Virus record (IMG/VR): IMGVR_UViG_3300003321_000095
Span: 7,233-71,232 of that record
From: a virus
Strand: one strand, 5' to 3'
DNA: 64,000 bases
The notes below the pieces were generated by a model. That model ran no database searches. It was not told the origin of the DNA and saw nothing but the letters and a program-made list of their open reading frames with translations. The position numbers were made by a program, and so were the translations under genes. Shown one piece after another: positions 1 to 64,000 of the stretch. Within the stretch, counting starts at the first letter, position 1. Each line of letters starts with the position of its first letter.

Positions 1-112
1 CCGACTAATCGACAAGGCTATTGTATGCCTCGTCTACATTCAACAAACTGATAACACACGTTTAAATTAATAACAAAATCCCTTATCGCTAAAAGGTCAA
101 AGCGAAACGATT

Positions 113-730
113 ATGAAAGTACAAACATGGTTACCTGTCTTTAGTGGTTTCTACAATACAATCTGGGAACCCGATACTGAAAAAGAAATAGAGTGGATCA
201 ATGAGCAACGCGCCACAAAAGGATTTGCCCCCGTTAAGTATAACGATTGTGAATGGGACAATCAAGACTACGAACAAAGAATAGCTGAAGCGGTAACCCG
301 TCACATCGGTAAAACGCTTGTTGAAAAAGGTTTTATCAAATCGTTCGAATTTGAAAGATTAGTGTCACCCCGCGAATATAATTTCATGAACGATAAAATA
401 TACGTTACGTTTAACCTCATCAAATCAAATAAGGTTGCTATTCTCAACTACCTTAACGAACATTCAGCCCAATTCGCTAACCACATCAAAGAGACTTACA
501 CGTCTCGCAGTGGTTTTATATCGAGCTATCCGAACGTACCTAGTGAATTTATGGAAGGAAAACCACTTGAACACGAACATAAGTTGGGCGCCATACTTAA
601 CTTTATTCTTTCGAATGAGAATGAAGATTTTGAGTTCCACATTTACGAAGATGTTACCGGAAATAATGAAGGTATCCAAGCATCGAACTACGAAAACCTT
701 GTGAACGGTATTGAACCTGAAAACGAATAA
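113..730 (+). CDS. conserved phage hypothetical protein (early region)
   Basis: 205-aa ORF with an AT-rich leader; motifs FSGFYNTIW, SPREYNF and TSRSGFISSY resemble a recurrent phage early-protein family; function unknown. Confidence 0.75.
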   Translation: MKVQTWLPVFSGFYNTIWEPDTEKEIEWINEQRATKGFAPVKYNDCEWDNQDYEQRIAEAVTRHIGKTLVEKGFIKSFEFERLVSPREYNFMNDKIYVTFNLIKSNKVAILNYLNEHSAQFANHIKETYTSRSGFISSYPNVPSEFMEGKPLEHEHKLGAILNFILSNENEDFEFHIYEDVTGNNEGIQASNYENLVNGIEPENE

Positions 731-751
731 CACACTTTAAACAACTATTTT

Positions 752-922
752 ATGAAAAAAGCTAAATTGATTATTGGAGTACTTGCGTTACTGTATGCGC
801 TCGCTGGCATGTTCTCGTTATCTTCGTGTTCGTCGGCACACTATTGTCCTAGCTATGGAACAGGCAAGGTAGGCGGTCACGTGTCATCACCGTACAACAC
901 GGGTTATTACGTTAGACGATAA
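752..922 (+). CDS. small lipoprotein (56 aa; not in ORF track)
   Basis: Translated by hand: MKKAKLIIGVLALLYALAGMFSLSSCSSAHYCPSYGTGKVGGHVSSPYNTGYYVRR*; basic N-terminus, hydrophobic core and LSSC lipobox. Confidence 0.75.
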   Translation: MKKAKLIIGVLALLYALAGMFSLSSCSSAHYCPSYGTGKVGGHVSSPYNTGYYVRR

Positions 923-929
923 CGATTAA

Positions 930-972
930 TCGGGAAACGGTTTAGCCGTGGTCATTCGATTGACATTCCCGA
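930..972 (+). ncRNA. mini tRNA-like element (acceptor-like stem, short hairpin, TTCGA-loop hairpin)
   Basis: TCGGGAA/TTCCCGA closing stem; ACGG-TTTAG-CCGT hairpin; GTCA-TTCGAT-TGAC T-arm-like hairpin; intergenic. Confidence 0.45.
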
Positions 973-1007
973 ACGAACTTTAAACAAACACTTAACTATT
1001 AAATTTT

Positions 1008-1340
1008 ATGAAAACAAACGAACAAAAAGAGGCTATTGAATCTCTTAAGGAAATGCTGAAACCGGGCGATACTGTTTACACGGTCGTAAAGCACGTGTCT
1101 AAATCAGGTATGACCAGACACATACAACCCTATATCGTTAGGGATGGTAAGATTGAGTCTATAGGATGGTATGTTGCCCGTGCTTTAGACTGGTCACTTG
1201 TAAAAGGAACGCATCAAATCAAAGTGGGTGGAGCGGGGATGGATATGTGTTTTCACCTCGTGTACACGTTAGGTCGTGTATTGTACGGCGGCACTAACGT
1301 AAAAGACGCTGGCTACTCATTTAATAACGAGACTATCTAA
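1008..1340 (+). CDS. conserved phage hypothetical protein
   Basis: 110 aa; LKPGDTVYT..HVSKSGM.R.I and GxGMDMxFHLVY motifs typical of a widespread phage family. Confidence 0.75.
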   Translation: MKTNEQKEAIESLKEMLKPGDTVYTVVKHVSKSGMTRHIQPYIVRDGKIESIGWYVARALDWSLVKGTHQIKVGGAGMDMCFHLVYTLGRVLYGGTNVKDAGYSFNNETI

Positions 1341-1645
1341 TGCCAGTCCAACTAAACAAAGTAGTCAGACGGCAACTTGTGTCATCTGATCGCAAAGGTC
1401 GACCGCTTATTGTCACGCTTTCACCTGGTGACATAATAAGCTTCAGACCCAAAGGTGCAAAGCGAACTGTGAGTGTTTATATAGGTCATTGTTTCACGCT
1501 TGCACAAATCGCTACCATTGACAAAGAGTATAGCAAGGCTATGGCTGATTACAACACTAGGCGTAAAGCCGGCGAACGCTATCTACGCAAGCCACGCAAG
1601 CCTACTCTATTCTATGACAAGATTTATTTTGATGCGTTACGCTAA
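1340..1645 (+). CDS. basic hypothetical protein
   Basis: 101-aa ORF coupled to the upstream stop (TAATG). Confidence 0.7.
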   Translation: MPVQLNKVVRRQLVSSDRKGRPLIVTLSPGDIISFRPKGAKRTVSVYIGHCFTLAQIATIDKEYSKAMADYNTRRKAGERYLRKPRKPTLFYDKIYFDALR

Positions 1646-1669
1646 CCAACAAATAAACCATAAGGTAAC

Positions 1670-1691
1670 AAAAGGGAGGCTTGCCCCTCCC
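1670..1691 (-). terminator. GC-rich hairpin; intrinsic terminator in the minus orientation or a processing site
   Basis: GGGAGG-CTTGCC-CCTCCC with an A-tract on the left (U-tract on the minus strand). Confidence 0.45.
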
Positions 1692-1712
1692 GCAACTTAA
1701 ATAAAACAAACT

Positions 1713-2018
1713 ATGAAAACACAACACACAAAAGGACCTTGGAAAGTCGCCGTAGACACACGTTATACACGTGGTCTGTTAGTTCGAGATAACAATGGAG
1801 AGGGTTATGTAGTCGCTGTCTGCGATTATGTGAACAATTCAAACGCTAAAGACGTAAACAATTCTATCGAAGCAAACGCACGTCTCATCGCAGCCGCGCC
1901 GGAATTGTTGGAAATCGTGAATAGATTGTTAGAATTAGTTGATAGTTCGCAAATGGCATGCGATCACAATTTGATCATAGAAGCACGTGAGGTAATCGCC
2001 AAAGCAACGGGTGAATAG
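1713..2018 (+). CDS. phage hypothetical protein (HTxGPW...ANARLIAAAPELL family)
   Basis: N-terminal HTKGPW and C-terminal EANARLIAAAPELLE signature. Confidence 0.8.
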   Translation: MKTQHTKGPWKVAVDTRYTRGLLVRDNNGEGYVVAVCDYVNNSNAKDVNNSIEANARLIAAAPELLEIVNRLLELVDSSQMACDHNLIIEAREVIAKATGE

Positions 2019-2054
2019 ACCAACTTGTAAATTCGAATTTAATAAAAAGGGGCC

Positions 2055-2564
2055 TTACGCCCCTTTACTTTCTTTCACCTCATTAATGAGCACATTCCCG
2101 TCACGCTTATAAAACTTGATGTTTGGTAACATTCGCTTGTCGTGTAAGTACATAGCTAACCGATCTTTGTCGATACTTTTAAACTCAAGTTTCACGGTGG
2201 CAAAAAGATCGTCAAACTTTATCACCCTCTCTTTTTTCTCGGCGGCCTGTTCAAAGTGTTCCTTCAAAAACTTAAAAATACCCAAGTTCTTACGTGTGAA
2301 ACCACCATCATTTTCACGGTGCTTTTTGGGATCGTCGCTGAATTTAGTAATACCTTTGTCGACAGTCTTTACCTCCACCACAGCTTGGCGAACGGCTCCT
2401 TTGTCTTCGTGGTAACGAACACGATCCGTGACGTAACCATATCTTGACATCAACCACTTGTCCAAAGCATCACTGAGCTTTTTGTTCTTCACAACGTATT
2501 CGAGAGAGGCATCTTTGATCTCATTCTCGTTCAGTTCAACTCTACCTTTCAATTCTGTTTTCAT
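2055..2564 (-). CDS. hypothetical protein, possibly DNA-binding; lone minus-strand gene in the early arm
   Basis: Open frame; ATG at 2564 preferred over TTG at 2594, which overlaps the promoter; basic protein with its own promoter. Confidence 0.65.
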   Translation of the reverse strand: MKTELKGRVELNENEIKDASLEYVVKNKKLSDALDKWLMSRYGYVTDRVRYHEDKGAVRQAVVEVKTVDKGITKFSDDPKKHRENDGGFTRKNLGIFKFLKEHFEQAAEKKERVIKFDDLFATVKLEFKSIDKDRLAMYLHDKRMLPNIKFYKRDGNVLINEVKESKGA

Positions 2565-2591
2565 AAAAGTTTGTGTGTTTTTAGTTTTCTT

Positions 2592-2623
2592 CAAATATAC
2601 AATCGAGAAAACTCTATAGTCAA
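2592..2623 (-). promoter_or_regulatory. host sigma70 (Bacteroidota-type) promoter
   Basis: Minus strand TTGACT-N18-TATATTTG; TATATTTG matches the Bacteroidota -7 consensus TAnnTTTG; about 28 nt upstream of ATG 2564. Confidence 0.65.
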
Positions 2624-2955
2624 GAGAAATATCAACAATTTTTAGATAACATTCACTTAATCAGATAGTTAAAAACAGGAATGGTGTGGATGAATCTCCA
2701 CAGTTTTGTAGAAAGAAATCGTAACTTTTGTTGTGAGTTAACGTTAAAGTGTGTATATTGACTGTTGAAACGTAACACCTAAAAATCATGCCAATTTTTA
2801 CAATTGAGATTTTTATTTTTTCTGATACCGGACGGTTCAACATCGAATGTGAGAGAGTGCGTTATCGAAAATTCGATTTTAGATTATTTGTAAATTGAAA
2901 ATGACTATAAATTTCTACTATTCTGATGGTTGTCGCAAGGCGCTGACCATCGAAC

Positions 2956-3222
2956 GTGTACTTGGCTCAGACAACAGAGGCCAGGATATTGTACAAACAC
3001 TTTTTCAGAGCGTCTCTGACATCGTTCAAGAAGGTGGTGGAGGTACAATCACTCGAAGAGCGTAACAAAGACAAGGCTCGTCTGGCAACCGCTATCAGAG
3101 CACACAACGATCTCAAGAAAAATCACAAAAGTCTCTATAAAGAGAATCGTGACGAAGTAATCAAGGCGATTGTTGGTGCAAGGACGCCGAATTGGGGATC
3201 ATTTAAACTTTCAATACAATGA
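2956..3222 (+). CDS. hypothetical protein
   Basis: 88-aa ORF with GTG start; its stop overlaps the next ATG (ATGA). Confidence 0.5.
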   Translation: MYLAQTTEARILYKHFFRASLTSFKKVVEVQSLEERNKDKARLATAIRAHNDLKKNHKSLYKENRDEVIKAIVGARTPNWGSFKLSIQ

Positions 3223-3791
3223 AAACAATAGAAATCAACAAAGAATTGGCGGCGAAAGTAGTTGAAACCGTTAATTTCGGTCTATGTTCTGGATTAGGAA
3301 CACCTGAGCCGGGTAAAATGTGCGTAGAAGCTGCTGTGAACTACGCTTGTGGTCTCCCTCATGACGATAATCCCTCATGTGTTGGAGGTGCTGTAAGAGC
3401 GTTTAAAATCGCTCTGAACGATGCTGCATGGTCAAGTAACAAAGCAAGGGGGGAAGGTATGAAAAAAATTGCCGTGGCTCAATTGGGATCTAACACACTC
3501 GATCAAATTGAGTTCTCAAGAAGAATGGCTATTAAAAACACAAACATTGTGTTACCGGTCCTCTTCAGAAAATTAAAAATGGACGAAGAAGTATCTAAAC
3601 GTTGCGAAGAGGTTAAAGATTTAGACGCCGCCGAGTCCGCCGCCAAGTCCGCCGCCGAGTCCGCCGCCGAGTCCGCCGCCTGGTCCGCCAATGATCCAGA
3701 TTTCTTCTTGAAATTGTCTGCGCAAGTATGTCTGGACGTTCTTATCGAAATGAAATCACCAGGCTGTGAATTCTTATATCTCTGTGAATGA
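3219..3791 (+). CDS. phage hypothetical protein with AAES/AAWS repeats
   Basis: 190 aa; GKMCVEAAV..ACG.PH.D.P.CV N-terminus plus an Ala-rich repeat. Confidence 0.8.
   Translation: MKTIEINKELAAKVVETVNFGLCSGLGTPEPGKMCVEAAVNYACGLPHDDNPSCVGGAVRAFKIALNDAAWSSNKARGEGMKKIAVAQLGSNTLDQIEFSRRMAIKNTNIVLPVLFRKLKMDEEVSKRCEEVKDLDAAESAAKSAAESAAESAAWSANDPDFFLKLSAQVCLDVLIEMKSPGCEFLYLCE
3627..3689 (+). repeat. 12-bp tandem repeat (GCCGCCGAGTCC) x about 5, in frame
   Basis: Directly visible; encodes AAES-AAKS-AAES-AAES-AAWS; GC-rich island in an AT-rich genome. Confidence 0.95.
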
Positions 3792-4201
3792 TTACGCACA
3801 AAGTCACAACGGAGACTTATATCTATCCTGTCTATAAGGGGTCGCAGCGAGTTCAGGAGAACGGAAGAGCGCCTCTAGGACTGATTTGTACGGGTAACAG
3901 CGGCATTATGATTTCTCAGGCTATCTGGACACATCTCCCTCACAAAGATATCTGTGAGATATTCTACATTCGAAAAAAGAACGAGATTTCACACGGATAT
4001 ACTGACGTGATGGGAACACCTGATATCTTGATTCTTGTCGACGATTTCATCAGTCTTGGTCACACAATGCACGAGATCTCTAAAAATCTCTCTCATCTTC
4101 AGAGATCAAATGTGAAAGCAATCGCTGTTCAGGCGACGGAAATTCAAATCGAAAATTCAGTCCTTCCTCTCTTTCCAAACATCAACCACTTAATCTCATG
4201 A
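3788..4201 (+). CDS. type I phosphoribosyltransferase-like protein
   Basis: ILILVDDFISLGHTM matches the PRPP-binding loop (hhhVDDhhxxGxT); IRKK flexible-loop-like motif. Confidence 0.6.
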   Translation: MITHKVTTETYIYPVYKGSQRVQENGRAPLGLICTGNSGIMISQAIWTHLPHKDICEIFYIRKKNEISHGYTDVMGTPDILILVDDFISLGHTMHEISKNLSHLQRSNVKAIAVQATEIQIENSVLPLFPNINHLIS

Positions 4202-4311
4202 AAAAACATCAAGATTCTAATGATTATCCACTCTATCTTCGCAAGAATGGTACGAAAATTGCACAAATAGGCACTCTTGCTACATCACGCGAGAAACTAT
4301 TTCTCTCTATT

Positions 4312-4341
4312 TGTAACGTTTTAGGTCTGAAATCCGTTAAA
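4312..4341 (+). promoter_or_regulatory. putative ECF-sigma promoter (TGTAAC-N17-CGTTAAA)
   Basis: Same motif and spacing as 57881-57910 and 62008-62037; 11 nt upstream of ATG 4353. Confidence 0.55.
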
Positions 4342-4352
4342 TTGAGTTAGTT

Positions 4353-4640
4353 ATGAAAGAAGCCACCCCAGACGCTCAGAAGCGCACACCGATTGTTGCT
4401 AAGGTAATTGATAAATTACAAGAATTGGATTATAATGGTTTGTCATGGGATCTTTCAGAGGAAAATGCCGCCCTCCTCGCCGAGCGCGACCAGCTACGAA
4501 AGGAACTGAAAACACTAGTGAAAGCATTAACAGAAATTGCAAAAGTGATGCCCGATGATTTTAACTGGCCCGGGGCTTTAGGTGAAGTACATCGGATCGC
4601 TGACGCCGCTCTCTCCACACTACAGACAGATAAAACGTAA
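4353..4640 (+). CDS. hypothetical coiled-coil protein
   Basis: 95-aa ORF in a tightly packed + strand operon. Confidence 0.65.
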   Translation: MKEATPDAQKRTPIVAKVIDKLQELDYNGLSWDLSEENAALLAERDQLRKELKTLVKALTEIAKVMPDDFNWPGALGEVHRIADAALSTLQTDKT

Positions 4641-4646
4641 AGAGAT

Positions 4647-4886
4647 ATGACGGATAAGCAATGGGTAAAAATAATCGATAAGAGCGTCAAACACCTAAAG
4701 ATTGCATTCTCTTTGCGTGTAACAGCTGAGGAAGAATATGTGAAGCGATACGGCAATCATCCTTCTGAAATAGACGATGATTGGTGGATTGACACTCTTC
4801 ATTATGCGAGAGGAACAACAGATCTTAGTAAAATCATCGAAAGCGCCGAACTTCATAAAAGAAGAATTCAAAGTAAAAATCGTTAA
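4647..4886 (+). CDS. hypothetical protein
   Basis: 79-aa ORF, operonic. Confidence 0.65.
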   Translation: MTDKQWVKIIDKSVKHLKIAFSLRVTAEEEYVKRYGNHPSEIDDDWWIDTLHYARGTTDLSKIIESAELHKRRIQSKNR

Positions 4887-4920
4887 CCCAGACAGATAAA
4901 CAAGAATGAGTAAGGCATAT

Positions 4921-5055
4921 AACTGTGGGTGAGCGCAAGCAATAGAGCAGTTTCCGGGGTAGTTTCCCTTAACGATCCGGGCAAAACCAGTGAGCTTATC
5001 GCGGCTAACCAATAGTCAGAAGCTGGTAAAATAGGGACAATCGGGAAAGACCGAT
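4921..5055 (+). ncRNA. putative structured ncRNA ending in a GACA-stem-GGAAAGAC-stem module (copy 1)
   Basis: Intergenic; stems AACTG/CAGTT enclosing GC-GCAA-GC, CCGG/CCGG, ACCAG/CTGGT with GCTT/AAGC and GGCTA/TAGTC, then GACA-ATCG-GGAAAGAC-CGAT. Confidence 0.6.
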
Positions 5056-5092
5056 AAACTTTAATCCTCTACAGATAAACAGAGATAGGAAG

Positions 5093-5344
5093 ATGAAAGC
5101 AACAGAGGCAAAAGAATTGTCAGAAAAAGCAGAAAAGGAAGCTAGCGATAGAGATTTAAAAGACCTAGAGATTGTTTTTGATAAAATCAAACGTGCAGCT
5201 AACGAAGGTCGCCGAAGTATCAAACCTGGGTATGTAACGCCACGACAAAAGACGGTCCTACTTGGTCTTGGTTATATCTTTAGTACCGAGACAGAATTCG
5301 ATCAAAGGCAAGGCGATTATGAAGTCACAGTTATTAAATGGTAA
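5093..5344 (+). CDS. hypothetical protein
   Basis: 83 aa; IKRAANEG...LGY...VIKW pattern common in small phage proteins. Confidence 0.7.
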   Translation: MKATEAKELSEKAEKEASDRDLKDLEIVFDKIKRAANEGRRSIKPGYVTPRQKTVLLGLGYIFSTETEFDQRQGDYEVTVIKW

Positions 5345-5356
5345 CCCCCTTCCTCT

Positions 5357-5704
5357 ATGAAGAGCGACAAACCAGAACGCGATAATTCTATGATCTTAGG
5401 ATCACCAGAAAGAAACTGGCCTGAAGATTTCGAGCACGAGAACGGCAACTACGTGAACAAGTGTGGAGGCTGTGGTGAATATTTCAAAGGGCACAAGCGC
5501 CGTGTTCGTTGTAAATTATGCGATTCATCACAAGACATGAGCACCGACACACAAGACACTGAGAGATGCTTCCATTGTGGGAAGACGCGAGACGAGCATG
5601 TGAAGTTATTAATGAATACTTTAACATTCTATTTCTGTGACACCTATATGTCACGCACAACTTACTTCCCTCGAAAATCCAAAAGCCAACCACCAAAGCA
5701 ATGA
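5357..5704 (+). CDS. zinc-finger phage protein
   Basis: RNWPEDFEHENGNY..KCGGC..YF.GHKRR..CKLC plus a second CxxC. Confidence 0.7.
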   Translation: MKSDKPERDNSMILGSPERNWPEDFEHENGNYVNKCGGCGEYFKGHKRRVRCKLCDSSQDMSTDTQDTERCFHCGKTRDEHVKLLMNTLTFYFCDTYMSRTTYFPRKSKSQPPKQ

Positions 5705-6057
5705 ATAAGAAAGTAACAGGGTTTAATAACTTTTGCAGGGTCTTTGAACTACCCGAAAAGTTCTCGTCCGAATACTGTTTCGGCGGAGGAATAACAACAA
5801 CTTTTAAAATGGTTGATTGGTTTAACCCTCTGCCGCTGCCGCAATGGGCTATTTCGGAAGATCAATACAAGAAACTCATTGAATCAGGTGATATGGAAGA
5901 GAGTCCTGATCACTCGGCTGAATATACCGAATCGACAGAAGCAGACCTGATTGCATTCATACAAAAGAAGAAGTATTGCATTAATGGTCGTAAGTATCTT
6001 GTCATTTTTAATTTCGACCACGTTTTGATTTTCACATGCATCAAACCTCAGGAGTAA
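5701..6057 (+). CDS. hypothetical protein
   Basis: 118-aa ORF with ATGA coupling. Confidence 0.7.
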   Translation: MNKKVTGFNNFCRVFELPEKFSSEYCFGGGITTTFKMVDWFNPLPLPQWAISEDQYKKLIESGDMEESPDHSAEYTESTEADLIAFIQKKKYCINGRKYLVIFNFDHVLIFTCIKPQE

Positions 6058-6077
6058 AACAATAAAGCATTTAATTC

Positions 6078-6341
6078 ATGACCCTCGACCAACTAGAGCA
6101 ACTCGTAAGGAAAAGAGCAGAAGCGCGTTATCCATTAATTCCGCAAGATCAAATAAATGAGACTCCTTTTGAGCGTGATCGTGAAGAAATGAAACTCGCC
6201 AACAGGCATTCCAAGATGCAGCAAGGCGCATTTATTGAGGCCGGTCTCGAATTCGGGCGGCTCATGTTCGATAGAGGTTATGAAAAGGGGCAGCAAGACA
6301 TAGATGATTACAATTATCGAAAAGAACAAGACAGTAACTAA
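6078..6341 (+). CDS. hypothetical protein
   Basis: 87-aa ORF, operonic. Confidence 0.65.
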   Translation: MTLDQLEQLVRKRAEARYPLIPQDQINETPFERDREEMKLANRHSKMQQGAFIEAGLEFGRLMFDRGYEKGQQDIDDYNYRKEQDSN

Positions 6342-6348
6342 CTAACAA

Positions 6349-6738
6349 ATGAAAATAGAATCAGTAAAAGAGAACTACAAAAAGTCGTACACAACAGCGA
6401 ACGGCACGTTCTACGTGCATGGACTCACCTTCGAAGGTGACAAGACGGTCCACGAGTTACACGCAAAGAAAGACACCTGTAAGTACAAACCAGGTGAAGA
6501 TGTTGATGCCGAGTTCAGTAAAGTTGGTATCAACAATCGTGTAAAGATCAAGGCTCCGAATACTTTCAACGGTGGAGGAGGATCTCGTCCTAGTACACCG
6601 GCAACATCTTCCAAAGCAAGTATCTGGCTCCAAATCTTTCAAGGAATTTGTACGCTGAAAAGCAACGATGAGAAGACTTCTCTCGTTAGAGTAGTAGAAG
6701 AGACCGACAAACTGGTTGAAAAAGTCTCGGCACTCTAA
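6349..6738 (+). CDS. putative ssDNA-binding (OB-fold) protein
   Basis: Beta-rich N-terminal domain with aromatic residues, Gly-rich linker (NGGGGSR) and helical tail; located in the replication block. Confidence 0.45.
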   Translation: MKIESVKENYKKSYTTANGTFYVHGLTFEGDKTVHELHAKKDTCKYKPGEDVDAEFSKVGINNRVKIKAPNTFNGGGGSRPSTPATSSKASIWLQIFQGICTLKSNDEKTSLVRVVEETDKLVEKVSAL

Positions 6739-6812
6739 AATGAAACACCTACAAACACTAACTACAATAATTGGCTACATAATAGTTATTGTTTCACTTT
6801 TTAAACTTTTCT

Positions 6813-6995
6813 ATGTCTAAAAAAATGTTCGCTCTGTCCCAAGAGCAACTCACCAATCTCCTCAAGTATCTCGCTACACGCCCCTATCAAGAAGTAGCAC
6901 AGGCCATCCAGGAATATTCTAATCTCCCCCTCGTCGATGTCACTTACCCAGAACCAACTACCCCCGAAACGATCCCAACGCCGACTCCTCAATAA
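6813..6995 (+). CDS. small hypothetical protein (YLATRPYQEV family)
   Basis: LLKYLATRPYQEVAQAI motif seen in small phage proteins; start at internal ATG (MSKK) preferred. Confidence 0.55.
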   Translation: MSKKMFALSQEQLTNLLKYLATRPYQEVAQAIQEYSNLPLVDVTYPEPTTPETIPTPTPQ

Positions 6996-7141
6996 AGACG
7001 ACCGACTCCGTATCAAAGCTGTAGACCAGGCTATTCAATTTATGAATGGCCGGTCTGTGGCAGATCTCGACAAAACTTCTAAACAGTTCAAGACTGTGTA
7101 TGAAGAAATTTACAATTTTTTAACTAATAAACCCTATCGAA

Positions 7142-7429
7142 ATGGCTGATCAAAGACCACCAAAACAATACATCAATAAAATATTTATCTCTAAGAAGTG
7201 GGAGGATAAGGCAAATGATTCCGTGCTTTACTCTGTTGGCATCGTTGTTGACGACTTCATCAAAGAACTGAAGAAACATCCGACTAATGACAAAGGTATT
7301 CTCAACCTAACCCTGGTAACTCAGAAGACAGACAAGAACAAGATGAGTTTGTTCTATGAGGAGTGGAAAGGTAAACCCAAAGATAATATCGCTCCCGGTA
7401 AAGATGACGAAGATTCGCTTCCTTTTTAG
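7142..7429 (+). CDS. SSB-like protein with acidic DDEDSLPF tail
   Basis: C-terminal D-D-x-x-x-L-P-F is the canonical SSB interaction tail. Confidence 0.55.
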   Translation: MADQRPPKQYINKIFISKKWEDKANDSVLYSVGIVVDDFIKELKKHPTNDKGILNLTLVTQKTDKNKMSLFYEEWKGKPKDNIAPGKDDEDSLPF

Positions 7430-7430
7430 C

Positions 7431-7721
7431 ATGAAAACAGTCAAAATCAACGTTACCAAATATCAGATAGAGAATGGGACGAGAGTTTCACCGTATAATT
7501 GCCCGATTGCCAGGGCTATTCGCAGAAATATAATGATCAAAGGTGATAGGTATAAGGATGTCAGTGTCGGAGCGGACAACGTAGATATCTTCTCTCTACC
7601 TAAGACAGTAAACGTCAAATTACCAAAAGAAGCGAAAGAGTTTATACGTCGTTTCGATAGTGGTCTTCCAGTCAAACCTTTCTCTTTTACCTTACGTGTA
7701 CCCGACAAATTTGCGAAATGA
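7431..7721 (+). CDS. phage hypothetical protein (CPIARAI family)
   Basis: MKTVKINVT...NCPIARAI...LP.EA..FIRRFD.G..V.PF.F; start at MKTV preferred. Confidence 0.65.
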   Translation: MKTVKINVTKYQIENGTRVSPYNCPIARAIRRNIMIKGDRYKDVSVGADNVDIFSLPKTVNVKLPKEAKEFIRRFDSGLPVKPFSFTLRVPDKFAK

Positions 7722-7879
7722 ACGAAAGCGAACTCGAACAACTACTCGCTAACACTAATTTCTCAGAGAAAGAGAAGAATAGGTGGAGACGGCTCTACAT
7801 GGAGAGCGATCCTCTCGAAATAGCCGACATGAGAGAATCATTGTTATCACAACAATACGACGAAAGAGAGGAGGACTGA

Positions 7880-8371
7880 TTGAGGTATTATTATGAAGCA
7901 ATTCGCTACGCCGGTAGACTAAATCTATATCCACCCTTCGAGGCTCGTGATCTCGTACACGATTCTTACGTTGCTTGGTACAACAAGACAAAAAGCAATT
8001 TGTTCGAAGAGTCTCCCCGCACAATATTTTCTGTTGTCCGAAACGTCTTTAGAGATAAACTCAAGCGTAGTACTTGGACATACGACAAAGAGAACCAGGG
8101 AACGAGACAAATATTCACGTTCGAAGATCAGTTGTCTTACGATATTACTCCTCTCGATGAAGTTATAGGAGAAGAAACGAAGAACGAATTAGTCAATTTG
8201 ATCGAAACAACTACACCACCTCTCAAAGACATTTTGTATTTGAGGATGGAAGGTTACACTAACAAAGAAATATCGGAAGCCTTATCTAAAAGCAAAGCGT
8301 TTGTTACACATCATCTTAAAAAAGTAAAATGGTTCAAGGACAGAAGGGGAAGATCTCGGTCTACGATATAG
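7880..8371 (+). CDS. ECF-type RNA polymerase sigma factor (regions 2 and 4)
   Basis: EARDLVHDSYVAWY...IFSVVRNVFRDKLKR (region 2) and ILYLRMEGYTNKEISEALSKSKAFVTHHL (region 4.2 HTH); 163 aa. Confidence 0.75.
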   Translation: MRYYYEAIRYAGRLNLYPPFEARDLVHDSYVAWYNKTKSNLFEESPRTIFSVVRNVFRDKLKRSTWTYDKENQGTRQIFTFEDQLSYDITPLDEVIGEETKNELVNLIETTTPPLKDILYLRMEGYTNKEISEALSKSKAFVTHHLKKVKWFKDRRGRSRSTI

Positions 8372-10263
8372 AAACTCTCGCTAACGTGTTCTCGTGTACC
8401 TTCTTAGATATCAAAACTAAGGAGGTACGTTCGTTTTTGGTGACACCGTGGGTTAATGAATGGGCTTTATTCGCCCAGTATTACCTCTCTCACGGGGGGC
8501 TTATTGGTTTCAACAACGTCGACTTTGATGAAAGAGTCGTGCATCCTTTCTTAGATGAAGCAGATAAATATTCATCGATGTCAGGTGAAGAATTAGTCAT
8601 CTTAATCAAGAAACGAGCAAACGAAGTAATCAAAGAAGACTTTAAGGAGCAGCGAGTACCACCACACGTGCCCCAACGAGATCTCTTCAAAATATGGCAC
8701 TTCAATAACAAGGCTCGGATGACGTCGTTGAAGTATCTTCAGATTAACATGGGTTGGAAGGATTGTCGTGAGATGCCCTTCGCCCACGATAGTGTCCTGA
8801 CACCAGAGCAAATACCAGAACTACTCTCATACAACTTGAACGACTGCGAGTCAACCCTGGCATTCTATCACCTGTCTAAAGATAAAATCCGTCTCCGCAA
8901 CAAACTTGGTGAGAAGTATGGCGTCAACATGGGTAACTTCAACGATGGTAAGATAGGGGAGGCGATATTCTTGAAAGAGATTAGCAAGAGGACTGGGAGG
9001 ACGGAGCGAGATATCAGATCAAGAAACACACCCCGCAAGAACATCGTCATCAATGATCTCCTCGTGCCAGGTATAATGTTTAAGTCAGCCCCCTTCAACA
9101 AAGTACTCTCTGATTACAAGAAAATGGTAGTAACTTCTACTAAAAAAGCTAAGAAACAGGCTCTTTACTGTAACTTTGATGGGGTTCAATATGAATTTGG
9201 ATTTGGAGGTATACACGCATGTCGAGGTAACGGCCTGTACCATAATGTGACCTCTGCCGACGTGTCATCATACTATCCTAACATCGCGATCAAGAACAGG
9301 ATCTATCCACTACATCTGGGGCCTGTCTACTGTGACGTATACGATCTCATCTACCAGGAGAGGCGCTCTTATGACAAAGAGTCTGACGAGAGTAAAGGTC
9401 TCAAACTGACACTCAACATACCTTTCGGACAATCAAATAGTAAATGGTCGATATTCTACGATCCCTTATATACGATGAGTATAACGGTGAACGGGCAGCT
9501 TCTTCTAGCAATGCTGTGTGAAAGATTGACTTTAGAGGGGGCTGGTAAGATTATCATGGCGAATACGGATGGTATCGAATTAGACCTGTACGACAAGGCT
9601 AAGTTCGACAAAATCTGCCAGGAGTGGCAAGATCAGACAAGATTGACGCTTGAGTTCTCTAAATATACGAAATTGTTCATTAGGGATGTGAATGCATACG
9701 TCGGGTTGAAGGAGAAAGGCGAGCCTAAACTCAAGAACGATTTCGAGATTGAGAAGGAGATTTACAAGGACCAGTCGATGAGAATTGTGCCGATTGCGGT
9801 CTTGGCGTATTTTCAGTCGGGCACACCAGTCGAAGAAACTATTAGAAATTGTAAAGATATTTCTAAGTTTTTGTTGGGAAAAAGGGCTAAAACGGGTAAT
9901 TTAGAGTATAGAGACGCAAGTTCTGGTCAATTAGTAAAACAAAAGTTACCTAAAAACGTTAGGTACTTTATTAGCAGAACAGGTGGTTCTATCGTCAAAC
10001 TCACTAAACTGACAGATAAGCAAAAGAAGAAGGAAGAGGTGCCGGAGAATCAGTTGTCTATGTTTGGTGAGAAGGTGGGGAAAATCAAGGGGGCACCAGT
10101 TGAGAAGGTGAAAGTAACATCGACTCACAAAGGCTACAGAAAGACTCTCTTCAACAAGTGGTTCGACGTACCATTCGACGACTATGGAGTAGAATTACAG
10201 TTTTACGTTAGAGAGGCTAACAAGTTAATCAACAGTGTTTTAAATAATCAGACAGAGATATGA
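8329..10263 (+). CDS. polB: family B DNA polymerase (crAss-like)
   Basis: ExoI YDIET, ExoII GFNNVDFD, ExoIII YNLND; motif A SADVSSYYP, motif B KLTLNIPFG, motif C NTDGI. Confidence 0.93.
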   Translation: MVQGQKGKISVYDIETLANVFSCTFLDIKTKEVRSFLVTPWVNEWALFAQYYLSHGGLIGFNNVDFDERVVHPFLDEADKYSSMSGEELVILIKKRANEVIKEDFKEQRVPPHVPQRDLFKIWHFNNKARMTSLKYLQINMGWKDCREMPFAHDSVLTPEQIPELLSYNLNDCESTLAFYHLSKDKIRLRNKLGEKYGVNMGNFNDGKIGEAIFLKEISKRTGRTERDIRSRNTPRKNIVINDLLVPGIMFKSAPFNKVLSDYKKMVVTSTKKAKKQALYCNFDGVQYEFGFGGIHACRGNGLYHNVTSADVSSYYPNIAIKNRIYPLHLGPVYCDVYDLIYQERRSYDKESDESKGLKLTLNIPFGQSNSKWSIFYDPLYTMSITVNGQLLLAMLCERLTLEGAGKIIMANTDGIELDLYDKAKFDKICQEWQDQTRLTLEFSKYTKLFIRDVNAYVGLKEKGEPKLKNDFEIEKEIYKDQSMRIVPIAVLAYFQSGTPVEETIRNCKDISKFLLGKRAKTGNLEYRDASSGQLVKQKLPKNVRYFISRTGGSIVKLTKLTDKQKKKEEVPENQLSMFGEKVGKIKGAPVEKVKVTSTHKGYRKTLFNKWFDVPFDDYGVELQFYVREANKLINSVLNNQTEI

Positions 10264-10357
10264 CACCGTGGTGGATAAGTTCAGCACCTTTGCTTTTCTA
10301 CTTTATAGTGTGGTTTGTAATCATGGGAATATTGATTTTTACTAAAAGAAAAGACAA

Positions 10358-10615
10358 ATGACAATTCAATACATAAAAGAAGACGGGACGATTTACGCGA
10401 TCAGTGAAGACTGTGAGTACAAGAAGAGAATGTATGACGAGTTGATGTGGGCGGAGATCGAGACTAACGATGCTGGTGATGTACTCCTGAAATGGGAGGA
10501 TGATTATATGAAGCCTGTTATCTGCGAAAGCGTCAGTCAAGCAAAGACAACCATACAAAACGATCACATGTTACACACACCTCACGTTAACGGAGCATCT
10601 TACGAAATCAAATAA
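10358..10615 (+). CDS. hypothetical protein
   Basis: 85-aa acidic ORF, operonic. Confidence 0.65.
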   Translation: MTIQYIKEDGTIYAISEDCEYKKRMYDELMWAEIETNDAGDVLLKWEDDYMKPVICESVSQAKTTIQNDHMLHTPHVNGASYEIK

Positions 10616-10618
10616 GTT

Positions 10619-11860
10619 ATGTCAAATTTAATAGGACGATATTTAAAAGCGAAAAGACGCGGTGCTAAGGGGATAAATATAGAAGAAGGAGAGTATATCC
10701 TCCTAACGGGGGACGGACTCGGTAAATCTCATACACCGAAGCCCCATCAAAAGAATTTAAGTTGGTCTGTTCACGGTCCCTATGATGACGGAGATTTCGA
10801 GTTAATGCCGGAAGGATGGTCACCAACCACGTCAGAAGCATCCACCAAACCAACACTCGAAGAAGTTAAGAGAAGGTATCCTATTGGTACGAAGTTTTAT
10901 TGTGCTCATCTCACCAAACAAAAAGATCAAATTGGTGAAGTTAAGACATACAACAATATACAAATCGGTGAGAGAATGATCACATTGGATTGTAGTTGTT
11001 GTTATGGTTGGACACCAAATCTGATGTGGGATGGTAAGTGGGCTGAGATAGTAAGTTTACCAGCAACAAATGGAGCAACCCCCTCCTTCGTCTCTGGCGA
11101 TTGGTTCTTTCCGACAGATCCTAATTGGGGCAAAGCAGTAGCCTTATCTGGTAAGGCTCATCAAATCACGAGAATAGAGGACACCTGGTTATATATAAAC
11201 AATGACCTATATTCTATTCATATCTCAAATGTTCGCAAAGCCACTCCCGAAGAGATTAGGAAGGCTAAGGGTGAGCCGGATGATTGGTGCGTGAAAGTTA
11301 CAAAAGATAACAGAGAGGTTGTGAGGAAATGGATGAACGACGATAGATACGCCTACACGACAGAAGGTTTTTATGGATTAAAAGAAGGAAAGAAATACGG
11401 TTATGGTTCTCTCTGGGCCTTAGTCATCTCAACCGAAGAGTTCTACAAGAAGATAGGTCATGTTGAGAAAACACCCGATGTCTTCAGATTTAAGATGGGT
11501 GATAAGGTCAGAACGAAAAGTTTACACTGGCAGTCGTGGACTGGTACAAATAGCGGTAAAATAGTTATTAATCGTGTAGATAAAAACCAATCGATTATAG
11601 CGCAGAAAATAAATAATGATGGCGTTTGGTATCAGTTAGAAAAAGGTGGAAATTGGTATTTAGAGGATGGTCTGGAATCAGAAGAGACTGCGCAAAAACT
11701 CGAAGACTACTGCAAGATAGATGTGGAGACTGTCTATAAATTTGGCATCGACCCTATCGATAAAATATCTAAAGAAAATCATCAAACTTTAGAACTTTAT
11801 CATCAGGCTCCCGTTATAATGAAAAGAAAAACTTCTAAAAATAAACTTTTAACAATCTAA
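10619..11860 (+). CDS. mosaic multi-domain protein (F/Y-x-x-GD-x-V ... RKATxEEI modules); paralog of 60595-61989
   Basis: Repeated small SH3-like modules; C-terminal YHQAPVIMKRKTSKNKLLTI. Confidence 0.75.
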   Translation: MSNLIGRYLKAKRRGAKGINIEEGEYILLTGDGLGKSHTPKPHQKNLSWSVHGPYDDGDFELMPEGWSPTTSEASTKPTLEEVKRRYPIGTKFYCAHLTKQKDQIGEVKTYNNIQIGERMITLDCSCCYGWTPNLMWDGKWAEIVSLPATNGATPSFVSGDWFFPTDPNWGKAVALSGKAHQITRIEDTWLYINNDLYSIHISNVRKATPEEIRKAKGEPDDWCVKVTKDNREVVRKWMNDDRYAYTTEGFYGLKEGKKYGYGSLWALVISTEEFYKKIGHVEKTPDVFRFKMGDKVRTKSLHWQSWTGTNSGKIVINRVDKNQSIIAQKINNDGVWYQLEKGGNWYLEDGLESEETAQKLEDYCKIDVETVYKFGIDPIDKISKENHQTLELYHQAPVIMKRKTSKNKLLTI

Positions 11861-11870
11861 ACAATTAAAA

Positions 11871-12215
11871 ATGGGAAAGTTTCTCAATTATGTGAAAGAG
11901 GTCACCGCTCGTTTAACAGGTGATGAAGCAGGTGCTATTGCGGCGTTCAACGCTCGTAAGGCCGAAAGTGCACTGAATGGTCAAATTGCCGCTCTCAAGG
12001 CAAAACAGGTCGATGACGAAGGATCTCTGGACGATGCTAAGGAGGCTCTCAAGGCAGCTTATTATCCTACCACAAAGATCAGCGACAACAAGAGTTATGT
12101 CGATGGTATTCGTCGTGCCCAGGAACGCGTAGACGCAGCACAAGAGACACTCGATAACACGACGTCTTCTGTGAAGTACTACGAAGGGCTGATCGCTGAG
12201 TTCGACAAGGCGTAA
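11871..12215 (+). CDS. helical coiled-coil hypothetical protein
   Basis: 114-aa Ala-rich ORF with a strong AT-rich leader. Confidence 0.75.
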   Translation: MGKFLNYVKEVTARLTGDEAGAIAAFNARKAESALNGQIAALKAKQVDDEGSLDDAKEALKAAYYPTTKISDNKSYVDGIRRAQERVDAAQETLDNTTSSVKYYEGLIAEFDKA

Positions 12216-12231
12216 AGAAAGGCTCGCGTTG

Positions 12232-12311
12232 ACCTGTCCACGGCGAGAATTTTCTAGCAATAGAAGACGTCAAATAGTGGAGGTGTGACAGACGGGGAGA
12301 GACCCGTACAC
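12232..12311 (+). ncRNA. putative structured ncRNA with a GACA-stem-GGAGAGAC-stem module (copy 2), abutting the tRNA
   Basis: TCCAC/GTGGA, GGCG/CGTC and TTCTA-GCAA-TAGAA (GNRA loop), then GTGT-GACA-GACGG-GGAGAGAC-CCGT-ACAC. Confidence 0.6.
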
Positions 12312-12383
12312 GAAGAAGTAGCTCATAGTAGAGCGTCGGACTGATAAACCGAAGGTAGGTGGCTCGTATGCCATCCTTCTTCT
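12312..12383 (+). tRNA. tRNA-Ile(GAT), non-canonical
   Basis: Acceptor GAAGAAG/CTTCTTC; D-arm GCTC/GAGC; anticodon arm TCGG(A)-CTGATAA-(A)CCGA; T-arm GGTGG/CCATC with loop CTCGTATG; no encoded CCA. Confidence 0.7.
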
Positions 12384-12397
12384 CTTAATCAAATTTT

Positions 12398-12724
12398 ATG
12401 AAAGAAGAAAAGACATTATCGGAATCATTGGGTGAATTGTGTATAGCGGTATTCTTGATGATACACGGCATACTCGCATGGTCGTTGGTAGGACTACTGT
12501 CTTATGATTGGTTCATCAAACCGCTTAATTTGATATACACACCCTCGTTCACCTACGCTAACTTTGTAGGAATAACTATGTTTTTGGCTGTGATTTTTCA
12601 TTCGTCTTGGATTCATCTAATAAAGGACGAGTATAAGGTATCAAAATCAACACAGAATGGTTACAGCATTATCAATCCGTGGTTGTTTCTTCTGGTATCG
12701 TACATCGGTCATTTGTTTTTATGA
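12398..12724 (+). CDS. membrane protein (3 predicted TM segments)
   Basis: Three hydrophobic stretches. Confidence 0.7.
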   Translation: MKEEKTLSESLGELCIAVFLMIHGILAWSLVGLLSYDWFIKPLNLIYTPSFTYANFVGITMFLAVIFHSSWIHLIKDEYKVSKSTQNGYSIINPWLFLLVSYIGHLFL

Positions 12725-12889
12725 CAAAGAAGCAAAAGCAAATGCTCAAATCTATGATCAAAACTCTGAAAATTGATTTGAAGAACGCTGCCGGTGATTG
12801 TAGGGAAACAGCGAATGCATACGTTGATGCAGAAGTCGCTTATCGAAAAATAGAAAGAACTCTCGAACTGGCTCAATCTAAACTGAAAA

Positions 12890-13087
12890 ATGGCTGATAA
12901 GATAGAGTTAGAGGATGGTGCCTGGTACGATGTCAAAGAATTTGCTTGGTCAAGATATTATATTGGTTATCTCGAATCAAGACTTCACGCTGCTCCGAAT
13001 GGACCGCCCATCGATAGTGAAGAATACAAATCAATACGAGATCAATTCGATTCAGAATGGCTACAGAAGATAAAAAAGAACAGTTAG
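12890..13087 (+). CDS. hypothetical protein
   Basis: 65-aa ORF overlapping its neighbours in the operon. Confidence 0.55.
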   Translation: MADKIELEDGAWYDVKEFAWSRYYIGYLESRLHAAPNGPPIDSEEYKSIRDQFDSEWLQKIKKNS

Positions 13088-13479
13088 CGATCATCAAGAT
13101 CCACGAACTGATCAACTTTCTCGCTCAGAACGTTGAGTCACAAGATATCCACAGTTTAGGTACCAAGATGTCAGAACTCGCTGTGTGGACAGCAAACTTT
13201 GCTAGTCAGGTTGGAGACGCTCACGCTCTAATGAATGATCTGGAACACGAGTACAAGACTCTGGTTGCGGAGTACATCAAAGACAACGGTCAAGGGAAGG
13301 GAGAGTTGGGAAAGGCTGAGAGAGCGGCAGAATTGAAGTACGCCGACAAGAAGAAGGAATACATTACTTGGAAGAACACTTACAAGAAACTCTCTCTTAA
13401 GTTAGAGAGTATTGATCGAATCATCGATGTGTTCAAGCAGAGGGTGAGTGCGCTTAAACAAGAAATGAAACATATATGA
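13057..13479 (+). CDS. coiled-coil protein, possibly a UvsY-like recombination mediator
   Basis: 140 aa, all helical; KAERAAE...Y......LESIDRIIDVFKQRVS.LKQE C-terminal pattern. Confidence 0.4.
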   Translation: MATEDKKEQLAIIKIHELINFLAQNVESQDIHSLGTKMSELAVWTANFASQVGDAHALMNDLEHEYKTLVAEYIKDNGQGKGELGKAERAAELKYADKKKEYITWKNTYKKLSLKLESIDRIIDVFKQRVSALKQEMKHI

Positions 13480-13769
13480 AAAGAATCATCTTACTCGTTA
13501 TCGTGATAGCAACACTCGTGTCGTGTGGTCAATCGATCAAAGAAGGAACTGTTGAAAAAGACAATCTCGTACCTCTCGAACTATCCGATTCTACACAATG
13601 GAGAACGGTCCAGGTTTACGAGACTAAACATCACGATCTTTACGTCAGAGAGAACGATCAATTATACAAAGTAGATACGATTGATTTCGGAAATACTTTC
13701 GGTCTTGTGTTCCTTATGTTGATAATTGTTTTCGTCATCGGTGTGATCATAGGTTTATTGGAACGATAA
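13476..13769 (+). CDS. lipoprotein with C-terminal TM helix (u-spanin-like topology)
   Basis: LVSC lipobox at residue 17; C-terminal hydrophobic helix. Confidence 0.55.
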   Translation: MKRIILLVIVIATLVSCGQSIKEGTVEKDNLVPLELSDSTQWRTVQVYETKHHDLYVRENDQLYKVDTIDFGNTFGLVFLMLIIVFVIGVIIGLLER

Positions 13770-13997
13770 ATGATTCACCTCTTCAAACACTCACTCGACA
13801 GAGTTGACATTTTTGTCTATGGTATAGACGCAGACAAACGTCTGATCACCTACGAAGCAAGAGACAAAGAAAAGGGGATGCTGATGGAACCCCGTCATAC
13901 ATCCCCCTATGAGATACTAGATGGTAAAGTCTGCTTCGACTCTATTCGGTGGATTTCTCTACCGACTTGGATGCAGATGGCTGCGACCCTGTCCTAA
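13770..13997 (+). CDS. hypothetical protein; last gene of the + arm
   Basis: 75-aa ORF directly after the upstream stop; overlaps the convergent gene. Confidence 0.55.
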   Translation: MIHLFKHSLDRVDIFVYGIDADKRLITYEARDKEKGMLMEPRHTSPYEILDGKVCFDSIRWISLPTWMQMAATLS

Positions 13998-14211
13998 GCC
14001 CGATCAACTGTTCAATAGTCACCACACCCAACAACAAGAGAGCAAACGACAACCACACCATAGTCAGTTCGACTACGTTACGATCATCACCGAATCTCCC
14101 CGTGATGTAGATGGCTGTGATGACGCCCACCAAAGCTGATAACTTCCTGGCGCTATAACCACCCTTTTCAGTAGTAAGACTGAGTAGTACGTTTCTTACG
14201 ACTTGCCTCAT
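13942..14211 (-). CDS. holin-like 2-TM membrane protein
   Basis: SARKLSALVG...2 TM helices and a charged C-tail; at the end of the late operon. Confidence 0.55.
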   Translation of the reverse strand: MRQVVRNVLLSLTTEKGGYSARKLSALVGVITAIYITGRFGDDRNVVELTMVWLSFALLLLGVVTIEQLIGLRTGSQPSASKSVEKSTE

Positions 14212-14390
14212 TTACCACTCCACACTTGTGCGGGCTGGTAACCCTCTCCCCTGGTTCCACCATTGTCCATACCCTTCTTTTTAGAGAAAGAATACTCGAT
14301 AGTAGTGTCACTAGAGATTGGAGCCTTTTTGTTGAAAGAGTAAGGAGTTACGTCCTGCTTACCTGCCATAGATACTTCTTTGTTTTTCAT
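14208..14390 (-). CDS. small hypothetical protein
   Basis: 60-aa ORF with ATGA coupling on both sides. Confidence 0.55.
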   Translation of the reverse strand: MKNKEVSMAGKQDVTPYSFNKKAPISSDTTIEYSFSKKKGMDNGGTRGEGYQPAQVWSGK

Positions 14391-14599
14391 AGTTTTAGTT
14401 TATTGATTAGTTTCTTTGTGTAATGTGCAACGAATGCACCGATGAATCCTGTCAACGCAGCACCCACCACCGAATGAATAATAGTCAGTAGTATTTCGTG
14501 TGCGATTGCAGAACCCGCTGCTCCACCCGTTATGAATCCTGTGACCTCGTAAATGTTATTGTTGATCCAACTATTGTGGAGTAGTACTGATTTATTCAT
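14387..14599 (-). CDS. small membrane protein (holin/antiholin-like)
   Basis: Gly/Ala-rich hydrophobic helices and a basic C-terminus. Confidence 0.5.
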   Translation of the reverse strand: MNKSVLLHNSWINNNIYEVTGFITGGAAGSAIAHEILLTIIHSVVGAALTGFIGAFVAHYTKKLINKLKL

Positions 14600-17500
14600 T
14601 GATGTAATTTATTTGGGGTTCACGATATTTTCTTTTACCTGGTTTTTGAAGTCTTCTTTCTCGGTCGATTGCATTGACTACATCAGAGGGCATTTTACCA
14701 TTGATGTTGAGACCATACAACGCCGCAACCAGCAGTGTAAACCGTTGCTGTTCTGGTGTTAATTTCTTGATCTTATCACCCACCCTTCGTTCACCACTCA
14801 ATCCTTCTTCAAGAACAGAAGCAGCCTTAAACAGTTTCTCTGGACCAGCACCGTATGGTCCCATGATATCGGCGATTTGTTCGACCGGTGATGTAGGGCC
14901 ACCTTTGTATTCGTACAGAGGGTCTTTGTAGTTAAGAAGTCTGTCTGACGCGTCGTTGATCGTCGAGACGAGAGCTTTTTGGCCAGGATCAGTGAGTACG
15001 ATAGGTAAAAGATCACCCACCATGTTGGCTTTCCACATATTAATTGCGTTCTCCCAATCCTTTTCTCCCCTCTTCTTATCTTCAGGAAGGTCGAATAGAC
15101 CAGCAATGTACTGCCCTATCTGTGACCAAACGTATATTTTGAGTGCCGCCGATACAGTCTGAAACGCTACCTGCTCAGTAACAGTCCCTGCTAGATCTTT
15201 AGCAGCCGCTTTTTTCTGTTCAGAATTACCAGCAACGAGAGAACGAATATCTCCCCACATTCTAATTTTGGTATTTGTGGAGAACGTTCCAAAAGGCACC
15301 AATAACGCTTTAGCGACCTGCGCAAAGGCTGACTGGTCTTTTACCCTCTTACCTAATTCGGCGGGATTAGAGACGACCTGAAGGGCATCTACGCGTTGTT
15401 TGGCGTAAGCCCTGGCTTCTTGCCTGACCTTATCAGTCTTCTGTTCTGTTTCCTTCTTAAAACCCTCCCATTTTTCGCCGTTCTGCTGAAGATAGTCTTT
15501 GTAGAAGGTGAGGTAACTTACCTTAGCCGCACTCACGTCAGCCCACACAAGAGGTTTAAGACCCAACCAACCCTCGAAACGTTTGTCGACAAAATCGTTA
15601 ACGTTTTTCTGTATTTGATCGGCTTTGGTGGTGCCGGTGAGTTCGCCAAGAGATAACTGTGATTTCTGCGTACCCCTCAAACTGATTGATTCTCCTTTGA
15701 AGAAGGCATCTTTCGATTCTTGAGAACCCCTGCTTAGATCGCCGATACTAGTAAACATATTACCAGCGTTTCCTGAATTGATTGCAATATTCGAAAGTAC
15801 CGTCAACTGTTTGGGTATCTGGGAGAAGCCGCTCAAGGACAATGTGTAACCAATCTTCCTGAGAGGATTAAGAATTGCTGCGATATTCCTTTCTGTTGAA
15901 TCGGGCACCTTGCGAGATGCGACGTGATCTTCAAAGTCAAAGTAACTACCGTCTCTCTTGTTGAATATTTTATTGTAGAGATCGTTTGCTTTTTTAATTG
16001 AGTCGGGGTCACCCTCTTTAGCACCAAACAACTTAGCCATATCTTCCTGACGAGATAAGTTCTCGCGAACCTGAAGCATCGGTAGCATCCCTTCTATACC
16101 AAACACTGCATTCTTAACACCTCTCGTCATGTTCATGTGCTTGTTGAAGTCTAATACAGCATCAGTACGCTCACCCCCTGTAAATTCTTTGGCTGAAGAA
16201 ATTTGTTTTGGTTTGTTGGCGGCGCTGGTGAATGGAGAAGGCGCATTGTCGGGATTAATCGCTCCAAATTCTTCCATATCACTTTCAAAACCCATTCCTT
16301 TCTTTCGCCATGTACGAGGTCCGCTATAGTTATTCACCTTAGTAGTCTTCTTGTTAAAGAAACGGTCGTTATATGCAGCAATCTCATCGGCGAAGGGTCT
16401 ATAATAATCAATAGCGTAATCGATTACCTTCTTACCACCCTCATCAACCTGACCCATTATACGTTCTGCGTCAGAGATTGTCAGAGCGTTTTTGAATGGT
16501 TCATACAGACTATTGATTCGATCTGCTTCTTTCACCTCACCAACCTTACGATGATTCTCGATAGACTGTTCAATAACACGTTTGTTCTGAGCGAGTGCTT
16601 CGGTGGGGTCTTCGTCCTCGTTGTACCTGATCAGTTCAGAATAGATGCCCTGCCTGATGATTGAGTCGTCCTGAAAAGCTTTCTTATATTTCTTACGGAG
16701 TTCGTCCAGTCCCCTCACAAATTGTTCTTCGGAGGTTACTGCCTTAACCGAAGCATCTCCTACTCCCTTCATACCCATGTATAATTGAAAAAGAGCAGCG
16801 TTTTTTGGTAGGCCAGTTATGGCTTGCAACGCCACTGGTAAACTCGCCCAGTTATTTCCCAGATCGGTTATGTTGAGAATCTTCCAGTCTTTCGATACTT
16901 TTTGTAATTCTTTAAAGTCTTGTTGAGCCTTTGAAATCGCTGTCAATCTACCAACACCACCCCAGTCCTCATTTGTGTGAATCCTATCAACTACCTTAAT
17001 AAAATCTTTCAGTTGTTGATTGGTTAGAAGTGACAAATCGATGTTCTTAAGACCCTCAATATCGTCCTTAGCATATTTACCATCCCCTTCAATCTCACCT
17101 TCTTCGAATGTGTTCTTTGCTTGATCGGCGGTATTTTGTAATGCTGTCCTTATCTGTTCTGCTTTCTCTTTGTTAGCGGCTGCTTTCTCGGCGGGAGTTT
17201 CTTCTGTCAAAAGAATTTGGGCTTCTTCGAAAGAAAGACCAAGATCTTCTGCTAGTTTTTCTGCTCTCTCTCTTTCAGCAACCTCTGCGCTATTTGGTTG
17301 TTGAGAGACGTAGTTGCTTATATCAGACAGGTTGAGTGTCTTACGATTCTTAACGTCGCCGAAAGTCTCAGCAATCCCCTCAGCTTGTTTCAAATACTGA
17401 TCAATGTCAACTTGTGAAGGGTCGACTTTACTGAATGATTTGAGAGCATCTTTTTCTCGCCAGGATAACCCCTCGCTACCTTTCCTCTTCTTGATTCTAC

Positions 17501-19310
17501 CCCTCAGTTCGTTAGCCCTCTCGATCTTGTCGGCGTAGACTGAATCATTGGTTACTTTTGTAATGAAATCATTCAATCTACTGACAGAACCAGCCGTGAA
17601 CAAGTTAGTACTTCTCAATTTACTCAAGATGCTTCCGACTTGTCTTGGTGTGAGGTTATACTCTTTGAGAGCGTCCTGTACTTTCTGTACTAATTCCTTT
17701 GTCCCCTCTTGCCCCTTTCTGACCCCTTTGGTCATACCCCTATAGAACGTTTGTACTTGGTGCTTGATCGCTTCACTAGGAGTCATTCGAACAGACTTCT
17801 CGGGCTTGGTAACCCCTGTTGTATTTTCAATCGTTGATTTAACGGCTGACTTTTTATTAGAGGTTTTCGCGGCAGGTGCTAGTTTCGCTGCTGCCTCACG
17901 AGCCTTCAGTAATTGTTCGTACTGACTAGACAAATCTGCTGTGGGATCAGCAGATGCTTGTTCAGCGAATACTTTAGATAGATTGCTGATCTCTTCGAGA
18001 GCCTTAGTGTACTCAGGGGAAGGTTGTTGTTCACTTTCTGATGTCTGTTTAGGTTCCGTGGACGTTTCGTTTTCTTGAACATTTTCTTTACCCTGTAAAG
18101 TATTGTTTTCCTCTTCTAATTTCTGTCTCTCCTCTGTTGATAGTGTCTCACCACCTTTTGCTTTGTTAAGGTTATCCTGTGCAAGCAATTCTTCATTCTC
18201 CGCAACCTTCTTGTCGATTAATTCACTAGACGACAACTCTGGTTGATTGTTAGTCAGATCGGTGACAATGTTCTGAGCGGTATTGTCGATAGCTTCTGAC
18301 AGAGGTGCGACCTCGGGAGATATTTGATCATCGACTACAGAAGAACTTTGATCAATAGACGTTACCTGCTTAGCCAATTCATGCAGTTCTTCTACCTTCT
18401 TCTCAATTTTTCCACTGTGTTCACTGGTCGATATTGTTGCACCGATTCCGGGTAATATCATGCCGACCACACCACCTACAGTAGCAGCCCTCGCTACGCC
18501 CCAGAAAGGATCTCTGTCTGGATCATAGGATGATTTGGCAATCTCGTTCGACAGATATGTTTGAACACCCTCCTGTAAACCTTCCTCAACAGCATTGGTG
18601 CCGGCGACCTTAGCAACATCTAGTACCTTGTTAAGTGTTGTACCACCAGTGATCTTATTCAGTTTACCGAACATGTTTTGTATCGGTAACGCTTCTGTCT
18701 GACCAACCAAATAGTTCTTGACGAGCACTCCAAAAGCATCGTCGTCACTCAAGCCAGCAGCCTTCGCAGCTTCATACTCCGGTACAGCAGTCATTGCGCC
18801 ACCGAGCGCACCTGTCGGTGTGAGAAGGTTCTGTTCGATTGCACGCGCTGTTGTGGGTAATAGTCCAGAGTTAACAGTCTGGGTAGCAAGACCACTTCCT
18901 CTAGTTAACGCGCTCGCGCCACCAGTACCAAGCATCGCAAGACCAGTACCTAAACCTTGAGCCACTTGTCCACCAAAACTATTCTGTGTTTCTTGGTCGA
19001 CGTAGGGCTGATAGAACTCAGCAACATCTGCTCCCCATTTAGAAGCGGGCGAGGTGTACTGCCCCTTTGTAATACCTAACGGACGATAAACATAATTATT
19101 CATCATCTCATCAATAGCGCCGAGTGCCTTAAGAGGGAGTGAAGTATAATTACTAACCAATCCACTCGCCGTTAGTTCGGCGTAATCGAGGGGTGAAGAT
19201 GTCTCTCCGATTTCTTTAGCGTTAACGGGTGGTTCCCACACCTTCGCATTGGAGGGAGGAGTCCATTCTTTGGCATCGGCCGGTGGCGTCCATATCTCGT
19301 CTTCCTCCAT
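14592..19310 (-). CDS. large internal virion (ejected cargo) protein
   Basis: 1572 aa; Gly/Ala-rich membrane-like N-terminal part and long helical regions; located after the tail genes as in podovirus ejection modules; no RNAP catalytic motif recognised. Confidence 0.65.
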   Translation of the reverse strand: MEEDEIWTPPADAKEWTPPSNAKVWEPPVNAKEIGETSSPLDYAELTASGLVSNYTSLPLKALGAIDEMMNNYVYRPLGITKGQYTSPASKWGADVAEFYQPYVDQETQNSFGGQVAQGLGTGLAMLGTGGASALTRGSGLATQTVNSGLLPTTARAIEQNLLTPTGALGGAMTAVPEYEAAKAAGLSDDDAFGVLVKNYLVGQTEALPIQNMFGKLNKITGGTTLNKVLDVAKVAGTNAVEEGLQEGVQTYLSNEIAKSSYDPDRDPFWGVARAATVGGVVGMILPGIGATISTSEHSGKIEKKVEELHELAKQVTSIDQSSSVVDDQISPEVAPLSEAIDNTAQNIVTDLTNNQPELSSSELIDKKVAENEELLAQDNLNKAKGGETLSTEERQKLEEENNTLQGKENVQENETSTEPKQTSESEQQPSPEYTKALEEISNLSKVFAEQASADPTADLSSQYEQLLKAREAAAKLAPAAKTSNKKSAVKSTIENTTGVTKPEKSVRMTPSEAIKHQVQTFYRGMTKGVRKGQEGTKELVQKVQDALKEYNLTPRQVGSILSKLRSTNLFTAGSVSRLNDFITKVTNDSVYADKIERANELRGRIKKRKGSEGLSWREKDALKSFSKVDPSQVDIDQYLKQAEGIAETFGDVKNRKTLNLSDISNYVSQQPNSAEVAERERAEKLAEDLGLSFEEAQILLTEETPAEKAAANKEKAEQIRTALQNTADQAKNTFEEGEIEGDGKYAKDDIEGLKNIDLSLLTNQQLKDFIKVVDRIHTNEDWGGVGRLTAISKAQQDFKELQKVSKDWKILNITDLGNNWASLPVALQAITGLPKNAALFQLYMGMKGVGDASVKAVTSEEQFVRGLDELRKKYKKAFQDDSIIRQGIYSELIRYNEDEDPTEALAQNKRVIEQSIENHRKVGEVKEADRINSLYEPFKNALTISDAERIMGQVDEGGKKVIDYAIDYYRPFADEIAAYNDRFFNKKTTKVNNYSGPRTWRKKGMGFESDMEEFGAINPDNAPSPFTSAANKPKQISSAKEFTGGERTDAVLDFNKHMNMTRGVKNAVFGIEGMLPMLQVRENLSRQEDMAKLFGAKEGDPDSIKKANDLYNKIFNKRDGSYFDFEDHVASRKVPDSTERNIAAILNPLRKIGYTLSLSGFSQIPKQLTVLSNIAINSGNAGNMFTSIGDLSRGSQESKDAFFKGESISLRGTQKSQLSLGELTGTTKADQIQKNVNDFVDKRFEGWLGLKPLVWADVSAAKVSYLTFYKDYLQQNGEKWEGFKKETEQKTDKVRQEARAYAKQRVDALQVVSNPAELGKRVKDQSAFAQVAKALLVPFGTFSTNTKIRMWGDIRSLVAGNSEQKKAAAKDLAGTVTEQVAFQTVSAALKIYVWSQIGQYIAGLFDLPEDKKRGEKDWENAINMWKANMVGDLLPIVLTDPGQKALVSTINDASDRLLNYKDPLYEYKGGPTSPVEQIADIMGPYGAGPEKLFKAASVLEEGLSGERRVGDKIKKLTPEQQRFTLLVAALYGLNINGKMPSDVVNAIDRERRLQKPGKRKYREPQINYINE

Positions 19311-20854
19311 TATTTCACATAGATTTTACCATCCGGACCTCTTAATGTATCACCGGGAGAAAGTGTCTCCCATTTAGAATTAAATTCTTCCGGACTAATT
19401 TTATTAGTCAATGATGGTGGAGTTGATGTGTTCTTAATACTATCGTTTTTTCTAAATTGATCGAAGTAGCCACTATCATTGAGTAATTTCAGAACTCCTT
19501 CTTTCGATTTCTCTTCTCGTTTATTATCAGTGACATAATCAACATAATAATTTCCACCGATTGTCTTTTTCTGAATTGTTATTTTGGTACCATCAGGAAG
19601 AGTAATAGGGTATTTATCAGGGGAGAATCTAGATAGATTATTAAGAGTATTTGTAACCTTATTCTTTTCGTCCTGCACTTTTGCTTCGATTGCAAGTTTT
19701 GTGGTTAATCGTTTACCTCTCTCCTTTAGAGTTCCTCCTTCGGGACCAAATACGGCGTCTTCGTTCAAACCGAAACCCTCATCGTGCAGGCCCAACGTTT
19801 CGATTGCTCCATACATTTTTTGAGAGTTACCGAAGCGTGGATTGAATTGTTGGAGACGTGCTGTAATATCTGCCGCATCCTGATTATTAATCTGTTCTGG
19901 TGCGGGTGTCTCACCTGTTTCTGCATCCGGTTGAAAAACCAGATAAGTATTACCTTTCGGATCGGTTTGAATCTCTTTAATGATTGCTCTGACAGGCTTA
20001 CCATCGCTAAGTTTAGCATTAATGGTTTCACCCGTCAAAGCATTGCTAACTCCGACCATTCTACCGTTTCTTTCTTCAACACTATGCTCATTGTCACCAA
20101 AATATCCATTCTTAAGTGATGCAATTCGCTTAACAAATGTTACTTCTCTGGATGCTGCGGCGGCTGCTTTATCGGCTGCCGCTTTAGTCTTATCTTGATG
20201 TTGCTGATAGAAATAGGGGTGTGTCTGCCAAGTTGTACCTGCTCCTTCGAGTGCCCTGATATTGTTTTGAATATAAGGACTATCTACGTCTGGACGAGAT
20301 CTCAGTTTAGCGAGTGCTTGTTCCCTGATTTGCGTACGAGCACGCTCCGCTTCCGCTTGTGAATAGAATGGACCATCCATAATCTTAAATGCTTCCTGAA
20401 CTTCTGGAAGTAACGAGGTAGGTGTATAACTACCATCATCGTTTTGAATAGTCTGACCAGTCGCAACAAGCGGTCTCATCTGTTGCTGCTCTTTCAATTG
20501 GTTACCCAACTTATTAGCAACAGCCATGTTATTGGCTACTAATTTTTGATATGTTTTGAAAGGAAGACCACCACCCGGTTGACTATAATCAGGAGCAGTT
20601 ACATCGACGTTATTCTTCAACCACATAGATTTAGCGTAAGCCTGTAACTTACCCCAACTATCGTAGTAAGAATCGGTCAGACCTTCTACATCGGCGAGAG
20701 TACCCGGTGCTGCCGGTCCGCCCATAGGTGCAACCATCTCTTGTGGAGATTGTTGTGCGGGTTGTTGTTCGCCTTGAATATATCTATTGTCGGGCAGTTC
20801 TACATCGTAGCCGCTCGATTGTGATGGAAATCTATAGTAACCCTGTTGTGGCAT
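19310..20854 (-). CDS. internal virion/ejection protein
   Basis: 514 aa, Q/P-rich; in the cargo cluster. Confidence 0.55.
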   Translation of the reverse strand: MPQQGYYRFPSQSSGYDVELPDNRYIQGEQQPAQQSPQEMVAPMGGPAAPGTLADVEGLTDSYYDSWGKLQAYAKSMWLKNNVDVTAPDYSQPGGGLPFKTYQKLVANNMAVANKLGNQLKEQQQMRPLVATGQTIQNDDGSYTPTSLLPEVQEAFKIMDGPFYSQAEAERARTQIREQALAKLRSRPDVDSPYIQNNIRALEGAGTTWQTHPYFYQQHQDKTKAAADKAAAAASREVTFVKRIASLKNGYFGDNEHSVEERNGRMVGVSNALTGETINAKLSDGKPVRAIIKEIQTDPKGNTYLVFQPDAETGETPAPEQINNQDAADITARLQQFNPRFGNSQKMYGAIETLGLHDEGFGLNEDAVFGPEGGTLKERGKRLTTKLAIEAKVQDEKNKVTNTLNNLSRFSPDKYPITLPDGTKITIQKKTIGGNYYVDYVTDNKREEKSKEGVLKLLNDSGYFDQFRKNDSIKNTSTPPSLTNKISPEEFNSKWETLSPGDTLRGPDGKIYVK

Positions 20855-20857
20855 AAA

Positions 20858-21874
20858 TTAGTATTGACTATCCTCCCATGTTTTGTACATAGTGTTTGTC
20901 CCGTCCCAATGATTTTGAACATCGCCGTGAGCATCCGCTGCTATCTTAGCATTGTCTGTTCCGTACCCCTGCGCAATCATTCGATTGTAGATGTCGTTGT
21001 ACTTAGCGTTGGTTGCGAGGTTTCCAATAGCTCCTGGTAACTGCTGTGCCAACCCCGTCAAGGATGTTCTGAGATTGTATCTTCCCGTCTGTCCTAAACC
21101 AGCGCCCATTTGTTGATTGAGGTTGTATTGGTAAAGATCTTCGGGATAAAAACGACCCTGAGAAGCGTTAATCGCCTCCCCCTCCTGAACGTGTTGTCCC
21201 ACCAACGAATCGTATCTGCGTTGATTCTCACGGCGGACCTGATCACCCAGAGGGACCAGGTTCAGATTGGCCTGATTTCTTCGATTTACGGCACTCTGAG
21301 CGTAAGCCCCATAAGCACCCGCTTGCCCACCCGCAGCCGTTCTAGCGTTAGCCAAATCAGCCTGATAGGCATCATTGATCCCCTGTTGCGCTGGAAGCAA
21401 CGCCCTTGTGACATCGTTTCTATTGTTACCGGCATCAGCGAGAGCATTGGCCAACAACTGGTCTCTTTGGAGAACCGGTGGTCGGACTGGTCGACGGGCG
21501 TTTTGAGTGATCTGGTTACCCTTCTTGATTTGTTGGAGGGATGTCGCGATGTCTGTCCCCGCTAATGCCAGGTTAAGCCCCATTCTGACATTCTGAGATA
21601 TCTTACCTTGTTCTACCTTTTGAGCTAATCCAAGCACCTTCTCCTTGTTCTCAGGAGAAGTCAGCATCTTTCTTGTCTCGTTGAAGAGAGCATCATAATC
21701 AGCGTCTTCCAGAGGGGTACCCGCTTTTACCTTCTCGTTAATAGAGTCGAATACTTTGGGATCTGCTTCCGAGTGAGCAGACGTAAAGAAATCTCTATCG
21801 TCTTTAGAGATTTTGCGACCTGCCTTCATAGCAGATACTATTCGGAAATATTTAATCCAGTCCGCTTCGTTCAT
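20858..21874 (-). CDS. internal virion/ejection (pilot-like) protein
   Basis: 338 aa; A/Q/N/G-rich helical composition typical of DNA pilot proteins. Confidence 0.55.
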   Translation of the reverse strand: MNEADWIKYFRIVSAMKAGRKISKDDRDFFTSAHSEADPKVFDSINEKVKAGTPLEDADYDALFNETRKMLTSPENKEKVLGLAQKVEQGKISQNVRMGLNLALAGTDIATSLQQIKKGNQITQNARRPVRPPVLQRDQLLANALADAGNNRNDVTRALLPAQQGINDAYQADLANARTAAGGQAGAYGAYAQSAVNRRNQANLNLVPLGDQVRRENQRRYDSLVGQHVQEGEAINASQGRFYPEDLYQYNLNQQMGAGLGQTGRYNLRTSLTGLAQQLPGAIGNLATNAKYNDIYNRMIAQGYGTDNAKIAADAHGDVQNHWDGTNTMYKTWEDSQY

Positions 21875-22369
21875 CTAATATAGGTAATTTTGTGAGAGGC
21901 GACGCCTGTAATCGGCATTAGCCATTTGTATATCGTTGTAGCCCTGTGTAGCGGTGTTGAAGTTTTGCTGATAGGCTGAGGCTTGTGAGAGAGCGTCCGC
22001 TTTTTGTTGTTCTTGTCTGTGACGACGCCTATTACCCGCAAAAATCGTGCCACCTAATCCAACAAGGGCACCGATTCCTGCGCCGAGAGGACCGAACGCG
22101 GCTCCTGCGCCAGCACCTTGTAATGCTCCCCCAACGATTTCCCCTGCACCCGTGTGTTGAGGTTTGAAAGTTGCTGCGTTATTGTAGAACTGACCGGCGC
22201 CGTAAGAAGGTATCCCGTTGTCATTACCGGTATTATCGAGTGTACCGAGTCCAGCACCCTGGTGAGCCATTCCAGACCACTGACCGACAAGATTAGTTGC
22301 GCCAGCAACCGCTTGTGCGTAATTAGGTGCTTGTTCTTGAAACTGTTCTTTAAAATAAGGATTAATCAT
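21875..22369 (-). CDS. ejection protein with glycine-zipper TM
   Basis: GGALQGAGAGAAFGPLGAGIGALVGLGG glycine zipper followed by a basic coiled coil. Confidence 0.6.
   Translation of the reverse strand: MINPYFKEQFQEQAPNYAQAVAGATNLVGQWSGMAHQGAGLGTLDNTGNDNGIPSYGAGQFYNNAATFKPQHTGAGEIVGGALQGAGAGAAFGPLGAGIGALVGLGGTIFAGNRRRHRQEQQKADALSQASAYQQNFNTATQGYNDIQMANADYRRRLSQNYLY
22038..22052 (-). promoter_or_regulatory. putative internal sigma54 promoter (TGGCACGATTTTTGC)
   Basis: Perfect -24/-12 consensus on the sense strand, about 165 nt upstream of ATG 21874; lies inside a CDS, so it may be fortuitous. Confidence 0.45.
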
Positions 22370-22370
22370 A

Positions 22371-25300
22371 TTAGAATGGTGTTCGTGAAGATTTTCTATA
22401 TTTAGTGAGCACTGTTGTCAAGGTAGCTGTGTCAGTAGTACCTGTTTTCCAATTCACCGTCGTAAGCAACCTTGTTCCCCTGAGACGGGCGCTTCCGCTA
22501 TCTCTCGGTATCTTAATCCTGAAGTTACCCTCTACGTCACTGATATCGAGGGAAGCCGTAGATGTCTGACCATTTAATTGAACCAGGTAATCGACAGATC
22601 CTAATCTACCGGTAGACACGAAAGCCTGATCGTCGAATGTTTTAGCAAGTTCGGGGTCAGGGTTAACAACAAATGTTACACGGGGTGTTTTGGTAACTCC
22701 GAATATCTGATTGTAATTACCCGCATACATCTTGTGTAGTACCACTGATGATCCGTTCTTTGATACTATGTAAAGTGCGTCATCATACACACCGTCCCCC
22801 AACTTGTTACCACTTCCACTTGTCTCCAGATCTCCTATCCACAAATTTAGTTGTTCCGAGAAAACATAAGCAATCCCCTGATTATTGTCTACAAGCCAAT
22901 ACTCTTTTCTCGAAGAGTCGTAGAGAGCAAGTAAGTTATTGGACAAAGAGCGTGCGTTCGTTCTCATACCATTCTCTTCAAGCCATTTTAATTGTTGACC
23001 GCTCAAAGCGTAGATAGAGTCGTTGAGGGGATCGGGAATGAAGATAGTATTACCTGTTTCAATGATTGATTGGAGTTGTTGTCCACCTCTTTTTGAGTCG
23101 ATCACAAGAGGTCGACTAATCACATCACCCGCGCCAATCGCCAAGATATTAGCGTCTGTCAATTCGACAGAGGTTTTACCTGTGGGTAGGTAAACTATCC
23201 TGTTATTTTGAATAGCGTACAGGTTGTCCCCCTCCAATGCTAGTTTAGTGATTCCACCACCATTCTCTTCAAGGTCGTAGATGTTACCTACCCTGAAGAT
23301 ATCAAATCCCTGTGTGTCGCTACCATAAATCTTGACATCGCTGTACATCACACGAGCTTTGTAGTTACTCTGTTCGAAGTTAAAGGCTGGTCGAGCGAAG
23401 TAGACTCGTTGGTCATCTTGCTTGGAGATGTTGATGTTATAGAGGTAAGTCAAAGGTGAACGGATTGCACCAGCAGACACAAAGAACTTATTGTGATTCA
23501 TGATGGGAAAACCTCCTTCTGGATAGTCTACACCCCCTACACTTATACCCATTATGTTGTCTTCAGCCATTACTCCTCCGTTATACTCTGATTCGAGCAC
23601 ACACTGGACGAATTGAGAAGCTCCTTCAAGAGCGATGGGTAAAGATATAGCCGCACCACCCTGATTCAAATAATAACGACCATCCCAATTTGTTAACAAA
23701 TCGGACGATGATTCGGCAGAAGGTGGTGCGTAATTTTTAGCTTGATTGATTACCGAATACTGTGTATCTGAAACTTTAAATACGTGAGATGACAGAAAAC
23801 AATCCCCACCAAAAACAGTGATATCTACGTCGACCCTGTTACCTGCTTTTACGTCTACCAACTCACCACTCGTGAAGGTATATGAGGCACCCGTTGAGAT
23901 GAATTCGTGTGGTGTGTCTACGCTACCATATCTGTCATCACCATAATTATTGACAGCGTTGACGATTCTAAACGCTTGTGTGGGAAGAGTATTGCTGTAG
24001 TCTGGATATTCGTTTATAAACGCGTTAGAAATACTGTCGGACATTGGATATTTAGGACCACTTGATCCAACAATATAACCACCATCTGCTCTGACATTGT
24101 ATACACCTGCTGCAAAAGTAACAGAGGCAGTTCTATTTAATTCTTCGAACGCTTCCGAGGTCTCGATAACAACACCCTTCTGTACCTGTTGTTTATATCC
24201 CCAGTTCACACCCTGTCCATTCAACGAATCGTAATCAAAGAAACTGTTACCGTTAAATGTGATAGGTTCGGACAAGGACTCGACGAACTGGTAGTTTTTG
24301 ATTGTAGTGGGGGTAGTTGTAATGCTCTTCGCTGACCAACCACTATCGAAGAAATAGTTTGCATCTTTCAGGGCATACCACACACCACTCACTCTTGTCT
24401 TGATGTAATTACCAGTTATTGGATGAGAGGTATCGTCAAAATCTACAATACTGGTTTTATTCAGTGTATAGTCAATTGTTTCTAGTTTCTCCGATCCAGT
24501 AAACTTATACGGAGTATCCCCGTACATTGTTGATTGGGGATAAATCATCGAGAAAGAGAACTTGTTATCGTCATCAAGAGCCAACGCTGCTTCTCCCTTC
24601 TTACCCAAAGAAGCCCCCGACCCAGTCTGTGTTAGTTTACGTTGGATGTTTCTTAGTTCTGGCCAGAATAGATTCTTAGGAGTGTATGTTCTCAGTGATT
24701 TCTGAGGTTGTGCGTCTGGGTAAGATTTATCACCCTCCACACCATCGTCCTGCGTTACTGCGAGAGAAGGATAAGAGTCAAGAGCACCGATACCCTCGAT
24801 GTACATCATTGGTATTACGGGAGTCTGAAACAATATCCTCTTGATCCTTTTAGCGCGAACGATCTCAAACCCAACAGCCCAGGTTGGGTGATTGTGAATA
24901 TTCGAAAGAGTAATACCTAATGCTCTCAGTTGATCGGTGCTGCTGAATATAGTGTAAGCGTTCGATGTGCTTCGAGCAGGGAAATGTACGTCGGGTAGTG
25001 AGCCGGTTATCTGGTTACCAGTCAAACTGTTCAGATCAAGCACCGAGACTGGACCCTTGTTACCATACTTATCTTTGTAGACTATGCCGAAACGATATGT
25101 TTCGTCTCGGAAGTAACCCTTGAACTTCGAAGAGTAGTACCCATCACTGTAGATATCGTTCTGGGTAGATACCACTGTTGAGACTTCTATGTTACCACCA
25201 TCAACAGCGGGTGTACCATTGTCAAATTGAAGATCGTGGTATTTTATGTTACCCCTGAATAACCTGTTCTGTTTGACCGCTAGTGTCTTCGATGAGCGTA

Positions 25301-26264
25301 TCGCGGCTGGATCGATAACAATGTCCTGGATAGCGACTAAACCAACTCTATCGTTCGATTTGTGAACGTATTGAGTGTTGGCGCTTGTCAATGAGGTGAT
25401 TGGTAGCAGTGCCGCTGTTTGTACGGGATTGTCGACTCCATACACATTCTCTATAACAGCTAACTGAAAGTAATCGAAATGATCTACTTCATCAGGAGAT
25501 GGAGAAACTATGACCGTTAATGCAAAAGGAGACGGAAGACCTGGTGCGGAATAGACGGGTTTGTCATCATTTACTTTACTGTAAACGTGAAATGGTTGTG
25601 ACAGTGTCGACCACCTGGTGAAGCGTTTGTGTGTTGGATCGACGCAGCGATAAGCATATTGATACGTACCCGTCAAAAGAGTACCTGTATCAATCGATAA
25701 CAAAGATACTTTACCGTTCGCCCCCCATCTCTGTAGCGATATGTCGAAATCAGTTAGGAAGAAGGCTGCTGAACCGGTTGGTATTTCACACCTTAACTGT
25801 CTTCCTTCGTTATAGTTATCTTCGAAATAAACATAGTCTATACCGTTCTCAGGATAGACTCTTGTATCAACGACTGTGTCTGAAGAGAAATAGCCGCTCG
25901 GTAACGACTGATCTTTGAAGAGATAATACAGAACGTTATTATCGAGATCATAACAGTTGATATAGAGTGCGTCGTGACCACTCTCCTTAGCAACAATGAA
26001 AACAGTCAAACAGTTGACAGCTTCTACCGAACCAATCTTATATTTTGTTGGTACAATTCTTACATTACAATCTATAATTGTTGATATGGTTCCACTCAAC
26101 GAACCAATCTGTGAAGTACCCTTGATATTAGTCAATGCGAGATAATCACTACCGCTCGACAACGTTACGTTGTGTGCCGAGATGTAGTGTGTTGGATCTT
26201 TGATGGAGTTGTTTGTGTCACCATCGAGTCCCTGATGAAAGCGGTTAGCTACTATTTCTTGCAT
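22371..26264 (-). CDS. tail stabilisation / muzzle protein (crAss-like)
   Basis: 1297 aa; F.QGLD.D N-terminus; KGYFRDETYRFGIVYKDKYG, FGGDCF and RLRG motifs of crAss-like/P22 gp10-like nozzle proteins; follows the ring genes. Confidence 0.8.
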   Translation of the reverse strand: MQEIVANRFHQGLDGDTNNSIKDPTHYISAHNVTLSSGSDYLALTNIKGTSQIGSLSGTISTIIDCNVRIVPTKYKIGSVEAVNCLTVFIVAKESGHDALYINCYDLDNNVLYYLFKDQSLPSGYFSSDTVVDTRVYPENGIDYVYFEDNYNEGRQLRCEIPTGSAAFFLTDFDISLQRWGANGKVSLLSIDTGTLLTGTYQYAYRCVDPTHKRFTRWSTLSQPFHVYSKVNDDKPVYSAPGLPSPFALTVIVSPSPDEVDHFDYFQLAVIENVYGVDNPVQTAALLPITSLTSANTQYVHKSNDRVGLVAIQDIVIDPAAIRSSKTLAVKQNRLFRGNIKYHDLQFDNGTPAVDGGNIEVSTVVSTQNDIYSDGYYSSKFKGYFRDETYRFGIVYKDKYGNKGPVSVLDLNSLTGNQITGSLPDVHFPARSTSNAYTIFSSTDQLRALGITLSNIHNHPTWAVGFEIVRAKRIKRILFQTPVIPMMYIEGIGALDSYPSLAVTQDDGVEGDKSYPDAQPQKSLRTYTPKNLFWPELRNIQRKLTQTGSGASLGKKGEAALALDDDNKFSFSMIYPQSTMYGDTPYKFTGSEKLETIDYTLNKTSIVDFDDTSHPITGNYIKTRVSGVWYALKDANYFFDSGWSAKSITTTPTTIKNYQFVESLSEPITFNGNSFFDYDSLNGQGVNWGYKQQVQKGVVIETSEAFEELNRTASVTFAAGVYNVRADGGYIVGSSGPKYPMSDSISNAFINEYPDYSNTLPTQAFRIVNAVNNYGDDRYGSVDTPHEFISTGASYTFTSGELVDVKAGNRVDVDITVFGGDCFLSSHVFKVSDTQYSVINQAKNYAPPSAESSSDLLTNWDGRYYLNQGGAAISLPIALEGASQFVQCVLESEYNGGVMAEDNIMGISVGGVDYPEGGFPIMNHNKFFVSAGAIRSPLTYLYNINISKQDDQRVYFARPAFNFEQSNYKARVMYSDVKIYGSDTQGFDIFRVGNIYDLEENGGGITKLALEGDNLYAIQNNRIVYLPTGKTSVELTDANILAIGAGDVISRPLVIDSKRGGQQLQSIIETGNTIFIPDPLNDSIYALSGQQLKWLEENGMRTNARSLSNNLLALYDSSRKEYWLVDNNQGIAYVFSEQLNLWIGDLETSGSGNKLGDGVYDDALYIVSKNGSSVVLHKMYAGNYNQIFGVTKTPRVTFVVNPDPELAKTFDDQAFVSTGRLGSVDYLVQLNGQTSTASLDISDVEGNFRIKIPRDSGSARLRGTRLLTTVNWKTGTTDTATLTTVLTKYRKSSRTPF

Positions 26265-26320
26265 TTGCTGGTTTTAAATTAAGTGCCCAGACTTAATTTG
26301 ATAATATTAAGCCTATATCC

Positions 26321-27007
26321 TTAATATTGAGAAAATTGAAACGATGGAATATTTCTCATCCAAACACTATTGACTATTCTCTTCATGTGTTCTGGCGTGA
26401 GAGAAGCCATTTTCTTTTTAGCTTTTACTCGATCTGCCTCTAGCATCCACCATTGCCTATTCTGTTCTATCTCGGAACGGTTGTCGTTATTTCGGGCACT
26501 CCACATAAAACGACAGAAGTAAACACAGGCAAGAGCTTCTTCTTGTCGAATCAGCGGAAGACCTGTTTCATCATCAACAGGGTACGAATAATATCTAACT
26601 ACTATGGAGAATACCTGATCTGCGTTAGTGCCTAGATGAAAGGATGTAGTATCCATCGAAATGTCTACTGGAATCCGATCATTCAACGTTTGTTGAGAGG
26701 TGGTGGCCACTGGTCGAAGTCTATCGTCACGGTAAATTCTCTTACCCCCCGCTCTGAATTTATGTTGAAGTTGACAACCATTGCTATCAAACACATTAAC
26801 ATCGATAAGTGCACGAAAATCTTTTGGTTTGAGAACAGTATAATTAATAGGTATCAATTCTACCACACGAACATCATCGTCGGATATACCTAATTCAGGA
26901 AGAGCTAATGACGCCACCCATTGGCGGCACAACAGTTTAAACTTTGAGTCTGCGTCCTTCACTATTGTGGAGGCAGTTGCAACAACTTCATCGAGTGATA
27001 TAAACAT
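26321..27007 (-). CDS. tail ring/adaptor protein
   Basis: About 230 aa; FISLDEV N-terminus and Y.SYPVDDETGLPLI motif as in crAss-like ring proteins; synteny. Confidence 0.6.
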   Translation of the reverse strand: MFISLDEVVATASTIVKDADSKFKLLCRQWVASLALPELGISDDDVRVVELIPINYTVLKPKDFRALIDVNVFDSNGCQLQHKFRAGGKRIYRDDRLRPVATTSQQTLNDRIPVDISMDTTSFHLGTNADQVFSIVVRYYSYPVDDETGLPLIRQEEALACVYFCRFMWSARNNDNRSEIEQNRQWWMLEADRVKAKKKMASLTPEHMKRIVNSVWMRNIPSFQFSQY

Positions 27008-27729
27008 TATTGTTCAGGTTGAGTTGGTTGTTCTTGAGAAGGATTAGCGATTGCCCGATGATATAAGACATCTTTAGGATCAACACCATCGTTAGACTGA
27101 TCGCTGGATGTTCCATAAAGTTCCGACTTCAGCAAATCAACAACTCTCTCGATCATATAAGAAAGAGTCTTGTCGCTGATAACAATCTCGTCACTATCTG
27201 CCATCGCTATCACATCTTGTTTTGGAATGTAATAGACCATAATCTTGTTGAAGTCAAGATCGGATGGATTGAGGCCTTCTACGAAGATGTTATCACCTTG
27301 CCTCGACCAAAGCAGTAACTCGGGAGACGGCGCTGTATACTTCATCTTTCTGAATGTAGGCATCATCTGAAGAGAGGCCTTGTACACTTCATCCCCTTCA
27401 TCTGTTAGAACCTGGACAATTCCATTATCGTCGAACGTGTCGAGCACTTGCTCGGAAAGACCGAAATAACTTCTCTCTTCACTGTCGTCAATACACGCCA
27501 CTACTTCCGGTGAGAGTTGATTACATACTTGTCTGGATATGTAGATTGGTGGTATCTGATTACCCTTCTTTAGTTCATTGTCTATCTCACGAGCTTTCAA
27601 ATCGTTCAACATGATGTTAACGTGATAGGCAATCTGATCGTATTCTAACTCAGAGTCTTTCGAAGGAGCACCTTGGTTTAGTTGTAACTCAATATCACCG
27701 ATTAATTTTTCTTTAGTTATACGTGCCAT
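27007..27729 (-). CDS. tail ring/adaptor protein
   Basis: 240 aa; size and synteny of crAss-like ring proteins. Confidence 0.55.
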   Translation of the reverse strand: MARITKEKLIGDIELQLNQGAPSKDSELEYDQIAYHVNIMLNDLKAREIDNELKKGNQIPPIYISRQVCNQLSPEVVACIDDSEERSYFGLSEQVLDTFDDNGIVQVLTDEGDEVYKASLQMMPTFRKMKYTAPSPELLLWSRQGDNIFVEGLNPSDLDFNKIMVYYIPKQDVIAMADSDEIVISDKTLSYMIERVVDLLKSELYGTSSDQSNDGVDPKDVLYHRAIANPSQEQPTQPEQ

Positions 27730-28099
27730 CCATGTAATTGTCTATGATTTCTATGGCTTGATCTAATCCCACTGCGAACACAGCATAATAACCTTTATCT
27801 CTTAGTTTCTTCAACGTCTTGTTCTGTGCCTCTACGTGTTCGTTCGATCTAAGTGTGCCGTCTTTCTTGTAAATGTGAGCCTCTTCTGTTTTTAGTTCGA
27901 GCACGAGACCATGATACTTGCCGCGAGGTTCTAAGATGTAAAGATCAGGAAGTGTGTCGTTAGAACGGATCTTCTTGAGTTTTATCGCCATACCCTTACC
28001 GACGCGAATCCCAGAGGCTTCCGAAATAAACACAATACCAGGATACTGATAACCTAAATAATGACACACCGATTGGTGCATCTTTTCTTCTTTTCTCAC
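27713..28099 (-). CDS. VRR-NUC (PD-(D/E)xK) nuclease / Holliday-junction-resolvase-like
   Basis: E..HQ, LPDL.I, GLVLELK and Q......L...GY.A.FAVG motifs. Confidence 0.8.
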   Translation of the reverse strand: MRKEEKMHQSVCHYLGYQYPGIVFISEASGIRVGKGMAIKLKKIRSNDTLPDLYILEPRGKYHGLVLELKTEEAHIYKKDGTLRSNEHVEAQNKTLKKLRDKGYYAVFAVGLDQAIEIIDNYMDGTYN

Positions 28100-28740
28100 T
28101 ACTTAGTATTTTGAAGTGTTACTCCTTTTAAAGTCTCTATCAATTCTGAATCACGTACACTTACCCCACATAGTTGTGCTGCCAGACTTATAACGCCGTA
28201 CATTTGATAGTCACCAAATTCAGGATCAACACTACCTGAGACGATTCTTGGTTTCTTAATCACGTTGAGTAGAATAGGACCTGTTGTGGTTGTTGGATAG
28301 ATTTGTAGACCATTCGCTGCGACAGTATATCTTAACTTTGTGCTGGAAGGGCGCTTAAAAAAGTTTCTCTGAAAAGCCCAGAAATTATTCTGTCGGACGA
28401 ATCGGATGGGGAGTGTTCCTTTACCTATCGAGCCAATTCTTAAGTACTCAGCACCAACCTCTGACGCAGCAGTAGTCAACGCTGTATTAATATTAGAAAC
28501 AGTTATCAATCCGCTAGAAGGAGTAAGGGATAGGTTAAAGATGAGAGGTTGAAGATTCATCATCACGTTCTCATCCTGTTCCCAGTTCTCTATACCACCT
28601 TCTGTATCAGGCAATAGCCTATTTACATACTCGTTGATAGCGTGGTTCAGGTAAGTATAGACTTCGCTCGTGATCACTGAAGGTGATCCATACTTATCTA
28701 TTAATACTTGAAAATAAGTCACTGCTTGTGCTGTTGTCAT
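28099..28740 (-). CDS. head-tail adaptor ring protein
   Basis: 213 aa; F..LIDK..S....E...YLN.AI.EYV N-terminus and ...IKKP pattern typical of the first ring protein. Confidence 0.6.
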   Translation of the reverse strand: MTTAQAVTYFQVLIDKYGSPSVITSEVYTYLNHAINEYVNRLLPDTEGGIENWEQDENVMMNLQPLIFNLSLTPSSGLITVSNINTALTTAASEVGAEYLRIGSIGKGTLPIRFVRQNNFWAFQRNFFKRPSSTKLRYTVAANGLQIYPTTTTGPILLNVIKKPRIVSGSVDPEFGDYQMYGVISLAAQLCGVSVRDSELIETLKGVTLQNTK

Positions 28741-28742
28741 GC

Positions 28743-29033
28743 TTAAACACCTAAACCAACAAGAGCTACCATATTAGTAGCTGTGGTATTTGTTGAATTA
28801 ATTCTGAGAGATTGAATGTAAAGAGTAGTTCCTGTCGGGACAGCTTTAAATAATATCGGTGTATTGTCGGAAGTGACCACTACTACATCACCCCCACCCC
28901 CAACATAAATAGCACCAGCTAAACTATAACCTTTTGGATTGTTGCTGGTATCATCTACAAAATTAACACTGTCTGATTTAGCGATAATGAAAGCGTCTTG
29001 CGCTTGACGAAACGGATATATTTTTCTTCCCAT
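28743..29033 (-). CDS. small virion spike/fibre-base protein (RcGTA head-spike-base-like)
   Basis: AIYVGGGGDVVV...FKAVPTGT.L.I...RINSTNTTATNMVAL signature. Confidence 0.6.
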   Translation of the reverse strand: MGRKIYPFRQAQDAFIIAKSDSVNFVDDTSNNPKGYSLAGAIYVGGGGDVVVVTSDNTPILFKAVPTGTTLYIQSLRINSTNTTATNMVALVGLGV

Positions 29034-29043
29034 AATTTTTATT

Positions 29044-32000
29044 TTATCTAATTCTTCTGGCTCTTATTGATCCTACGAATTGTGGATTACCTACCGTGAA
29101 TGTGGCTTGTGTATTTAAATAATATGTGGTGTTAGAAGAAATCGATACACGATAAGGTGTTATCGAATCTGAAAATTTAGATGTACCCAACAAGGCTGCT
29201 TGTGGAACATAAGCGATATTTAAACCTTCTGTCGCACCAGCCGCACTAGCCGTTGTAGTCGATATAACGAAGATTCCGTTTGAAGCAGCCGTTATTGTTG
29301 CCGAATTAGAACTATAAACGAAGAATGCGGAAATATCCCAATCTCCGGGTGTCAAACTGATAGATGTCACATTTTGATATGTGGCTGTGGTCGTATAATC
29401 CGTATAAGTACTGATAGTAGATGATATTTCTTCACCCACATCTCCCGCCGTAGGGGTATCGTTAGTAGTCGTACCTATGATTCTAACTATACCCGGAGTT
29501 CCACCACCATTGGGTGTACCTCCTTTTATCACTACATTACCCGCGTTTGTGGTGCCACTAGTATAACCGCTACCGCCAATAATCTGAAGATCAGATCCCG
29601 CCGTGGCTCCAAAAACACCAGATGCAGCAATGATAGCATTGAAAAACGATCCGGATACTTTACCGAAAGTTACTGCTGTTCTGCTTATTTGGTTATAAGC
29701 GACATTTGTACCGTCACCTATCTGTATAGCACCTTGATTACCATCGTTTTCAAAAATCGTAAGACCACCCGATCCTTTAGCGAGAAATTTATAATCAATT
29801 TGAGAATTTGTCCCACTTACGGTGAAAATACGTGTAGCACCGGTCGTAGTAGTTATACCGAGTTGTAAACCTCCATTCGCGGTCGATAAAATTTCAGAAG
29901 ATTGCAGAGTTGTTCCGCCGGTACCGTTTGCGATGAGAATAGCTTTGTCGGTTGCTCCTGTCGAGCCTCCTATTCCTGTCGAAGATATAGTAAGTGATCC
30001 TGAGCCAGGAGTAATCGAAATGTTTGTACCGGATGTTAAAGAAGCTACGGTATAATCGGTTCCATTGCCAATCAACAATTGCCCGTTTGAGGGGGTAGTA
30101 TTATTAGATAATGGAATTCTTTTGCGAGTTGTTGATGGTGATAGATAGAAATTTGTTCCATCGTATTCCGCAACACCTGCTTCCGCTGTAGTAAGAATAG
30201 TTCCGGAAGTAAATTTCAGAGGTGCTGAATTAGCAGAAGCTGTTCCGGCAGGTAAATGCAATCGCGCTGTTGGAGCGGTCATACCGATACCCACATTGCC
30301 TCCACTAGAAATAAGGAATTTAACTGTTCCATTCGTATAAGGATCAGTTGTTCCGGTGGGCGAAGTGGCTATGAAAAAATCCGTAGGCACTGACGAGGTA
30401 GTCACGGTTCCATTCACGCGAGTACCGATCGACACGGTTCTCAAATAAGAACTTCCGCTATAATGATCAAATTTAACTGCCGATCCATAATCAGTATCAT
30501 TGATTGCTGCCGCAGAAGATAAACTACCTCTACTCTTTCTTAAAAGAACTGTATTCTCTGTTTGTGATGCTGCGTGGAGTTCGACTAAAAGACCTTGATT
30601 AGTGTTGCCGTCATTCGTTAGATGAAGTTGTGCGAGTGGATTGGTGTTATTAGCTCCTATGCCGAACAAACCTGTAGCCAATCCTCTAAAGTACGTCGTC
30701 ATTGTCGGAACATTTGACCCTGCGGCTATGCCCGTGTTACTTCTCCAAGACAACGCACCGTCTTGTAGCACTATTTCCGAGTTTCCTGCTGTTCCAGTCG
30801 AAACGTTATTTGAGCCATCGAAAACCATTCCTGAACGAATCGACGCATGAGTAGCTGTCGTACTAACCATGCCTCCGCCATAAGTTGGATTTGTGGCATC
30901 GTTTCCAACAATTAATTGTTGCTTATTATTTATAGATTGTAGATTGTAAGTAGGCGTGAATGGCGTTGCTGCTCCTAATCCTAAAAACCCATTATAAGTA
31001 TATATCTGTGATCGATTTGATCTCGTTTTTGATGTAGGAGTGATGACTCCTCTACTTCTCAAATCCTGATATAGAAAATCGGCCATCAGTTTATGACCCA
31101 TCCAATTGGGATGAAGAAGATCAGCATTTACTAACGCTGTTTGCATTCCTCCCGAACCATTATTGAAGGATTGATACCAACGAATAAGACCCGCGGCATA
31201 ATTTGTTTGATATGCTGTATTGTATGTTTGTACTTGAGAAGAGAAAGTTGAATACGGAAGAACCTCACATACAAAAAGATTAGTTCCTAAAGTCCACCCC
31301 GCTCCTAAATCCGTGATTATTTGATTGATGTCCGTAATAATCTGCGTGCTAGTTCTACCCGTTATTACGTCATTGACTCCGATATCTATGACAACGATTG
31401 TCTTTGTTGGATCTGCGTATCTGAGAATATCAGCGCCTCTTAAATCTCTCGCAACATTGCCGCCTCCCGACCATCGCATTACCTTTAATCCACTAAGTTC
31501 TTCTAATTGTTTAGGGAAGGATTGTTCGACGTTGATAACTCCCGCTCCTGTGGCTATTGAGTTACCGGCAATTAAAATATTCGGGGCAACCGGATCATTA
31601 ATAGTCACTATGTGATTATCGAACGAATGTGTTCCACCAACCACACCGAAGCCAAACTGAATTGTACTGTAATTTGCCCACGGTGTACCGACAACAGGAG
31701 ATGTAGTTACTGACACTACGATTGGTTGTACGGAGGTCTGCGTTAGATTTGTAGCCTTGAAAATATATTCGTTTTCAAGAACATCGACTTCTAATTTAAC
31801 AATATCACCGGTTGCAACAGTAAGCGCCACTACACTACTAGGACCCTGAACAGGCGTACCGGAAACATAATAAGTTTCCAAAAATCCTAATCTGGCGGTG
31901 TTGAGTCGAAGAACAAAACTAACACCGTTCTGCCCACCAATTCCCTTTCCAAAAAGCGATAGTTGCACTCCTTGGCTTGTCGAACTTAAAGTACCGATAG

Positions 32001-33975
32001 TTACCTCAACACTCTGAGAAGAATTTCTTATTGCTGTATTACCCCATCCTGAATGACTGACATAACTAGCGAGATCGAAGGATGTGCCACCCACTCCTTG
32101 CAATTTTCCACTTACTATCGACCAAGTTGCTGAACCTGTTACAGTATAGTTAGAGAATGAGGAAGTGAAGGTTTCATTGATGATTTGTCCCTTAGTAGCA
32201 AATTGCCCTGCGGCTTTATCTGCATACGCGGTGGTAGATATTTTTGTAGAATTATCGAATTGTGCTTGTGTTGTCGTGGTTGGACTTCCCGATAAGGCAA
32301 CGCTCGATTTTATTGTTGGGTTCGGATAAGTACCAGCTAAATCTCCTCCGGCAGGACCTGTAGGAGCGGCACCACTAGATGATAAGACATTTCCTGTCAT
32401 CACAAGTCCACCACCTAAACTTATTTCTTCCCAATTACCCGTGGTGCTACTGTTTCTACCGAGCAAAAGCGAAGTTGTTGACGGGGCTGTTAAATTAGAA
32501 TAAGCCAAACGAGAAGTGCCGACTGTCCCTGATTTAGATAAATCAAGCGATCCGAAAGCTAAAGTAGTACCGGCACTATCTATACGAAATACCTGATCTG
32601 TAGTGCCAACAATCGACGCTAGATTCGCTGTCGAATTACCTGTCACACCGAGTACCGAGAGACCAGAACCTTGCACTATATTGGCGAAAGATAATCGACC
32701 TGTGACTCCGGTTGTTAATGAAACATTAGTGATCGTATTAGCCGAACCATTAATTGTTTTATTGGTGAATGATTGCGTACTATCGAGATTAGCGAAGGTC
32801 CTGGTGACACTGTTCCATGAACCTTTGAAATCATTAGTTGAAGTGTCATACCACATATCACCAGTAATGATTGTGGCTGGATCACCAGCAATGCCTCCAA
32901 AGTTCAATCCCGATTTAGTACTGTTTGGAGACAGCACTAATCTTCTCATACTTACAGCCTTGTCGGTACTATTCCAAGTATAAGTGCTGTCGCCGATATA
33001 AAGTCTGCCAGATTTAATGGGAAGTTGTAATGAGGAGAGTGGATTAGAATCATCTTCCCCCATAAATCTGAAAACGTCACTGGAGGTGTTTTTCCAGAAA
33101 ACATATCCGTTAGAAGCCCACATGTCTCCTCCTATCGCACCTACTCCCGTGGCTTCTGCGAGATTTATAGGAGCTTGAGTACCACTTAATTTTTGAAAAA
33201 GAACTTTACCGTTCCTGAAAAATAATTGATTAGTGGTCGCGCCCATATCAATTATAACATTGCCGGACAATGAACCACCTAAATCGTAGGATGTTCCATT
33301 CCATGTGGTGGCGTTACCGTTAGACATTGCTGCGTCAACTAATATATTGCCATCAACATCGGGCAAATAGAAGGTTCTATTTGTTCCTGTGGAAACTGAT
33401 GAAGCCGATAATGTAATGGTCGCCGTATTATCTCCGTTTTGATATACCAAAGGAGAAGCATCTGAAAAAGGATTGAGCGAAGGAAAATCAGCACTCACTA
33501 ATGATCTGAATGTCGGTATACCACTAGAACCGTCTGGTCCTGCATAAACTTTATTAGCAGAAACAGAAGACGCAGAGAAAGATAGCGACGGAGTTGTCGT
33601 TGGGTTACTTACAGATGTTGTGAATAAAGGGGATAGATTACCGCTTGAGAAATTAGTAACCGAACCAGATCCTCCCCCACCATTGATTTCGATATTAGGA
33701 CGGGTGTGAAGTTCAAGTACCGGAGATGTTGGGAAATCATTAACACCACTAATCTCTATCAATTTATAAAGTATCTGAAGACGTTGTGTCTTTGTAAGAA
33801 ACTCTTTATAATCAAGAGCTTTCAACCAATACCTAATCTTGGCTGCTTTTTTAACTTTAGACCAATCGATAATACGTTTATTGGCGATATCTAAAGCAAG
33901 CGTGGCAAGCGATGTACGTGCCTGATAACGTACGGCATCTTCACTTACTTCTGTTTTTATTGATTCTATTGCCAT
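29044..33975 (-). CDS. long tail fibre / receptor-binding protein with internal SGNH (GDSL) esterase domain
   Basis: 1643 aa, S/T/G-rich; AGGDLAGTYPNP and GNVGIG...P.A.LH fibre motifs; SGNH blocks AGNSI, GGG, GVND and DLLHPN at about 31100-31590. Confidence 0.8.
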   Translation of the reverse strand: MAIESIKTEVSEDAVRYQARTSLATLALDIANKRIIDWSKVKKAAKIRYWLKALDYKEFLTKTQRLQILYKLIEISGVNDFPTSPVLELHTRPNIEINGGGGSGSVTNFSSGNLSPLFTTSVSNPTTTPSLSFSASSVSANKVYAGPDGSSGIPTFRSLVSADFPSLNPFSDASPLVYQNGDNTATITLSASSVSTGTNRTFYLPDVDGNILVDAAMSNGNATTWNGTSYDLGGSLSGNVIIDMGATTNQLFFRNGKVLFQKLSGTQAPINLAEATGVGAIGGDMWASNGYVFWKNTSSDVFRFMGEDDSNPLSSLQLPIKSGRLYIGDSTYTWNSTDKAVSMRRLVLSPNSTKSGLNFGGIAGDPATIITGDMWYDTSTNDFKGSWNSVTRTFANLDSTQSFTNKTINGSANTITNVSLTTGVTGRLSFANIVQGSGLSVLGVTGNSTANLASIVGTTDQVFRIDSAGTTLAFGSLDLSKSGTVGTSRLAYSNLTAPSTTSLLLGRNSSTTGNWEEISLGGGLVMTGNVLSSSGAAPTGPAGGDLAGTYPNPTIKSSVALSGSPTTTTQAQFDNSTKISTTAYADKAAGQFATKGQIINETFTSSFSNYTVTGSATWSIVSGKLQGVGGTSFDLASYVSHSGWGNTAIRNSSQSVEVTIGTLSSTSQGVQLSLFGKGIGGQNGVSFVLRLNTARLGFLETYYVSGTPVQGPSSVVALTVATGDIVKLEVDVLENEYIFKATNLTQTSVQPIVVSVTTSPVVGTPWANYSTIQFGFGVVGGTHSFDNHIVTINDPVAPNILIAGNSIATGAGVINVEQSFPKQLEELSGLKVMRWSGGGNVARDLRGADILRYADPTKTIVVIDIGVNDVITGRTSTQIITDINQIITDLGAGWTLGTNLFVCEVLPYSTFSSQVQTYNTAYQTNYAAGLIRWYQSFNNGSGGMQTALVNADLLHPNWMGHKLMADFLYQDLRSRGVITPTSKTRSNRSQIYTYNGFLGLGAATPFTPTYNLQSINNKQQLIVGNDATNPTYGGGMVSTTATHASIRSGMVFDGSNNVSTGTAGNSEIVLQDGALSWRSNTGIAAGSNVPTMTTYFRGLATGLFGIGANNTNPLAQLHLTNDGNTNQGLLVELHAASQTENTVLLRKSRGSLSSAAAINDTDYGSAVKFDHYSGSSYLRTVSIGTRVNGTVTTSSVPTDFFIATSPTGTTDPYTNGTVKFLISSGGNVGIGMTAPTARLHLPAGTASANSAPLKFTSGTILTTAEAGVAEYDGTNFYLSPSTTRKRIPLSNNTTPSNGQLLIGNGTDYTVASLTSGTNISITPGSGSLTISSTGIGGSTGATDKAILIANGTGGTTLQSSEILSTANGGLQLGITTTTGATRIFTVSGTNSQIDYKFLAKGSGGLTIFENDGNQGAIQIGDGTNVAYNQISRTAVTFGKVSGSFFNAIIAASGVFGATAGSDLQIIGGSGYTSGTTNAGNVVIKGGTPNGGGTPGIVRIIGTTTNDTPTAGDVGEEISSTISTYTDYTTTATYQNVTSISLTPGDWDISAFFVYSSNSATITAASNGIFVISTTTASAAGATEGLNIAYVPQAALLGTSKFSDSITPYRVSISSNTTYYLNTQATFTVGNPQFVGSIRARRIR

Positions 33976-33977
33976 TA

Positions 33978-34499
33978 TTAACTAATGTAAGTTAATGTTA
34001 AGTAACCTCTGTTGGATGAACCCGAAAAAGCAGGATCATCGAACACACCTCCTGTTTTTCTGTATAGTGTTATTAATTGTGTCAGTGCCGAACCGATACC
34101 GCCTTGAGTACTTGTTCCATCGAACCAATCAAGAGGATATTGTGCTGTTGTTATACCGTCAGCCATTATCGTAACTTTCACCCCTAATACTTGTGTATAC
34201 GCTTGATCTAATACCACTTGTATACTATCTGTTGTATCCATGTTCCAAGTCCCAACATCAAAAACTTTGGTTTTGATTCTAGTACCATCCTCGGTGGTGA
34301 AACCATTAGGTACGGTGGGGAAAGAATGATATCCCTTACCACTACTTGAATCTGTACCGTAATATTTACTGGCACCTGGTGTATCCTGATCACCAACTAG
34401 ATGAAGAAAGTTGTCGGCGGGATCGGTGATTAAAGAATCTTTGACTCCCTCCAAGCCTGCGCCGACACGTTGAAGAACGATTTCTGGACGGTTCGGCAT
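33978..34499 (-). CDS. tail fibre-associated structural protein
   Basis: LHLVGDQDTPGASKYYGTD...KGYH motif of phage fibre proteins; synteny. Confidence 0.5.
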   Translation of the reverse strand: MPNRPEIVLQRVGAGLEGVKDSLITDPADNFLHLVGDQDTPGASKYYGTDSSSGKGYHSFPTVPNGFTTEDGTRIKTKVFDVGTWNMDTTDSIQVVLDQAYTQVLGVKVTIMADGITTAQYPLDWFDGTSTQGGIGSALTQLITLYRKTGGVFDDPAFSGSSNRGYLTLTYIS

Positions 34500-34500
34500 A

Positions 34501-35199
34501 TTATGTTAATTGAAATTCAATTGCGAGAGATTGTATACGACGAGCAATTCGTTCACCATCGGCGTATTGAGCGCGATCTGAATCCACATAGCAACCATCA
34601 ACAAGAACAGCAAGCAGTTCGTAGATATTTACGTTTCTTTCTCGTTCTGCGTCACCACCTTCAGTACTCGCTATAGCAATAGCGTTTGAGAAATAGTACT
34701 CGGAATTTCCAAGCACTTCTATTTCATAGATTGTTGACGAGATGTTTCCACTTTGATTTGTCTCACCTTCGTTCTCTGCGAGTTCGGCTGGATCTGCTAT
34801 TAATTCCCACCAAACATTATCGGTGAGAGAGTTGTTTAGATTACCGGCCTGTACTGAACGATACACTGTTTTTGATGTTGGTTCGAACACCGCGTCGTAT
34901 TGTGCGTAAGTTGTTCCTGTGTCGTAATCAGGAATGATTACGAAGGGAAAACGGTGCCATCCGTCGCCTTGTGAGATTAGGATCGTCCAAATACTATCGG
35001 AGTTAGGATCATTGTTGTTCCCTGTACTCGTCAATACTTGTTGTACTGTCGAGTCATACTTCATCTTCTTCGCTTTCAGATACACGCCAACAGCGTTACG
35101 CGCTGGTGATGTATAAGTGCTCACATCTGTGATTGTGATCGAAGTTCTGTCAGCGGAAATCGTCGAGTATTGTAACGAAGGGGGGCTTGGAAGTGCCAA
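34501..35199 (-). CDS. structural protein (tail hub/fibre attachment) with a CBM-like insert
   Basis: TTG start; YDTGTTYAQYDAV....VYRS.......P..WW carbohydrate-binding-like motif; synteny. Confidence 0.45.
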   Translation of the reverse strand: MALPSPPSLQYSTISADRTSITITDVSTYTSPARNAVGVYLKAKKMKYDSTVQQVLTSTGNNNDPNSDSIWTILISQGDGWHRFPFVIIPDYDTGTTYAQYDAVFEPTSKTVYRSVQAGNLNNSLTDNVWWELIADPAELAENEGETNQSGNISSTIYEIEVLGNSEYYFSNAIAIASTEGGDAERERNVNIYELLAVLVDGCYVDSDRAQYADGERIARRIQSLAIEFQLT

Positions 35200-35211
35200 T
35201 GTAGTGTTGTT

Positions 35212-35754
35212 TTAGATTATGACAAAACCGAGCAATCTCAGTCCGTCTATGTTTGTATAATTAACTGCTCTTTTCTTTTCTGCAACCTCGATACCTTCTC
35301 TACCACCGGCTGCGTTAGTGTTGCCCTCAATAGATTTGAACTCTTTGTTAGGGAAAACTTCGGATACGATACCGGCGTGTCCTTGCCACGTAGCGACTCC
35401 TTCCTTATAGTGTTGCCAGATAACCAGGGCGTCTTTGACTGGATCAAGGCTGATTTTGTAGCCAGCCTTCTTAAAATTATTGAAGGTGACTATTGCTGAA
35501 GCATTGAATAGTTTATCGAGTTCTGCGAAACGAGAAGGATAGGCATCTTTAAATGCTACCTCTGCTGCGTAAGCACACCATGCTTCATGATCATGCTGAC
35601 CAGCAGCATGGACCTTCTTACCGAACTCCGTTCTATCAGAGAAGGTATTATTAGGATCTTCGTGAACTCCTATATATCGAGCAAATGATTGTGACGGTGT
35701 CATACTGTTTTGAAAAAGTAAGCCCTGAACCTTATGGCTAGGGCTTAACTTCAT
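35212..35754 (-). CDS. CHAP-domain peptidoglycan hydrolase (endolysin)
   Basis: AWCAY (catalytic Cys), GHAGIV (His) and SIEGNT motifs. Confidence 0.85.
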   Translation of the reverse strand: MKLSPSHKVQGLLFQNSMTPSQSFARYIGVHEDPNNTFSDRTEFGKKVHAAGQHDHEAWCAYAAEVAFKDAYPSRFAELDKLFNASAIVTFNNFKKAGYKISLDPVKDALVIWQHYKEGVATWQGHAGIVSEVFPNKEFKSIEGNTNAAGGREGIEVAEKKRAVNYTNIDGLRLLGFVII

Positions 35755-35768
35755 TTATGATTGAGAAC

Positions 35769-36629
35769 TTATAGACTGTTTTCAGCTTGTTCTTTCTTGT
35801 TTGTGGAGCCTTTAGGGCGACCGCCTTTGTTCTTAACAGGAGCCGTTGATTTAGCCTCTGTACCGAGATCGACTTTATTTTGGAGAGCGTTGAGGATTTG
35901 TTCGTCTTTGAGAATTCGGGCAACTGCTTCATTCTCGTCGGCTCCCATTACTGTAGTCTCCCAATAAATGATAGAACCTTTCACTGTGAACAAACCGTCT
36001 GCGATTGCTTTTCTAACTATCGCTCTGACATTTCTGTCACCAGCGTTGAGTAGTTTGAAGTAATCGGCTGGACGTTTCTCTGCGAATTCGAGCACCGTCA
36101 ATCTCATCTGACTACCAGGACTACCGAAGAAGCCGATATTAGCGGCTATTTCTTGCATCGTCTTGTCGTCGAGATTAAAGGCACTTGACTTTGCTTTGGT
36201 CCTTTGAGCTTCCGCTTCGAGTGCTACATCAGCATCTTTATCGCTATCGAGTTCTCGGAAGATTACTCCTTGTTGGATTTCAACTCCATCGACTTCGATA
36301 TAGTGACCGTTAGGAGATCCTTCACATTCTGGATAGTTCTTGAGAAACTCGTATTGACTGACTCCGTTCATATCTTTGTCAGTCTCGCGAACCTGAAGCC
36401 TGCGTCTTGATTCGTCAAGCACGAAGAACTTACTGAGTGCTTTGCCATCCGAACCTTTAGATGTGATATATTCTATCAATCTACCTGGTTCTCCGAGTGC
36501 GCCAGCGTGATCTGTATAATGACGAAACGATATTGTTCCACCACGATTGATTCTGTCGAGTCCATCACCCACAACAACGAACCATTTGAATCGTGTGCTG
36601 TCGTAGGGTCTTATAAATTGTTTTGACAT
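35769..36629 (-). CDS. conserved crAss-like protein downstream of MCP (capsid-associated)
   Basis: 286 aa directly after MCP; helical C-terminal domain with G..E.EAV..I; AT-hook-like GGRPKG tail. Confidence 0.55.
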   Translation of the reverse strand: MSKQFIRPYDSTRFKWFVVVGDGLDRINRGGTISFRHYTDHAGALGEPGRLIEYITSKGSDGKALSKFFVLDESRRRLQVRETDKDMNGVSQYEFLKNYPECEGSPNGHYIEVDGVEIQQGVIFRELDSDKDADVALEAEAQRTKAKSSAFNLDDKTMQEIAANIGFFGSPGSQMRLTVLEFAEKRPADYFKLLNAGDRNVRAIVRKAIADGLFTVKGSIIYWETTVMGADENEAVARILKDEQILNALQNKVDLGTEAKSTAPVKNKGGRPKGSTNKKEQAENSL

Positions 36630-36650
36630 TTTGTTAAAGTTTAAGTTTTT

Positions 36651-36680
36651 AAAAAGTAGGAGAATGTTAGTTCTCCTACT
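36651..36680 (-). terminator. intrinsic terminator after MCP
   Basis: AGTAGGAGAA/TTCTCCTACT 10-bp stem followed by a U-tract on the minus strand. Confidence 0.8.
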
Positions 36681-36707
36681 GTAAGTAATTGATTATCAGA
36701 TTTTTTA

Positions 36708-38048
36708 TTAACTGTTAGCGAATAGCAAACCTAAACGGTTAGGAGAGTATACAGCAGTCGTGAACTCAGTCAAGAGTTGACCTTCGATACCATCATAAGC
36801 GTTAGATACTTCAAGACCGGGCGACGCCATACCGGGGATCATCTTCTGGATGAACTTAGCACCATCACGGTATTTCACCTGGATGTTACGCTCGTTAGCA
36901 CCTGCTACTGTACCGAAGTCAAGAGCAAGCACAAGGTTGTTAAAGTCTTTCGCTGTTGACGAAGGAGTGACAGTAGGAACGATCGCTGTATCGCTAAACA
37001 GTTCGTAGTATGCGAAGTGAAACTTCTTACCGAGAATCTGATACGATTGGAAATCAAGACCGGCCAATTGACGGGGCTTATCTTGCATTGCGATTGTTTG
37101 ATACTTCGAACCCAAAGCGTGGTTGATATCTGCGAGGGCTTTGATACCGCACAACATGATGATATCGTTAGAACCAGCTTGAGGAACGATCTGAGTTGCA
37201 AACTGAGTAAGATCTGCTTCTTGCAAGCCGACTGCGCTCGAATAGTTAACAACCTGACCCGAACCTTCTGCGTATTCCATCAAACCACGAGTTTGATTCA
37301 CACCGGTGGCCGTCTTATAACGTTTACCGAAAATCAACTTCGCTTCAAAGTCACGCATGAATTCCTTCTGTTCGAAGTCTTCTTGCTTGTAGTACCATGA
37401 CTCATTGTCGACATAAGTCTTCTGAGACATCATACCGCGTTCAATCCGGAATTTCCTACGATTGATTTCGGTTACGTTGTAGTCTGTTCCGGGGAGATAC
37501 GAACGAACACCACCTGCATCAGATGAACCTCTTGCGAAGCCTGTACCGATATGACCGATTTTATGAGTCGAGTTGATGAGTGCTGTTGACCAATTGCTTC
37601 CATCAAACTGTGTTACAGTCATCGTTTGGAAACCACCCGAATTGCTTACAGAAGCAACACGACCGTTAGCACCTGTGTTAGCTACACGGAATTCATCACC
37701 CACGATGAAATAACCTAGATCATTTACACCATCTGCTGTGATATCAAGAGTAAGAGTTGCTGTTGCAGTTGTACCGTTGCTGATCGCGGTGATCGTCGCG
37801 CTCTTACGAGTACGATCCATGATTTGCCAAGAATAAGTATCCGAGAAGATTGTACCACTTACACCAGCGATTTTCTCAGTCATATCCGTGAGATAGTACT
37901 GAGGGAATTTAATGATAAGTGCTTCGAGAATCTCGGGTTTTTCGAGACCCGCATTGAAAATATGTTGGGACAAGACCTGCTGATCGCGAGCTTGTGTACC
38001 TGTACCTGAGACGGAACTCGGGACGTTTGTGCCGGGGATTAAACCCAT
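36708..38048 (-). CDS. major capsid protein (HK97 fold, crAss-like)
   Basis: 446 aa; follows portal and scaffold; E..F.R..E..LIFG.....TRGLM pattern; followed by a terminator. Confidence 0.85.
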   Translation of the reverse strand: MGLIPGTNVPSSVSGTGTQARDQQVLSQHIFNAGLEKPEILEALIIKFPQYYLTDMTEKIAGVSGTIFSDTYSWQIMDRTRKSATITAISNGTTATATLTLDITADGVNDLGYFIVGDEFRVANTGANGRVASVSNSGGFQTMTVTQFDGSNWSTALINSTHKIGHIGTGFARGSSDAGGVRSYLPGTDYNVTEINRRKFRIERGMMSQKTYVDNESWYYKQEDFEQKEFMRDFEAKLIFGKRYKTATGVNQTRGLMEYAEGSGQVVNYSSAVGLQEADLTQFATQIVPQAGSNDIIMLCGIKALADINHALGSKYQTIAMQDKPRQLAGLDFQSYQILGKKFHFAYYELFSDTAIVPTVTPSSTAKDFNNLVLALDFGTVAGANERNIQVKYRDGAKFIQKMIPGMASPGLEVSNAYDGIEGQLLTEFTTAVYSPNRLGLLFANS

Positions 38049-38088
38049 AGTATTTAATTGTTTGGTTTGTTGGATTTACTTATTGAGT

Positions 38089-38159
38089 ATCCACACAAAC
38101 AGTTCTCATCTGTCCTCCGTTAAGAGGCTTGATCCATTGTAGTGTGGATTAAATGAGAA
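38089..38159 (-). promoter_or_regulatory. pseudoknot-forming leader of MCP
   Basis: Interleaved complementary pairs 38089-96/38142-49 (8 bp) and 38103-09/38153-59 (7 bp), plus hairpin 38114-27. Confidence 0.5.
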
Positions 38160-38174
38160 GCGAGGAGGGATGTC

Positions 38175-39329
38175 TTAGAGACTACCAGGTGTTCTTAGAG
38201 AGCCTACATGTGCTGCAATTCTTTCAGCAGCAGATTTAGGCTTGTCGTTCGTTTGGGGTTGAGGAGGTATAGCAGGTGTGTTCAACTGAACATTTTGTGC
38301 TTTTGAAAGGAGTTCTTTCTGACCTTTGACCTTACCTTGATCGAATTGATGTTTCGAGATGTTTTCTCCCCATTCAGCCAGTGCGAGTGTTCGAGCGAGT
38401 TTGTTAGCGTCTACCCCACTGAGGTCGACATTCTTACCAAAATGCTTTTCGATCAACTTACCACTTCTGATACCTTCATAGATATAATCGCCGTGTTTTG
38501 ATTCGAGCGTTATGCCTACCTTTTCGGGAGAAAGAGTTTTAGATAGATTTTTAGAGGCTTCTGCGAGATCCCTGTTGAACTTTTGTTTTCGTTCTTCGTT
38601 TGCTCTTGCGATCTCTTGCTTACGCATCTGTGCTCTCTGTGTCAAGTTATCCTTGATTTGATTGCCTAGGATTCGCTTTGTTGCTTCGGGAACTTCTGCG
38701 AGGGCTGCGTCGGCTGCTTCCTTGTTGTAGTTTGGAGTTCCTAGTCCGTATTGCCTGTCGATTTCTTGTTCGAACAGTTGGATGGGATCTACCTTGCTGT
38801 AGTCAACCAAGGTTGCTGCAAGGGCACCTTTCCAGTCACCTTTGTCTTTTGCTATCTTAAAAATCTCTTTGAATTCATCATCCAAATCTGAAACGAACGA
38901 AGCTTGTGATGCTTCTAGTTCCTTGATTTTCGCTTCTTGTTTTGTAAAGGTTTGTACCAGATCGTCTTTTGTCTTGATACCTTCGAGTTTCAAAGCACTG
39001 CTAAGATTCTCGATTGTCAAAGGTTGGTCGACGGGTGTCGAGGTACTAGAGAATAAATCTTTGTCCCACGGTTCTGTGACTGGCTCTGCATTAGCGGCAG
39101 GCTCAGTAGAGAGTTCTGTTTTAGGGTCTGTGACCGGAGCGGGAGGAGTTTGAGCCACTGGCTCTACTACTGGCTTTGGTTCGACCTGGGTGACAGCGGG
39201 TGGAACGGTAGATTCAGTATTTGTAGGAACCGCTGCGGGTGGTATTGCGCCTTGTGCAGCAGCTTCATTTTTCATTTTGTTTGAGAAAGCGGCGAGTCCG
39301 GCTTTCATGTTCTGATCTAAATCTGACAT
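38175..39329 (-). CDS. capsid scaffolding-like protein
   Basis: P/E/T-rich disordered N-terminus and coiled coils; between portal and MCP. Confidence 0.7.
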   Translation of the reverse strand: MSDLDQNMKAGLAAFSNKMKNEAAAQGAIPPAAVPTNTESTVPPAVTQVEPKPVVEPVAQTPPAPVTDPKTELSTEPAANAEPVTEPWDKDLFSSTSTPVDQPLTIENLSSALKLEGIKTKDDLVQTFTKQEAKIKELEASQASFVSDLDDEFKEIFKIAKDKGDWKGALAATLVDYSKVDPIQLFEQEIDRQYGLGTPNYNKEAADAALAEVPEATKRILGNQIKDNLTQRAQMRKQEIARANEERKQKFNRDLAEASKNLSKTLSPEKVGITLESKHGDYIYEGIRSGKLIEKHFGKNVDLSGVDANKLARTLALAEWGENISKHQFDQGKVKGQKELLSKAQNVQLNTPAIPPQPQTNDKPKSAAERIAAHVGSLRTPGSL

Positions 39330-39367
39330 TAAAGGGGAGGTTTTAGATTAAAAAGTGTCTACTATAG

Positions 39368-39385
39368 AGCAATAATCGTGCCAAA
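39368..39385 (-). promoter_or_regulatory. sigma54-type (-24/-12) promoter of the scaffold-MCP-tail operon
   Basis: TTTGGCACGATTATTGCT matches consensus YTGGCACGnnnnTTGCW; intergenic; identical to 46121-46138. Confidence 0.8.
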
Positions 39386-39388
39386 CTA

Positions 39389-41554
39389 CTAAGGTGCCGC
39401 TAAAGTTGCTAGAGTTTTTATCTTAGAATCGTTCAGTTTGACTTTGCCGGTCAGGGCTGTCTTATCGAGATTACCCTTGTTCTTCAATTGTTGCAGACCC
39501 ATCTGACCCTGGATATTCATTTGCTGAGTAGCCATCTGATCTTGAGAGAGTTTCTGTTGTAATTGTGCGTCTCTCTCCTGCTCTGCTTGCTGCATCTGAG
39601 ATTCAAGCATCTTACGGACTGTGACCTTACGTTGGAGTTTGCGAAGTGCCTGTTTGATATCTGGATCGAGCAGGATGTCAAGAGCGTCCTGAACTTCAAG
39701 TTGTTGAGACTGTACAGCTAGCATGATGAAGTTCTCGAATTTGGCTCTATCTTGTAAGAGAGGAGGCAAACTTTCAACGATCACACCTACCGATTCGAGA
39801 TCGATATCGATGTTCTCTTTCAGAAAATCGACTCCCGCCGATCCGATAATAGGTTCAAAAACCTCTCTATCGGCCATAGCGATGCGCATCAGTTTAGCCT
39901 GTTGTGTCATCACCCTTGACCAGAATCTCTCAAACCCTATGAAATACGGCTTCGTAGTCATGGCTGATTGGAAGATAGCGGCGTCGGTCACCCCCACTGC
40001 TTGGGAAGGAGCCTGTACAACTCCCTGTCTTTCGGCAGAACTACCCAAAATAATATTCTCCTGTTGGTCCAGAAAGTTCATTATCTCAACATATTCCCTG
40101 ATACCTTGAGTTATCGATAAATCGATCTCTTTGAGTACGTTCATACCCCCCTGCATCATCTGGTACTCTTTGGTATTCACCGCAACAATACCCGCAGTCT
40201 TCAGATACGATGCTACCTTGTCCAGGTTCCAGCCTTCTGGCATCAGAGCCATATCGAATACGAACCCCTTAGCACCCGCCCTGTTCATGGCAAGCTGTAG
40301 GTTGTACATCGCCATGTCTTTGAGGAGATCGAGCGCCACCACCTGTTCCACTTTAGATATTGATTGACCTAACATATAGTTTGGTACCCAACAGGTATAA
40401 GGTGGCAACGTTTTCTCTAAAGTGTCAATGTCACGGGGTTGGTTAGGAAGTTCGCCCCATTCCCTAATAATCTCTCCTCCGATCATTGTGATCCCCCTCC
40501 AACATTCCATTTTAGAAGTGATGATATTGGCTTTGCGAGGAGTTTTGTTCTCGTCGGTGAGTTCTTGCAGGTGTTCTGTGCCGTACTTCTCTTTGACCTC
40601 GTTCTTGTACTTGCGAGTCTTGAAGTCTTTCCAAACAGCCCTCAGTACCATGACTCTAGGCACATTGTCAATATTCCTAAACCAACCCAACGAACCGTTG
40701 TCAATACAATCGAAGAAATGATTCTGGCTGGCTCCAATGTACAAACCCGCGTTCATGTTGGTATAGACGTTGTAGTTGTTCTGAGCCTTCTCTAATTCTT
40801 CTTGAGTTAGGTTGTAACGTTCAGCGGCTTCGGCTAAACCCATATAATAGGCTTCTAAGAAATAAGTACTGTCGGACAGTTCGTCGTCGGTAGCGTTGGG
40901 GTCCCACACAAAGCACAGAGGTTCCACACGGAAAGGTCGCGGCACTCCTCTTACAATCTCGTTACGAATGAAGCAAGCATTCTGTATCCATACATCTTTG
41001 AATGTAGCATTCCTAAGCCTGTCGACATTGTTACGTTTCGCCAGGTCCTTTAATCCCATCTCATACACTAACTCTAATTTGTCTTTGTATTTAAGATCGG
41101 CCCATTCGTCTAAAGACAAATCTGATTGGGGAATGTTGGGGTCCTGAACAGGAAGACCTGTGCGTTCTTGTGCAAACTGCGCTGCATCTTGAAGTCTTCG
41201 TTGTACACGCAGTGTTTCTTTTGCTTCGTGTTTACGTGATACTGCTTCTTTAGATAACGCTCTTACTCTCAATTCCCATCCTCGCGATTCGAGTTCACCG
41301 ATTAGATTCTCAATTTTCGCCTTCAACGCAGAAATACTAAAATACATCGCCGGTAAATCGCTACCATCTTGTGCTTTCTGAATCCACGGCGTCATGTCAC
41401 CAGTACTTCCTTGATTGAAGTACTTAATGGCCTCTTGCTTCACGCGATACCGAATTGCCCAGGTATTTGTCAAACTATATTTAGCGAGAGCTTTACCCCA
41501 TGCGAGATGGTATTCGCGATCTTTCTTTTGAGTAGCTAGTGACGGGAGGTTCAT
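39389..41554 (-). CDS. portal protein
   Basis: 721 aa directly after TerL; KIENLIGE, G...ERQG and Q-rich C-terminal barrel typical of crAss-like/P22-like portals. Confidence 0.85.
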   Translation of the reverse strand: MNLPSLATQKKDREYHLAWGKALAKYSLTNTWAIRYRVKQEAIKYFNQGSTGDMTPWIQKAQDGSDLPAMYFSISALKAKIENLIGELESRGWELRVRALSKEAVSRKHEAKETLRVQRRLQDAAQFAQERTGLPVQDPNIPQSDLSLDEWADLKYKDKLELVYEMGLKDLAKRNNVDRLRNATFKDVWIQNACFIRNEIVRGVPRPFRVEPLCFVWDPNATDDELSDSTYFLEAYYMGLAEAAERYNLTQEELEKAQNNYNVYTNMNAGLYIGASQNHFFDCIDNGSLGWFRNIDNVPRVMVLRAVWKDFKTRKYKNEVKEKYGTEHLQELTDENKTPRKANIITSKMECWRGITMIGGEIIREWGELPNQPRDIDTLEKTLPPYTCWVPNYMLGQSISKVEQVVALDLLKDMAMYNLQLAMNRAGAKGFVFDMALMPEGWNLDKVASYLKTAGIVAVNTKEYQMMQGGMNVLKEIDLSITQGIREYVEIMNFLDQQENIILGSSAERQGVVQAPSQAVGVTDAAIFQSAMTTKPYFIGFERFWSRVMTQQAKLMRIAMADREVFEPIIGSAGVDFLKENIDIDLESVGVIVESLPPLLQDRAKFENFIMLAVQSQQLEVQDALDILLDPDIKQALRKLQRKVTVRKMLESQMQQAEQERDAQLQQKLSQDQMATQQMNIQGQMGLQQLKNKGNLDKTALTGKVKLNDSKIKTLATLAAP

Positions 41555-43452
41555 CTGTTGAAGAGGGGATTATTTGATTTTATTTGTACGCGCATTGGTG
41601 CTCCGTTATTAACTAGTTCTAGTTTACCGCCGATGCGTTGGTAGGAGGCAGAGGGATTCATGGATAGATGTGCCGTTGTTGATTCAGCGACTCTTCTATC
41701 TGATTGTAAAAGCATGAGTGCCCATCCGAAGGCACAAGCCAAATCATCATCTGCATGGTCAAGACCGAATTTAGCACACTCTTCGATGAAACGAATTGAT
41801 GGTATTAAATCGGCATGATGCTCCCAATAACTTTCGAGTAAACCTATCATTTGTAGTTTACGTTGAGGAGTCATCTTAACACCAACAGTCATTTCGAATC
41901 CACCTTGTAATCTATCGGGGGACTTCGGAGCAAGCGATAAAAGATTAGGATAATGTTGTTCAAAATAATCTTTTAAACGTGCTCCACCCTTATTGGTCTC
42001 AACAAGCAATGGTGTGTTATTATACCACTTCAACAACATACCGACTTGATCGTAATATGTTGTCAACTTCGGTGGACGATCTGTAAATTCAGCAACTAAT
42101 TTAGGTCCATCTAAACCAAAAGGTCTTGCTAATATTGCAGTACTGAGATTAGAGTTATCTCTGCTTTTGCGTGTATCGTCATCTTCAGCCGGATCACAAG
42201 CCGCTACGTAAGCGTGTTTGATATCGGGGACTGGACGTTCGTAAATAATAATCTTACCGTCTGGATCTGGTACGAAGTCTGGCGGATTACCTGGACCTTT
42301 GGGTCTCATCCAACCAGTCACCATCTTAGGAGGATTCTCCATAAGATTCGTCGCTATCTTTGCGCGAACCATTGGATTACCGACACCTGTGCCATTTGCT
42401 TCTAAGAAGGCATCTTCTTGTGTAAGAGGGTAACGTTGAAAAAATTTATGACGTATAATTGGAGTCAGTGTCTCCATTCGACGACGTTCATATATAATCC
42501 ATCTCACACTTTCTTCAATCATATCGTTACCAAGATCGTCGACGATTAAACATTGATATCCAAAGATCGGAAGTCTTTCAAAATTATATTGTTCTGAATT
42601 TTTCCAGAATTCACGAAGTGATCTACCTGCTTTGTTTGTATCACCGACAGTACCGAAAAGTATAGGTGTTCCCACTCTAACTCCGTCCTGTATAATCGTG
42701 TCTTCACCATTAGCCCACATGGCAGTTCCCTCTTCCACTTCTCCTATTTCATCTAGGCATAAACGCTTGAACTGGGAACCGGCGAAGGCAGTTGGTGTTG
42801 GTGCAAAAGATCTTATTGATGAATTGTTACCCACCCATCTTTCTGTTTTCTCTATCCATTTACCGAATACCATTGCGTCGCGACGATCCGTGTTGATGTA
42901 TGTGCGCAGGAACTTAGGAAGATTTCTATGAACATATTTGTGTTTATCGAATAAGAGGTAACTGTCAGTTAACCCCTTCGAACTCATCCCTATATCGAAA
43001 TCTTTATTGAACGTGCACTCGTAGATATTGTCTGTTGATATATACCAACTCATTCCAACCTGGCGACGTTTGAATGTCACAGAACCTCTACCTCTTGTCT
43101 TAACTACCTTATCAAGTTTGTTCGCGAAGTCCATCATCGATGCTCTGAAATCAGGACGAATCTTACCGCGTTCCTTGTTCTTGATATAACAGGCATTGAG
43201 GTGGAAGAAGTAGCGACCACTCATGCCATCGCTTGTACCGTATCTACATTTATTTATGAAATCAAGTTCCCAATCTAACTTAGCACGTTTGTCATCTCCG
43301 AAATCCGGTATCTCAACATGCTCTATTTTTTTTGTAACACGAAACGGATTTGTCGCCATGATTCGCGCAGTGTGGTATTGTACCTCTGCTTCGAGATCTT
43401 CCTTGTATTCGTTCCGCGAGATAATTATGGGGTTATCTTCCTTCTTAGACAT
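41551..43452 (-). CDS. terL: terminase large subunit
   Basis: Walker A-like KRRQVGMSW, Walker B LCLDEIG, coupling motif FGT; RNase H-like nuclease ACDP, VETN and DDDL. Confidence 0.92.
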   Translation of the reverse strand: MSKKEDNPIIISRNEYKEDLEAEVQYHTARIMATNPFRVTKKIEHVEIPDFGDDKRAKLDWELDFINKCRYGTSDGMSGRYFFHLNACYIKNKERGKIRPDFRASMMDFANKLDKVVKTRGRGSVTFKRRQVGMSWYISTDNIYECTFNKDFDIGMSSKGLTDSYLLFDKHKYVHRNLPKFLRTYINTDRRDAMVFGKWIEKTERWVGNNSSIRSFAPTPTAFAGSQFKRLCLDEIGEVEEGTAMWANGEDTIIQDGVRVGTPILFGTVGDTNKAGRSLREFWKNSEQYNFERLPIFGYQCLIVDDLGNDMIEESVRWIIYERRRMETLTPIIRHKFFQRYPLTQEDAFLEANGTGVGNPMVRAKIATNLMENPPKMVTGWMRPKGPGNPPDFVPDPDGKIIIYERPVPDIKHAYVAACDPAEDDDTRKSRDNSNLSTAILARPFGLDGPKLVAEFTDRPPKLTTYYDQVGMLLKWYNNTPLLVETNKGGARLKDYFEQHYPNLLSLAPKSPDRLQGGFEMTVGVKMTPQRKLQMIGLLESYWEHHADLIPSIRFIEECAKFGLDHADDDLACAFGWALMLLQSDRRVAESTTAHLSMNPSASYQRIGGKLELVNNGAPMRVQIKSNNPLFNR

Positions 43453-44341
43453 CTGTATTTAAATAAACCACTGTTTTACCGTTGTACGCTTTGACGTATT
43501 TCAGCATTTCGTTGACGAAGGGAATGTAGTCGAAAAGAACCCGTTGAAATATCATGGATTCCCCCCTTACTATGAGATGAGGAACAAATGGATGTTTGGT
43601 TATCTCCTCTGTAGCATTTGGAAAGTTCTTCCAATTAATCCATGTGTCTTTGGATGCCACCTTTATTTCATCTACTGTCGAGCATAGGATGATGTTGGTG
43701 GGAGAAATTTCGCGAGGGTTGTGTAACCTATGCGCCATGAATCTCTCTACCTTTCCGTGGGGGATTTCTTGGATTTTGATACTCGACCAGAATGCTGCAA
43801 ATGGTGCACTAATCTGATCGCGCCAACTACCCCCCTCAATCTCCTTCCACCAGATCTTATCGAAACTTTTCGTGTTCCCCCGTCTAACGATTACACCGCA
43901 GCGGTACAATCCATTATTCTCTGGGTACTTTAACCCCCTATATTTCGCTACCTGTTTAGAAATAGTTTCTTCAGAATCAAGTTTTTTGTCCAGTACGATC
44001 TTGGCTTCTTCATACACACATTGTCTCTGGGGATGTTTTGTCATGTGAACCCCCTCTCCCATATCTTTCACGAACTCGTTGAAATCACCATAGAGTTGAT
44101 AACTGGCATCGACGTAGACTGTGACTTCGTATTTGTTGTGATTGGGTGGATTTATTTTATAGAGACGAGATAGTAGTTTCGGCGAAAGAGTTGACTGTGG
44201 TTTTACTATTTGCCATACACCTGGATTCTGAATGTCCTGATCGGTATAACAGACGTAATCGAAATCTTCAGATATTAGACGGGGTTGTTTGAGATCATCG
44301 TAAGGGCCGAAAAGGCAGGTGTAAATAAGTTTGGTGTTCAA
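43445..44341 (-). CDS. DUF616 (TOD1/MUCI70-like) glycosyltransferase
   Basis: IYTCLFG.YDDL, YVCYTD, R.YKI.P, YVDAS, HPQRQCVYEEA and WW.EI..GSWRDQ.S motifs; TTG start. Confidence 0.8.
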   Translation of the reverse strand: MNTKLIYTCLFGPYDDLKQPRLISEDFDYVCYTDQDIQNPGVWQIVKPQSTLSPKLLSRLYKINPPNHNKYEVTVYVDASYQLYGDFNEFVKDMGEGVHMTKHPQRQCVYEEAKIVLDKKLDSEETISKQVAKYRGLKYPENNGLYRCGVIVRRGNTKSFDKIWWKEIEGGSWRDQISAPFAAFWSSIKIQEIPHGKVERFMAHRLHNPREISPTNIILCSTVDEIKVASKDTWINWKNFPNATEEITKHPFVPHLIVRGESMIFQRVLFDYIPFVNEMLKYVKAYNGKTVVYLNTDV

Positions 44342-45079
44342 TCAGATACGTTTAAAAGTGTATCCTTTGCACGATAACCTCTTACCATTACATACCGCAC
44401 CTATTTTGCACCCTATTTTATAATTATCGAACATCTGCCGTGCAGCTTCTTCGCAACTAGAAAACACAACACCCGTTTCGATACACATAACTGGTTTAGA
44501 ATGCGCTTTAGATATTTTCTCTCGAACTTCGGGTGGACGAGGAACACCTTTATTCCTCCCTATTAACTTAGCAACATGTTCAGGAGATAATTTTCTACCG
44601 TAGAATGGATGGGCTTCACCTCTCAGAATAGTTTTGTTGTTCATGATTTTAATTCGTTGTTCTTCTGTCCATTTCCTGCCTTTTCTTGTCACACTCATCT
44701 TGGCGCGGGACTCGGGAGACATTTTACGACCGATAGCAGATTGTCTCATCTTTTCTTTCGTTTCTTCTGGAAGCGGTCCGTTATTACCACCTTCTTTGAT
44801 ATTCATCAACTCATAACCCAGCATTCGATAGTGAGCCATATAGAAACATTCGGCGTAGTTTAGATGGTCTTGTGTAACAGTATTTTTATTGAACTCATGA
44901 ATCACTTCGAACTTGTGCGCGTCCCAGCCGTGTTTTGCAATAGAGTTATGGAGACGATGTTGTTTCTTCGCTTGATCGTGTTTGTATTGTCTTTTCCGAT
45001 GTTCTATGTTTCTACTCTGACCGATATAAAGATAACCGGAAGGGCTTGTGATTTTGTAAATACCTATTGTTTTAGACAT
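44342..45079 (-). CDS. free-standing GIY-YIG homing endonuclease with NUMOD3 repeats
   Basis: GIYKIT...YIGQS.NI..R; EETKEKM, SPESRAKMS and HPFYGRKLS repeats; NUMOD1-like C-terminus. Confidence 0.9.
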   Translation of the reverse strand: MSKTIGIYKITSPSGYLYIGQSRNIEHRKRQYKHDQAKKQHRLHNSIAKHGWDAHKFEVIHEFNKNTVTQDHLNYAECFYMAHYRMLGYELMNIKEGGNNGPLPEETKEKMRQSAIGRKMSPESRAKMSVTRKGRKWTEEQRIKIMNNKTILRGEAHPFYGRKLSPEHVAKLIGRNKGVPRPPEVREKISKAHSKPVMCIETGVVFSSCEEAARQMFDNYKIGCKIGAVCNGKRLSCKGYTFKRI

Positions 45080-45104
45080 TTCTTAAATTCGATTAGTAGC
45101 ACAT

Positions 45105-45139
45105 AAAGCCCCTTGATCGAAATCTTGGGGCTTTTGTTT
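45105..45139. terminator. hairpin terminator upstream of the homing endonuclease
   Basis: AAAGCCCC...GGGGCTTT stem with T-rich flanks. Confidence 0.55.
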
Positions 45140-45160
45140 TAATTATTTTTAGTGAGTTAC

Positions 45161-45442
45161 TTAAGATCCACTTAAATCCGTGGCGCTTAATCCTGTAGCT
45201 ACATCAGCACTTTCTTGTGTAATGTAGAGATTGAAGCCATCCGAGGTTACAAGAAGCGAATCATCTGTTGATGTCGAGCCTGTGCGAGCAGGGATTGAAT
45301 AGATAATCGCTGAAGTACCCCACATCATAAGGGTTACTTTTTTAGTAGTACCTGCGGTTGTTGATCCACCGTTGAAAGAAATATTACCCTGAGGAGTTAC
45401 AATCTTCCAGGCATCCACCGTTATTACGCTTTTCTGTGCCAA
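45161..45442 (-). CDS. small hypothetical (possibly virion) protein
   Basis: 93-aa S/T-rich ORF; TTG start with AT-rich leader. Confidence 0.55.
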   Translation of the reverse strand: MAQKSVITVDAWKIVTPQGNISFNGGSTTAGTTKKVTLMMWGTSAIIYSIPARTGSTSTDDSLLVTSDGFNLYITQESADVATGLSATDLSGS

Positions 45443-45485
45443 TTTGGGAAAAAGTTTAGTTTTGGGAAATTATTAGAGAGAAAAA

Positions 45486-45713
45486 TTATGCTTCTTTAAA
45501 TTCAACGTAGTACTCTTTGCCTGGCTCAAACAATTCGTTAGAGAATGCTCCGAGTTCTATCTTACCTGTTGGAGTTACGGCTAAGAAATCTTTGTTTTCT
45601 TGACTGCCTGTTGTTACAGGATTGAGAGACGCTGTATAGAGAAATCGTCCGCTTCCGTCCCAGTGTTTGGTTTTGGTGACAGACGTACATTGAAATTTTG
45701 CGATTGTTGACAT
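45486..45713 (-). CDS. small conserved phage protein (AKF.C...EN..F...TP.G.IEL...FEPGKEYYV.F)
   Basis: Recognisable recurrent phage family signature; function unknown. Confidence 0.75.
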   Translation of the reverse strand: MSTIAKFQCTSVTKTKHWDGSGRFLYTASLNPVTTGSQENKDFLAVTPTGKIELGAFSNELFEPGKEYYVEFKEA

Positions 45714-45756
45714 AAATGTTAGAATAGCTTAAAAAAGTTTTTCGCGGCCTTCGATA

Positions 45757-45786
45757 AAGACCCCCGTTCAAATCACGAGGGTCTAT
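45757..45786 (-). terminator. hairpin terminator downstream of tRNA-Met
   Basis: Minus strand AGACCCTCGT-GATTTGA-ACGGGGGTCT-TTAT. Confidence 0.5.
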
Positions 45787-45850
45787 TTCTCAATAAACGC
45801 ATCTGAGTGCGTCGAATCAACAATACTATTGTCGATGAGGAAAATGTATG

Positions 45851-45921
45851 TTGCGGGAGTCGGTCTTGATCCGACGTGAGACAGGTTATGAGCCTGGTGA
45901 CTAGCCCTAGTCTATCCCGCG
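45851..45921 (-). tRNA. tRNA-Met(CAT), initiator-like but divergent
   Basis: CGCGGGA/TCCCGCA acceptor with C1:A72 mismatch; GACT/AGTC D-stem; CAGG-CTCATAA-CCTG; GTCGG-ATCAAGA-CCGAC T-arm; no CCA. Confidence 0.8.
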
Positions 45922-45973
45922 ATATAAGACTCACCCTAGGACGCTGTTCTTATGGGTAGCGTGGTAAGTACTA

Positions 45974-46105
45974 TTATTTCTTATGTTTGAAGTACTCTAC
46001 CTGGCGGAGGCGCTTTTCGGCTTGTTTCTTAGAGAGGTTCTTCTTACTGAGAGGTTTGCCTTTTTCGCTAGTGACTTCGTAGCCTTTGCTTGTTTTCTTA
46101 ATCAT
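45974..46105 (-). CDS. small basic protein (43 aa; not in ORF track), first gene after the sigma54 promoter
   Basis: MIKKTSKGYEVTSEKGKPLSKKNLSKKQAEKRLRQVEYFKHKK*; ...A.KRLRQ.EYFKH motif recurs in phages. Confidence 0.7.
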   Translation of the reverse strand: MIKKTSKGYEVTSEKGKPLSKKNLSKKQAEKRLRQVEYFKHKK

Positions 46106-46120
46106 AAAAGACTATTCTAC

Positions 46121-46138
46121 AGCAATAATCGTGCCAAA
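46121..46138 (-). promoter_or_regulatory. sigma54-type promoter upstream of the tRNA/terminase-portal block
   Basis: TTTGGCACGATTATTGCT; intergenic; identical to 39368-39385. Confidence 0.8.
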
Positions 46139-46159
46139 CGTTTTCACGTGGAACCTTTT

Positions 46160-46492
46160 CTACTTCTGATAAGTTCCTTGCACACCCCTTGCTGCTCGAT
46201 CACTCGCCCGCTTACCAATCCACAAGAGAGCCTCGTCAAGTTTAGTGATAGCCATAGAGGTCTCGCGAGTAGCCATTTCTCCTACGTTATTCTCTTCGAG
46301 ATATCGTTTGGCCACAGCGATTAGAGTCTCTGTGAAATAGCCTTTCTGTCGATAGATGTCGGGATTAGACTTGTCTCCCTTGCAAAAGGTGAGTGGTTCA
46401 AAAGTTTCCTGGAATCCACCGTCTATTACTTCGTAGACTGGTACGGTGTAGGTTGCCTTTGCTGTTACTGTTTCAATTTTTTGTGGTGTCAT
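46160..46492 (-). CDS. tad1: Tad1-like anti-defence nucleotide sponge
   Basis: F.KG.....Q.G.....L......L.....G.M.TRE...A.T.L.EAL.W...R..DR..R.V.GT..K aligns by eye with the Tad1 family C-terminus. Confidence 0.75.
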   Translation of the reverse strand: MTPQKIETVTAKATYTVPVYEVIDGGFQETFEPLTFCKGDKSNPDIYRQKGYFTETLIAVAKRYLEENNVGEMATRETSMAITKLDEALLWIGKRASDRAARGVQGTYQK

Positions 46493-48669
46493 AAAATTCT
46501 ATGATGTTTAAGGATGTTTTCGTAAAGTTCGGGAGAAACATAGTCGAGTTCTCCGGTTGAGACCTTGTGTTTACTGTAGACTATGATGTTGTTCCGATAC
46601 CAGATATCTATGTTTTTGTTTTTACATATCTTAGTTCTGAGGTGAGTTGAGGGATAGAAGCCTCTCTTTTCAAACTTCTCAGCCCACCAGAAGGCCCATT
46701 TTTCATTGTAGTGGTTGTGTCCCCCCTGACCTGGGATTGCGCCTGAGAAGAGAATTGTGCCCTTGCAATGTCTGCATAAAGTATCTATTAAGGTATCGGC
46801 ATATCTCTCTTCTAAATGCTCGCTAACTTCTACGTTTATAACCAGATCAAACATTCTGTACTCATGGTGCCTCAATCCATCTTCGTGATGGTAATAGGGT
46901 GTTCTTAGATCGTGGTCTACATAATTTTGGATTAAGAGTTTTTCGCGGGGTACGCCGAAGTCTACACCAACCTTCGTCATTGTGTTCGGTAGCACACTGA
47001 GCCAAGAACCCGTGTTGCAGCCAAAATCGATTACCGACTCAACATCCGTCAAATCAATATACTTGAATATCTCTTCAGCGGATCTGCGTGAATCGATGTC
47101 TTCGCGATATTGATCAGAATACTCGTCCGGCTTCTTTCTCCAACTCCATTCTCCAACATATTTTTTTAGTTCTTCTTTCGACATAGCGTCTACTTTATCG
47201 AACTCTGCGGGATTATAATGAGGATTTCTTGTGCTTGAGTTGATACCGATATAATGGTCGAAGTGGTAAAGGTTACCAGGAATACGAGCGATTCTATAAC
47301 CTAATTTTTTGAATCTGCTGTAGCGTTCTCGATCTTCTTTATTGTAGCTGATAAATTTCTCATTCTCGCCACCTCCCTCAAAGAACTTTTCTTTGTTGAA
47401 AAAGATAGCACCACCTACTGATGGGTTTTCGGGTGTGTCTATTCCCTTTGCTGATTTTGAAAATACAGATAGATCATACAGGGGGTAGATTTGGTTTAAG
47501 AGTTTTCGCGAAATCCGGGCGAATAGGTAATCGTAAGGGTAGACCATATCTGCTTGGTTCTTTCGGATCTTCTCGACGGCTTGCCAGATTTGGGCGGGAG
47601 GCAGAGCGACATCACAATCGAAATTGACAACAATGGGAGTGTTCGCAGCTTCCGCCATCTTGTTCAACATCTTCGTGCGATGAAAGTGCTCTATATTGAA
47701 ACTCATGTAATGGCACCACTGCTTAAAATGGCCAAACTGTTTGTTGTCACCAACTTCACCAACTATGATGTTTGTGTCAAATGCTTTCTGTAGCAAGCAG
47801 ACGGACAGTGAGAGGTTCTCAGCGCGATCTCTGCTATCACAGAAAACGGGCAAGGTAAACGTAGTGTCTTTAAGATCGACAGGTTTATCCTCCATTGATT
47901 CCCACCTCTTCAGATAGAAATTGTAATCACCTTCTTTCTTTAAGAGTTTACCATCGAATAACTTAGTTGGTTGAATAACACGAGTTCCTTCTTTCTCTCC
48001 TAAGAATGCTGAAAAAAAATGAAACGTTGAATTAGCAATGATGAAGTTATCACAGAGGCTCATCAAGCACATCTGCTCGATGTCGGAAGAACATTCTGGA
48101 AAGTGTGCGTTCGGCAGACAACCGAAATGGAACTTGCAATAATCCAAGTCATCGCTGATGAAAACGAGATTGTAATTCTCATAATCGAATGTCTTCAGCG
48201 CGTTGATATAATAGGACGGAGATAACACATGATAGTTTCCGTATAACTTGCCGACGTAATCTCCTCTCCTAACGCCAATCGCTATTGTCGGCTTATCAAA
48301 AAGTCTGATGAATTTTTCTTCAGTGTCCGACTTGAAGAGCGGATGGAACTCGAATAACTCTTTAATATTCTTTTCATTCGGCCAGTACTCAGTGTGTTGA
48401 AAATATCCTTCAATATCTGTGATCGTTTCTTCACTCCACCACTTAGCATCCTGATGAATATCGTAATATCGATACGACTTCTCCTTATAAATATTATCTG
48501 TTTTAACATTTCCTCTGGGAAACTCGTTTTTAAAATATTTGTGATAAGGCCATTCGGAAGGTATCCACCAGTCAACACCGTACGTATTTGACATTGCGTG
48601 CAGGAGGGCTATTTGAAATAAATTATTTCCTAGTCTCCCGAGTTTTCCTAACTTACTAAACTGCAACAT
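46489..48669 (-). CDS. fusion: GT11 alpha-1,2-fucosyltransferase-like + GT7/GT2-like glycosyltransferase + class I SAM methyltransferase
   Basis: GT11: GRLGNNLFQ, EGYFQ, VRRGDY, IIANSTF. GT-A: FDCD, VGGAIF, GGENEKF.SY..ED. MTase: IDFGCNTG, DLVINVEVSEHL, AIPGQGG.NHYNE. Confidence 0.85.
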   Translation of the reverse strand: MLQFSKLGKLGRLGNNLFQIALLHAMSNTYGVDWWIPSEWPYHKYFKNEFPRGNVKTDNIYKEKSYRYYDIHQDAKWWSEETITDIEGYFQHTEYWPNEKNIKELFEFHPLFKSDTEEKFIRLFDKPTIAIGVRRGDYVGKLYGNYHVLSPSYYINALKTFDYENYNLVFISDDLDYCKFHFGCLPNAHFPECSSDIEQMCLMSLCDNFIIANSTFHFFSAFLGEKEGTRVIQPTKLFDGKLLKKEGDYNFYLKRWESMEDKPVDLKDTTFTLPVFCDSRDRAENLSLSVCLLQKAFDTNIIVGEVGDNKQFGHFKQWCHYMSFNIEHFHRTKMLNKMAEAANTPIVVNFDCDVALPPAQIWQAVEKIRKNQADMVYPYDYLFARISRKLLNQIYPLYDLSVFSKSAKGIDTPENPSVGGAIFFNKEKFFEGGGENEKFISYNKEDRERYSRFKKLGYRIARIPGNLYHFDHYIGINSSTRNPHYNPAEFDKVDAMSKEELKKYVGEWSWRKKPDEYSDQYREDIDSRRSAEEIFKYIDLTDVESVIDFGCNTGSWLSVLPNTMTKVGVDFGVPREKLLIQNYVDHDLRTPYYHHEDGLRHHEYRMFDLVINVEVSEHLEERYADTLIDTLCRHCKGTILFSGAIPGQGGHNHYNEKWAFWWAEKFEKRGFYPSTHLRTKICKNKNIDIWYRNNIIVYSKHKVSTGELDYVSPELYENILKHHRIL

Positions 48670-48856
48670 AAGTTGTCCTCTGCACTTCTTCTACTTTATT
48701 CTTTGTTTCGATTACTTTAAGTGTTAGAACCATTTCATCTGTGTCAATGTCGTTATCAATCACAGCAGAACCAATAAAAGAACGATGTTTGTCGACTGCT
48801 TCGATGAGTTCTTTGATCTTTTGAAAATCATCTTCGGGAATGAGATAGTATGTCAT
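48656..48856 (-). CDS. hypothetical protein
   Basis: 66-aa ORF, operonic. Confidence 0.55.
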   Translation of the reverse strand: MTYYLIPEDDFQKIKELIEAVDKHRSFIGSAVIDNDIDTDEMVLTLKVIETKNKVEEVQRTTYVAV

Positions 48857-48857
48857 A

Positions 48858-49862
48858 TTAATAAATGTTGTTTCCTATAATTTTGTAGTTATTCACTCGG
48901 AAGTCACCATCTTTGTTCAAGAAATCAATTGTCGCAAAGCCATGATTCCAGTTGTTGATCGGAGCGTAGTCTGGATTGAGTAGGCATAGACAACCTGTCG
49001 AATAAGCTACGTGGCTGTTTCCTTTGAGATCCTTACATGAGTACTCGCTGATTTGATGTGTGTGACTACCAATCACGTTCGTCTGACTCTTGAGGTAGAA
49101 TGATCTGGCTGGTATGACTGAGGCATTGCTGTTTTGAAACTCGTGTCCATGAACGATGACAATCTTACCTGCGTGAATAAGTCGTTTATACTTGACCGCT
49201 TCGATTCCATACTCTTTCAACCGCAACATTTTTTCAAGATGAAACTCCTCGAAACCCCAAACCTCCGGTGCTTTTCTCCACAAGAATTTCTCCCATCTTT
49301 CGTCATGATTTCCGAATTTGTAAATGATTTTCGCGTAAGAGAAAGTCTTGCTCAGTTGTTCCAAAAAGTTCCTAGCGACATCGATCTCGTATTTGAAATC
49401 TCGTTCGTCCGGTCGTTTCTCGAATGTTGATAGCTGATAACAATCCAGGATATCACCGTTTAAGATGATATGTGTTGGTTTGTATTTCTTGAGATGATCG
49501 AGTGCTGTTGTAACCGCTGCGTTATTTGAAAACGGCAAGTGTAGATCTGGTAGGACCGCTACTCTGGTCTTCTCATCAACCTTGATATTGTACGGAACAA
49601 ATCGTTGTTTCTCCTGTTCGGGAAGAGCGTATGGATTTATTACTGTACCGTTTTTAAAGTGTTTAACTTCTTTGATTGGTTTACGATCAGCAGCGCCGTG
49701 CGATCCTCTCGCTCTCCTTAAATGCTGACGAGCATCTTCTTTGTTGTCGTACAGGAGGGGATATTCTTTGACGAGAATGTCCGCGAGGTTCGAGTTACCT
49801 GTTGAGGGATATTTAAAAATTGCTTCTTCTGCCTTAAGACGTTTGGTTGTTTTCTCTGCCAT
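48858..49862 (-). CDS. calcineurin-like metallophosphoesterase
   Basis: PDLH, NGDILD, GNHD, HGH and SHTH motifs. Confidence 0.9.
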   Translation of the reverse strand: MAEKTTKRLKAEEAIFKYPSTGNSNLADILVKEYPLLYDNKEDARQHLRRARGSHGAADRKPIKEVKHFKNGTVINPYALPEQEKQRFVPYNIKVDEKTRVAVLPDLHLPFSNNAAVTTALDHLKKYKPTHIILNGDILDCYQLSTFEKRPDERDFKYEIDVARNFLEQLSKTFSYAKIIYKFGNHDERWEKFLWRKAPEVWGFEEFHLEKMLRLKEYGIEAVKYKRLIHAGKIVIVHGHEFQNSNASVIPARSFYLKSQTNVIGSHTHQISEYSCKDLKGNSHVAYSTGCLCLLNPDYAPINNWNHGFATIDFLNKDGDFRVNNYKIIGNNIY

Positions 49863-50152
49863 TATGCTGTCTTTCGTGGAGTGTTGATTTTGGAACTAGG
49901 AGTGTTTGTGGGAGTCGGTATATTCACCTTCCTATATGAATGATCGTTATAACCAATCTTCGTACTCATCAATCGACTCACTCGTGCGAGAGGAGATTTC
50001 TTAAACAATACTTTTAGAACCGTTGTCTGAATCTTTCGTAGTATCTTATACTCTTCGTAACTCATATTGTCCGGTCGACGAGTGATGATCTCTTTGTCCT
50101 TAAAGACTATCTGAGCCGTAGAGTCCTCTATTTTTGATTCGTTTGATTTCAT
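49862..50152 (-). CDS. hypothetical basic protein
   Basis: 96 aa; R..NMSYEEYK.LR motif. Confidence 0.6.
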   Translation of the reverse strand: MKSNESKIEDSTAQIVFKDKEIITRRPDNMSYEEYKILRKIQTTVLKVLFKKSPLARVSRLMSTKIGYNDHSYRKVNIPTPTNTPSSKINTPRKTA

Positions 50153-50357
50153 CTATATTTTCTGAAAATATTTTTGTAAACTCTTTCAGGTTTGTCGAGA
50201 AAGGACAATTGAATCCTCTCTTGATTTTACCGTGTTCGATCATCACACGATAACCTCTATCCTTGATGGCTATTATAGTGTAAGTCGTATCCGGAAGATC
50301 TTTTACAATGTCGCGAGCGGTCATATCAAACCACTCGTGCTGCAATTCTATATTCAT
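50100..50357 (-). CDS. hypothetical protein
   Basis: 85-aa ORF with ATGA coupling. Confidence 0.55.
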   Translation of the reverse strand: MNIELQHEWFDMTARDIVKDLPDTTYTIIAIKDRGYRVMIEHGKIKRGFNCPFSTNLKEFTKIFSENIDEIKRIKNRGLYGSDSL

Positions 50358-51103
50358 TGTATGTTATGAATTATTCGTCTGCCTGTTTCTACGAGAAGAG
50401 CATAATGTGCTTCGAGCAGGTCTGTGTAATCGAGATTAGTGCGGCGATCATCGCTACCATATCGCTTCAATGCTTCCGAAGCTTTTGAGATGTTCACACC
50501 AGCGCCGAGCACAGAACTGTAGCCGTCTTCATCATCGACAGCATTCGAAGGAGAAGTAACTTCTTCTACGTAGAAAATCAACTCAGAAAGAGCGTCATAG
50601 AGAATGGGATCGAAGTTTCTGATATTGACGAGTGATTCACCGATCTTGTGTAGGTACTTGTCCTCCTGGTCACTTTGAATGACATTCATCACTTGTTCTG
50701 AGGTGAGATTAGGTATTTGTTGTTGCGGTTGCTCCACTCCTAGTGCTTGTTTTAATGATTGATTTTTCTCTTTGATCCATACTAAAAGCATGTGAAGGTC
50801 TCTCTCTGCGAGATTCAAAGAGAGAATGTTATTCTTGGTGATTTCTATTATCTCAGAACGATAGTTGTACTCGCTTTCCTCTCCTGTTATCAGAACAGGT
50901 AAGTAAACAGCAGTCATTTTCTTCGTCTCATCCATATAAACGAGACGATATGTCTTTGTTTCACGATTGACGACTGCGCGGTATACAAAACCTCCTTTGG
51001 GCTGACCTACGTTGTTCTCATTATCGATGGGATCAAACCACTCGAAACTCTTAACGTAGAGATATACTATTTCACTGTTATCTGTTGTGTCGGGTAGTTT
51101 CAT
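50354..51103 (-). CDS. hypothetical protein
   Basis: 249-aa ORF, operonic. Confidence 0.7.
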   Translation of the reverse strand: MKLPDTTDNSEIVYLYVKSFEWFDPIDNENNVGQPKGGFVYRAVVNRETKTYRLVYMDETKKMTAVYLPVLITGEESEYNYRSEIIEITKNNILSLNLAERDLHMLLVWIKEKNQSLKQALGVEQPQQQIPNLTSEQVMNVIQSDQEDKYLHKIGESLVNIRNFDPILYDALSELIFYVEEVTSPSNAVDDEDGYSSVLGAGVNISKASEALKRYGSDDRRTNLDYTDLLEAHYALLVETGRRIIHNIQ

Positions 51104-51765
51104 AGTTTCGCGTTTACTCTGTCGATTGTACTCATCTCTTCTCCTTCTTCGTCTGTGTCAGGCACACCAACTAAATCAGCAGATGTATTCGTCGTGATGT
51201 TCATCTGGATAGGTTCTTTTGACTTGATTCTCTGTTCGAGATCTTTTCGAACGACATAGAGAGCGTTGATACCAGCACCAAACTTCATGGCTTTCTCTGT
51301 CAACTTAAAAGCTAATTCGGGATCTTTGTTAGCCATCTTCATCTTGTCCATCTCCATCATCTCACGAGCTTCTGTGATCTGACGGTTAATGGCTGCTAAT
51401 GCGGCTTTATCTTCATCGAACTGATGTTCTCTATACCAGTTAATCGCTTTCTCAACGTTATCAACTTTACCGTTGATTAGATTTCGAACATTTCTGTCTG
51501 GGCGACCGTCTGCTTCAGTACCTAAATAACCGGCGATCCTGGCTGCTTTCTCACGCTTTATCTTATCGGGAAGTGTGCGAAGAGGATTATCGTAATCTGT
51601 GTCGGCTACCAGACACACGAAGAAAAACTGACTACTTGTTAGATCGGTTAATTCTTTGATTGCGCGAGCGCCAGGATTAAGTTCGTGAATGTCTTTGTCG
51701 TGGATGAGTTTGAATAGCATCAGAGAATACCTTTCATTGAAAGAAGTAATCTGACCGATTTCCAA
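51100..51765 (-). CDS. hypothetical protein (weak terminase-small-subunit candidate)
   Basis: 221 aa, helical with acidic tail; D.DNP motif; function is a guess from architecture. Confidence 0.6.
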   Translation of the reverse strand: MEIGQITSFNERYSLMLFKLIHDKDIHELNPGARAIKELTDLTSSQFFFVCLVADTDYDNPLRTLPDKIKREKAARIAGYLGTEADGRPDRNVRNLINGKVDNVEKAINWYREHQFDEDKAALAAINRQITEAREMMEMDKMKMANKDPELAFKLTEKAMKFGAGINALYVVRKDLEQRIKSKEPIQMNITTNTSADLVGVPDTDEEGEEMSTIDRVNAKL

Positions 51766-52154
51766 TCAACGTACGGACGCTCGTCGTCCGCTTGAATCAA
51801 AGGACAACCTAACGCAGCGTCATCGATATAGATATGAGCGTAACATTTTGGACTTTCTGTCCAGTTATGTTGAGTTGGATTTTTTTGAATTCCGTAAAGA
51901 GGGATTCCTTTACGTTTGAACCATGCAACGGCCTCGTCAAGATGTTTTCCTTTATGATTAACCGGGACATCGTCACTAAATCCTTCATGTTCTTGACTAT
52001 TTGATCTCATCGTATATAGTATCAAACGATGACCATTAGTGACCAATTCGCGAAGAACATCTTCAGCACCGATATCTTTTCCTATTTCAGGGAACTCGTG
52101 AGTCACGCAGGTTCCGTCAAAATCTATCGCGAATATTATCGAATTGCTTTGCAT
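51720..52154 (-). CDS. HAD-superfamily phosphatase (BT0820-like)
   Basis: AIDFDGTCV, LILYTMR, SPK.YA and YIDD motifs. Confidence 0.9.
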   Translation of the reverse strand: MQSNSIIFAIDFDGTCVTHEFPEIGKDIGAEDVLRELVTNGHRLILYTMRSNSQEHEGFSDDVPVNHKGKHLDEAVAWFKRKGIPLYGIQKNPTQHNWTESPKCYAHIYIDDAALGCPLIQADDERPYVDWKSVRLLLSMKGIL

Positions 52155-52271
52155 ATTTCCAGTAGTTTAGTGAGATATTCTTCAGACTTGTCGGACAGTT
52201 GGTCGAAGTATACTGTACCGTCCGACTTAGTGATTTTAAGTATCTGTTCGATGAGTTTAGCTTTCTTGTCT

Positions 52272-52664
52272 TTAACCGCCGCCATGTATTAATGATAGGA
52301 TTAGTATGATTCCAGCACCGACGAAAGCGCCTGTTTTTTGTCGCTTTTGTTTCTTGACTTCTTTGTTCAAATCTTCAATAGCGTTATTTGTTATTTCTAA
52401 TTCTTTATTTTTGAGAAGTAGTTGTTTGGAGTGAGTAGTTGAATCATTCACGTAAGTTTTGATGATTGCGCTATCGGCAGTTACCATTTGTTCGAGCAGG
52501 GTGATGTCTGCTTTGAGATTGACAACACGATCTTCGAGAACCTTACGTTTCTCGTTCTGCTCTAAGAACCAGCGGGCCGCATCGTCGGGAATAGTGACGG
52601 TTTGGGCGCCGCTGGCTGTTGCAAAAAATAAAAACAACACTATTAAAAAACTCTTCACAATCAA
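52272..52664 (-). CDS. envelope coiled-coil protein (spanin-like)
   Basis: Signal peptide, coiled coil and C-terminal TM. Confidence 0.55.
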   Translation of the reverse strand: MIVKSFLIVLFLFFATASGAQTVTIPDDAARWFLEQNEKRKVLEDRVVNLKADITLLEQMVTADSAIIKTYVNDSTTHSKQLLLKNKELEITNNAIEDLNKEVKKQKRQKTGAFVGAGIILILSLIHGGG

Positions 52665-53011
52665 TGATTTTTATTGTACTCAAGCATCATCTGCGCTTGA
52701 AGTTGTTCCGAGGTCAAGTTCTTGAATTTGCCTGGAATGATTTTTAATTTGGCATCGTCGATAGAATCCTGCCTAATATGATCGAGATGAAGAGCAACAA
52801 GAGAATCGTACCGTAACCGAATAGAATCTCTTTGTTTTTCTGAAATCTTGAGAAGATGCTCGTACGCCAACTCTTTTGTATGAAGAGAATCCTGGACTTG
52901 TTTGTTGTCGACATTTTGATGAGGTGGTGGATTGAAAAGTAAAACTATCGCTATTCCGATCAACAGACCGAAAACACTAAGGAATGGTATCTTATACTTT
53001 TGCTCCGCCAT
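52661..53011 (-). CDS. i-spanin-like membrane-anchored coiled-coil protein
   Basis: N-terminal TM followed by a periplasmic coiled coil (DSL/DSI repeats). Confidence 0.55.
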   Translation of the reverse strand: MAEQKYKIPFLSVFGLLIGIAIVLLFNPPPHQNVDNKQVQDSLHTKELAYEHLLKISEKQRDSIRLRYDSLVALHLDHIRQDSIDDAKLKIIPGKFKNLTSEQLQAQMMLEYNKNH

Positions 53012-53459
53012 TGCGTATTTCTCTTGCCTGTTTAAGTGTATCGGTCGCCAAGTTCCAATATCCGAACGCTTCGTGCCATAACGTATTGAATGCTTTATTG
53101 CTCTCGATCACGTTTCTATATGCGGCGAATGTTGTAGTGATTTTAGGTTCGAGCAAACTGTGTAGTTCTTCGAGATCGTCGAGTATTCTGTTATCCTTAG
53201 ATGAGGTTTTCTCACTCAGGCGAAGGAAGTCAGATTGCATTCTGTATTTATCTTCGTCGAAAGAAACAACAGAGCCTAATGAAGCAAGTGTACTAGCGGT
53301 GCGTCTCACATTGAATGCGTACCAGGTGAGCGCGTAGTTCATGTCTTCTAACAAAGAACATGCTTGAACATTCTCAGTAGTCGCGGAGATATCACCCAAA
53401 TCAGTCAAAATAATACACAACTCTTCGAGAAGTAAGTTAGGAGATTCGCCTTTCGTCAT
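52992..53459 (-). CDS. hypothetical helical protein
   Basis: Start re-assigned to ATG 53459 (MTKGES), coupled to the upstream small ORF. Confidence 0.6.
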   Translation of the reverse strand: MTKGESPNLLLEELCIILTDLGDISATTENVQACSLLEDMNYALTWYAFNVRRTASTLASLGSVVSFDEDKYRMQSDFLRLSEKTSSKDNRILDDLEELHSLLEPKITTTFAAYRNVIESNKAFNTLWHEAFGYWNLATDTLKQAREIRNGGAKV

Positions 53460-53614
53460 AGAAACAGAGATCCAAATATTGCGCCTACGACAACACCAAT
53501 AGCACCACAAAACCACATTCTGAATTTCATGAGTCCGACAGTTGTATCGAAATCAAGATTCCTTCGACAGAAATCATCAAGAATGTCTTCAACACTTTCA
53601 ATCTTTCTTTTCAT
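53456..53614 (-). CDS. small membrane protein (52 aa; not in ORF track)
   Basis: MKRKIESVEDILDDFCRRNLDFDTTVGLMKFRMWFCGAIGVVVGAIFGSLFL*. Confidence 0.55.
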   Translation of the reverse strand: MKRKIESVEDILDDFCRRNLDFDTTVGLMKFRMWFCGAIGVVVGAIFGSLFL

Positions 53615-54017
53615 AGTGGTGCTTTTTATCACAGATATTAGTTGTAGAGATCGTTAAGGCGTGAGTGGCGTGTTTGAAATTGTTTTTCAGAGGTGTCACA
53701 AAAACGATAAAACCACTACCTTCGTTATGAATCGCCATCATTGTGTAGATATCGTCGTTGAGTTGATTCACCAGGAGGATCTTCTTAGACGGATACTCGA
53801 CAAGCGCCAGTGTGTCTGTCTCTGTGACGAAACCGAATCGATCAGGACCAGCCATCATGAGTACACGTTGCTTGCCGCAAGAGTATTTTGCTGTCTCTGT
53901 GACAGGTGAACGCTCCACCCACAGGTCGAGCTTCGCCGCTTGAAGTTGGGCAAAGCCGACCGTAGGAAGGAAGGAGGGGAGTAAACCTAAAACGCAGAAC
54001 AATAAATATCTTTTCAT
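53598..54017 (-). CDS. secreted hypothetical protein
   Basis: Signal peptide ending GFA-Q; beta-rich mature part. Confidence 0.65.
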   Translation of the reverse strand: MKRYLLFCVLGLLPSFLPTVGFAQLQAAKLDLWVERSPVTETAKYSCGKQRVLMMAGPDRFGFVTETDTLALVEYPSKKILLVNQLNDDIYTMMAIHNEGSGFIVFVTPLKNNFKHATHALTISTTNICDKKHHYEKKD

Positions 54018-54029
54018 AATTTGATTTCT

Positions 54030-54440
54030 TAAAAGTCCGGATGACGACTGTTCACGTCTACGAGTTCACCGGTCCGATATCAAACCGATCATTTCCAGCA
54101 TCTTAAAATGAGATTGACCTTCCCTCTGTCCCGATCCTGCCATAGCGCAGATTGGACGAACCTGTACGCGGCAAAGGGTATCTATGGTTTGTTAAGGTCA
54201 ATGTTTTTAAAGAACGTTTTTGCTCTATTGAGCGTTGTGCCGACTCCTGTATCCTTCAGATTTCTCTGGGAACGCGATTCACCCGTTCGGCTTGGGATCT
54301 GGTCTATTCAATCTTTAAGAGCAGATGAAAGGTCGTAGTATTGACTGAGTCAACCGATTGAACCTTTTGATATTTCCATGAACGTTTGTCTCGTTAGAGA
54401 CTTTGTAAGAGTCGGCTCGTTTCCGTATGACCGACTCTCT
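54030..54440 (-). ncRNA. putative large structured ncRNA
   Basis: About 480-nt gap without a credible minus-strand ORF; nested stems 54113-21/54194-202 (9 bp), 54122-28/54172-78 and 54408-15/54431-38, plus several hairpins; promoter-like motif just upstream. Confidence 0.5.
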
Positions 54441-54485
54441 AAAAACACACAACTATTTTTTAAATTGACTACTCTTTATTTAACG

Positions 54486-54515
54486 TAAGATGCTATCTAA
54501 GGTTGCAAAGTTACT
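54486..54515 (-). promoter_or_regulatory. putative promoter (AGTAAC-N17-CATCTTA; also contains TAACTTTG)
   Basis: Variant of the ECF-like motif with the same spacing; also overlaps a TAnnTTTG box. Confidence 0.4.
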
Positions 54516-55213
54516 AGAGATTTTTGTAGGAATCTTCTAAAGATATTGGCGCAAGCCAAGACATCCTGAGCGCAATATTCAGCGATTTTTGCGTGATTTC
54601 CTTTGTAATACTCGTCAGAGACTTCGTTACCGTGCATTGTTGTTTTCGGATTGGCTAGACCAAGTGCGGCAGCGACAGCCATTAGAGAGTCTGGATAGAA
54701 AGAGTTTCCTTGCCAGACTTTAGATAGGTCGAGACTGACTATCTCCCAGGGTTTCAAAGATCCCTGGTCTAGCAATGAGGGTAGCGTAATGTCGTTCACA
54801 AGCATCCTCTTTGTGAGGAACGGTCCATCAAATCCGACACTATTAAAACCTGTCGGTGTAAGATCGACATGTGCCGCGTTGACTGAAGTCAAATCTTTTG
54901 CAAAATCGCTGAGTAGTTTTTTCTCATCGGGTCCACTATACGCTTTGAGTCTGAGAACATTATCTGTGATGCGACCAGCGACGATACAGGCTACTTTAGC
55001 GAATGGTGCGTAAAGAGCAGCCTTTTCCATAAAATATTCTTCAGGAGTGAACTCTTCACCAGTCTTCTTTTTCATTTCGCTGTTATAGCGATTTTTGTGT
55101 TCCCATGCGAGTTTGAGTGGCTCGGGCAGACTCTTATAATCTTTCGCACAGCGCGAGGTCTCTATATCGTAAAACAGAAGATCTGATTCGTTATACTGTC
55201 GGAGTTGTTTCAT
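54497..55213 (-). CDS. PolB-related 3'-5' exonuclease (DEDDy)
   Basis: FYDIET, GFNSVGFDGPFL and YCAQDV motifs. Confidence 0.85.
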   Translation of the reverse strand: MKQLRQYNESDLLFYDIETSRCAKDYKSLPEPLKLAWEHKNRYNSEMKKKTGEEFTPEEYFMEKAALYAPFAKVACIVAGRITDNVLRLKAYSGPDEKKLLSDFAKDLTSVNAAHVDLTPTGFNSVGFDGPFLTKRMLVNDITLPSLLDQGSLKPWEIVSLDLSKVWQGNSFYPDSLMAVAAALGLANPKTTMHGNEVSDEYYKGNHAKIAEYCAQDVLACANIFRRFLQKSLVTLQP

Positions 55214-55373
55214 TCTTTAATCAGTAAAGTGTAAACTAAGCGAATATTTCGCCACGTGTATTCGAGACCCAAACTTTCAATCAGTTGCTTGAGGTACATT
55301 TTGAACGCGCTCCTACCCATCATTATAGGAGCGTCAAAGTTAAAATCGATATTTACTAAACTCGCTTCGATGC

Positions 55374-56051
55374 TCATCTTTCTAATAATTCTTTCGGTAC
55401 GTCTCTTTTCAAATACAACAAATCATACACTTCATCGAACGCTTCTTGTCCTTTCTCGCCGTACTGCTTGTTGTACAGTCCAAGCACTTTCTCTTTCATC
55501 TGCTCGATTGTCAATCCTTCGAGAAGTGGCGGCGCTTTCGCTTTGCCGATCCTGTTGATTCCCGGAACGTTATCACTGCTATCTCCAATCAACATCTGAC
55601 AGTAGAAATTGAACCAAGCTGTGTCTTCGTCTTGCTCTACAATCGTATTGTGATAAGTATTGTAGATATGACCAGGAAGTTGAAGAAGATCTTTGTCATG
55701 TGAGACTACGATAGTCCTACCAGGCGCATGAAGTGTTGCCAGAGCATCATCGCATTCAAAGCCATTAACCACAATCGCACCTTTAAAGTCGACCATGTAA
55801 TCTCGCAGGTCGTTGAAGAACCTAGGTTTGAACGAAGGTCTATTTCCTTTGTATGGTTTGATAGTCGCTCGCTCATATCTGAAGTTGCCTTTACCTGTTA
55901 AAAATATTTTCGATTTGTTTTCGAACAACTCTTCTATTCGCGCAATGAACTCGTCGATGTCGGCAACACAATCTGTCCATGCAATATTTTCTTTTGTTGT
56001 GAGTGCTCGCCAAACTTGAAGATCACCGTCGATAAGTGGAATGAGGTTCAT
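55374..56051 (-). CDS. 5'-3' exonuclease / flap endonuclease (T7 gp6-like)
   Basis: IDGD, YKGNR, ECDD, SHDKDLLQ and GDSSDNVPGI.RIG motifs. Confidence 0.9.
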   Translation of the reverse strand: MNLIPLIDGDLQVWRALTTKENIAWTDCVADIDEFIARIEELFENKSKIFLTGKGNFRYERATIKPYKGNRPSFKPRFFNDLRDYMVDFKGAIVVNGFECDDALATLHAPGRTIVVSHDKDLLQLPGHIYNTYHNTIVEQDEDTAWFNFYCQMLIGDSSDNVPGINRIGKAKAPPLLEGLTIEQMKEKVLGLYNKQYGEKGQEAFDEVYDLLYLKRDVPKELLER

Positions 56052-56494
56052 TCGAGAACAATTTCATCACCCAAGAATCCTTTTCTACCGAGATAATCGA
56101 ACATTGGCTCTTGTGAACGTTCGTCTAATACTTTCTCGATAGACGAGGCGCAAACAATATCGATGATTATTCCCATTCTTATATCCTTACCGTTAAGGTA
56201 TTCGTAACGTAAAACGATATGATTGAAAAGGGGATAGGGTCTGAAAGGGGGATCAGAACTACACCAAACATTACTGTTGTCTTTGGTGTACAGATCGTCG
56301 ATGTGCTTTAGGGGTGTTATCTCGTCAACGATTGCCACATATCGGCATTTATCTTCTTTGTCTAGGAACAAATGAAGTTTCCATTTATCAGATTTATATA
56401 GATCTGTTTTCTTGGGTTTCGGAAAAACGACACGATAAGCCATGTTACCTAACTCTATACAATCTTCCTGGGTGAGTTCTTGTAAATGTTTCAT
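56048..56494 (-). CDS. hypothetical protein
   Basis: MKHLQELTQEDC start preferred; FDYL..KGF C-terminus. Confidence 0.6.
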   Translation of the reverse strand: MKHLQELTQEDCIELGNMAYRVVFPKPKKTDLYKSDKWKLHLFLDKEDKCRYVAIVDEITPLKHIDDLYTKDNSNVWCSSDPPFRPYPLFNHIVLRYEYLNGKDIRMGIIIDIVCASSIEKVLDERSQEPMFDYLGRKGFLGDEIVLE

Positions 56495-56496
56495 AA

Positions 56497-56703
56497 TCAA
56501 TCTTCGATTGCCCATGCCGCCATACAAGCAAGATTATGGGATATAGTATCGAAATGTTCATCGGTCATTTTATGAATAGGTGACATTTCGTCTTTAGTGT
56601 ACATACGCATTATATTATACATGATCCGCTGTTTATGAGAAAACTTCTTGTAAATTCTCATCGGGCACTTGAAGGGATTATGTATTTTCTCGCGTGTTCT
56701 CAT
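56497..56703 (-). CDS. hypothetical protein
   Basis: 68-aa ORF; H..TISHN.A..AAW motif. Confidence 0.6.
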   Translation of the reverse strand: MRTREKIHNPFKCPMRIYKKFSHKQRIMYNIMRMYTKDEMSPIHKMTDEHFDTISHNLACMAAWAIED

Positions 56704-56981
56704 CCTCTTCCAATCACTTTAATTGACGTATTGTAAATTTGAAAATGCGAGGCTGGTAGAGGCATCTGATTTGCATCATCGTGATAGAAATACCAGGCTG
56801 ATCTGGATTCATTCCATTTCGCTACTCTTTGAACACGACCAGCAAACTCACAACGGTCGTTCTCGTAAATCTCTACACCATCATCGTCTTTTAGACCGAT
56901 GTATTGTTCGCGAGATTCACCTACTTCTTCATGAGCCACTATTCGATTATCGTGTATTACTCTAAATTTGATTGTTCTCAT
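56700..56981 (-). CDS. YopX-family protein
   Basis: MRTIKFR...QYIGLKDDDGVEIYEND...VIG signature. Confidence 0.85.
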   Translation of the reverse strand: MRTIKFRVIHDNRIVAHEEVGESREQYIGLKDDDGVEIYENDRCEFAGRVQRVAKWNESRSAWYFYHDDANQMPLPASHFQIYNTSIKVIGRG

Positions 56982-57154
56982 TTGTTAGTCTTCGTATTGA
57001 TAATCTTCCGATGTTGCGTCAAGACCGAGATCTTCGAAGAAGTCCACAAGTTCTTGAGGTGACGACGGAAGATCGAGAGTGTTTCCTTCGAAGATACACT
57101 CTCCGTCGCTTTCGATGAGAAGCATATCACAAGTAGAATCGTATTTGATTGTTA

Positions 57155-57391
57155 TCATACTGGATGATGTTGTAGTTCTCCTTTGATTATTTCAAGTTTG
57201 TCATCTTTGAGTAAGGCTTCGAGATGAGCAAGAAGACCTCCTCGCCCGTCCTCAGATATCTCACCATCCATCCAGAATTCATCGAATTTCTTCTCATTAA
57301 CTTCCCCCTCTAGACAGTTACTTGCTCCCCTGTAATAAGCGTGACTGCATAGACCATACAGATCGACAGTGTCTATTGCTATCTTACTCAT
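57155..57391 (-). CDS. hypothetical protein
   Basis: 78-aa ORF, operonic. Confidence 0.55.
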   Translation of the reverse strand: MSKIAIDTVDLYGLCSHAYYRGASNCLEGEVNEKKFDEFWMDGEISEDGRGGLLAHLEALLKDDKLEIIKGELQHHPV

Positions 57392-57834
57392 TCCAAATCT
57401 TTTAATGTTTTCTTGATAAGTGTCTTAGAAAGAGCACTGGCTTGTTTGTCAAGTTCGTTTACCTGTCGTCTCAATTCTTTGATCTTCGTAATAGGTTCTT
57501 TGTTCGCTTCGTTCGGAAAGACGTACTTATCATTGTCGTATTTACTAACAATGCTTTTTTCTTCTTCTTTGTTCTCAATCATGTAACGACCATCTTTCGT
57601 CTTACCGACGACTGTTACGGTTTTCTCAGGACCATCATTCCATCTCCAGTACTCTACCTGGAAAGGTTTGAAATTAGCGTTATCTTTCAGGTAGTCGTCA
57701 ATAGCCTTCTTGGCTGAAGCGAAAGATTTAGTCGTCTTGTCGAGATCTTCAATGTTCGAAACTGAGTAAAATTTCTCTCCTACAGTATCAAAGTAGATTG
57801 TCCAACCTCTGTATTCTTCGATTTCTATTTTCAT
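57388..57834 (-). CDS. hypothetical protein
   Basis: 148 aa; IEEYRGW.I.F...KKAIDDYLK.N..F pattern; first gene after an ECF-like promoter. Confidence 0.7.
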   Translation of the reverse strand: MKIEIEEYRGWTIYFDTVGEKFYSVSNIEDLDKTTKSFASAKKAIDDYLKDNANFKPFQVEYWRWNDGPEKTVTVVGKTKDGRYMIENKEEEKSIVSKYDNDKYVFPNEANKEPITKIKELRRQVNELDKQASALSKTLIKKTLKDLE

Positions 57835-57880
57835 GATTTCAAAAATTTAACGAAGTGCTTCGTTTGTTTCCATATCTAAC

Positions 57881-57910
57881 TTATACGCAAAACCTTAGAT
57901 AAAAGTTACA
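57881..57910 (-). promoter_or_regulatory. putative ECF-sigma promoter (TGTAAC-N17-CGTATAA)
   Basis: TGTAACTTTTATCTAAGGTTTTGCGTATAA; near-identical to 62008-62037; intergenic. Confidence 0.7.
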
Positions 57911-58070
57911 GATTATCTATTATTTCGAGCAAATTGTTGCTCTACTGGATTCCGCGACCACCCCTAAGTCACCAATCTGCCCGTAGAGACTACACCGTTA
58001 CAGTCATCCCATAGTATTTCTTTTTGGGCTGACGCATGATGGCGCTGCGCTGTTAGACGGGGGGCAGGCA

Positions 58071-58841
58071 TCACAAGACTCTCATAGGCAGCGTAAACAC
58101 CGTAAAGGGTTGTTTAAGGGTTGCTAACGGGGGGATAGGAGCCGCGCTGTTCTTCTTGCTCAATATGGTTCTCCGTTTAATCCGTCTCAAAGACACACGT
58201 GAGCAGGGCGTTTTTGCCCCCACTTCATCCCTCCTATTCACCCCCGTAGTGGTACGTCCCCCACTATAGACGGTGAAGTACTTCTTCCTGAGTTTGTGAC
58301 CGCTACCCAGGGAAGCGGGGCTATACCCCAATATCTCCGCAGCATGAGAGCAAGACAAGAGAGGTTTCTCGGTTTCCCGAATGAGCTTAGCTGGTAAGTT
58401 CTTCTTGACAGTTAGCCTTCTTGTAATCTGCTTCTTTTTACGTTCTATTAAGTGATACTGGATCGCTTCCAGCGCCTCTTTGAAGAAGAGCTTAGGATCT
58501 GTAGCCTCTATTAAAAGTCTCTTATAAACGAATCTATTGCGTTTTCTGGCCTCGTTCTTTCTCTTCGTCACACACTTCCCCACCTTCAGGATCGACCAGA
58601 CCTCGCGATAACTCTTAAGTTCCCAATAATCCCCCTTATCCTCGATCCATCCAGCACCCTTGAGAATCTTCGTCCAGTACGCTGCCCTATTCTTGTGTGG
58701 TTTTAATAGAGATTTTTTAACATGACCATACGGCCCCATTGACTTAAGCCAAATAAAAGCAACCAATGCCTTCTGTTTCCTGATGGGAAGAGAAAGATTA
58801 GTGGGAATTAAATGACTTGGGGGGTTGGGTTTCTTAGTCAA
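58071..58841 (-). CDS. very basic DNA-binding protein (HTH; replication-initiator- or regulator-like)
   Basis: 256 aa, K/R-rich; LSCSHAAEILGYSPAS HTH-like segment; TTG start. Confidence 0.55.
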   Translation of the reverse strand: MTKKPNPPSHLIPTNLSLPIRKQKALVAFIWLKSMGPYGHVKKSLLKPHKNRAAYWTKILKGAGWIEDKGDYWELKSYREVWSILKVGKCVTKRKNEARKRNRFVYKRLLIEATDPKLFFKEALEAIQYHLIERKKKQITRRLTVKKNLPAKLIRETEKPLLSCSHAAEILGYSPASLGSGHKLRKKYFTVYSGGRTTTGVNRRDEVGAKTPCSRVSLRRIKRRTILSKKNSAAPIPPLATLKQPFTVFTLPMRVL

Positions 58842-59271
58842 GGGGACGTTCTAAAGGGGTCTTTTTGCGGTTGGGATAGAAAGTTATTGCGGAAATCGAG
58901 GGGGTTGGTAGAGAGTGATCGAATGTGTTGACTGGTTTTCTATCTGTGAATTTCTGTTTCTCGCGATGTCTCTTGATGAAGTTCCCCGTCCCTGCTTCCC
59001 TGTGTTCTGCCTTGTGACATACCTTACAAAGGAGTTCTACATCTTGTGCGGTCTCTTTGTAGAGATTTTTGTAGTTTTTGTGGTGTACCTGAAGTTGTTT
59101 AGACGACCCGCATCTTTCACATTTGTGACCTCTTAACGTTAAGATAGACTCTCTGAACTTCTTCCAGTTGGGATCGCTGTTAATATAGTCTAAATACTTA
59201 TGATACCAATCGGGTAGATTTTTGGCTTTATTGCGCCGATGTCGATTCCGACGACGATTACGTTTTGACAT
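58834..59271 (-). CDS. HNH endonuclease
   Basis: Y.DY..S..W...R, CERCG, LQVHH.NY and L.LLC..CH..EH motifs. Confidence 0.9.
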   Translation of the reverse strand: MSKRNRRRNRHRRNKAKNLPDWYHKYLDYINSDPNWKKFRESILTLRGHKCERCGSSKQLQVHHKNYKNLYKETAQDVELLCKVCHKAEHREAGTGNFIKRHREKQKFTDRKPVNTFDHSLPTPSISAITFYPNRKKTPLERPLD

Positions 59272-59391
59272 GAAAAGAAAACCCCCGAAAGAACTATGGT
59301 GTAATACTCAGTGCTCAGAGCATCAACAAGCCGGTCTAACGGGGGTAGTATTTTGAGCAAGTTGATCTTATACTCTGAGCAACTTAATTAC

Positions 59392-59409
59392 AGCAAAAAC
59401 CATGCCAAA
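59392..59409 (-). promoter_or_regulatory. sigma54-type promoter (TTTGGCATGGTTTTTGCT)
   Basis: -24 TGGCA and -12 TTGC at exact spacing; intergenic, immediately after the upstream stop as for 39368. Confidence 0.7.
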
Positions 59410-59410
59410 T

Positions 59411-60598
59411 TTAAAAAGGTAAAGTTAATTCTTCCTCCTCTTCTAACGGAAGTCGATTCGGTCTTGTTGCGTTTTTAAGATAATTCTTTCCAAGCACCTT
59501 TAAAACCTCGTCTGTAAAGACAGAAACAATATAGTCATGCGCCTTTTGAGAGACCGCTCGATTACCCCTTGTATACATCTGATCAATCCTGGCGAAGTAC
59601 TCTGGCTCCCTCCCCTCATCTATCGCCTTTTTAATGTCATCTATCACCTTTTTAATGTCATCTATCGCCTTTTTAATGTCTCGCCTGAACTCTAGCCCAA
59701 TAGTAATCGGCTCTCCTTCGTAATCTAGGTGATAAGCCATATATCGCTTATCTTCGATTCTCGACCAATAGTTCGTGTACACACAGTGTTTCATGAGAGC
59801 ACCCTCTTCGAAGCATCTACGTTTAGATGCAATCAGTTCGAAACTTTCAGGAAGCGACGGTAAGTGTTCATATTCGATCTTAACATCATCAACAAAAGAC
59901 AACTCAAGAGCCATGATCTCGCGAGTCATCTTGTTGTGCTCTTCTTCAAATCGTTTGTCTGACCAGTTCCAGTCAAGTTTACGACCCAGTGTGTTAGCTT
60001 GTTGGCAAATGTCGAACCAATTAGGCTTGCTCGTTGTGTCTTCGTCAGCCAGGTAACTGTTCAGATCTTTCAACACTTTAGAAGCAGCGTATAGCTCTTT
60101 TTTGTGAACACGACCATTTGTGATTGCTTTTCGAAGTAATTCAGGAGAAGTCGTTTTTGGAAACTTCAGCGACGAGATGATATATTTACAGGCGTCGGTA
60201 GGATTGGTAATCTTACCAGCAAAGATCCTCCTAGCAAGCTCTTTAGTCAGCCACGGTGTTAACTGTTCATTCACCACCCATTCTTTATTCAAATCATTAA
60301 AAACTTGTTTTAATGTGATTTGTGTATTCCTTGAATGTAAGTTATTCCATCCCCACAATTTTTTCGTGTCCTTCCTATATGTAAAACCACTACGTTGATT
60401 GAATCGACGGAACAACTTATTATTAAACATGACATTGTACACGTTGTCGAAGTAGGCTATTTTTGTGTCGTCTTCGTATAGGCCTGACTCGGCGATTGTC
60501 TTCGGTACCTTTTTCGAGAAGTACCTAAAACGCTGCTGCTCAGGAGATCGGGCAATCTCTTCTCGCCACCACTTATCTTCTTTGTAATATTTGATCAC
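59411..60598 (-). CDS. PcfJ-like domain protein
   Basis: EEH..., FELI.S.....EEG..M.HCV..Y and Q.....N PcfJ-like motifs; acidic ...LPF tail. Confidence 0.7.
   Translation of the reverse strand: MIKYYKEDKWWREEIARSPEQQRFRYFSKKVPKTIAESGLYEDDTKIAYFDNVYNVMFNNKLFRRFNQRSGFTYRKDTKKLWGWNNLHSRNTQITLKQVFNDLNKEWVVNEQLTPWLTKELARRIFAGKITNPTDACKYIISSLKFPKTTSPELLRKAITNGRVHKKELYAASKVLKDLNSYLADEDTTSKPNWFDICQQANTLGRKLDWNWSDKRFEEEHNKMTREIMALELSFVDDVKIEYEHLPSLPESFELIASKRRCFEEGALMKHCVYTNYWSRIEDKRYMAYHLDYEGEPITIGLEFRRDIKKAIDDIKKVIDDIKKAIDEGREPEYFARIDQMYTRGNRAVSQKAHDYIVSVFTDEVLKVLGKNYLKNATRPNRLPLEEEEELTLPF
59616..59680. repeat. 21-bp tandem repeat x3, in frame (DIKKAID/DIKKVID heptads)
   Basis: TCATCTATC(G/A)CCTTTTTAATG x3, directly visible. 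Confidence 0.95.
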
Positions 60599-61989
60599 AG
60601 TACAATCAGTTTACGTTTTGTTGATTTACGCTTGATCAATACTGGTTGCTGATGATATTTATTCTTTTCGATCATATCAAACAGACTGTTACCGATATTT
60701 CGATAATCCGCGAGCACTGTTTCATACCAATTAGGTATGTGCCAAATTGTATCACCTTTTAATTCAGGTGGCGATGCTTTCAGACCGTTATAATCGTTCT
60801 CTTCAATAGGAGCCTCCACCTTGTAAATTTCATCGATTGTCGCTGCGCCATCCCCTGATATTATTTTACCGTCTTTAAAAGCAGCATCGAAGAATACCAT
60901 CTCTTTAGGACCGTCATTACCGATCTTCGAGATCCTGACAGGATATTCGAACGACTTGTTTTTTACCCAGTCACCAACAGCGAAGTTGTGAGAACTGACG
61001 CTAGTCGGTTCTTTACTTGTCTTCTTCACATCATTCAAATTATATGGTTTGCCGTCGATAGGAATCTCGAATGATTCCGCGCGGCGGACGCGATGGATGT
61101 CGACATTCGAATCGGATTTGAAATAAAGTGCGCCTTTCACACTACTATTAGCACCCCAAGGTGATTCTACTAATTGAAACACATCCCCTTCTTTTTTGTA
61201 GAGACCTTCTTCAGTCTTTATACAGACCACCCAGTCACCAGGATTGTGACCGTTAGCATAGTAGGAGGTTGCTTTAGTCTCTTTGATTGTTCCTTTCAGA
61301 AACTTATCGATTTCTTCTTGTGTAGCTTTGCGACATTCTGATTTCAGCAAACACTTTAAATCATCTTCGCCGTAAACGAAAATATCTTCGTTGTCACCAA
61401 CGTTACATTTGAATATATCCCCCACAGAGAATTTATAATATCGTGCGTGTATTCCTTGATTCGATACCACAACTGCGTAATCGCCTTTCTTCCAATCACA
61501 ACTTGTTGTTGGTGCTTGTTTGACTGATCCTTTATCGAAATGATTGATTATTTCTTCGGCGGTTGCTTTGCGGACGTAGTTTGAGTAGATAGTATCATCC
61601 ATGCCTTTATTACTCACTCTGAAATTCGAACCAACAACTTCTTTGATTTCGTGAATAGAATTGAGAGGACCGCAAACACTACCGTTTTTGATCACTTTGA
61701 TATACTCACCTTTATGAAATTGATTATCGTCGACCATTGCGGCGAGAGCGAGAACGAGTTGTTGATTGGATGCTGGAACATTTCGAACACCATAGTCTCT
61801 AAAATGATTACCCATCTCACCGGCATTCGAACCATCCGTTGAATAATTTGTGAGCAGATATTTATGAAAAGCACCATCGTCCCGATCATGAGCACCCCAT
61901 TTATACCCCAATTCTTCTAATTTAGGAATTAGCGCTTCACGCTCGGCAACGGTGCCTGTAATAGCGAGAGGATATTTAAATTTCTTCAT
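60595..61989 (-). CDS. mosaic multi-domain protein (RKATxEEI modules); paralog of 10619-11860
   Basis: Four F/W-x-x-G-D/E-x-V modules ending RKATAEEI, RKATQEEI or RRAESFEI; C-terminus YHQQPVLIKRKSTKRKLIVL. Confidence 0.75.
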   Translation of the reverse strand: MKKFKYPLAITGTVAEREALIPKLEELGYKWGAHDRDDGAFHKYLLTNYSTDGSNAGEMGNHFRDYGVRNVPASNQQLVLALAAMVDDNQFHKGEYIKVIKNGSVCGPLNSIHEIKEVVGSNFRVSNKGMDDTIYSNYVRKATAEEIINHFDKGSVKQAPTTSCDWKKGDYAVVVSNQGIHARYYKFSVGDIFKCNVGDNEDIFVYGEDDLKCLLKSECRKATQEEIDKFLKGTIKETKATSYYANGHNPGDWVVCIKTEEGLYKKEGDVFQLVESPWGANSSVKGALYFKSDSNVDIHRVRRAESFEIPIDGKPYNLNDVKKTSKEPTSVSSHNFAVGDWVKNKSFEYPVRISKIGNDGPKEMVFFDAAFKDGKIISGDGAATIDEIYKVEAPIEENDYNGLKASPPELKGDTIWHIPNWYETVLADYRNIGNSLFDMIEKNKYHQQPVLIKRKSTKRKLIVL

Positions 61990-62007
61990 TCTGTCGTTTT
62001 TAGATGA

Positions 62008-62037
62008 TTATACGAGAAATCATAGATAAATGTTACA
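62008..62037 (-). promoter_or_regulatory. putative ECF-sigma promoter (TGTAAC-N17-CGTATAA)
   Basis: TGTAACATTTATCTATGATTTCTCGTATAA; intergenic; 18 nt upstream of ATG 61989. Confidence 0.7.
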
Positions 62038-62044
62038 GTTAGTT

Positions 62045-62413
62045 TCAAGCATTTATTGCTTTTTGATAGCGTTCTGGATCGTATTTCTCTAAGACCTCCA
62101 TACACCGCTCGTAACACAAGAGTTCGCGAAAGGCTTGAGATGTGACGTTTTCACAAAAACCATTACAGCAATAACACATTGGTAGAAACAGTCTTGGATT
62201 CCAAATCAACTCGGTTAGATGTAGTTGTTTCAGGCGAGCTTTCGGAATCAGATGACCGGAGCCTTGCGCTACTTTCTCACCGCAACCTCGGCAAATCTGC
62301 GTACCTTCACCTTCGTAGGCTTTTCTATAGGCTTTAGATAAATTTGACTTGATAGTGGCTTCGGAGACACGAGAGCCGTTTGAGCAGAAATACTTGATCA
62401 TATATGTTTCCAA
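62045..62413 (-). CDS. HNH/NinG-like zinc-binding nuclease
   Basis: CRGCG...SGHLIP...WNP....MCYCCN. Confidence 0.6.
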   Translation of the reverse strand: METYMIKYFCSNGSRVSEATIKSNLSKAYRKAYEGEGTQICRGCGEKVAQGSGHLIPKARLKQLHLTELIWNPRLFLPMCYCCNGFCENVTSQAFRELLCYERCMEVLEKYDPERYQKAINA

Positions 62414-64000
62414 TCAATCTTCAAGAGGATTGTAACCATTATCGTAGTAACGACCTGTTTTTCTATCATAAGTTAGACGCGCTTCGCCAGGTAAGCCTGA
62501 CAACATTTGTCTCTTGATTTTCTTAGAGTGAAATTCAACGGTCGGATCAGATTTATCTACCCCCCAAAACGGCCTGTGCACGACGGTTATGTTCGTTGCT
62601 CTGGCGTTCCATACGCTTCCGCCATTTAGATCGTATACATCAGGACACTTATAGTTCCCCTCTCCGTCCTTCTCTGTTTTGTTCGGATGGCAAACCACTG
62701 TAAAGTGAATATCGTGCTGCTGTGCGAATCTCTCAAAGGATGAGAGCACCTCGGCCAGATAGATATCATCTCGTTTCGACATAATGTGAAGGAGTTGATT
62801 CCACGGATCTAGACGCACCGACTTAACCCCATGCTTGATAATAGCCTCCATGAATCTTTCGATAATGTATTCAGGAGTCGGTAGTGTCTTAGGATAGACG
62901 AAATAGAAGTGTTCCTGCACAAACTCCATCCCCCTCTTATATTCTTCTTTTGTCATTCTGTGAGGAGACCCCTTCTCAAGTGGCTTTCCAACATACGTCC
63001 TTATGAGTTCTCGATACCAGAAAGTCGGCGGGAAACTTTCTGGCGTAAAATAGCAGTGCTTCCTACCCTCTTTCACGGCTGTGAACATATCAAGCTGTTT
63101 TATGAATTCCGATTTACCGTGATTAGCTATACCCGTCAGAACCGTCAGGTCCCCAGGAAGAGGTCGGAAGATAGGATCGAGCGATGGTAGGTAGACTGTC
63201 CCCGCAACCTGAGTACCTTCATCGAAGTCACGTAGGAGATCATCCTCAACATCCTTCAGATACACCATATCTTTAGTTGTGGCCGCTCCCCCGTCTAATA
63301 TCTCATTTACCGTTGTCTCGCTAATCGCTTCGTCAAAAGAAGCTTTCCCGTGATCACCGATATTACGATATGCAGACTCTACCGTTGTTCTCATTTCACG
63401 GGTGGAAAAGTCGTTCGAACAGTACTCGCTCTGAAACGCTCTTATCACAAAGTCTTTAGAGAGACCGAAGCGATTGCAACTTGAAGCGAGCTTGTGAATG
63501 AAGTTATTGCGTGAGCCAGTGGCGAATCTTTCTCCTTTATTTTCTAACCACTTCTTCAACTTCTCGTATTTCTGCTCGTCGGTATAGGCTTGTTCAACAA
63601 CTTTATTGTACACCTCAGCCACAGCGTTCACATAAAGATCTTCGTCGTAAGACATAAAACAAGCACGGCAGATGTCTTTACCACTCTCATCGATACCAGT
63701 TATTTCTCTACTGAGTGCCTTAAAATGCCCCACATAATTGTCGCTTGAAACTTTAACGAGAGCTTTGAGACCCGTTCCCGTAGGAGAGACCCAACAAGCA
63801 TAGATAAACGGCAGCACAATCAACTCCTTCTTCTTAGCAACCAGATTAGTCACTTTGTCGAAGTCGAGTATTACCAGGCGAGAATTCTTGATCAGCGCGT
63901 CTGCTTTGCGTTCTTTAAACTCTCCACCAAAACAAATCACAGGCAACGTCTTCTTGAGATTATCTATCTCAGTTGTATCAGTCGATGCTCGTATCTTTCG
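62414..64000 (-). CDS. primase-helicase fusion (BT4734/VirE-N primase + PriCT + SF4 DnaB/Twinkle-like helicase), 5' truncated
   Basis: LDFD, SPTGTGLK and D.SGKDICRACF.SYD (VirE-N); GSRNN (PriCT); TGIANHGKS, LDPWN, VCHP.K and DL.GG..W (SF4); frame stays open to the window edge. Confidence 0.88.
   Translation of the reverse strand, partial: RKIRASTDTTEIDNLKKTLPVICFGGEFKERKADALIKNSRLVILDFDKVTNLVAKKKELIVLPFIYACWVSPTGTGLKALVKVSSDNYVGHFKALSREITGIDESGKDICRACFMSYDEDLYVNAVAEVYNKVVEQAYTDEQKYEKLKKWLENKGERFATGSRNNFIHKLASSCNRFGLSKDFVIRAFQSEYCSNDFSTREMRTTVESAYRNIGDHGKASFDEAISETTVNEILDGGAATTKDMVYLKDVEDDLLRDFDEGTQVAGTVYLPSLDPIFRPLPGDLTVLTGIANHGKSEFIKQLDMFTAVKEGRKHCYFTPESFPPTFWYRELIRTYVGKPLEKGSPHRMTKEEYKRGMEFVQEHFYFVYPKTLPTPEYIIERFMEAIIKHGVKSVRLDPWNQLLHIMSKRDDIYLAEVLSSFERFAQQHDIHFTVVCHPNKTEKDGEGNYKCPDVYDLNGGSVWNARATNITVVHRPFWGVDKSDPTVEFHSKKIKRQMLSGLPGEARLTYDRKTGRYYDNGYNPLED

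What the first reader, a model, noticed from the sequence alone, without database searches (positions are those of the whole stretch)
39368..46138. Phage morphogenesis operons appear to be driven by sigma54 (RpoN) promoters
Seen in sequence: the identical 18-mer TTTGGCACGATTATTGCT sits on the sense strand in two short intergenic gaps, before scaffold-MCP-tail (39368-39385) and before the small ORF/tRNA/terminase/portal block (46121-46138). A third intergenic copy, TTTGGCATGGTTTTTGCT, is at 59392-59409, and a perfect copy lies inside a cargo gene (22038-22052). All are on the minus (sense) strand. Established: this is the sigma54 consensus (TGGCAC at -24, TTGC at -12, fixed spacing), and sigma54 holoenzyme normally needs an AAA+ enhancer-binding protein (GAFTGA loop) to open the promoter. 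No such activator is visible in this window. Inference: late transcription uses host RpoN, via a hijacked host activator (tying lysis timing to host physiology) or via a novel non-AAA+ phage activator. I am not aware of this being a described late-gene strategy.
Basis: partly seen in the sequence, partly recalled or inferred. Interest (0 to 1): 0.88.

Follow-up and report, generated by a model that had tools for sequence, protein, structure and literature searches.

The report
Sigma-54-type promoters before phage late genes
An uncultured phage distantly related to crAss-like phages, and many of its relatives, carry textbook sigma-54 promoter sequences in front of their head, packaging, lysis and homing-endonuclease genes but encode no activator, so they probably run these genes on a host transcription system that phages are almost never reported to use.

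Summary
TTTGGCACGATTATTGCT occurs twice exactly, at 39368-39385 and 46121-46138. A close variant lies at 59392-59409. All three are on the sense strand in short intergenic gaps. Two more intergenic sense copies lie in the 7.2 kb of the record outside the window, before an HNH gene and the endolysin gene.

The phage is a distant relative of crAss-like phages, probably with a Bacteroidota host. The evidence is a muzzle protein, a portal resembling those of crAss-like and Bacteroidota phages, and no Shine-Dalgarno signal.

TGGCAC-N5-TTG(C/T/A) is kept in relatives with 35-67% portal identity. It is nearly always intergenic and sense, and often sits before the orthologous head gene. No sigma-54 or activator domain was found in this record or in five relatives.

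In Bacteroidota the same extended motif precedes groES, grpE and htpG. Their groES promoters also vary at -12.

My best reading (0.6) is host sigma-54 promoters fired by a host activator, perhaps the chaperone-regulon activator. No transcription data exist.

This scan found the same pattern before on other DNA, in a 73.5-kb relative (e1-5892633). The only published precedent I found is one sigma-54-like promoter in Pseudomonas phage YuA.

The parts
39368..39385 (-). Sigma-54-type promoter E (TTTGGCACGATTATTGCT). It starts 3 nt after the portal stop. The predicted start of transcription is near 39357, which gives a leader of about 28 nt before the 384-aa head-module gene.
   Evidence: The same position after the portal stop is occupied by the motif in L002, L005, L006 (two copies), L009, L011, L015, L017, L018 and L019.
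46121..46138 (-). Sigma-54-type promoter D, an identical 18-mer. The predicted start is near 46110, which gives a leader of only about 5 nt before the 43-aa ORF.
   Evidence: It is conserved in L002 at 5413.
59392..59409 (-). Sigma-54-type promoter C (TTTGGCATGGTTTTTGCT). The predicted start is near 59381. It is followed by a structured leader of about 110 nt and then an HNH endonuclease gene.
   Evidence: Leader fold: -32.4 kcal/mol, z -2.7.
22037..22052 (-). Intragenic perfect core TGGCACGATTTTTGC inside the 164-aa gene. It may be an internal promoter or a coding coincidence.
   Evidence: It lacks the flanking T bases, and a similar coding string occurs at 29543-29557.
38175..39329 (-). 384-aa head-module protein. 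I call it a scaffold from its position only; no family matched. It is the first gene behind promoter E.
   Evidence: No PHROG or Pfam match. Orthologues at 21-47% identity stand behind the motif in L005, L006, L008, L009, L012 and L017.
36708..38048 (-). Major capsid protein gene.
   Evidence: PF17236 SU10_MCP, E 1.5e-12. phrog_13704, E 6e-18.
36650..36680 (-). Hairpin of 10 bp plus a U-run directly after the capsid gene. It is probably an intrinsic terminator that closes the promoter E unit.
   Evidence: -13.6 kcal/mol, z -4.4, and 0 of 200 shuffles fold as well.
45974..46105 (-). 43-aa basic ORF, the first reading frame behind promoter D.
   Evidence: Read from the sequence.
45850..45921 (-). 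tRNA-Met (CAT), inside the promoter D unit.
41551..43452 (-). Terminase large subunit.
   Evidence: phrog_6681, E 8e-34.
39389..41554 (-). Portal protein.
   Evidence: phrog_6547, E 5e-63. PF16510 is listed for its homologues.
58834..59271 (-). HNH endonuclease, the first gene behind promoter C.
   Evidence: phrog_119, E 2e-11. PF01844.
22371..26264 (-). Crassvirus-type muzzle protein. It places the phage near crAss-like phages.
   Evidence: PF25731, E 1.6e-42, and PF25729, E 1.2e-9.
7880..8371 (+). Phage ECF-type sigma factor. It probably reads a second promoter class, TGTAAC-N17-CGTATAA, and not the sigma-54-type sites.
   Evidence: PF07638, 23.1 bits against a cut-off of 21.1. The ECF-like motif is seen in the gaps 61990-62044 and 57835-58070.

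Best explanation
These sites are real sigma-54 (RpoN) class promoters, read by the host RNA polymerase carrying host sigma-54. The record has at least five of them, three in the window. All point along the long leftward gene arm.

They head these units:
- an HNH gene at the start of the arm;
- the endolysin gene;
- a second HNH gene;
- the unit of small ORF, tRNA-Met, terminase and portal;
- the head unit (384-aa protein plus major capsid protein), which ends at a terminator hairpin.

The phage encodes neither sigma-54 nor an AAA+ enhancer-binding protein, so a host activator must open the promoters (inferred). The most likely activator is the one that runs the sigma-54-dependent chaperone and protease regulon of Bacteroidota. 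In two Prevotellaceae genomes this is the only such protein, and it has no sensory domain, like PspF. The promoters abut the preceding stop codon, as the host grpE and Bax1-I promoters do, so any enhancer must lie in coding DNA or be dispensable.

A phage ECF sigma factor with its own promoter motif probably serves the replication genes. That would give a cascade in which sigma-54 is the late tier.

Shown here: the motif, its placement, its conservation, the absence of phage activator domains, and the same motif before host chaperone genes. Inferred: binding by sigma-54, the identity of the activator, the timing, and the host.
For: 1. All 12 scored consensus positions match in two copies and 11 of 12 in the third, with exact one-turn spacing.

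2. In this record plus 24 related loci (372,656 bases) there are 26 exact TGGCAC-N5-TTGY sites. Of these, 24 are on the portal-sense strand and 22 are intergenic by my ORF calls. My arithmetic expects about 1.4 by chance.

3. A relaxed pattern gave 63 sense and 18 antisense sites. The reversed-sequence control gave 30 on both strands together.

4. Whole records of 5 relatives gave 21 sites against 2 for the control pattern. The sites are strongly one-stranded in three of the four records that have them (7:0, 0:5 and 6:2; the fourth has a single site).

5. The motif follows the portal stop in 9 relatives. It precedes orthologues of the 384-aa head protein even where the gene order differs, and it precedes an HNH gene in L012.

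6. PF00158 is absent in 0 of 1 plus 0 of 5 records. PF04552 and PF04963 are absent.

7. Sigma-70-like sites are not enriched: 17 against 20.7 +/- 5.0 expected.

8. Host side. The exact string TTTGGCACGRTTWTTGCT occurs in 35 Bacteroidota-titled stretches out of the 120 returned. Of the 10 downstream proteins I scanned, 6 are HtpG, GroES, GrpE (three times) and trigger factor.

9. Of 70 Bacteroidota groES upstream regions, 20 carry the motif. My arithmetic expects about 2 by chance. The -12 base is C in 11, A in 8 and T in 1.

10. A sigma-54 DNA-binding domain is present in 81 of 81 Bacteroidota genomes sampled.

11. Papers. F. psychrophilum motif SM4 is sigma-54-type and precedes groES-groEL, lon, dnaK, grpE-dnaJ, htpG and clpB (PMC9723704, passages). 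Chaperone genes are enriched for sigma-54 promoters in Bacteroidota (PMC12316311, passages).

12. Host phylum. All 67 phage records matching the portal are crAss-like or Bacteroidota phages, judged from organism names and from the hosts written in 34 of the records. The muzzle domain points the same way. A Shine-Dalgarno core is present in 8 of 78 genes against 7.0 +/- 1.8 in shuffles.
Against: - There is no transcript, start-site or rpoN-dependence data. The one sequencing run that holds the DNA is a DNA run and is probably its own source.
- Many relatives carry TTGT or TTGA instead of the canonical TTGC at -12. TTGT is the commonest phage form, yet only one T was seen at that position among the 20 host groES promoters, and that promoter also departs at the preceding base.
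- Phage copies often carry TA two bases after the TTGY (about 17 of 29 by my reading). The nine host promoters mostly do not (1 of 9). This hints at an extra element that could belong to another reader.
- I saw no shared upstream enhancer-like sequence in the 160 nt before the six sites (by eye only).
- The host is unknown. A scan of 185,579 species genomes found no relative of the portal.
- A cultured distant relative, Flavobacterium phage FpV4, shows no such motif before its head genes. It has 7 loose sites against 2 for the control, and none lies in 4148-11572.
- CheckV rates the record 52% complete, so an activator gene could lie in a missing part. Against this, ten relatives' contigs are 71-79 kb long.
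Confidence: 0.6

Rival explanations
1. The motif is read by a phage-made factor: an unrecognised sigma-like or DNA-binding protein, or a partner of the phage ECF sigma. Its likeness to the sigma-54 consensus is then mimicry or coincidence. Late genes would be switched on by the phage itself, as in T4 or SPO1.
For: - The phage does encode its own sigma factor (PF07638) and many proteins of unknown family.
- The -12 base drifts by lineage between C, T and A.
- Phage copies share an extra TA two bases downstream that host promoters lack.
- Some relatives read TGTGnTATAAT-like strings at that place (L006, L009).
Against: - The conserved blocks are one helical turn apart, which does not fit sigma-70-family factors. 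These need about 17 bp between their two elements (established knowledge).
- The ECF sigma already has a plausible separate motif, TGTAAC-N17-CGTATAA.
- The exact extended string is the one used before host groES, grpE and htpG.
- Host groES promoters also vary at -12.
- A 12-of-12 match by coincidence in a whole phage family is improbable.
Confidence: 0.17
2. Host sigma-54 holoenzyme does dock at the sites, but mainly as a stable closed complex. It would then act as a brake, an insulator between operons or a sink for sigma-54 and RNA polymerase, and not as the main source of late transcripts. Late genes would be read through from upstream promoters.
For: - Sigma-54 closed complexes are stable and silent without an activator (established knowledge).
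- Promoters D and E sit directly after stop codons with no terminator before them, so read-through from upstream is possible.
- No enhancer or phage activator was found.
- Earlier notes of this scan proposed such a brake in other phages (e1-6136453, e1-5974295). I did not test those notes.
Against: - The sites are in the sense direction 24-90 nt before gene starts in nearly all cases. A roadblock need not have that geometry.
- One copy (L190:6276-6291) stands at the head of the whole leftward arm in the divergent gap, where there is nothing upstream to block.
- The promoter E unit ends with its own terminator after the capsid gene, as a self-contained high-output unit would.
Confidence: 0.12
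3. The matches are chance or a by-product of composition and have no function.
For: The intragenic copy at 22037-22052 may be such a case.
Against: - 0 of 100 shuffles reach the observed count.
- Relatives show strand and intergenic bias and keep the sites at syntenic positions.
Confidence: 0.01

Closest known systems
Sigma-54 (motif SM4) promoters of the chaperone and protease genes of Flavobacterium psychrophilum and other Bacteroidota (PMC9723704; PMC12316311)
   Same: - The same -24/-12 sequence with the same flanks. The exact phage-type 18-mer stands before htpG, groES and grpE in Bacteroidales genomes.
- Placement tight against the preceding stop codon.
- Variation at -12 also occurs in host groES promoters.
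   Different: - Here the promoters are on a virus and drive virion, packaging, lysis and endonuclease genes.
- The phage copies often add TA at about -9/-8.
- TTGT is common in the phages but nearly unseen in my host sample.
- I could not see the SM4 logo or the start-site tables, because figures and supplements are closed.
Sigma-54-like promoter P015 of Pseudomonas phage YuA (Ceyssens et al. 2008, seen only as cited; Putzeys et al. 2024, PMC10914365, passage read)
   Same: A lytic phage with a promoter assigned to host sigma-54, backed there by a promoter trap and ONT-cappable-seq.
   Different: - YuA has one such promoter among many sigma-70-like and phage-specific ones, in a Pseudomonas siphovirus.
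- Here it is a repeated class that heads the late units and is conserved through a phage family of another host phylum.
- The 2008 paper is not held, so I do not know which YuA genes it drives.
Middle and late promoters of crAss-like phage phi14:2 (Drobysheva et al., bioRxiv 10.1101/2020.03.07.982082, passages read)
   Same: A related virion module. The middle and late genes on the leftward arm are transcribed by the host RNA polymerase.
   Different: - phi14:2 uses a tripartite motif with -35/-10-like blocks that E. coli sigma-70 holoenzyme reads, and early genes are read by a virion RNA polymerase.
- This phage shows no DFDxD motif in its six large virion-module proteins, which include the four cargo proteins. 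Its motif is of the -24/-12 type.
T4 late transcription (gp55, gp33 and the gp45 clamp; review PMC2988020, seen in a search listing only)
   Same: It works like it in one respect: late promoters that are silent until an activator acts on the bound polymerase.
   Different: T4 brings its own sigma (gp55), co-activator and clamp. Here no phage component is recognisable and the host system would be used whole.
rpoN as a host factor for Salmonella phages FelixO1 and Aji_GE (PMC8744999, passages read)
   Same: Phage growth depends on host rpoN.
   Different: There the effect is indirect, through glutamine supply and RpoS activity, and not through promoters on the phage.

Membership tests
Sigma-54 (RpoN) dependent promoter | -24 TGGCAC and -12 TTGC elements with the GG and GC doublets 10 bp apart | tested here: met
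   Two copies score 12 of 12 and one scores 11 of 12. The out-of-window copies score 11 of 12. In relatives the -12 C is often T or A.
Sigma-54 (RpoN) dependent promoter | Sense orientation a short distance upstream of a gene, in non-coding DNA | tested here: met
   5 of 5 intergenic copies in the record are sense, with motif ends 15-137 nt before a start codon. In the family, 24 of 26 sites are sense and 22 of 26 are intergenic.
Sigma-54 (RpoN) dependent promoter | Transcription starts about 12 nt downstream of the -12 C | not testable with these tools
   No RNA run holds the sequence.
Sigma-54 (RpoN) dependent promoter | Activity needs rpoN in the host | not testable with these tools
   The host is unknown. 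Sigma54_DBD is present in 81 of 81 sampled Bacteroidota genomes, so the factor would be available.
Sigma-54 (RpoN) dependent promoter | An AAA+ enhancer-binding protein and, usually, an upstream enhancer | tested here: inconclusive
   No PF00158 in this record or in 5 relatives. Host genomes G001-G004 carry 1 to 6 strong matches each. I saw no shared upstream sequence by eye and ran no motif search.
crAss-like phages (Crassvirales and kin) | Crass-type muzzle protein, portal and terminase module | tested here: met
   PF25731 at E 1.6e-42. The portal is 19-25% identical to crAss-like portals.
crAss-like phages (Crassvirales and kin) | Giant virion RNA polymerase with a DFDxD motif | tested here: not met
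   None of the six large virion-module proteins, which include the four cargo proteins, has the motif. There is only a weak match to the N-terminal part of an N4-type profile (E 1.9e-5). I therefore file it as a distant relative, not a member.
Sigma-70-family (primary or ECF) promoter | Two elements about 16-18 bp apart (-35/-10), or the Bacteroidota -33 TTTG / -7 TAnnTTTG pair | tested here: not met
   The elements are 5 bp apart. Sigma-70-like sites are not enriched and none falls in the two gaps on the sense strand. TAnnTTTG is not enriched in gaps, with 5 of 68 sites intergenic against an intergenic share of 5%.

The most novel reading that the evidence does not exclude
This phage family has wired its late genes into the host's sigma-54 protein-folding-stress regulon. 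The sensor-less, PspF-like activator that switches on groES, grpE and htpG in Bacteroidota would also fire the phage promoters. The flood of unfolded virion proteins, or the infection stress itself, would then turn on late transcription in a self-reinforcing loop, with no phage regulator.

The lineage-specific -12 base (C, T or A) would track the sigma-54 preference of each host lineage, or would loosen the need for the activator. That non-consensus -12 bases relax activator dependence is my recollection of work by Gralla and co-workers. I did not check it here.
Probability: 0.3. Interest if true: 0.8.

Novelty: new variant of a known kind. Interest (0 to 1): 0.68.

Why it matters
Textbook phage gene timing rests on sigma-70-type host promoters, phage sigma factors or phage RNA polymerases. 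A whole family of environmental phages that hands its late genes to the host's enhancer-dependent sigma-54 system would be a different strategy. Virion production would be tied to a host stress or physiology signal, and it would predict resistance through rpoN or activator mutations.

It would also give a set of short, portable, tightly regulated promoters for Bacteroidota, a phylum with few genetic tools. It offers a sequence handle too: the -12 variant might help match uncultured phages to host lineages.

In the paper searches the only precedent I found in print was one sigma-54-like promoter in phage YuA.

Tried and rejected
- Close DNA relatives among 50,697 phage records: none.
- Portal relatives in 185,579 species genomes, sought for host clues: none.
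- RNA evidence: no RNA holder is listed. The only run holding the stretch is a DNA run of a root metagenome that may be the source itself. I did not use read laying, since contigs cannot show starts.
- Virion RNA polymerase as the reader of the motif: no DFDxD motif, and no match in the PDB by sequence for the 1572-aa and 1643-aa proteins.
Nothing speaks for or against them.
- Protein Atlas search with the 726-aa glycosyltransferase for host taxa: uninformative, mostly viral clusters.
- The Bacteroidota primary-sigma reading (-33 TTTG, -7 TAnnTTTG): rejected on spacing and lack of enrichment.
- A further site near 45421-45437: rejected, because its GG and GC are one base too close (checked).
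- Cultured relative FpV4: no motif before its head genes, so it is not a ready test system.
- Literature: searches found no paper on sigma-54 promoters for phage late genes other than the YuA passage.
- Not seen: Ceyssens 2008 is not held. Supplements are closed, so the SM4 logo and start-site tables of PMC9723704 and Supplementary file 1 of the phi14:2 preprint were not seen and could bear on the comparison.
- Limits of my counts. ORF calls in scripts are crude. L007/L008 and L020/L021 overlap nearly identical DNA, and L002 is 89% identical to this phage, so the family counts are not independent events. In one search I scanned 10 of the 30 downstream ORFs found for 35 Bacteroidota stretches, chosen by eye. 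The other 20 were not scanned.

Full report
**Observation.** The 18-mer TTTGGCACGATTATTGCT is present twice without mismatch on the minus strand, at 39368-39385 and 46121-46138. A three-mismatch variant is at 59392-59409. That makes 3 matches against 0.03 expected, and 0 of 100 shuffles reached 3. The core TGGCAC-N5-TTGC with up to one mismatch occurs 7 times against 2.2 +/- 1.4 expected. This set includes a perfect intragenic core at 22038-22052.

Reading the gaps confirms the reported placement. The first copy begins three bases after the portal stop. The second ends 15 bases before a 43-aa ORF, which is followed by tRNA-Met. The third opens a 139-bp gap before an HNH gene.

The window is bases 7233-71232 of a 71,232-bp virus record. 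Scanning the whole record found two more intergenic sense copies in the part outside the window. One is at L190:6276-6291, at the head of the leftward arm in the divergent gap and before an HNH endonuclease gene. The other is at L190:1135-1150, before an endolysin gene. The intragenic copy is doubtful: it and a similar string at 29543 both encode a G-T-x-x-A-G-N peptide.

**What the phage is.**
- The leftward arm carries a primase/helicase, exonuclease and phosphoesterase genes, glycosyltransferases, terL, the portal, a 384-aa head protein, an SU10-type major capsid protein, a Crassvirus-type muzzle protein (PF25731, E 1.6e-42) and large cargo proteins.
- The rightward arm carries a DNA polymerase and an ECF-type sigma factor.
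- None of the six large virion-module proteins has the DFDxD motif of crAss virion RNA polymerases.
- The portal finds 67 phage records, all below 60% identity (19-25% in the rows listed). All are crAss-like gut phages or phages of Bacteroides, Flavobacterium psychrophilum or Azobacteroides.
- Genes lack Shine-Dalgarno cores: 8 of 78 have one, against 7.0 +/- 1.8 in shuffles.
- I infer a Bacteroidota host. The host itself is unknown, since a scan of the species genomes found no portal relative.
- Ten of the contigs that hold portal homologues are 71-79 kb long. The record is therefore probably near full length, despite the 52% CheckV estimate.

**Conservation.**
- A portal alignment (A1) brought in 30 loci from IMG/VR.
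- Directly after the portal stop the motif is present in L002, L005, L006 (two tandem copies), L009, L011, L015, L017, L018 and L019.
- In this record plus loci L002-L025 there are 26 exact TGGCAC-N5-TTGY sites. Of these, 24 are on the portal-sense strand and 22 are intergenic by my ORF calls. My arithmetic expects about 1.4 by chance.
- A relaxed pattern gave 63 sense and 18 antisense sites. Reversed-sequence controls gave 30 on both strands together.
- Whole records of five relatives hold 21 sites against 2 for the control pattern, strongly one-stranded in three of the four records that have them.
- The gene behind the motif is the orthologue of the 384-aa head protein (21-47% identity) in L005, L006, L008, L009, L012 and L017. 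This holds even where it does not follow the portal.
- In L012 one copy precedes an HNH gene of the same PHROG as here.
- Some loci are near duplicates (L007/L008, L020/L021) and L002 is a close relative, so these are not independent counts.
- The -12 base differs by lineage. It is C here and in L002, L012 and L019. It is T in L005, L006, L009, L011, L015, L017, L018, L021 and L022. It is A in L003, L004, L007 and L008.

**Who reads it.**
- No Sigma54_activat, Sigma54_DBD or Sigma54_CBD domain is found in six-frame searches of the record. No Sigma54_activat domain is found in five relatives.
- Sigma-70-like sites are not enriched near the gaps.
- The Bacteroidota -7 motif is not enriched in gaps.
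- The two conserved blocks are one helical turn apart. That is the hallmark of sigma-54 and does not fit sigma-70-family factors (established knowledge).
- A separate ECF-like motif, TGTAAC-N17-CGTATAA, stands in two other gaps (it was first noted in e1-6174202). It probably belongs to the phage sigma factor.

**Host side.**
- Leads from earlier notes of this scan took me to two papers, which I read in passages.
- In F. psychrophilum the sigma-54-type motif SM4 precedes groES-groEL, lon, dnaK, grpE-dnaJ, htpG and clpB (PMC9723704).
- A comparative study finds sigma-54 promoters before chaperone genes enriched in Bacteroidota and Planctomycetota (PMC12316311).
- I tested this directly.
- Of 10 downstream proteins that I picked and scanned, out of 30 called, 6 are HtpG, GroES, GrpE (three times) and trigger factor. 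Two are Bax1-I family proteins.
- Of 70 groES upstream regions from an even sample of the phylum, 20 carry the motif at a typical 57-100 nt from the gene. The -12 base is C in 11, A in 8 and T in 1. The non-canonical -12 base of the phages therefore has a host counterpart for A. For T, only one host promoter shows it, and that one also departs at the preceding base.
- The sigma-54 DNA-binding domain is present in 81 of 81 genomes.
- In two Prevotellaceae genomes the only strong enhancer-binding protein starts directly with the AAA+ domain and ends in HTH_8, with no sensory domain. That is the layout of PspF.
- Host grpE and Bax1-I promoters abut the preceding stop codon just as the phage promoters do.

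**Architecture of the units.**
- Promoter E is followed by the 384-aa gene, the capsid gene and a strong hairpin with a U-run (-13.6 kcal/mol, z -4.4). This is a compact high-output unit.
- Promoter D gives a leader of about 5 nt.
- Promoter C is followed by a structured leader that ends in a G+C stem and a U-run just before the HNH start.

**Weaknesses.**
- There are no expression data. The only holder of the sequence is a DNA run that may be its source.
- The TTGT variant is almost unseen in my host sample.
- Phage copies tend to carry TA two bases after the -12 element, and host copies do not.
- I saw no shared enhancer by eye.
- The cultured F. psychrophilum phage FpV4 lacks the motif before its head genes.

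**Comparison with what is known.**
- phi14:2, the studied crAss-like phage, uses sigma-70-like middle promoters and a virion polymerase.
- YuA has one sigma-54-like promoter. The original paper is not held.
- The rpoN effect on Salmonella phages is indirect.
- Six paper searches gave nothing on sigma-54 promoters for phage late genes.
- This scan has noted the same pattern in a 73.5-kb relative (e1-5892633) and sigma-54 sites in other uncultured phages. I did not check whether that relative is the record behind L012.

**Verdict.** I rate it a new variant of a known kind: a known promoter class put to an almost undescribed use as the late-gene promoter of a phage family.

Noticed in passing
L190:6734-6799 (+), i.e. 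bases 6734-6799 of the record, about 430 bases before the window starts: A type II hammerhead ribozyme (RF02276, 51.9 bits against a gathering score of 37, E 1e-8). It lies between the first rightward genes, just after the divergent promoter gap.
   Followed up: no
window 59272-59391 (-): The leader of about 110 nt behind promoter C folds into a long stem (-32.4 kcal/mol, z -2.7). A G+C-rich base of the stem is followed by UUUUCUUUUC right before the HNH start codon. It looks like a terminator or attenuator.
   Followed up: partly
window 61990-62044 and 57835-58070 (-); ORF 7880-8371 (+): A second promoter-like class, TGTAAC-N17-CGTATAA, is in two gaps of the replication region. The phage also has an ECF-type sigma factor gene (PF07638, 23.1 bits). 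Together with the sigma-54-type sites this suggests a tiered cascade.
   Followed up: partly
L190:4693-5235: A 543-bp gene-free stretch with many G and C runs lies inside the leftward arm, between a methyltransferase-like gene and the HNH gene. It had no Rfam match at gathering score.
   Followed up: no
L154:826-2067 (-) and L155:1468-3183 (+), Prevotellaceae genomes G002 and G003: The only strong sigma-54 activator in each genome has no N-terminal sensory domain (AAA+ domain from residue 12-22, then HTH_8). In G003 the open frame runs on into an LptE domain. It is a candidate regulator of the Bacteroidales chaperone regulon.
   Followed up: partly
L032:3-3149 (-), Muribaculaceae genome: The same 18-mer stands 70 nt before a long ORF whose N-terminus reads like the RNA polymerase beta subunit. 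I judged this by eye and did not scan it.
   Followed up: no
window 44342-45079 (-), 58834-59271 (-) and L190:5622-6236 (-): There are three free-standing homing-type endonuclease genes (GIY-YIG with NUMOD3, HNH, HNH). The two HNH genes are each directly behind a sigma-54-type site, and the same is seen in relative L012.
   Followed up: partly
window 14592-22369 (-): The cargo genes behind the muzzle gene show no DFDxD motif. The 1572-aa protein has only a weak match to the N-terminal part of an N4-type virion polymerase profile (E 1.9e-5). This crAss relative may lack a virion RNA polymerase.
   Followed up: partly
L231 (Flavobacterium phage FpV4, NC_041872.1): This cultured phage with a distantly related portal has no sigma-54-type sites before its terminase, portal or head genes. 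The trait is not general among Flavobacterium phages of this module type.
   Followed up: yes
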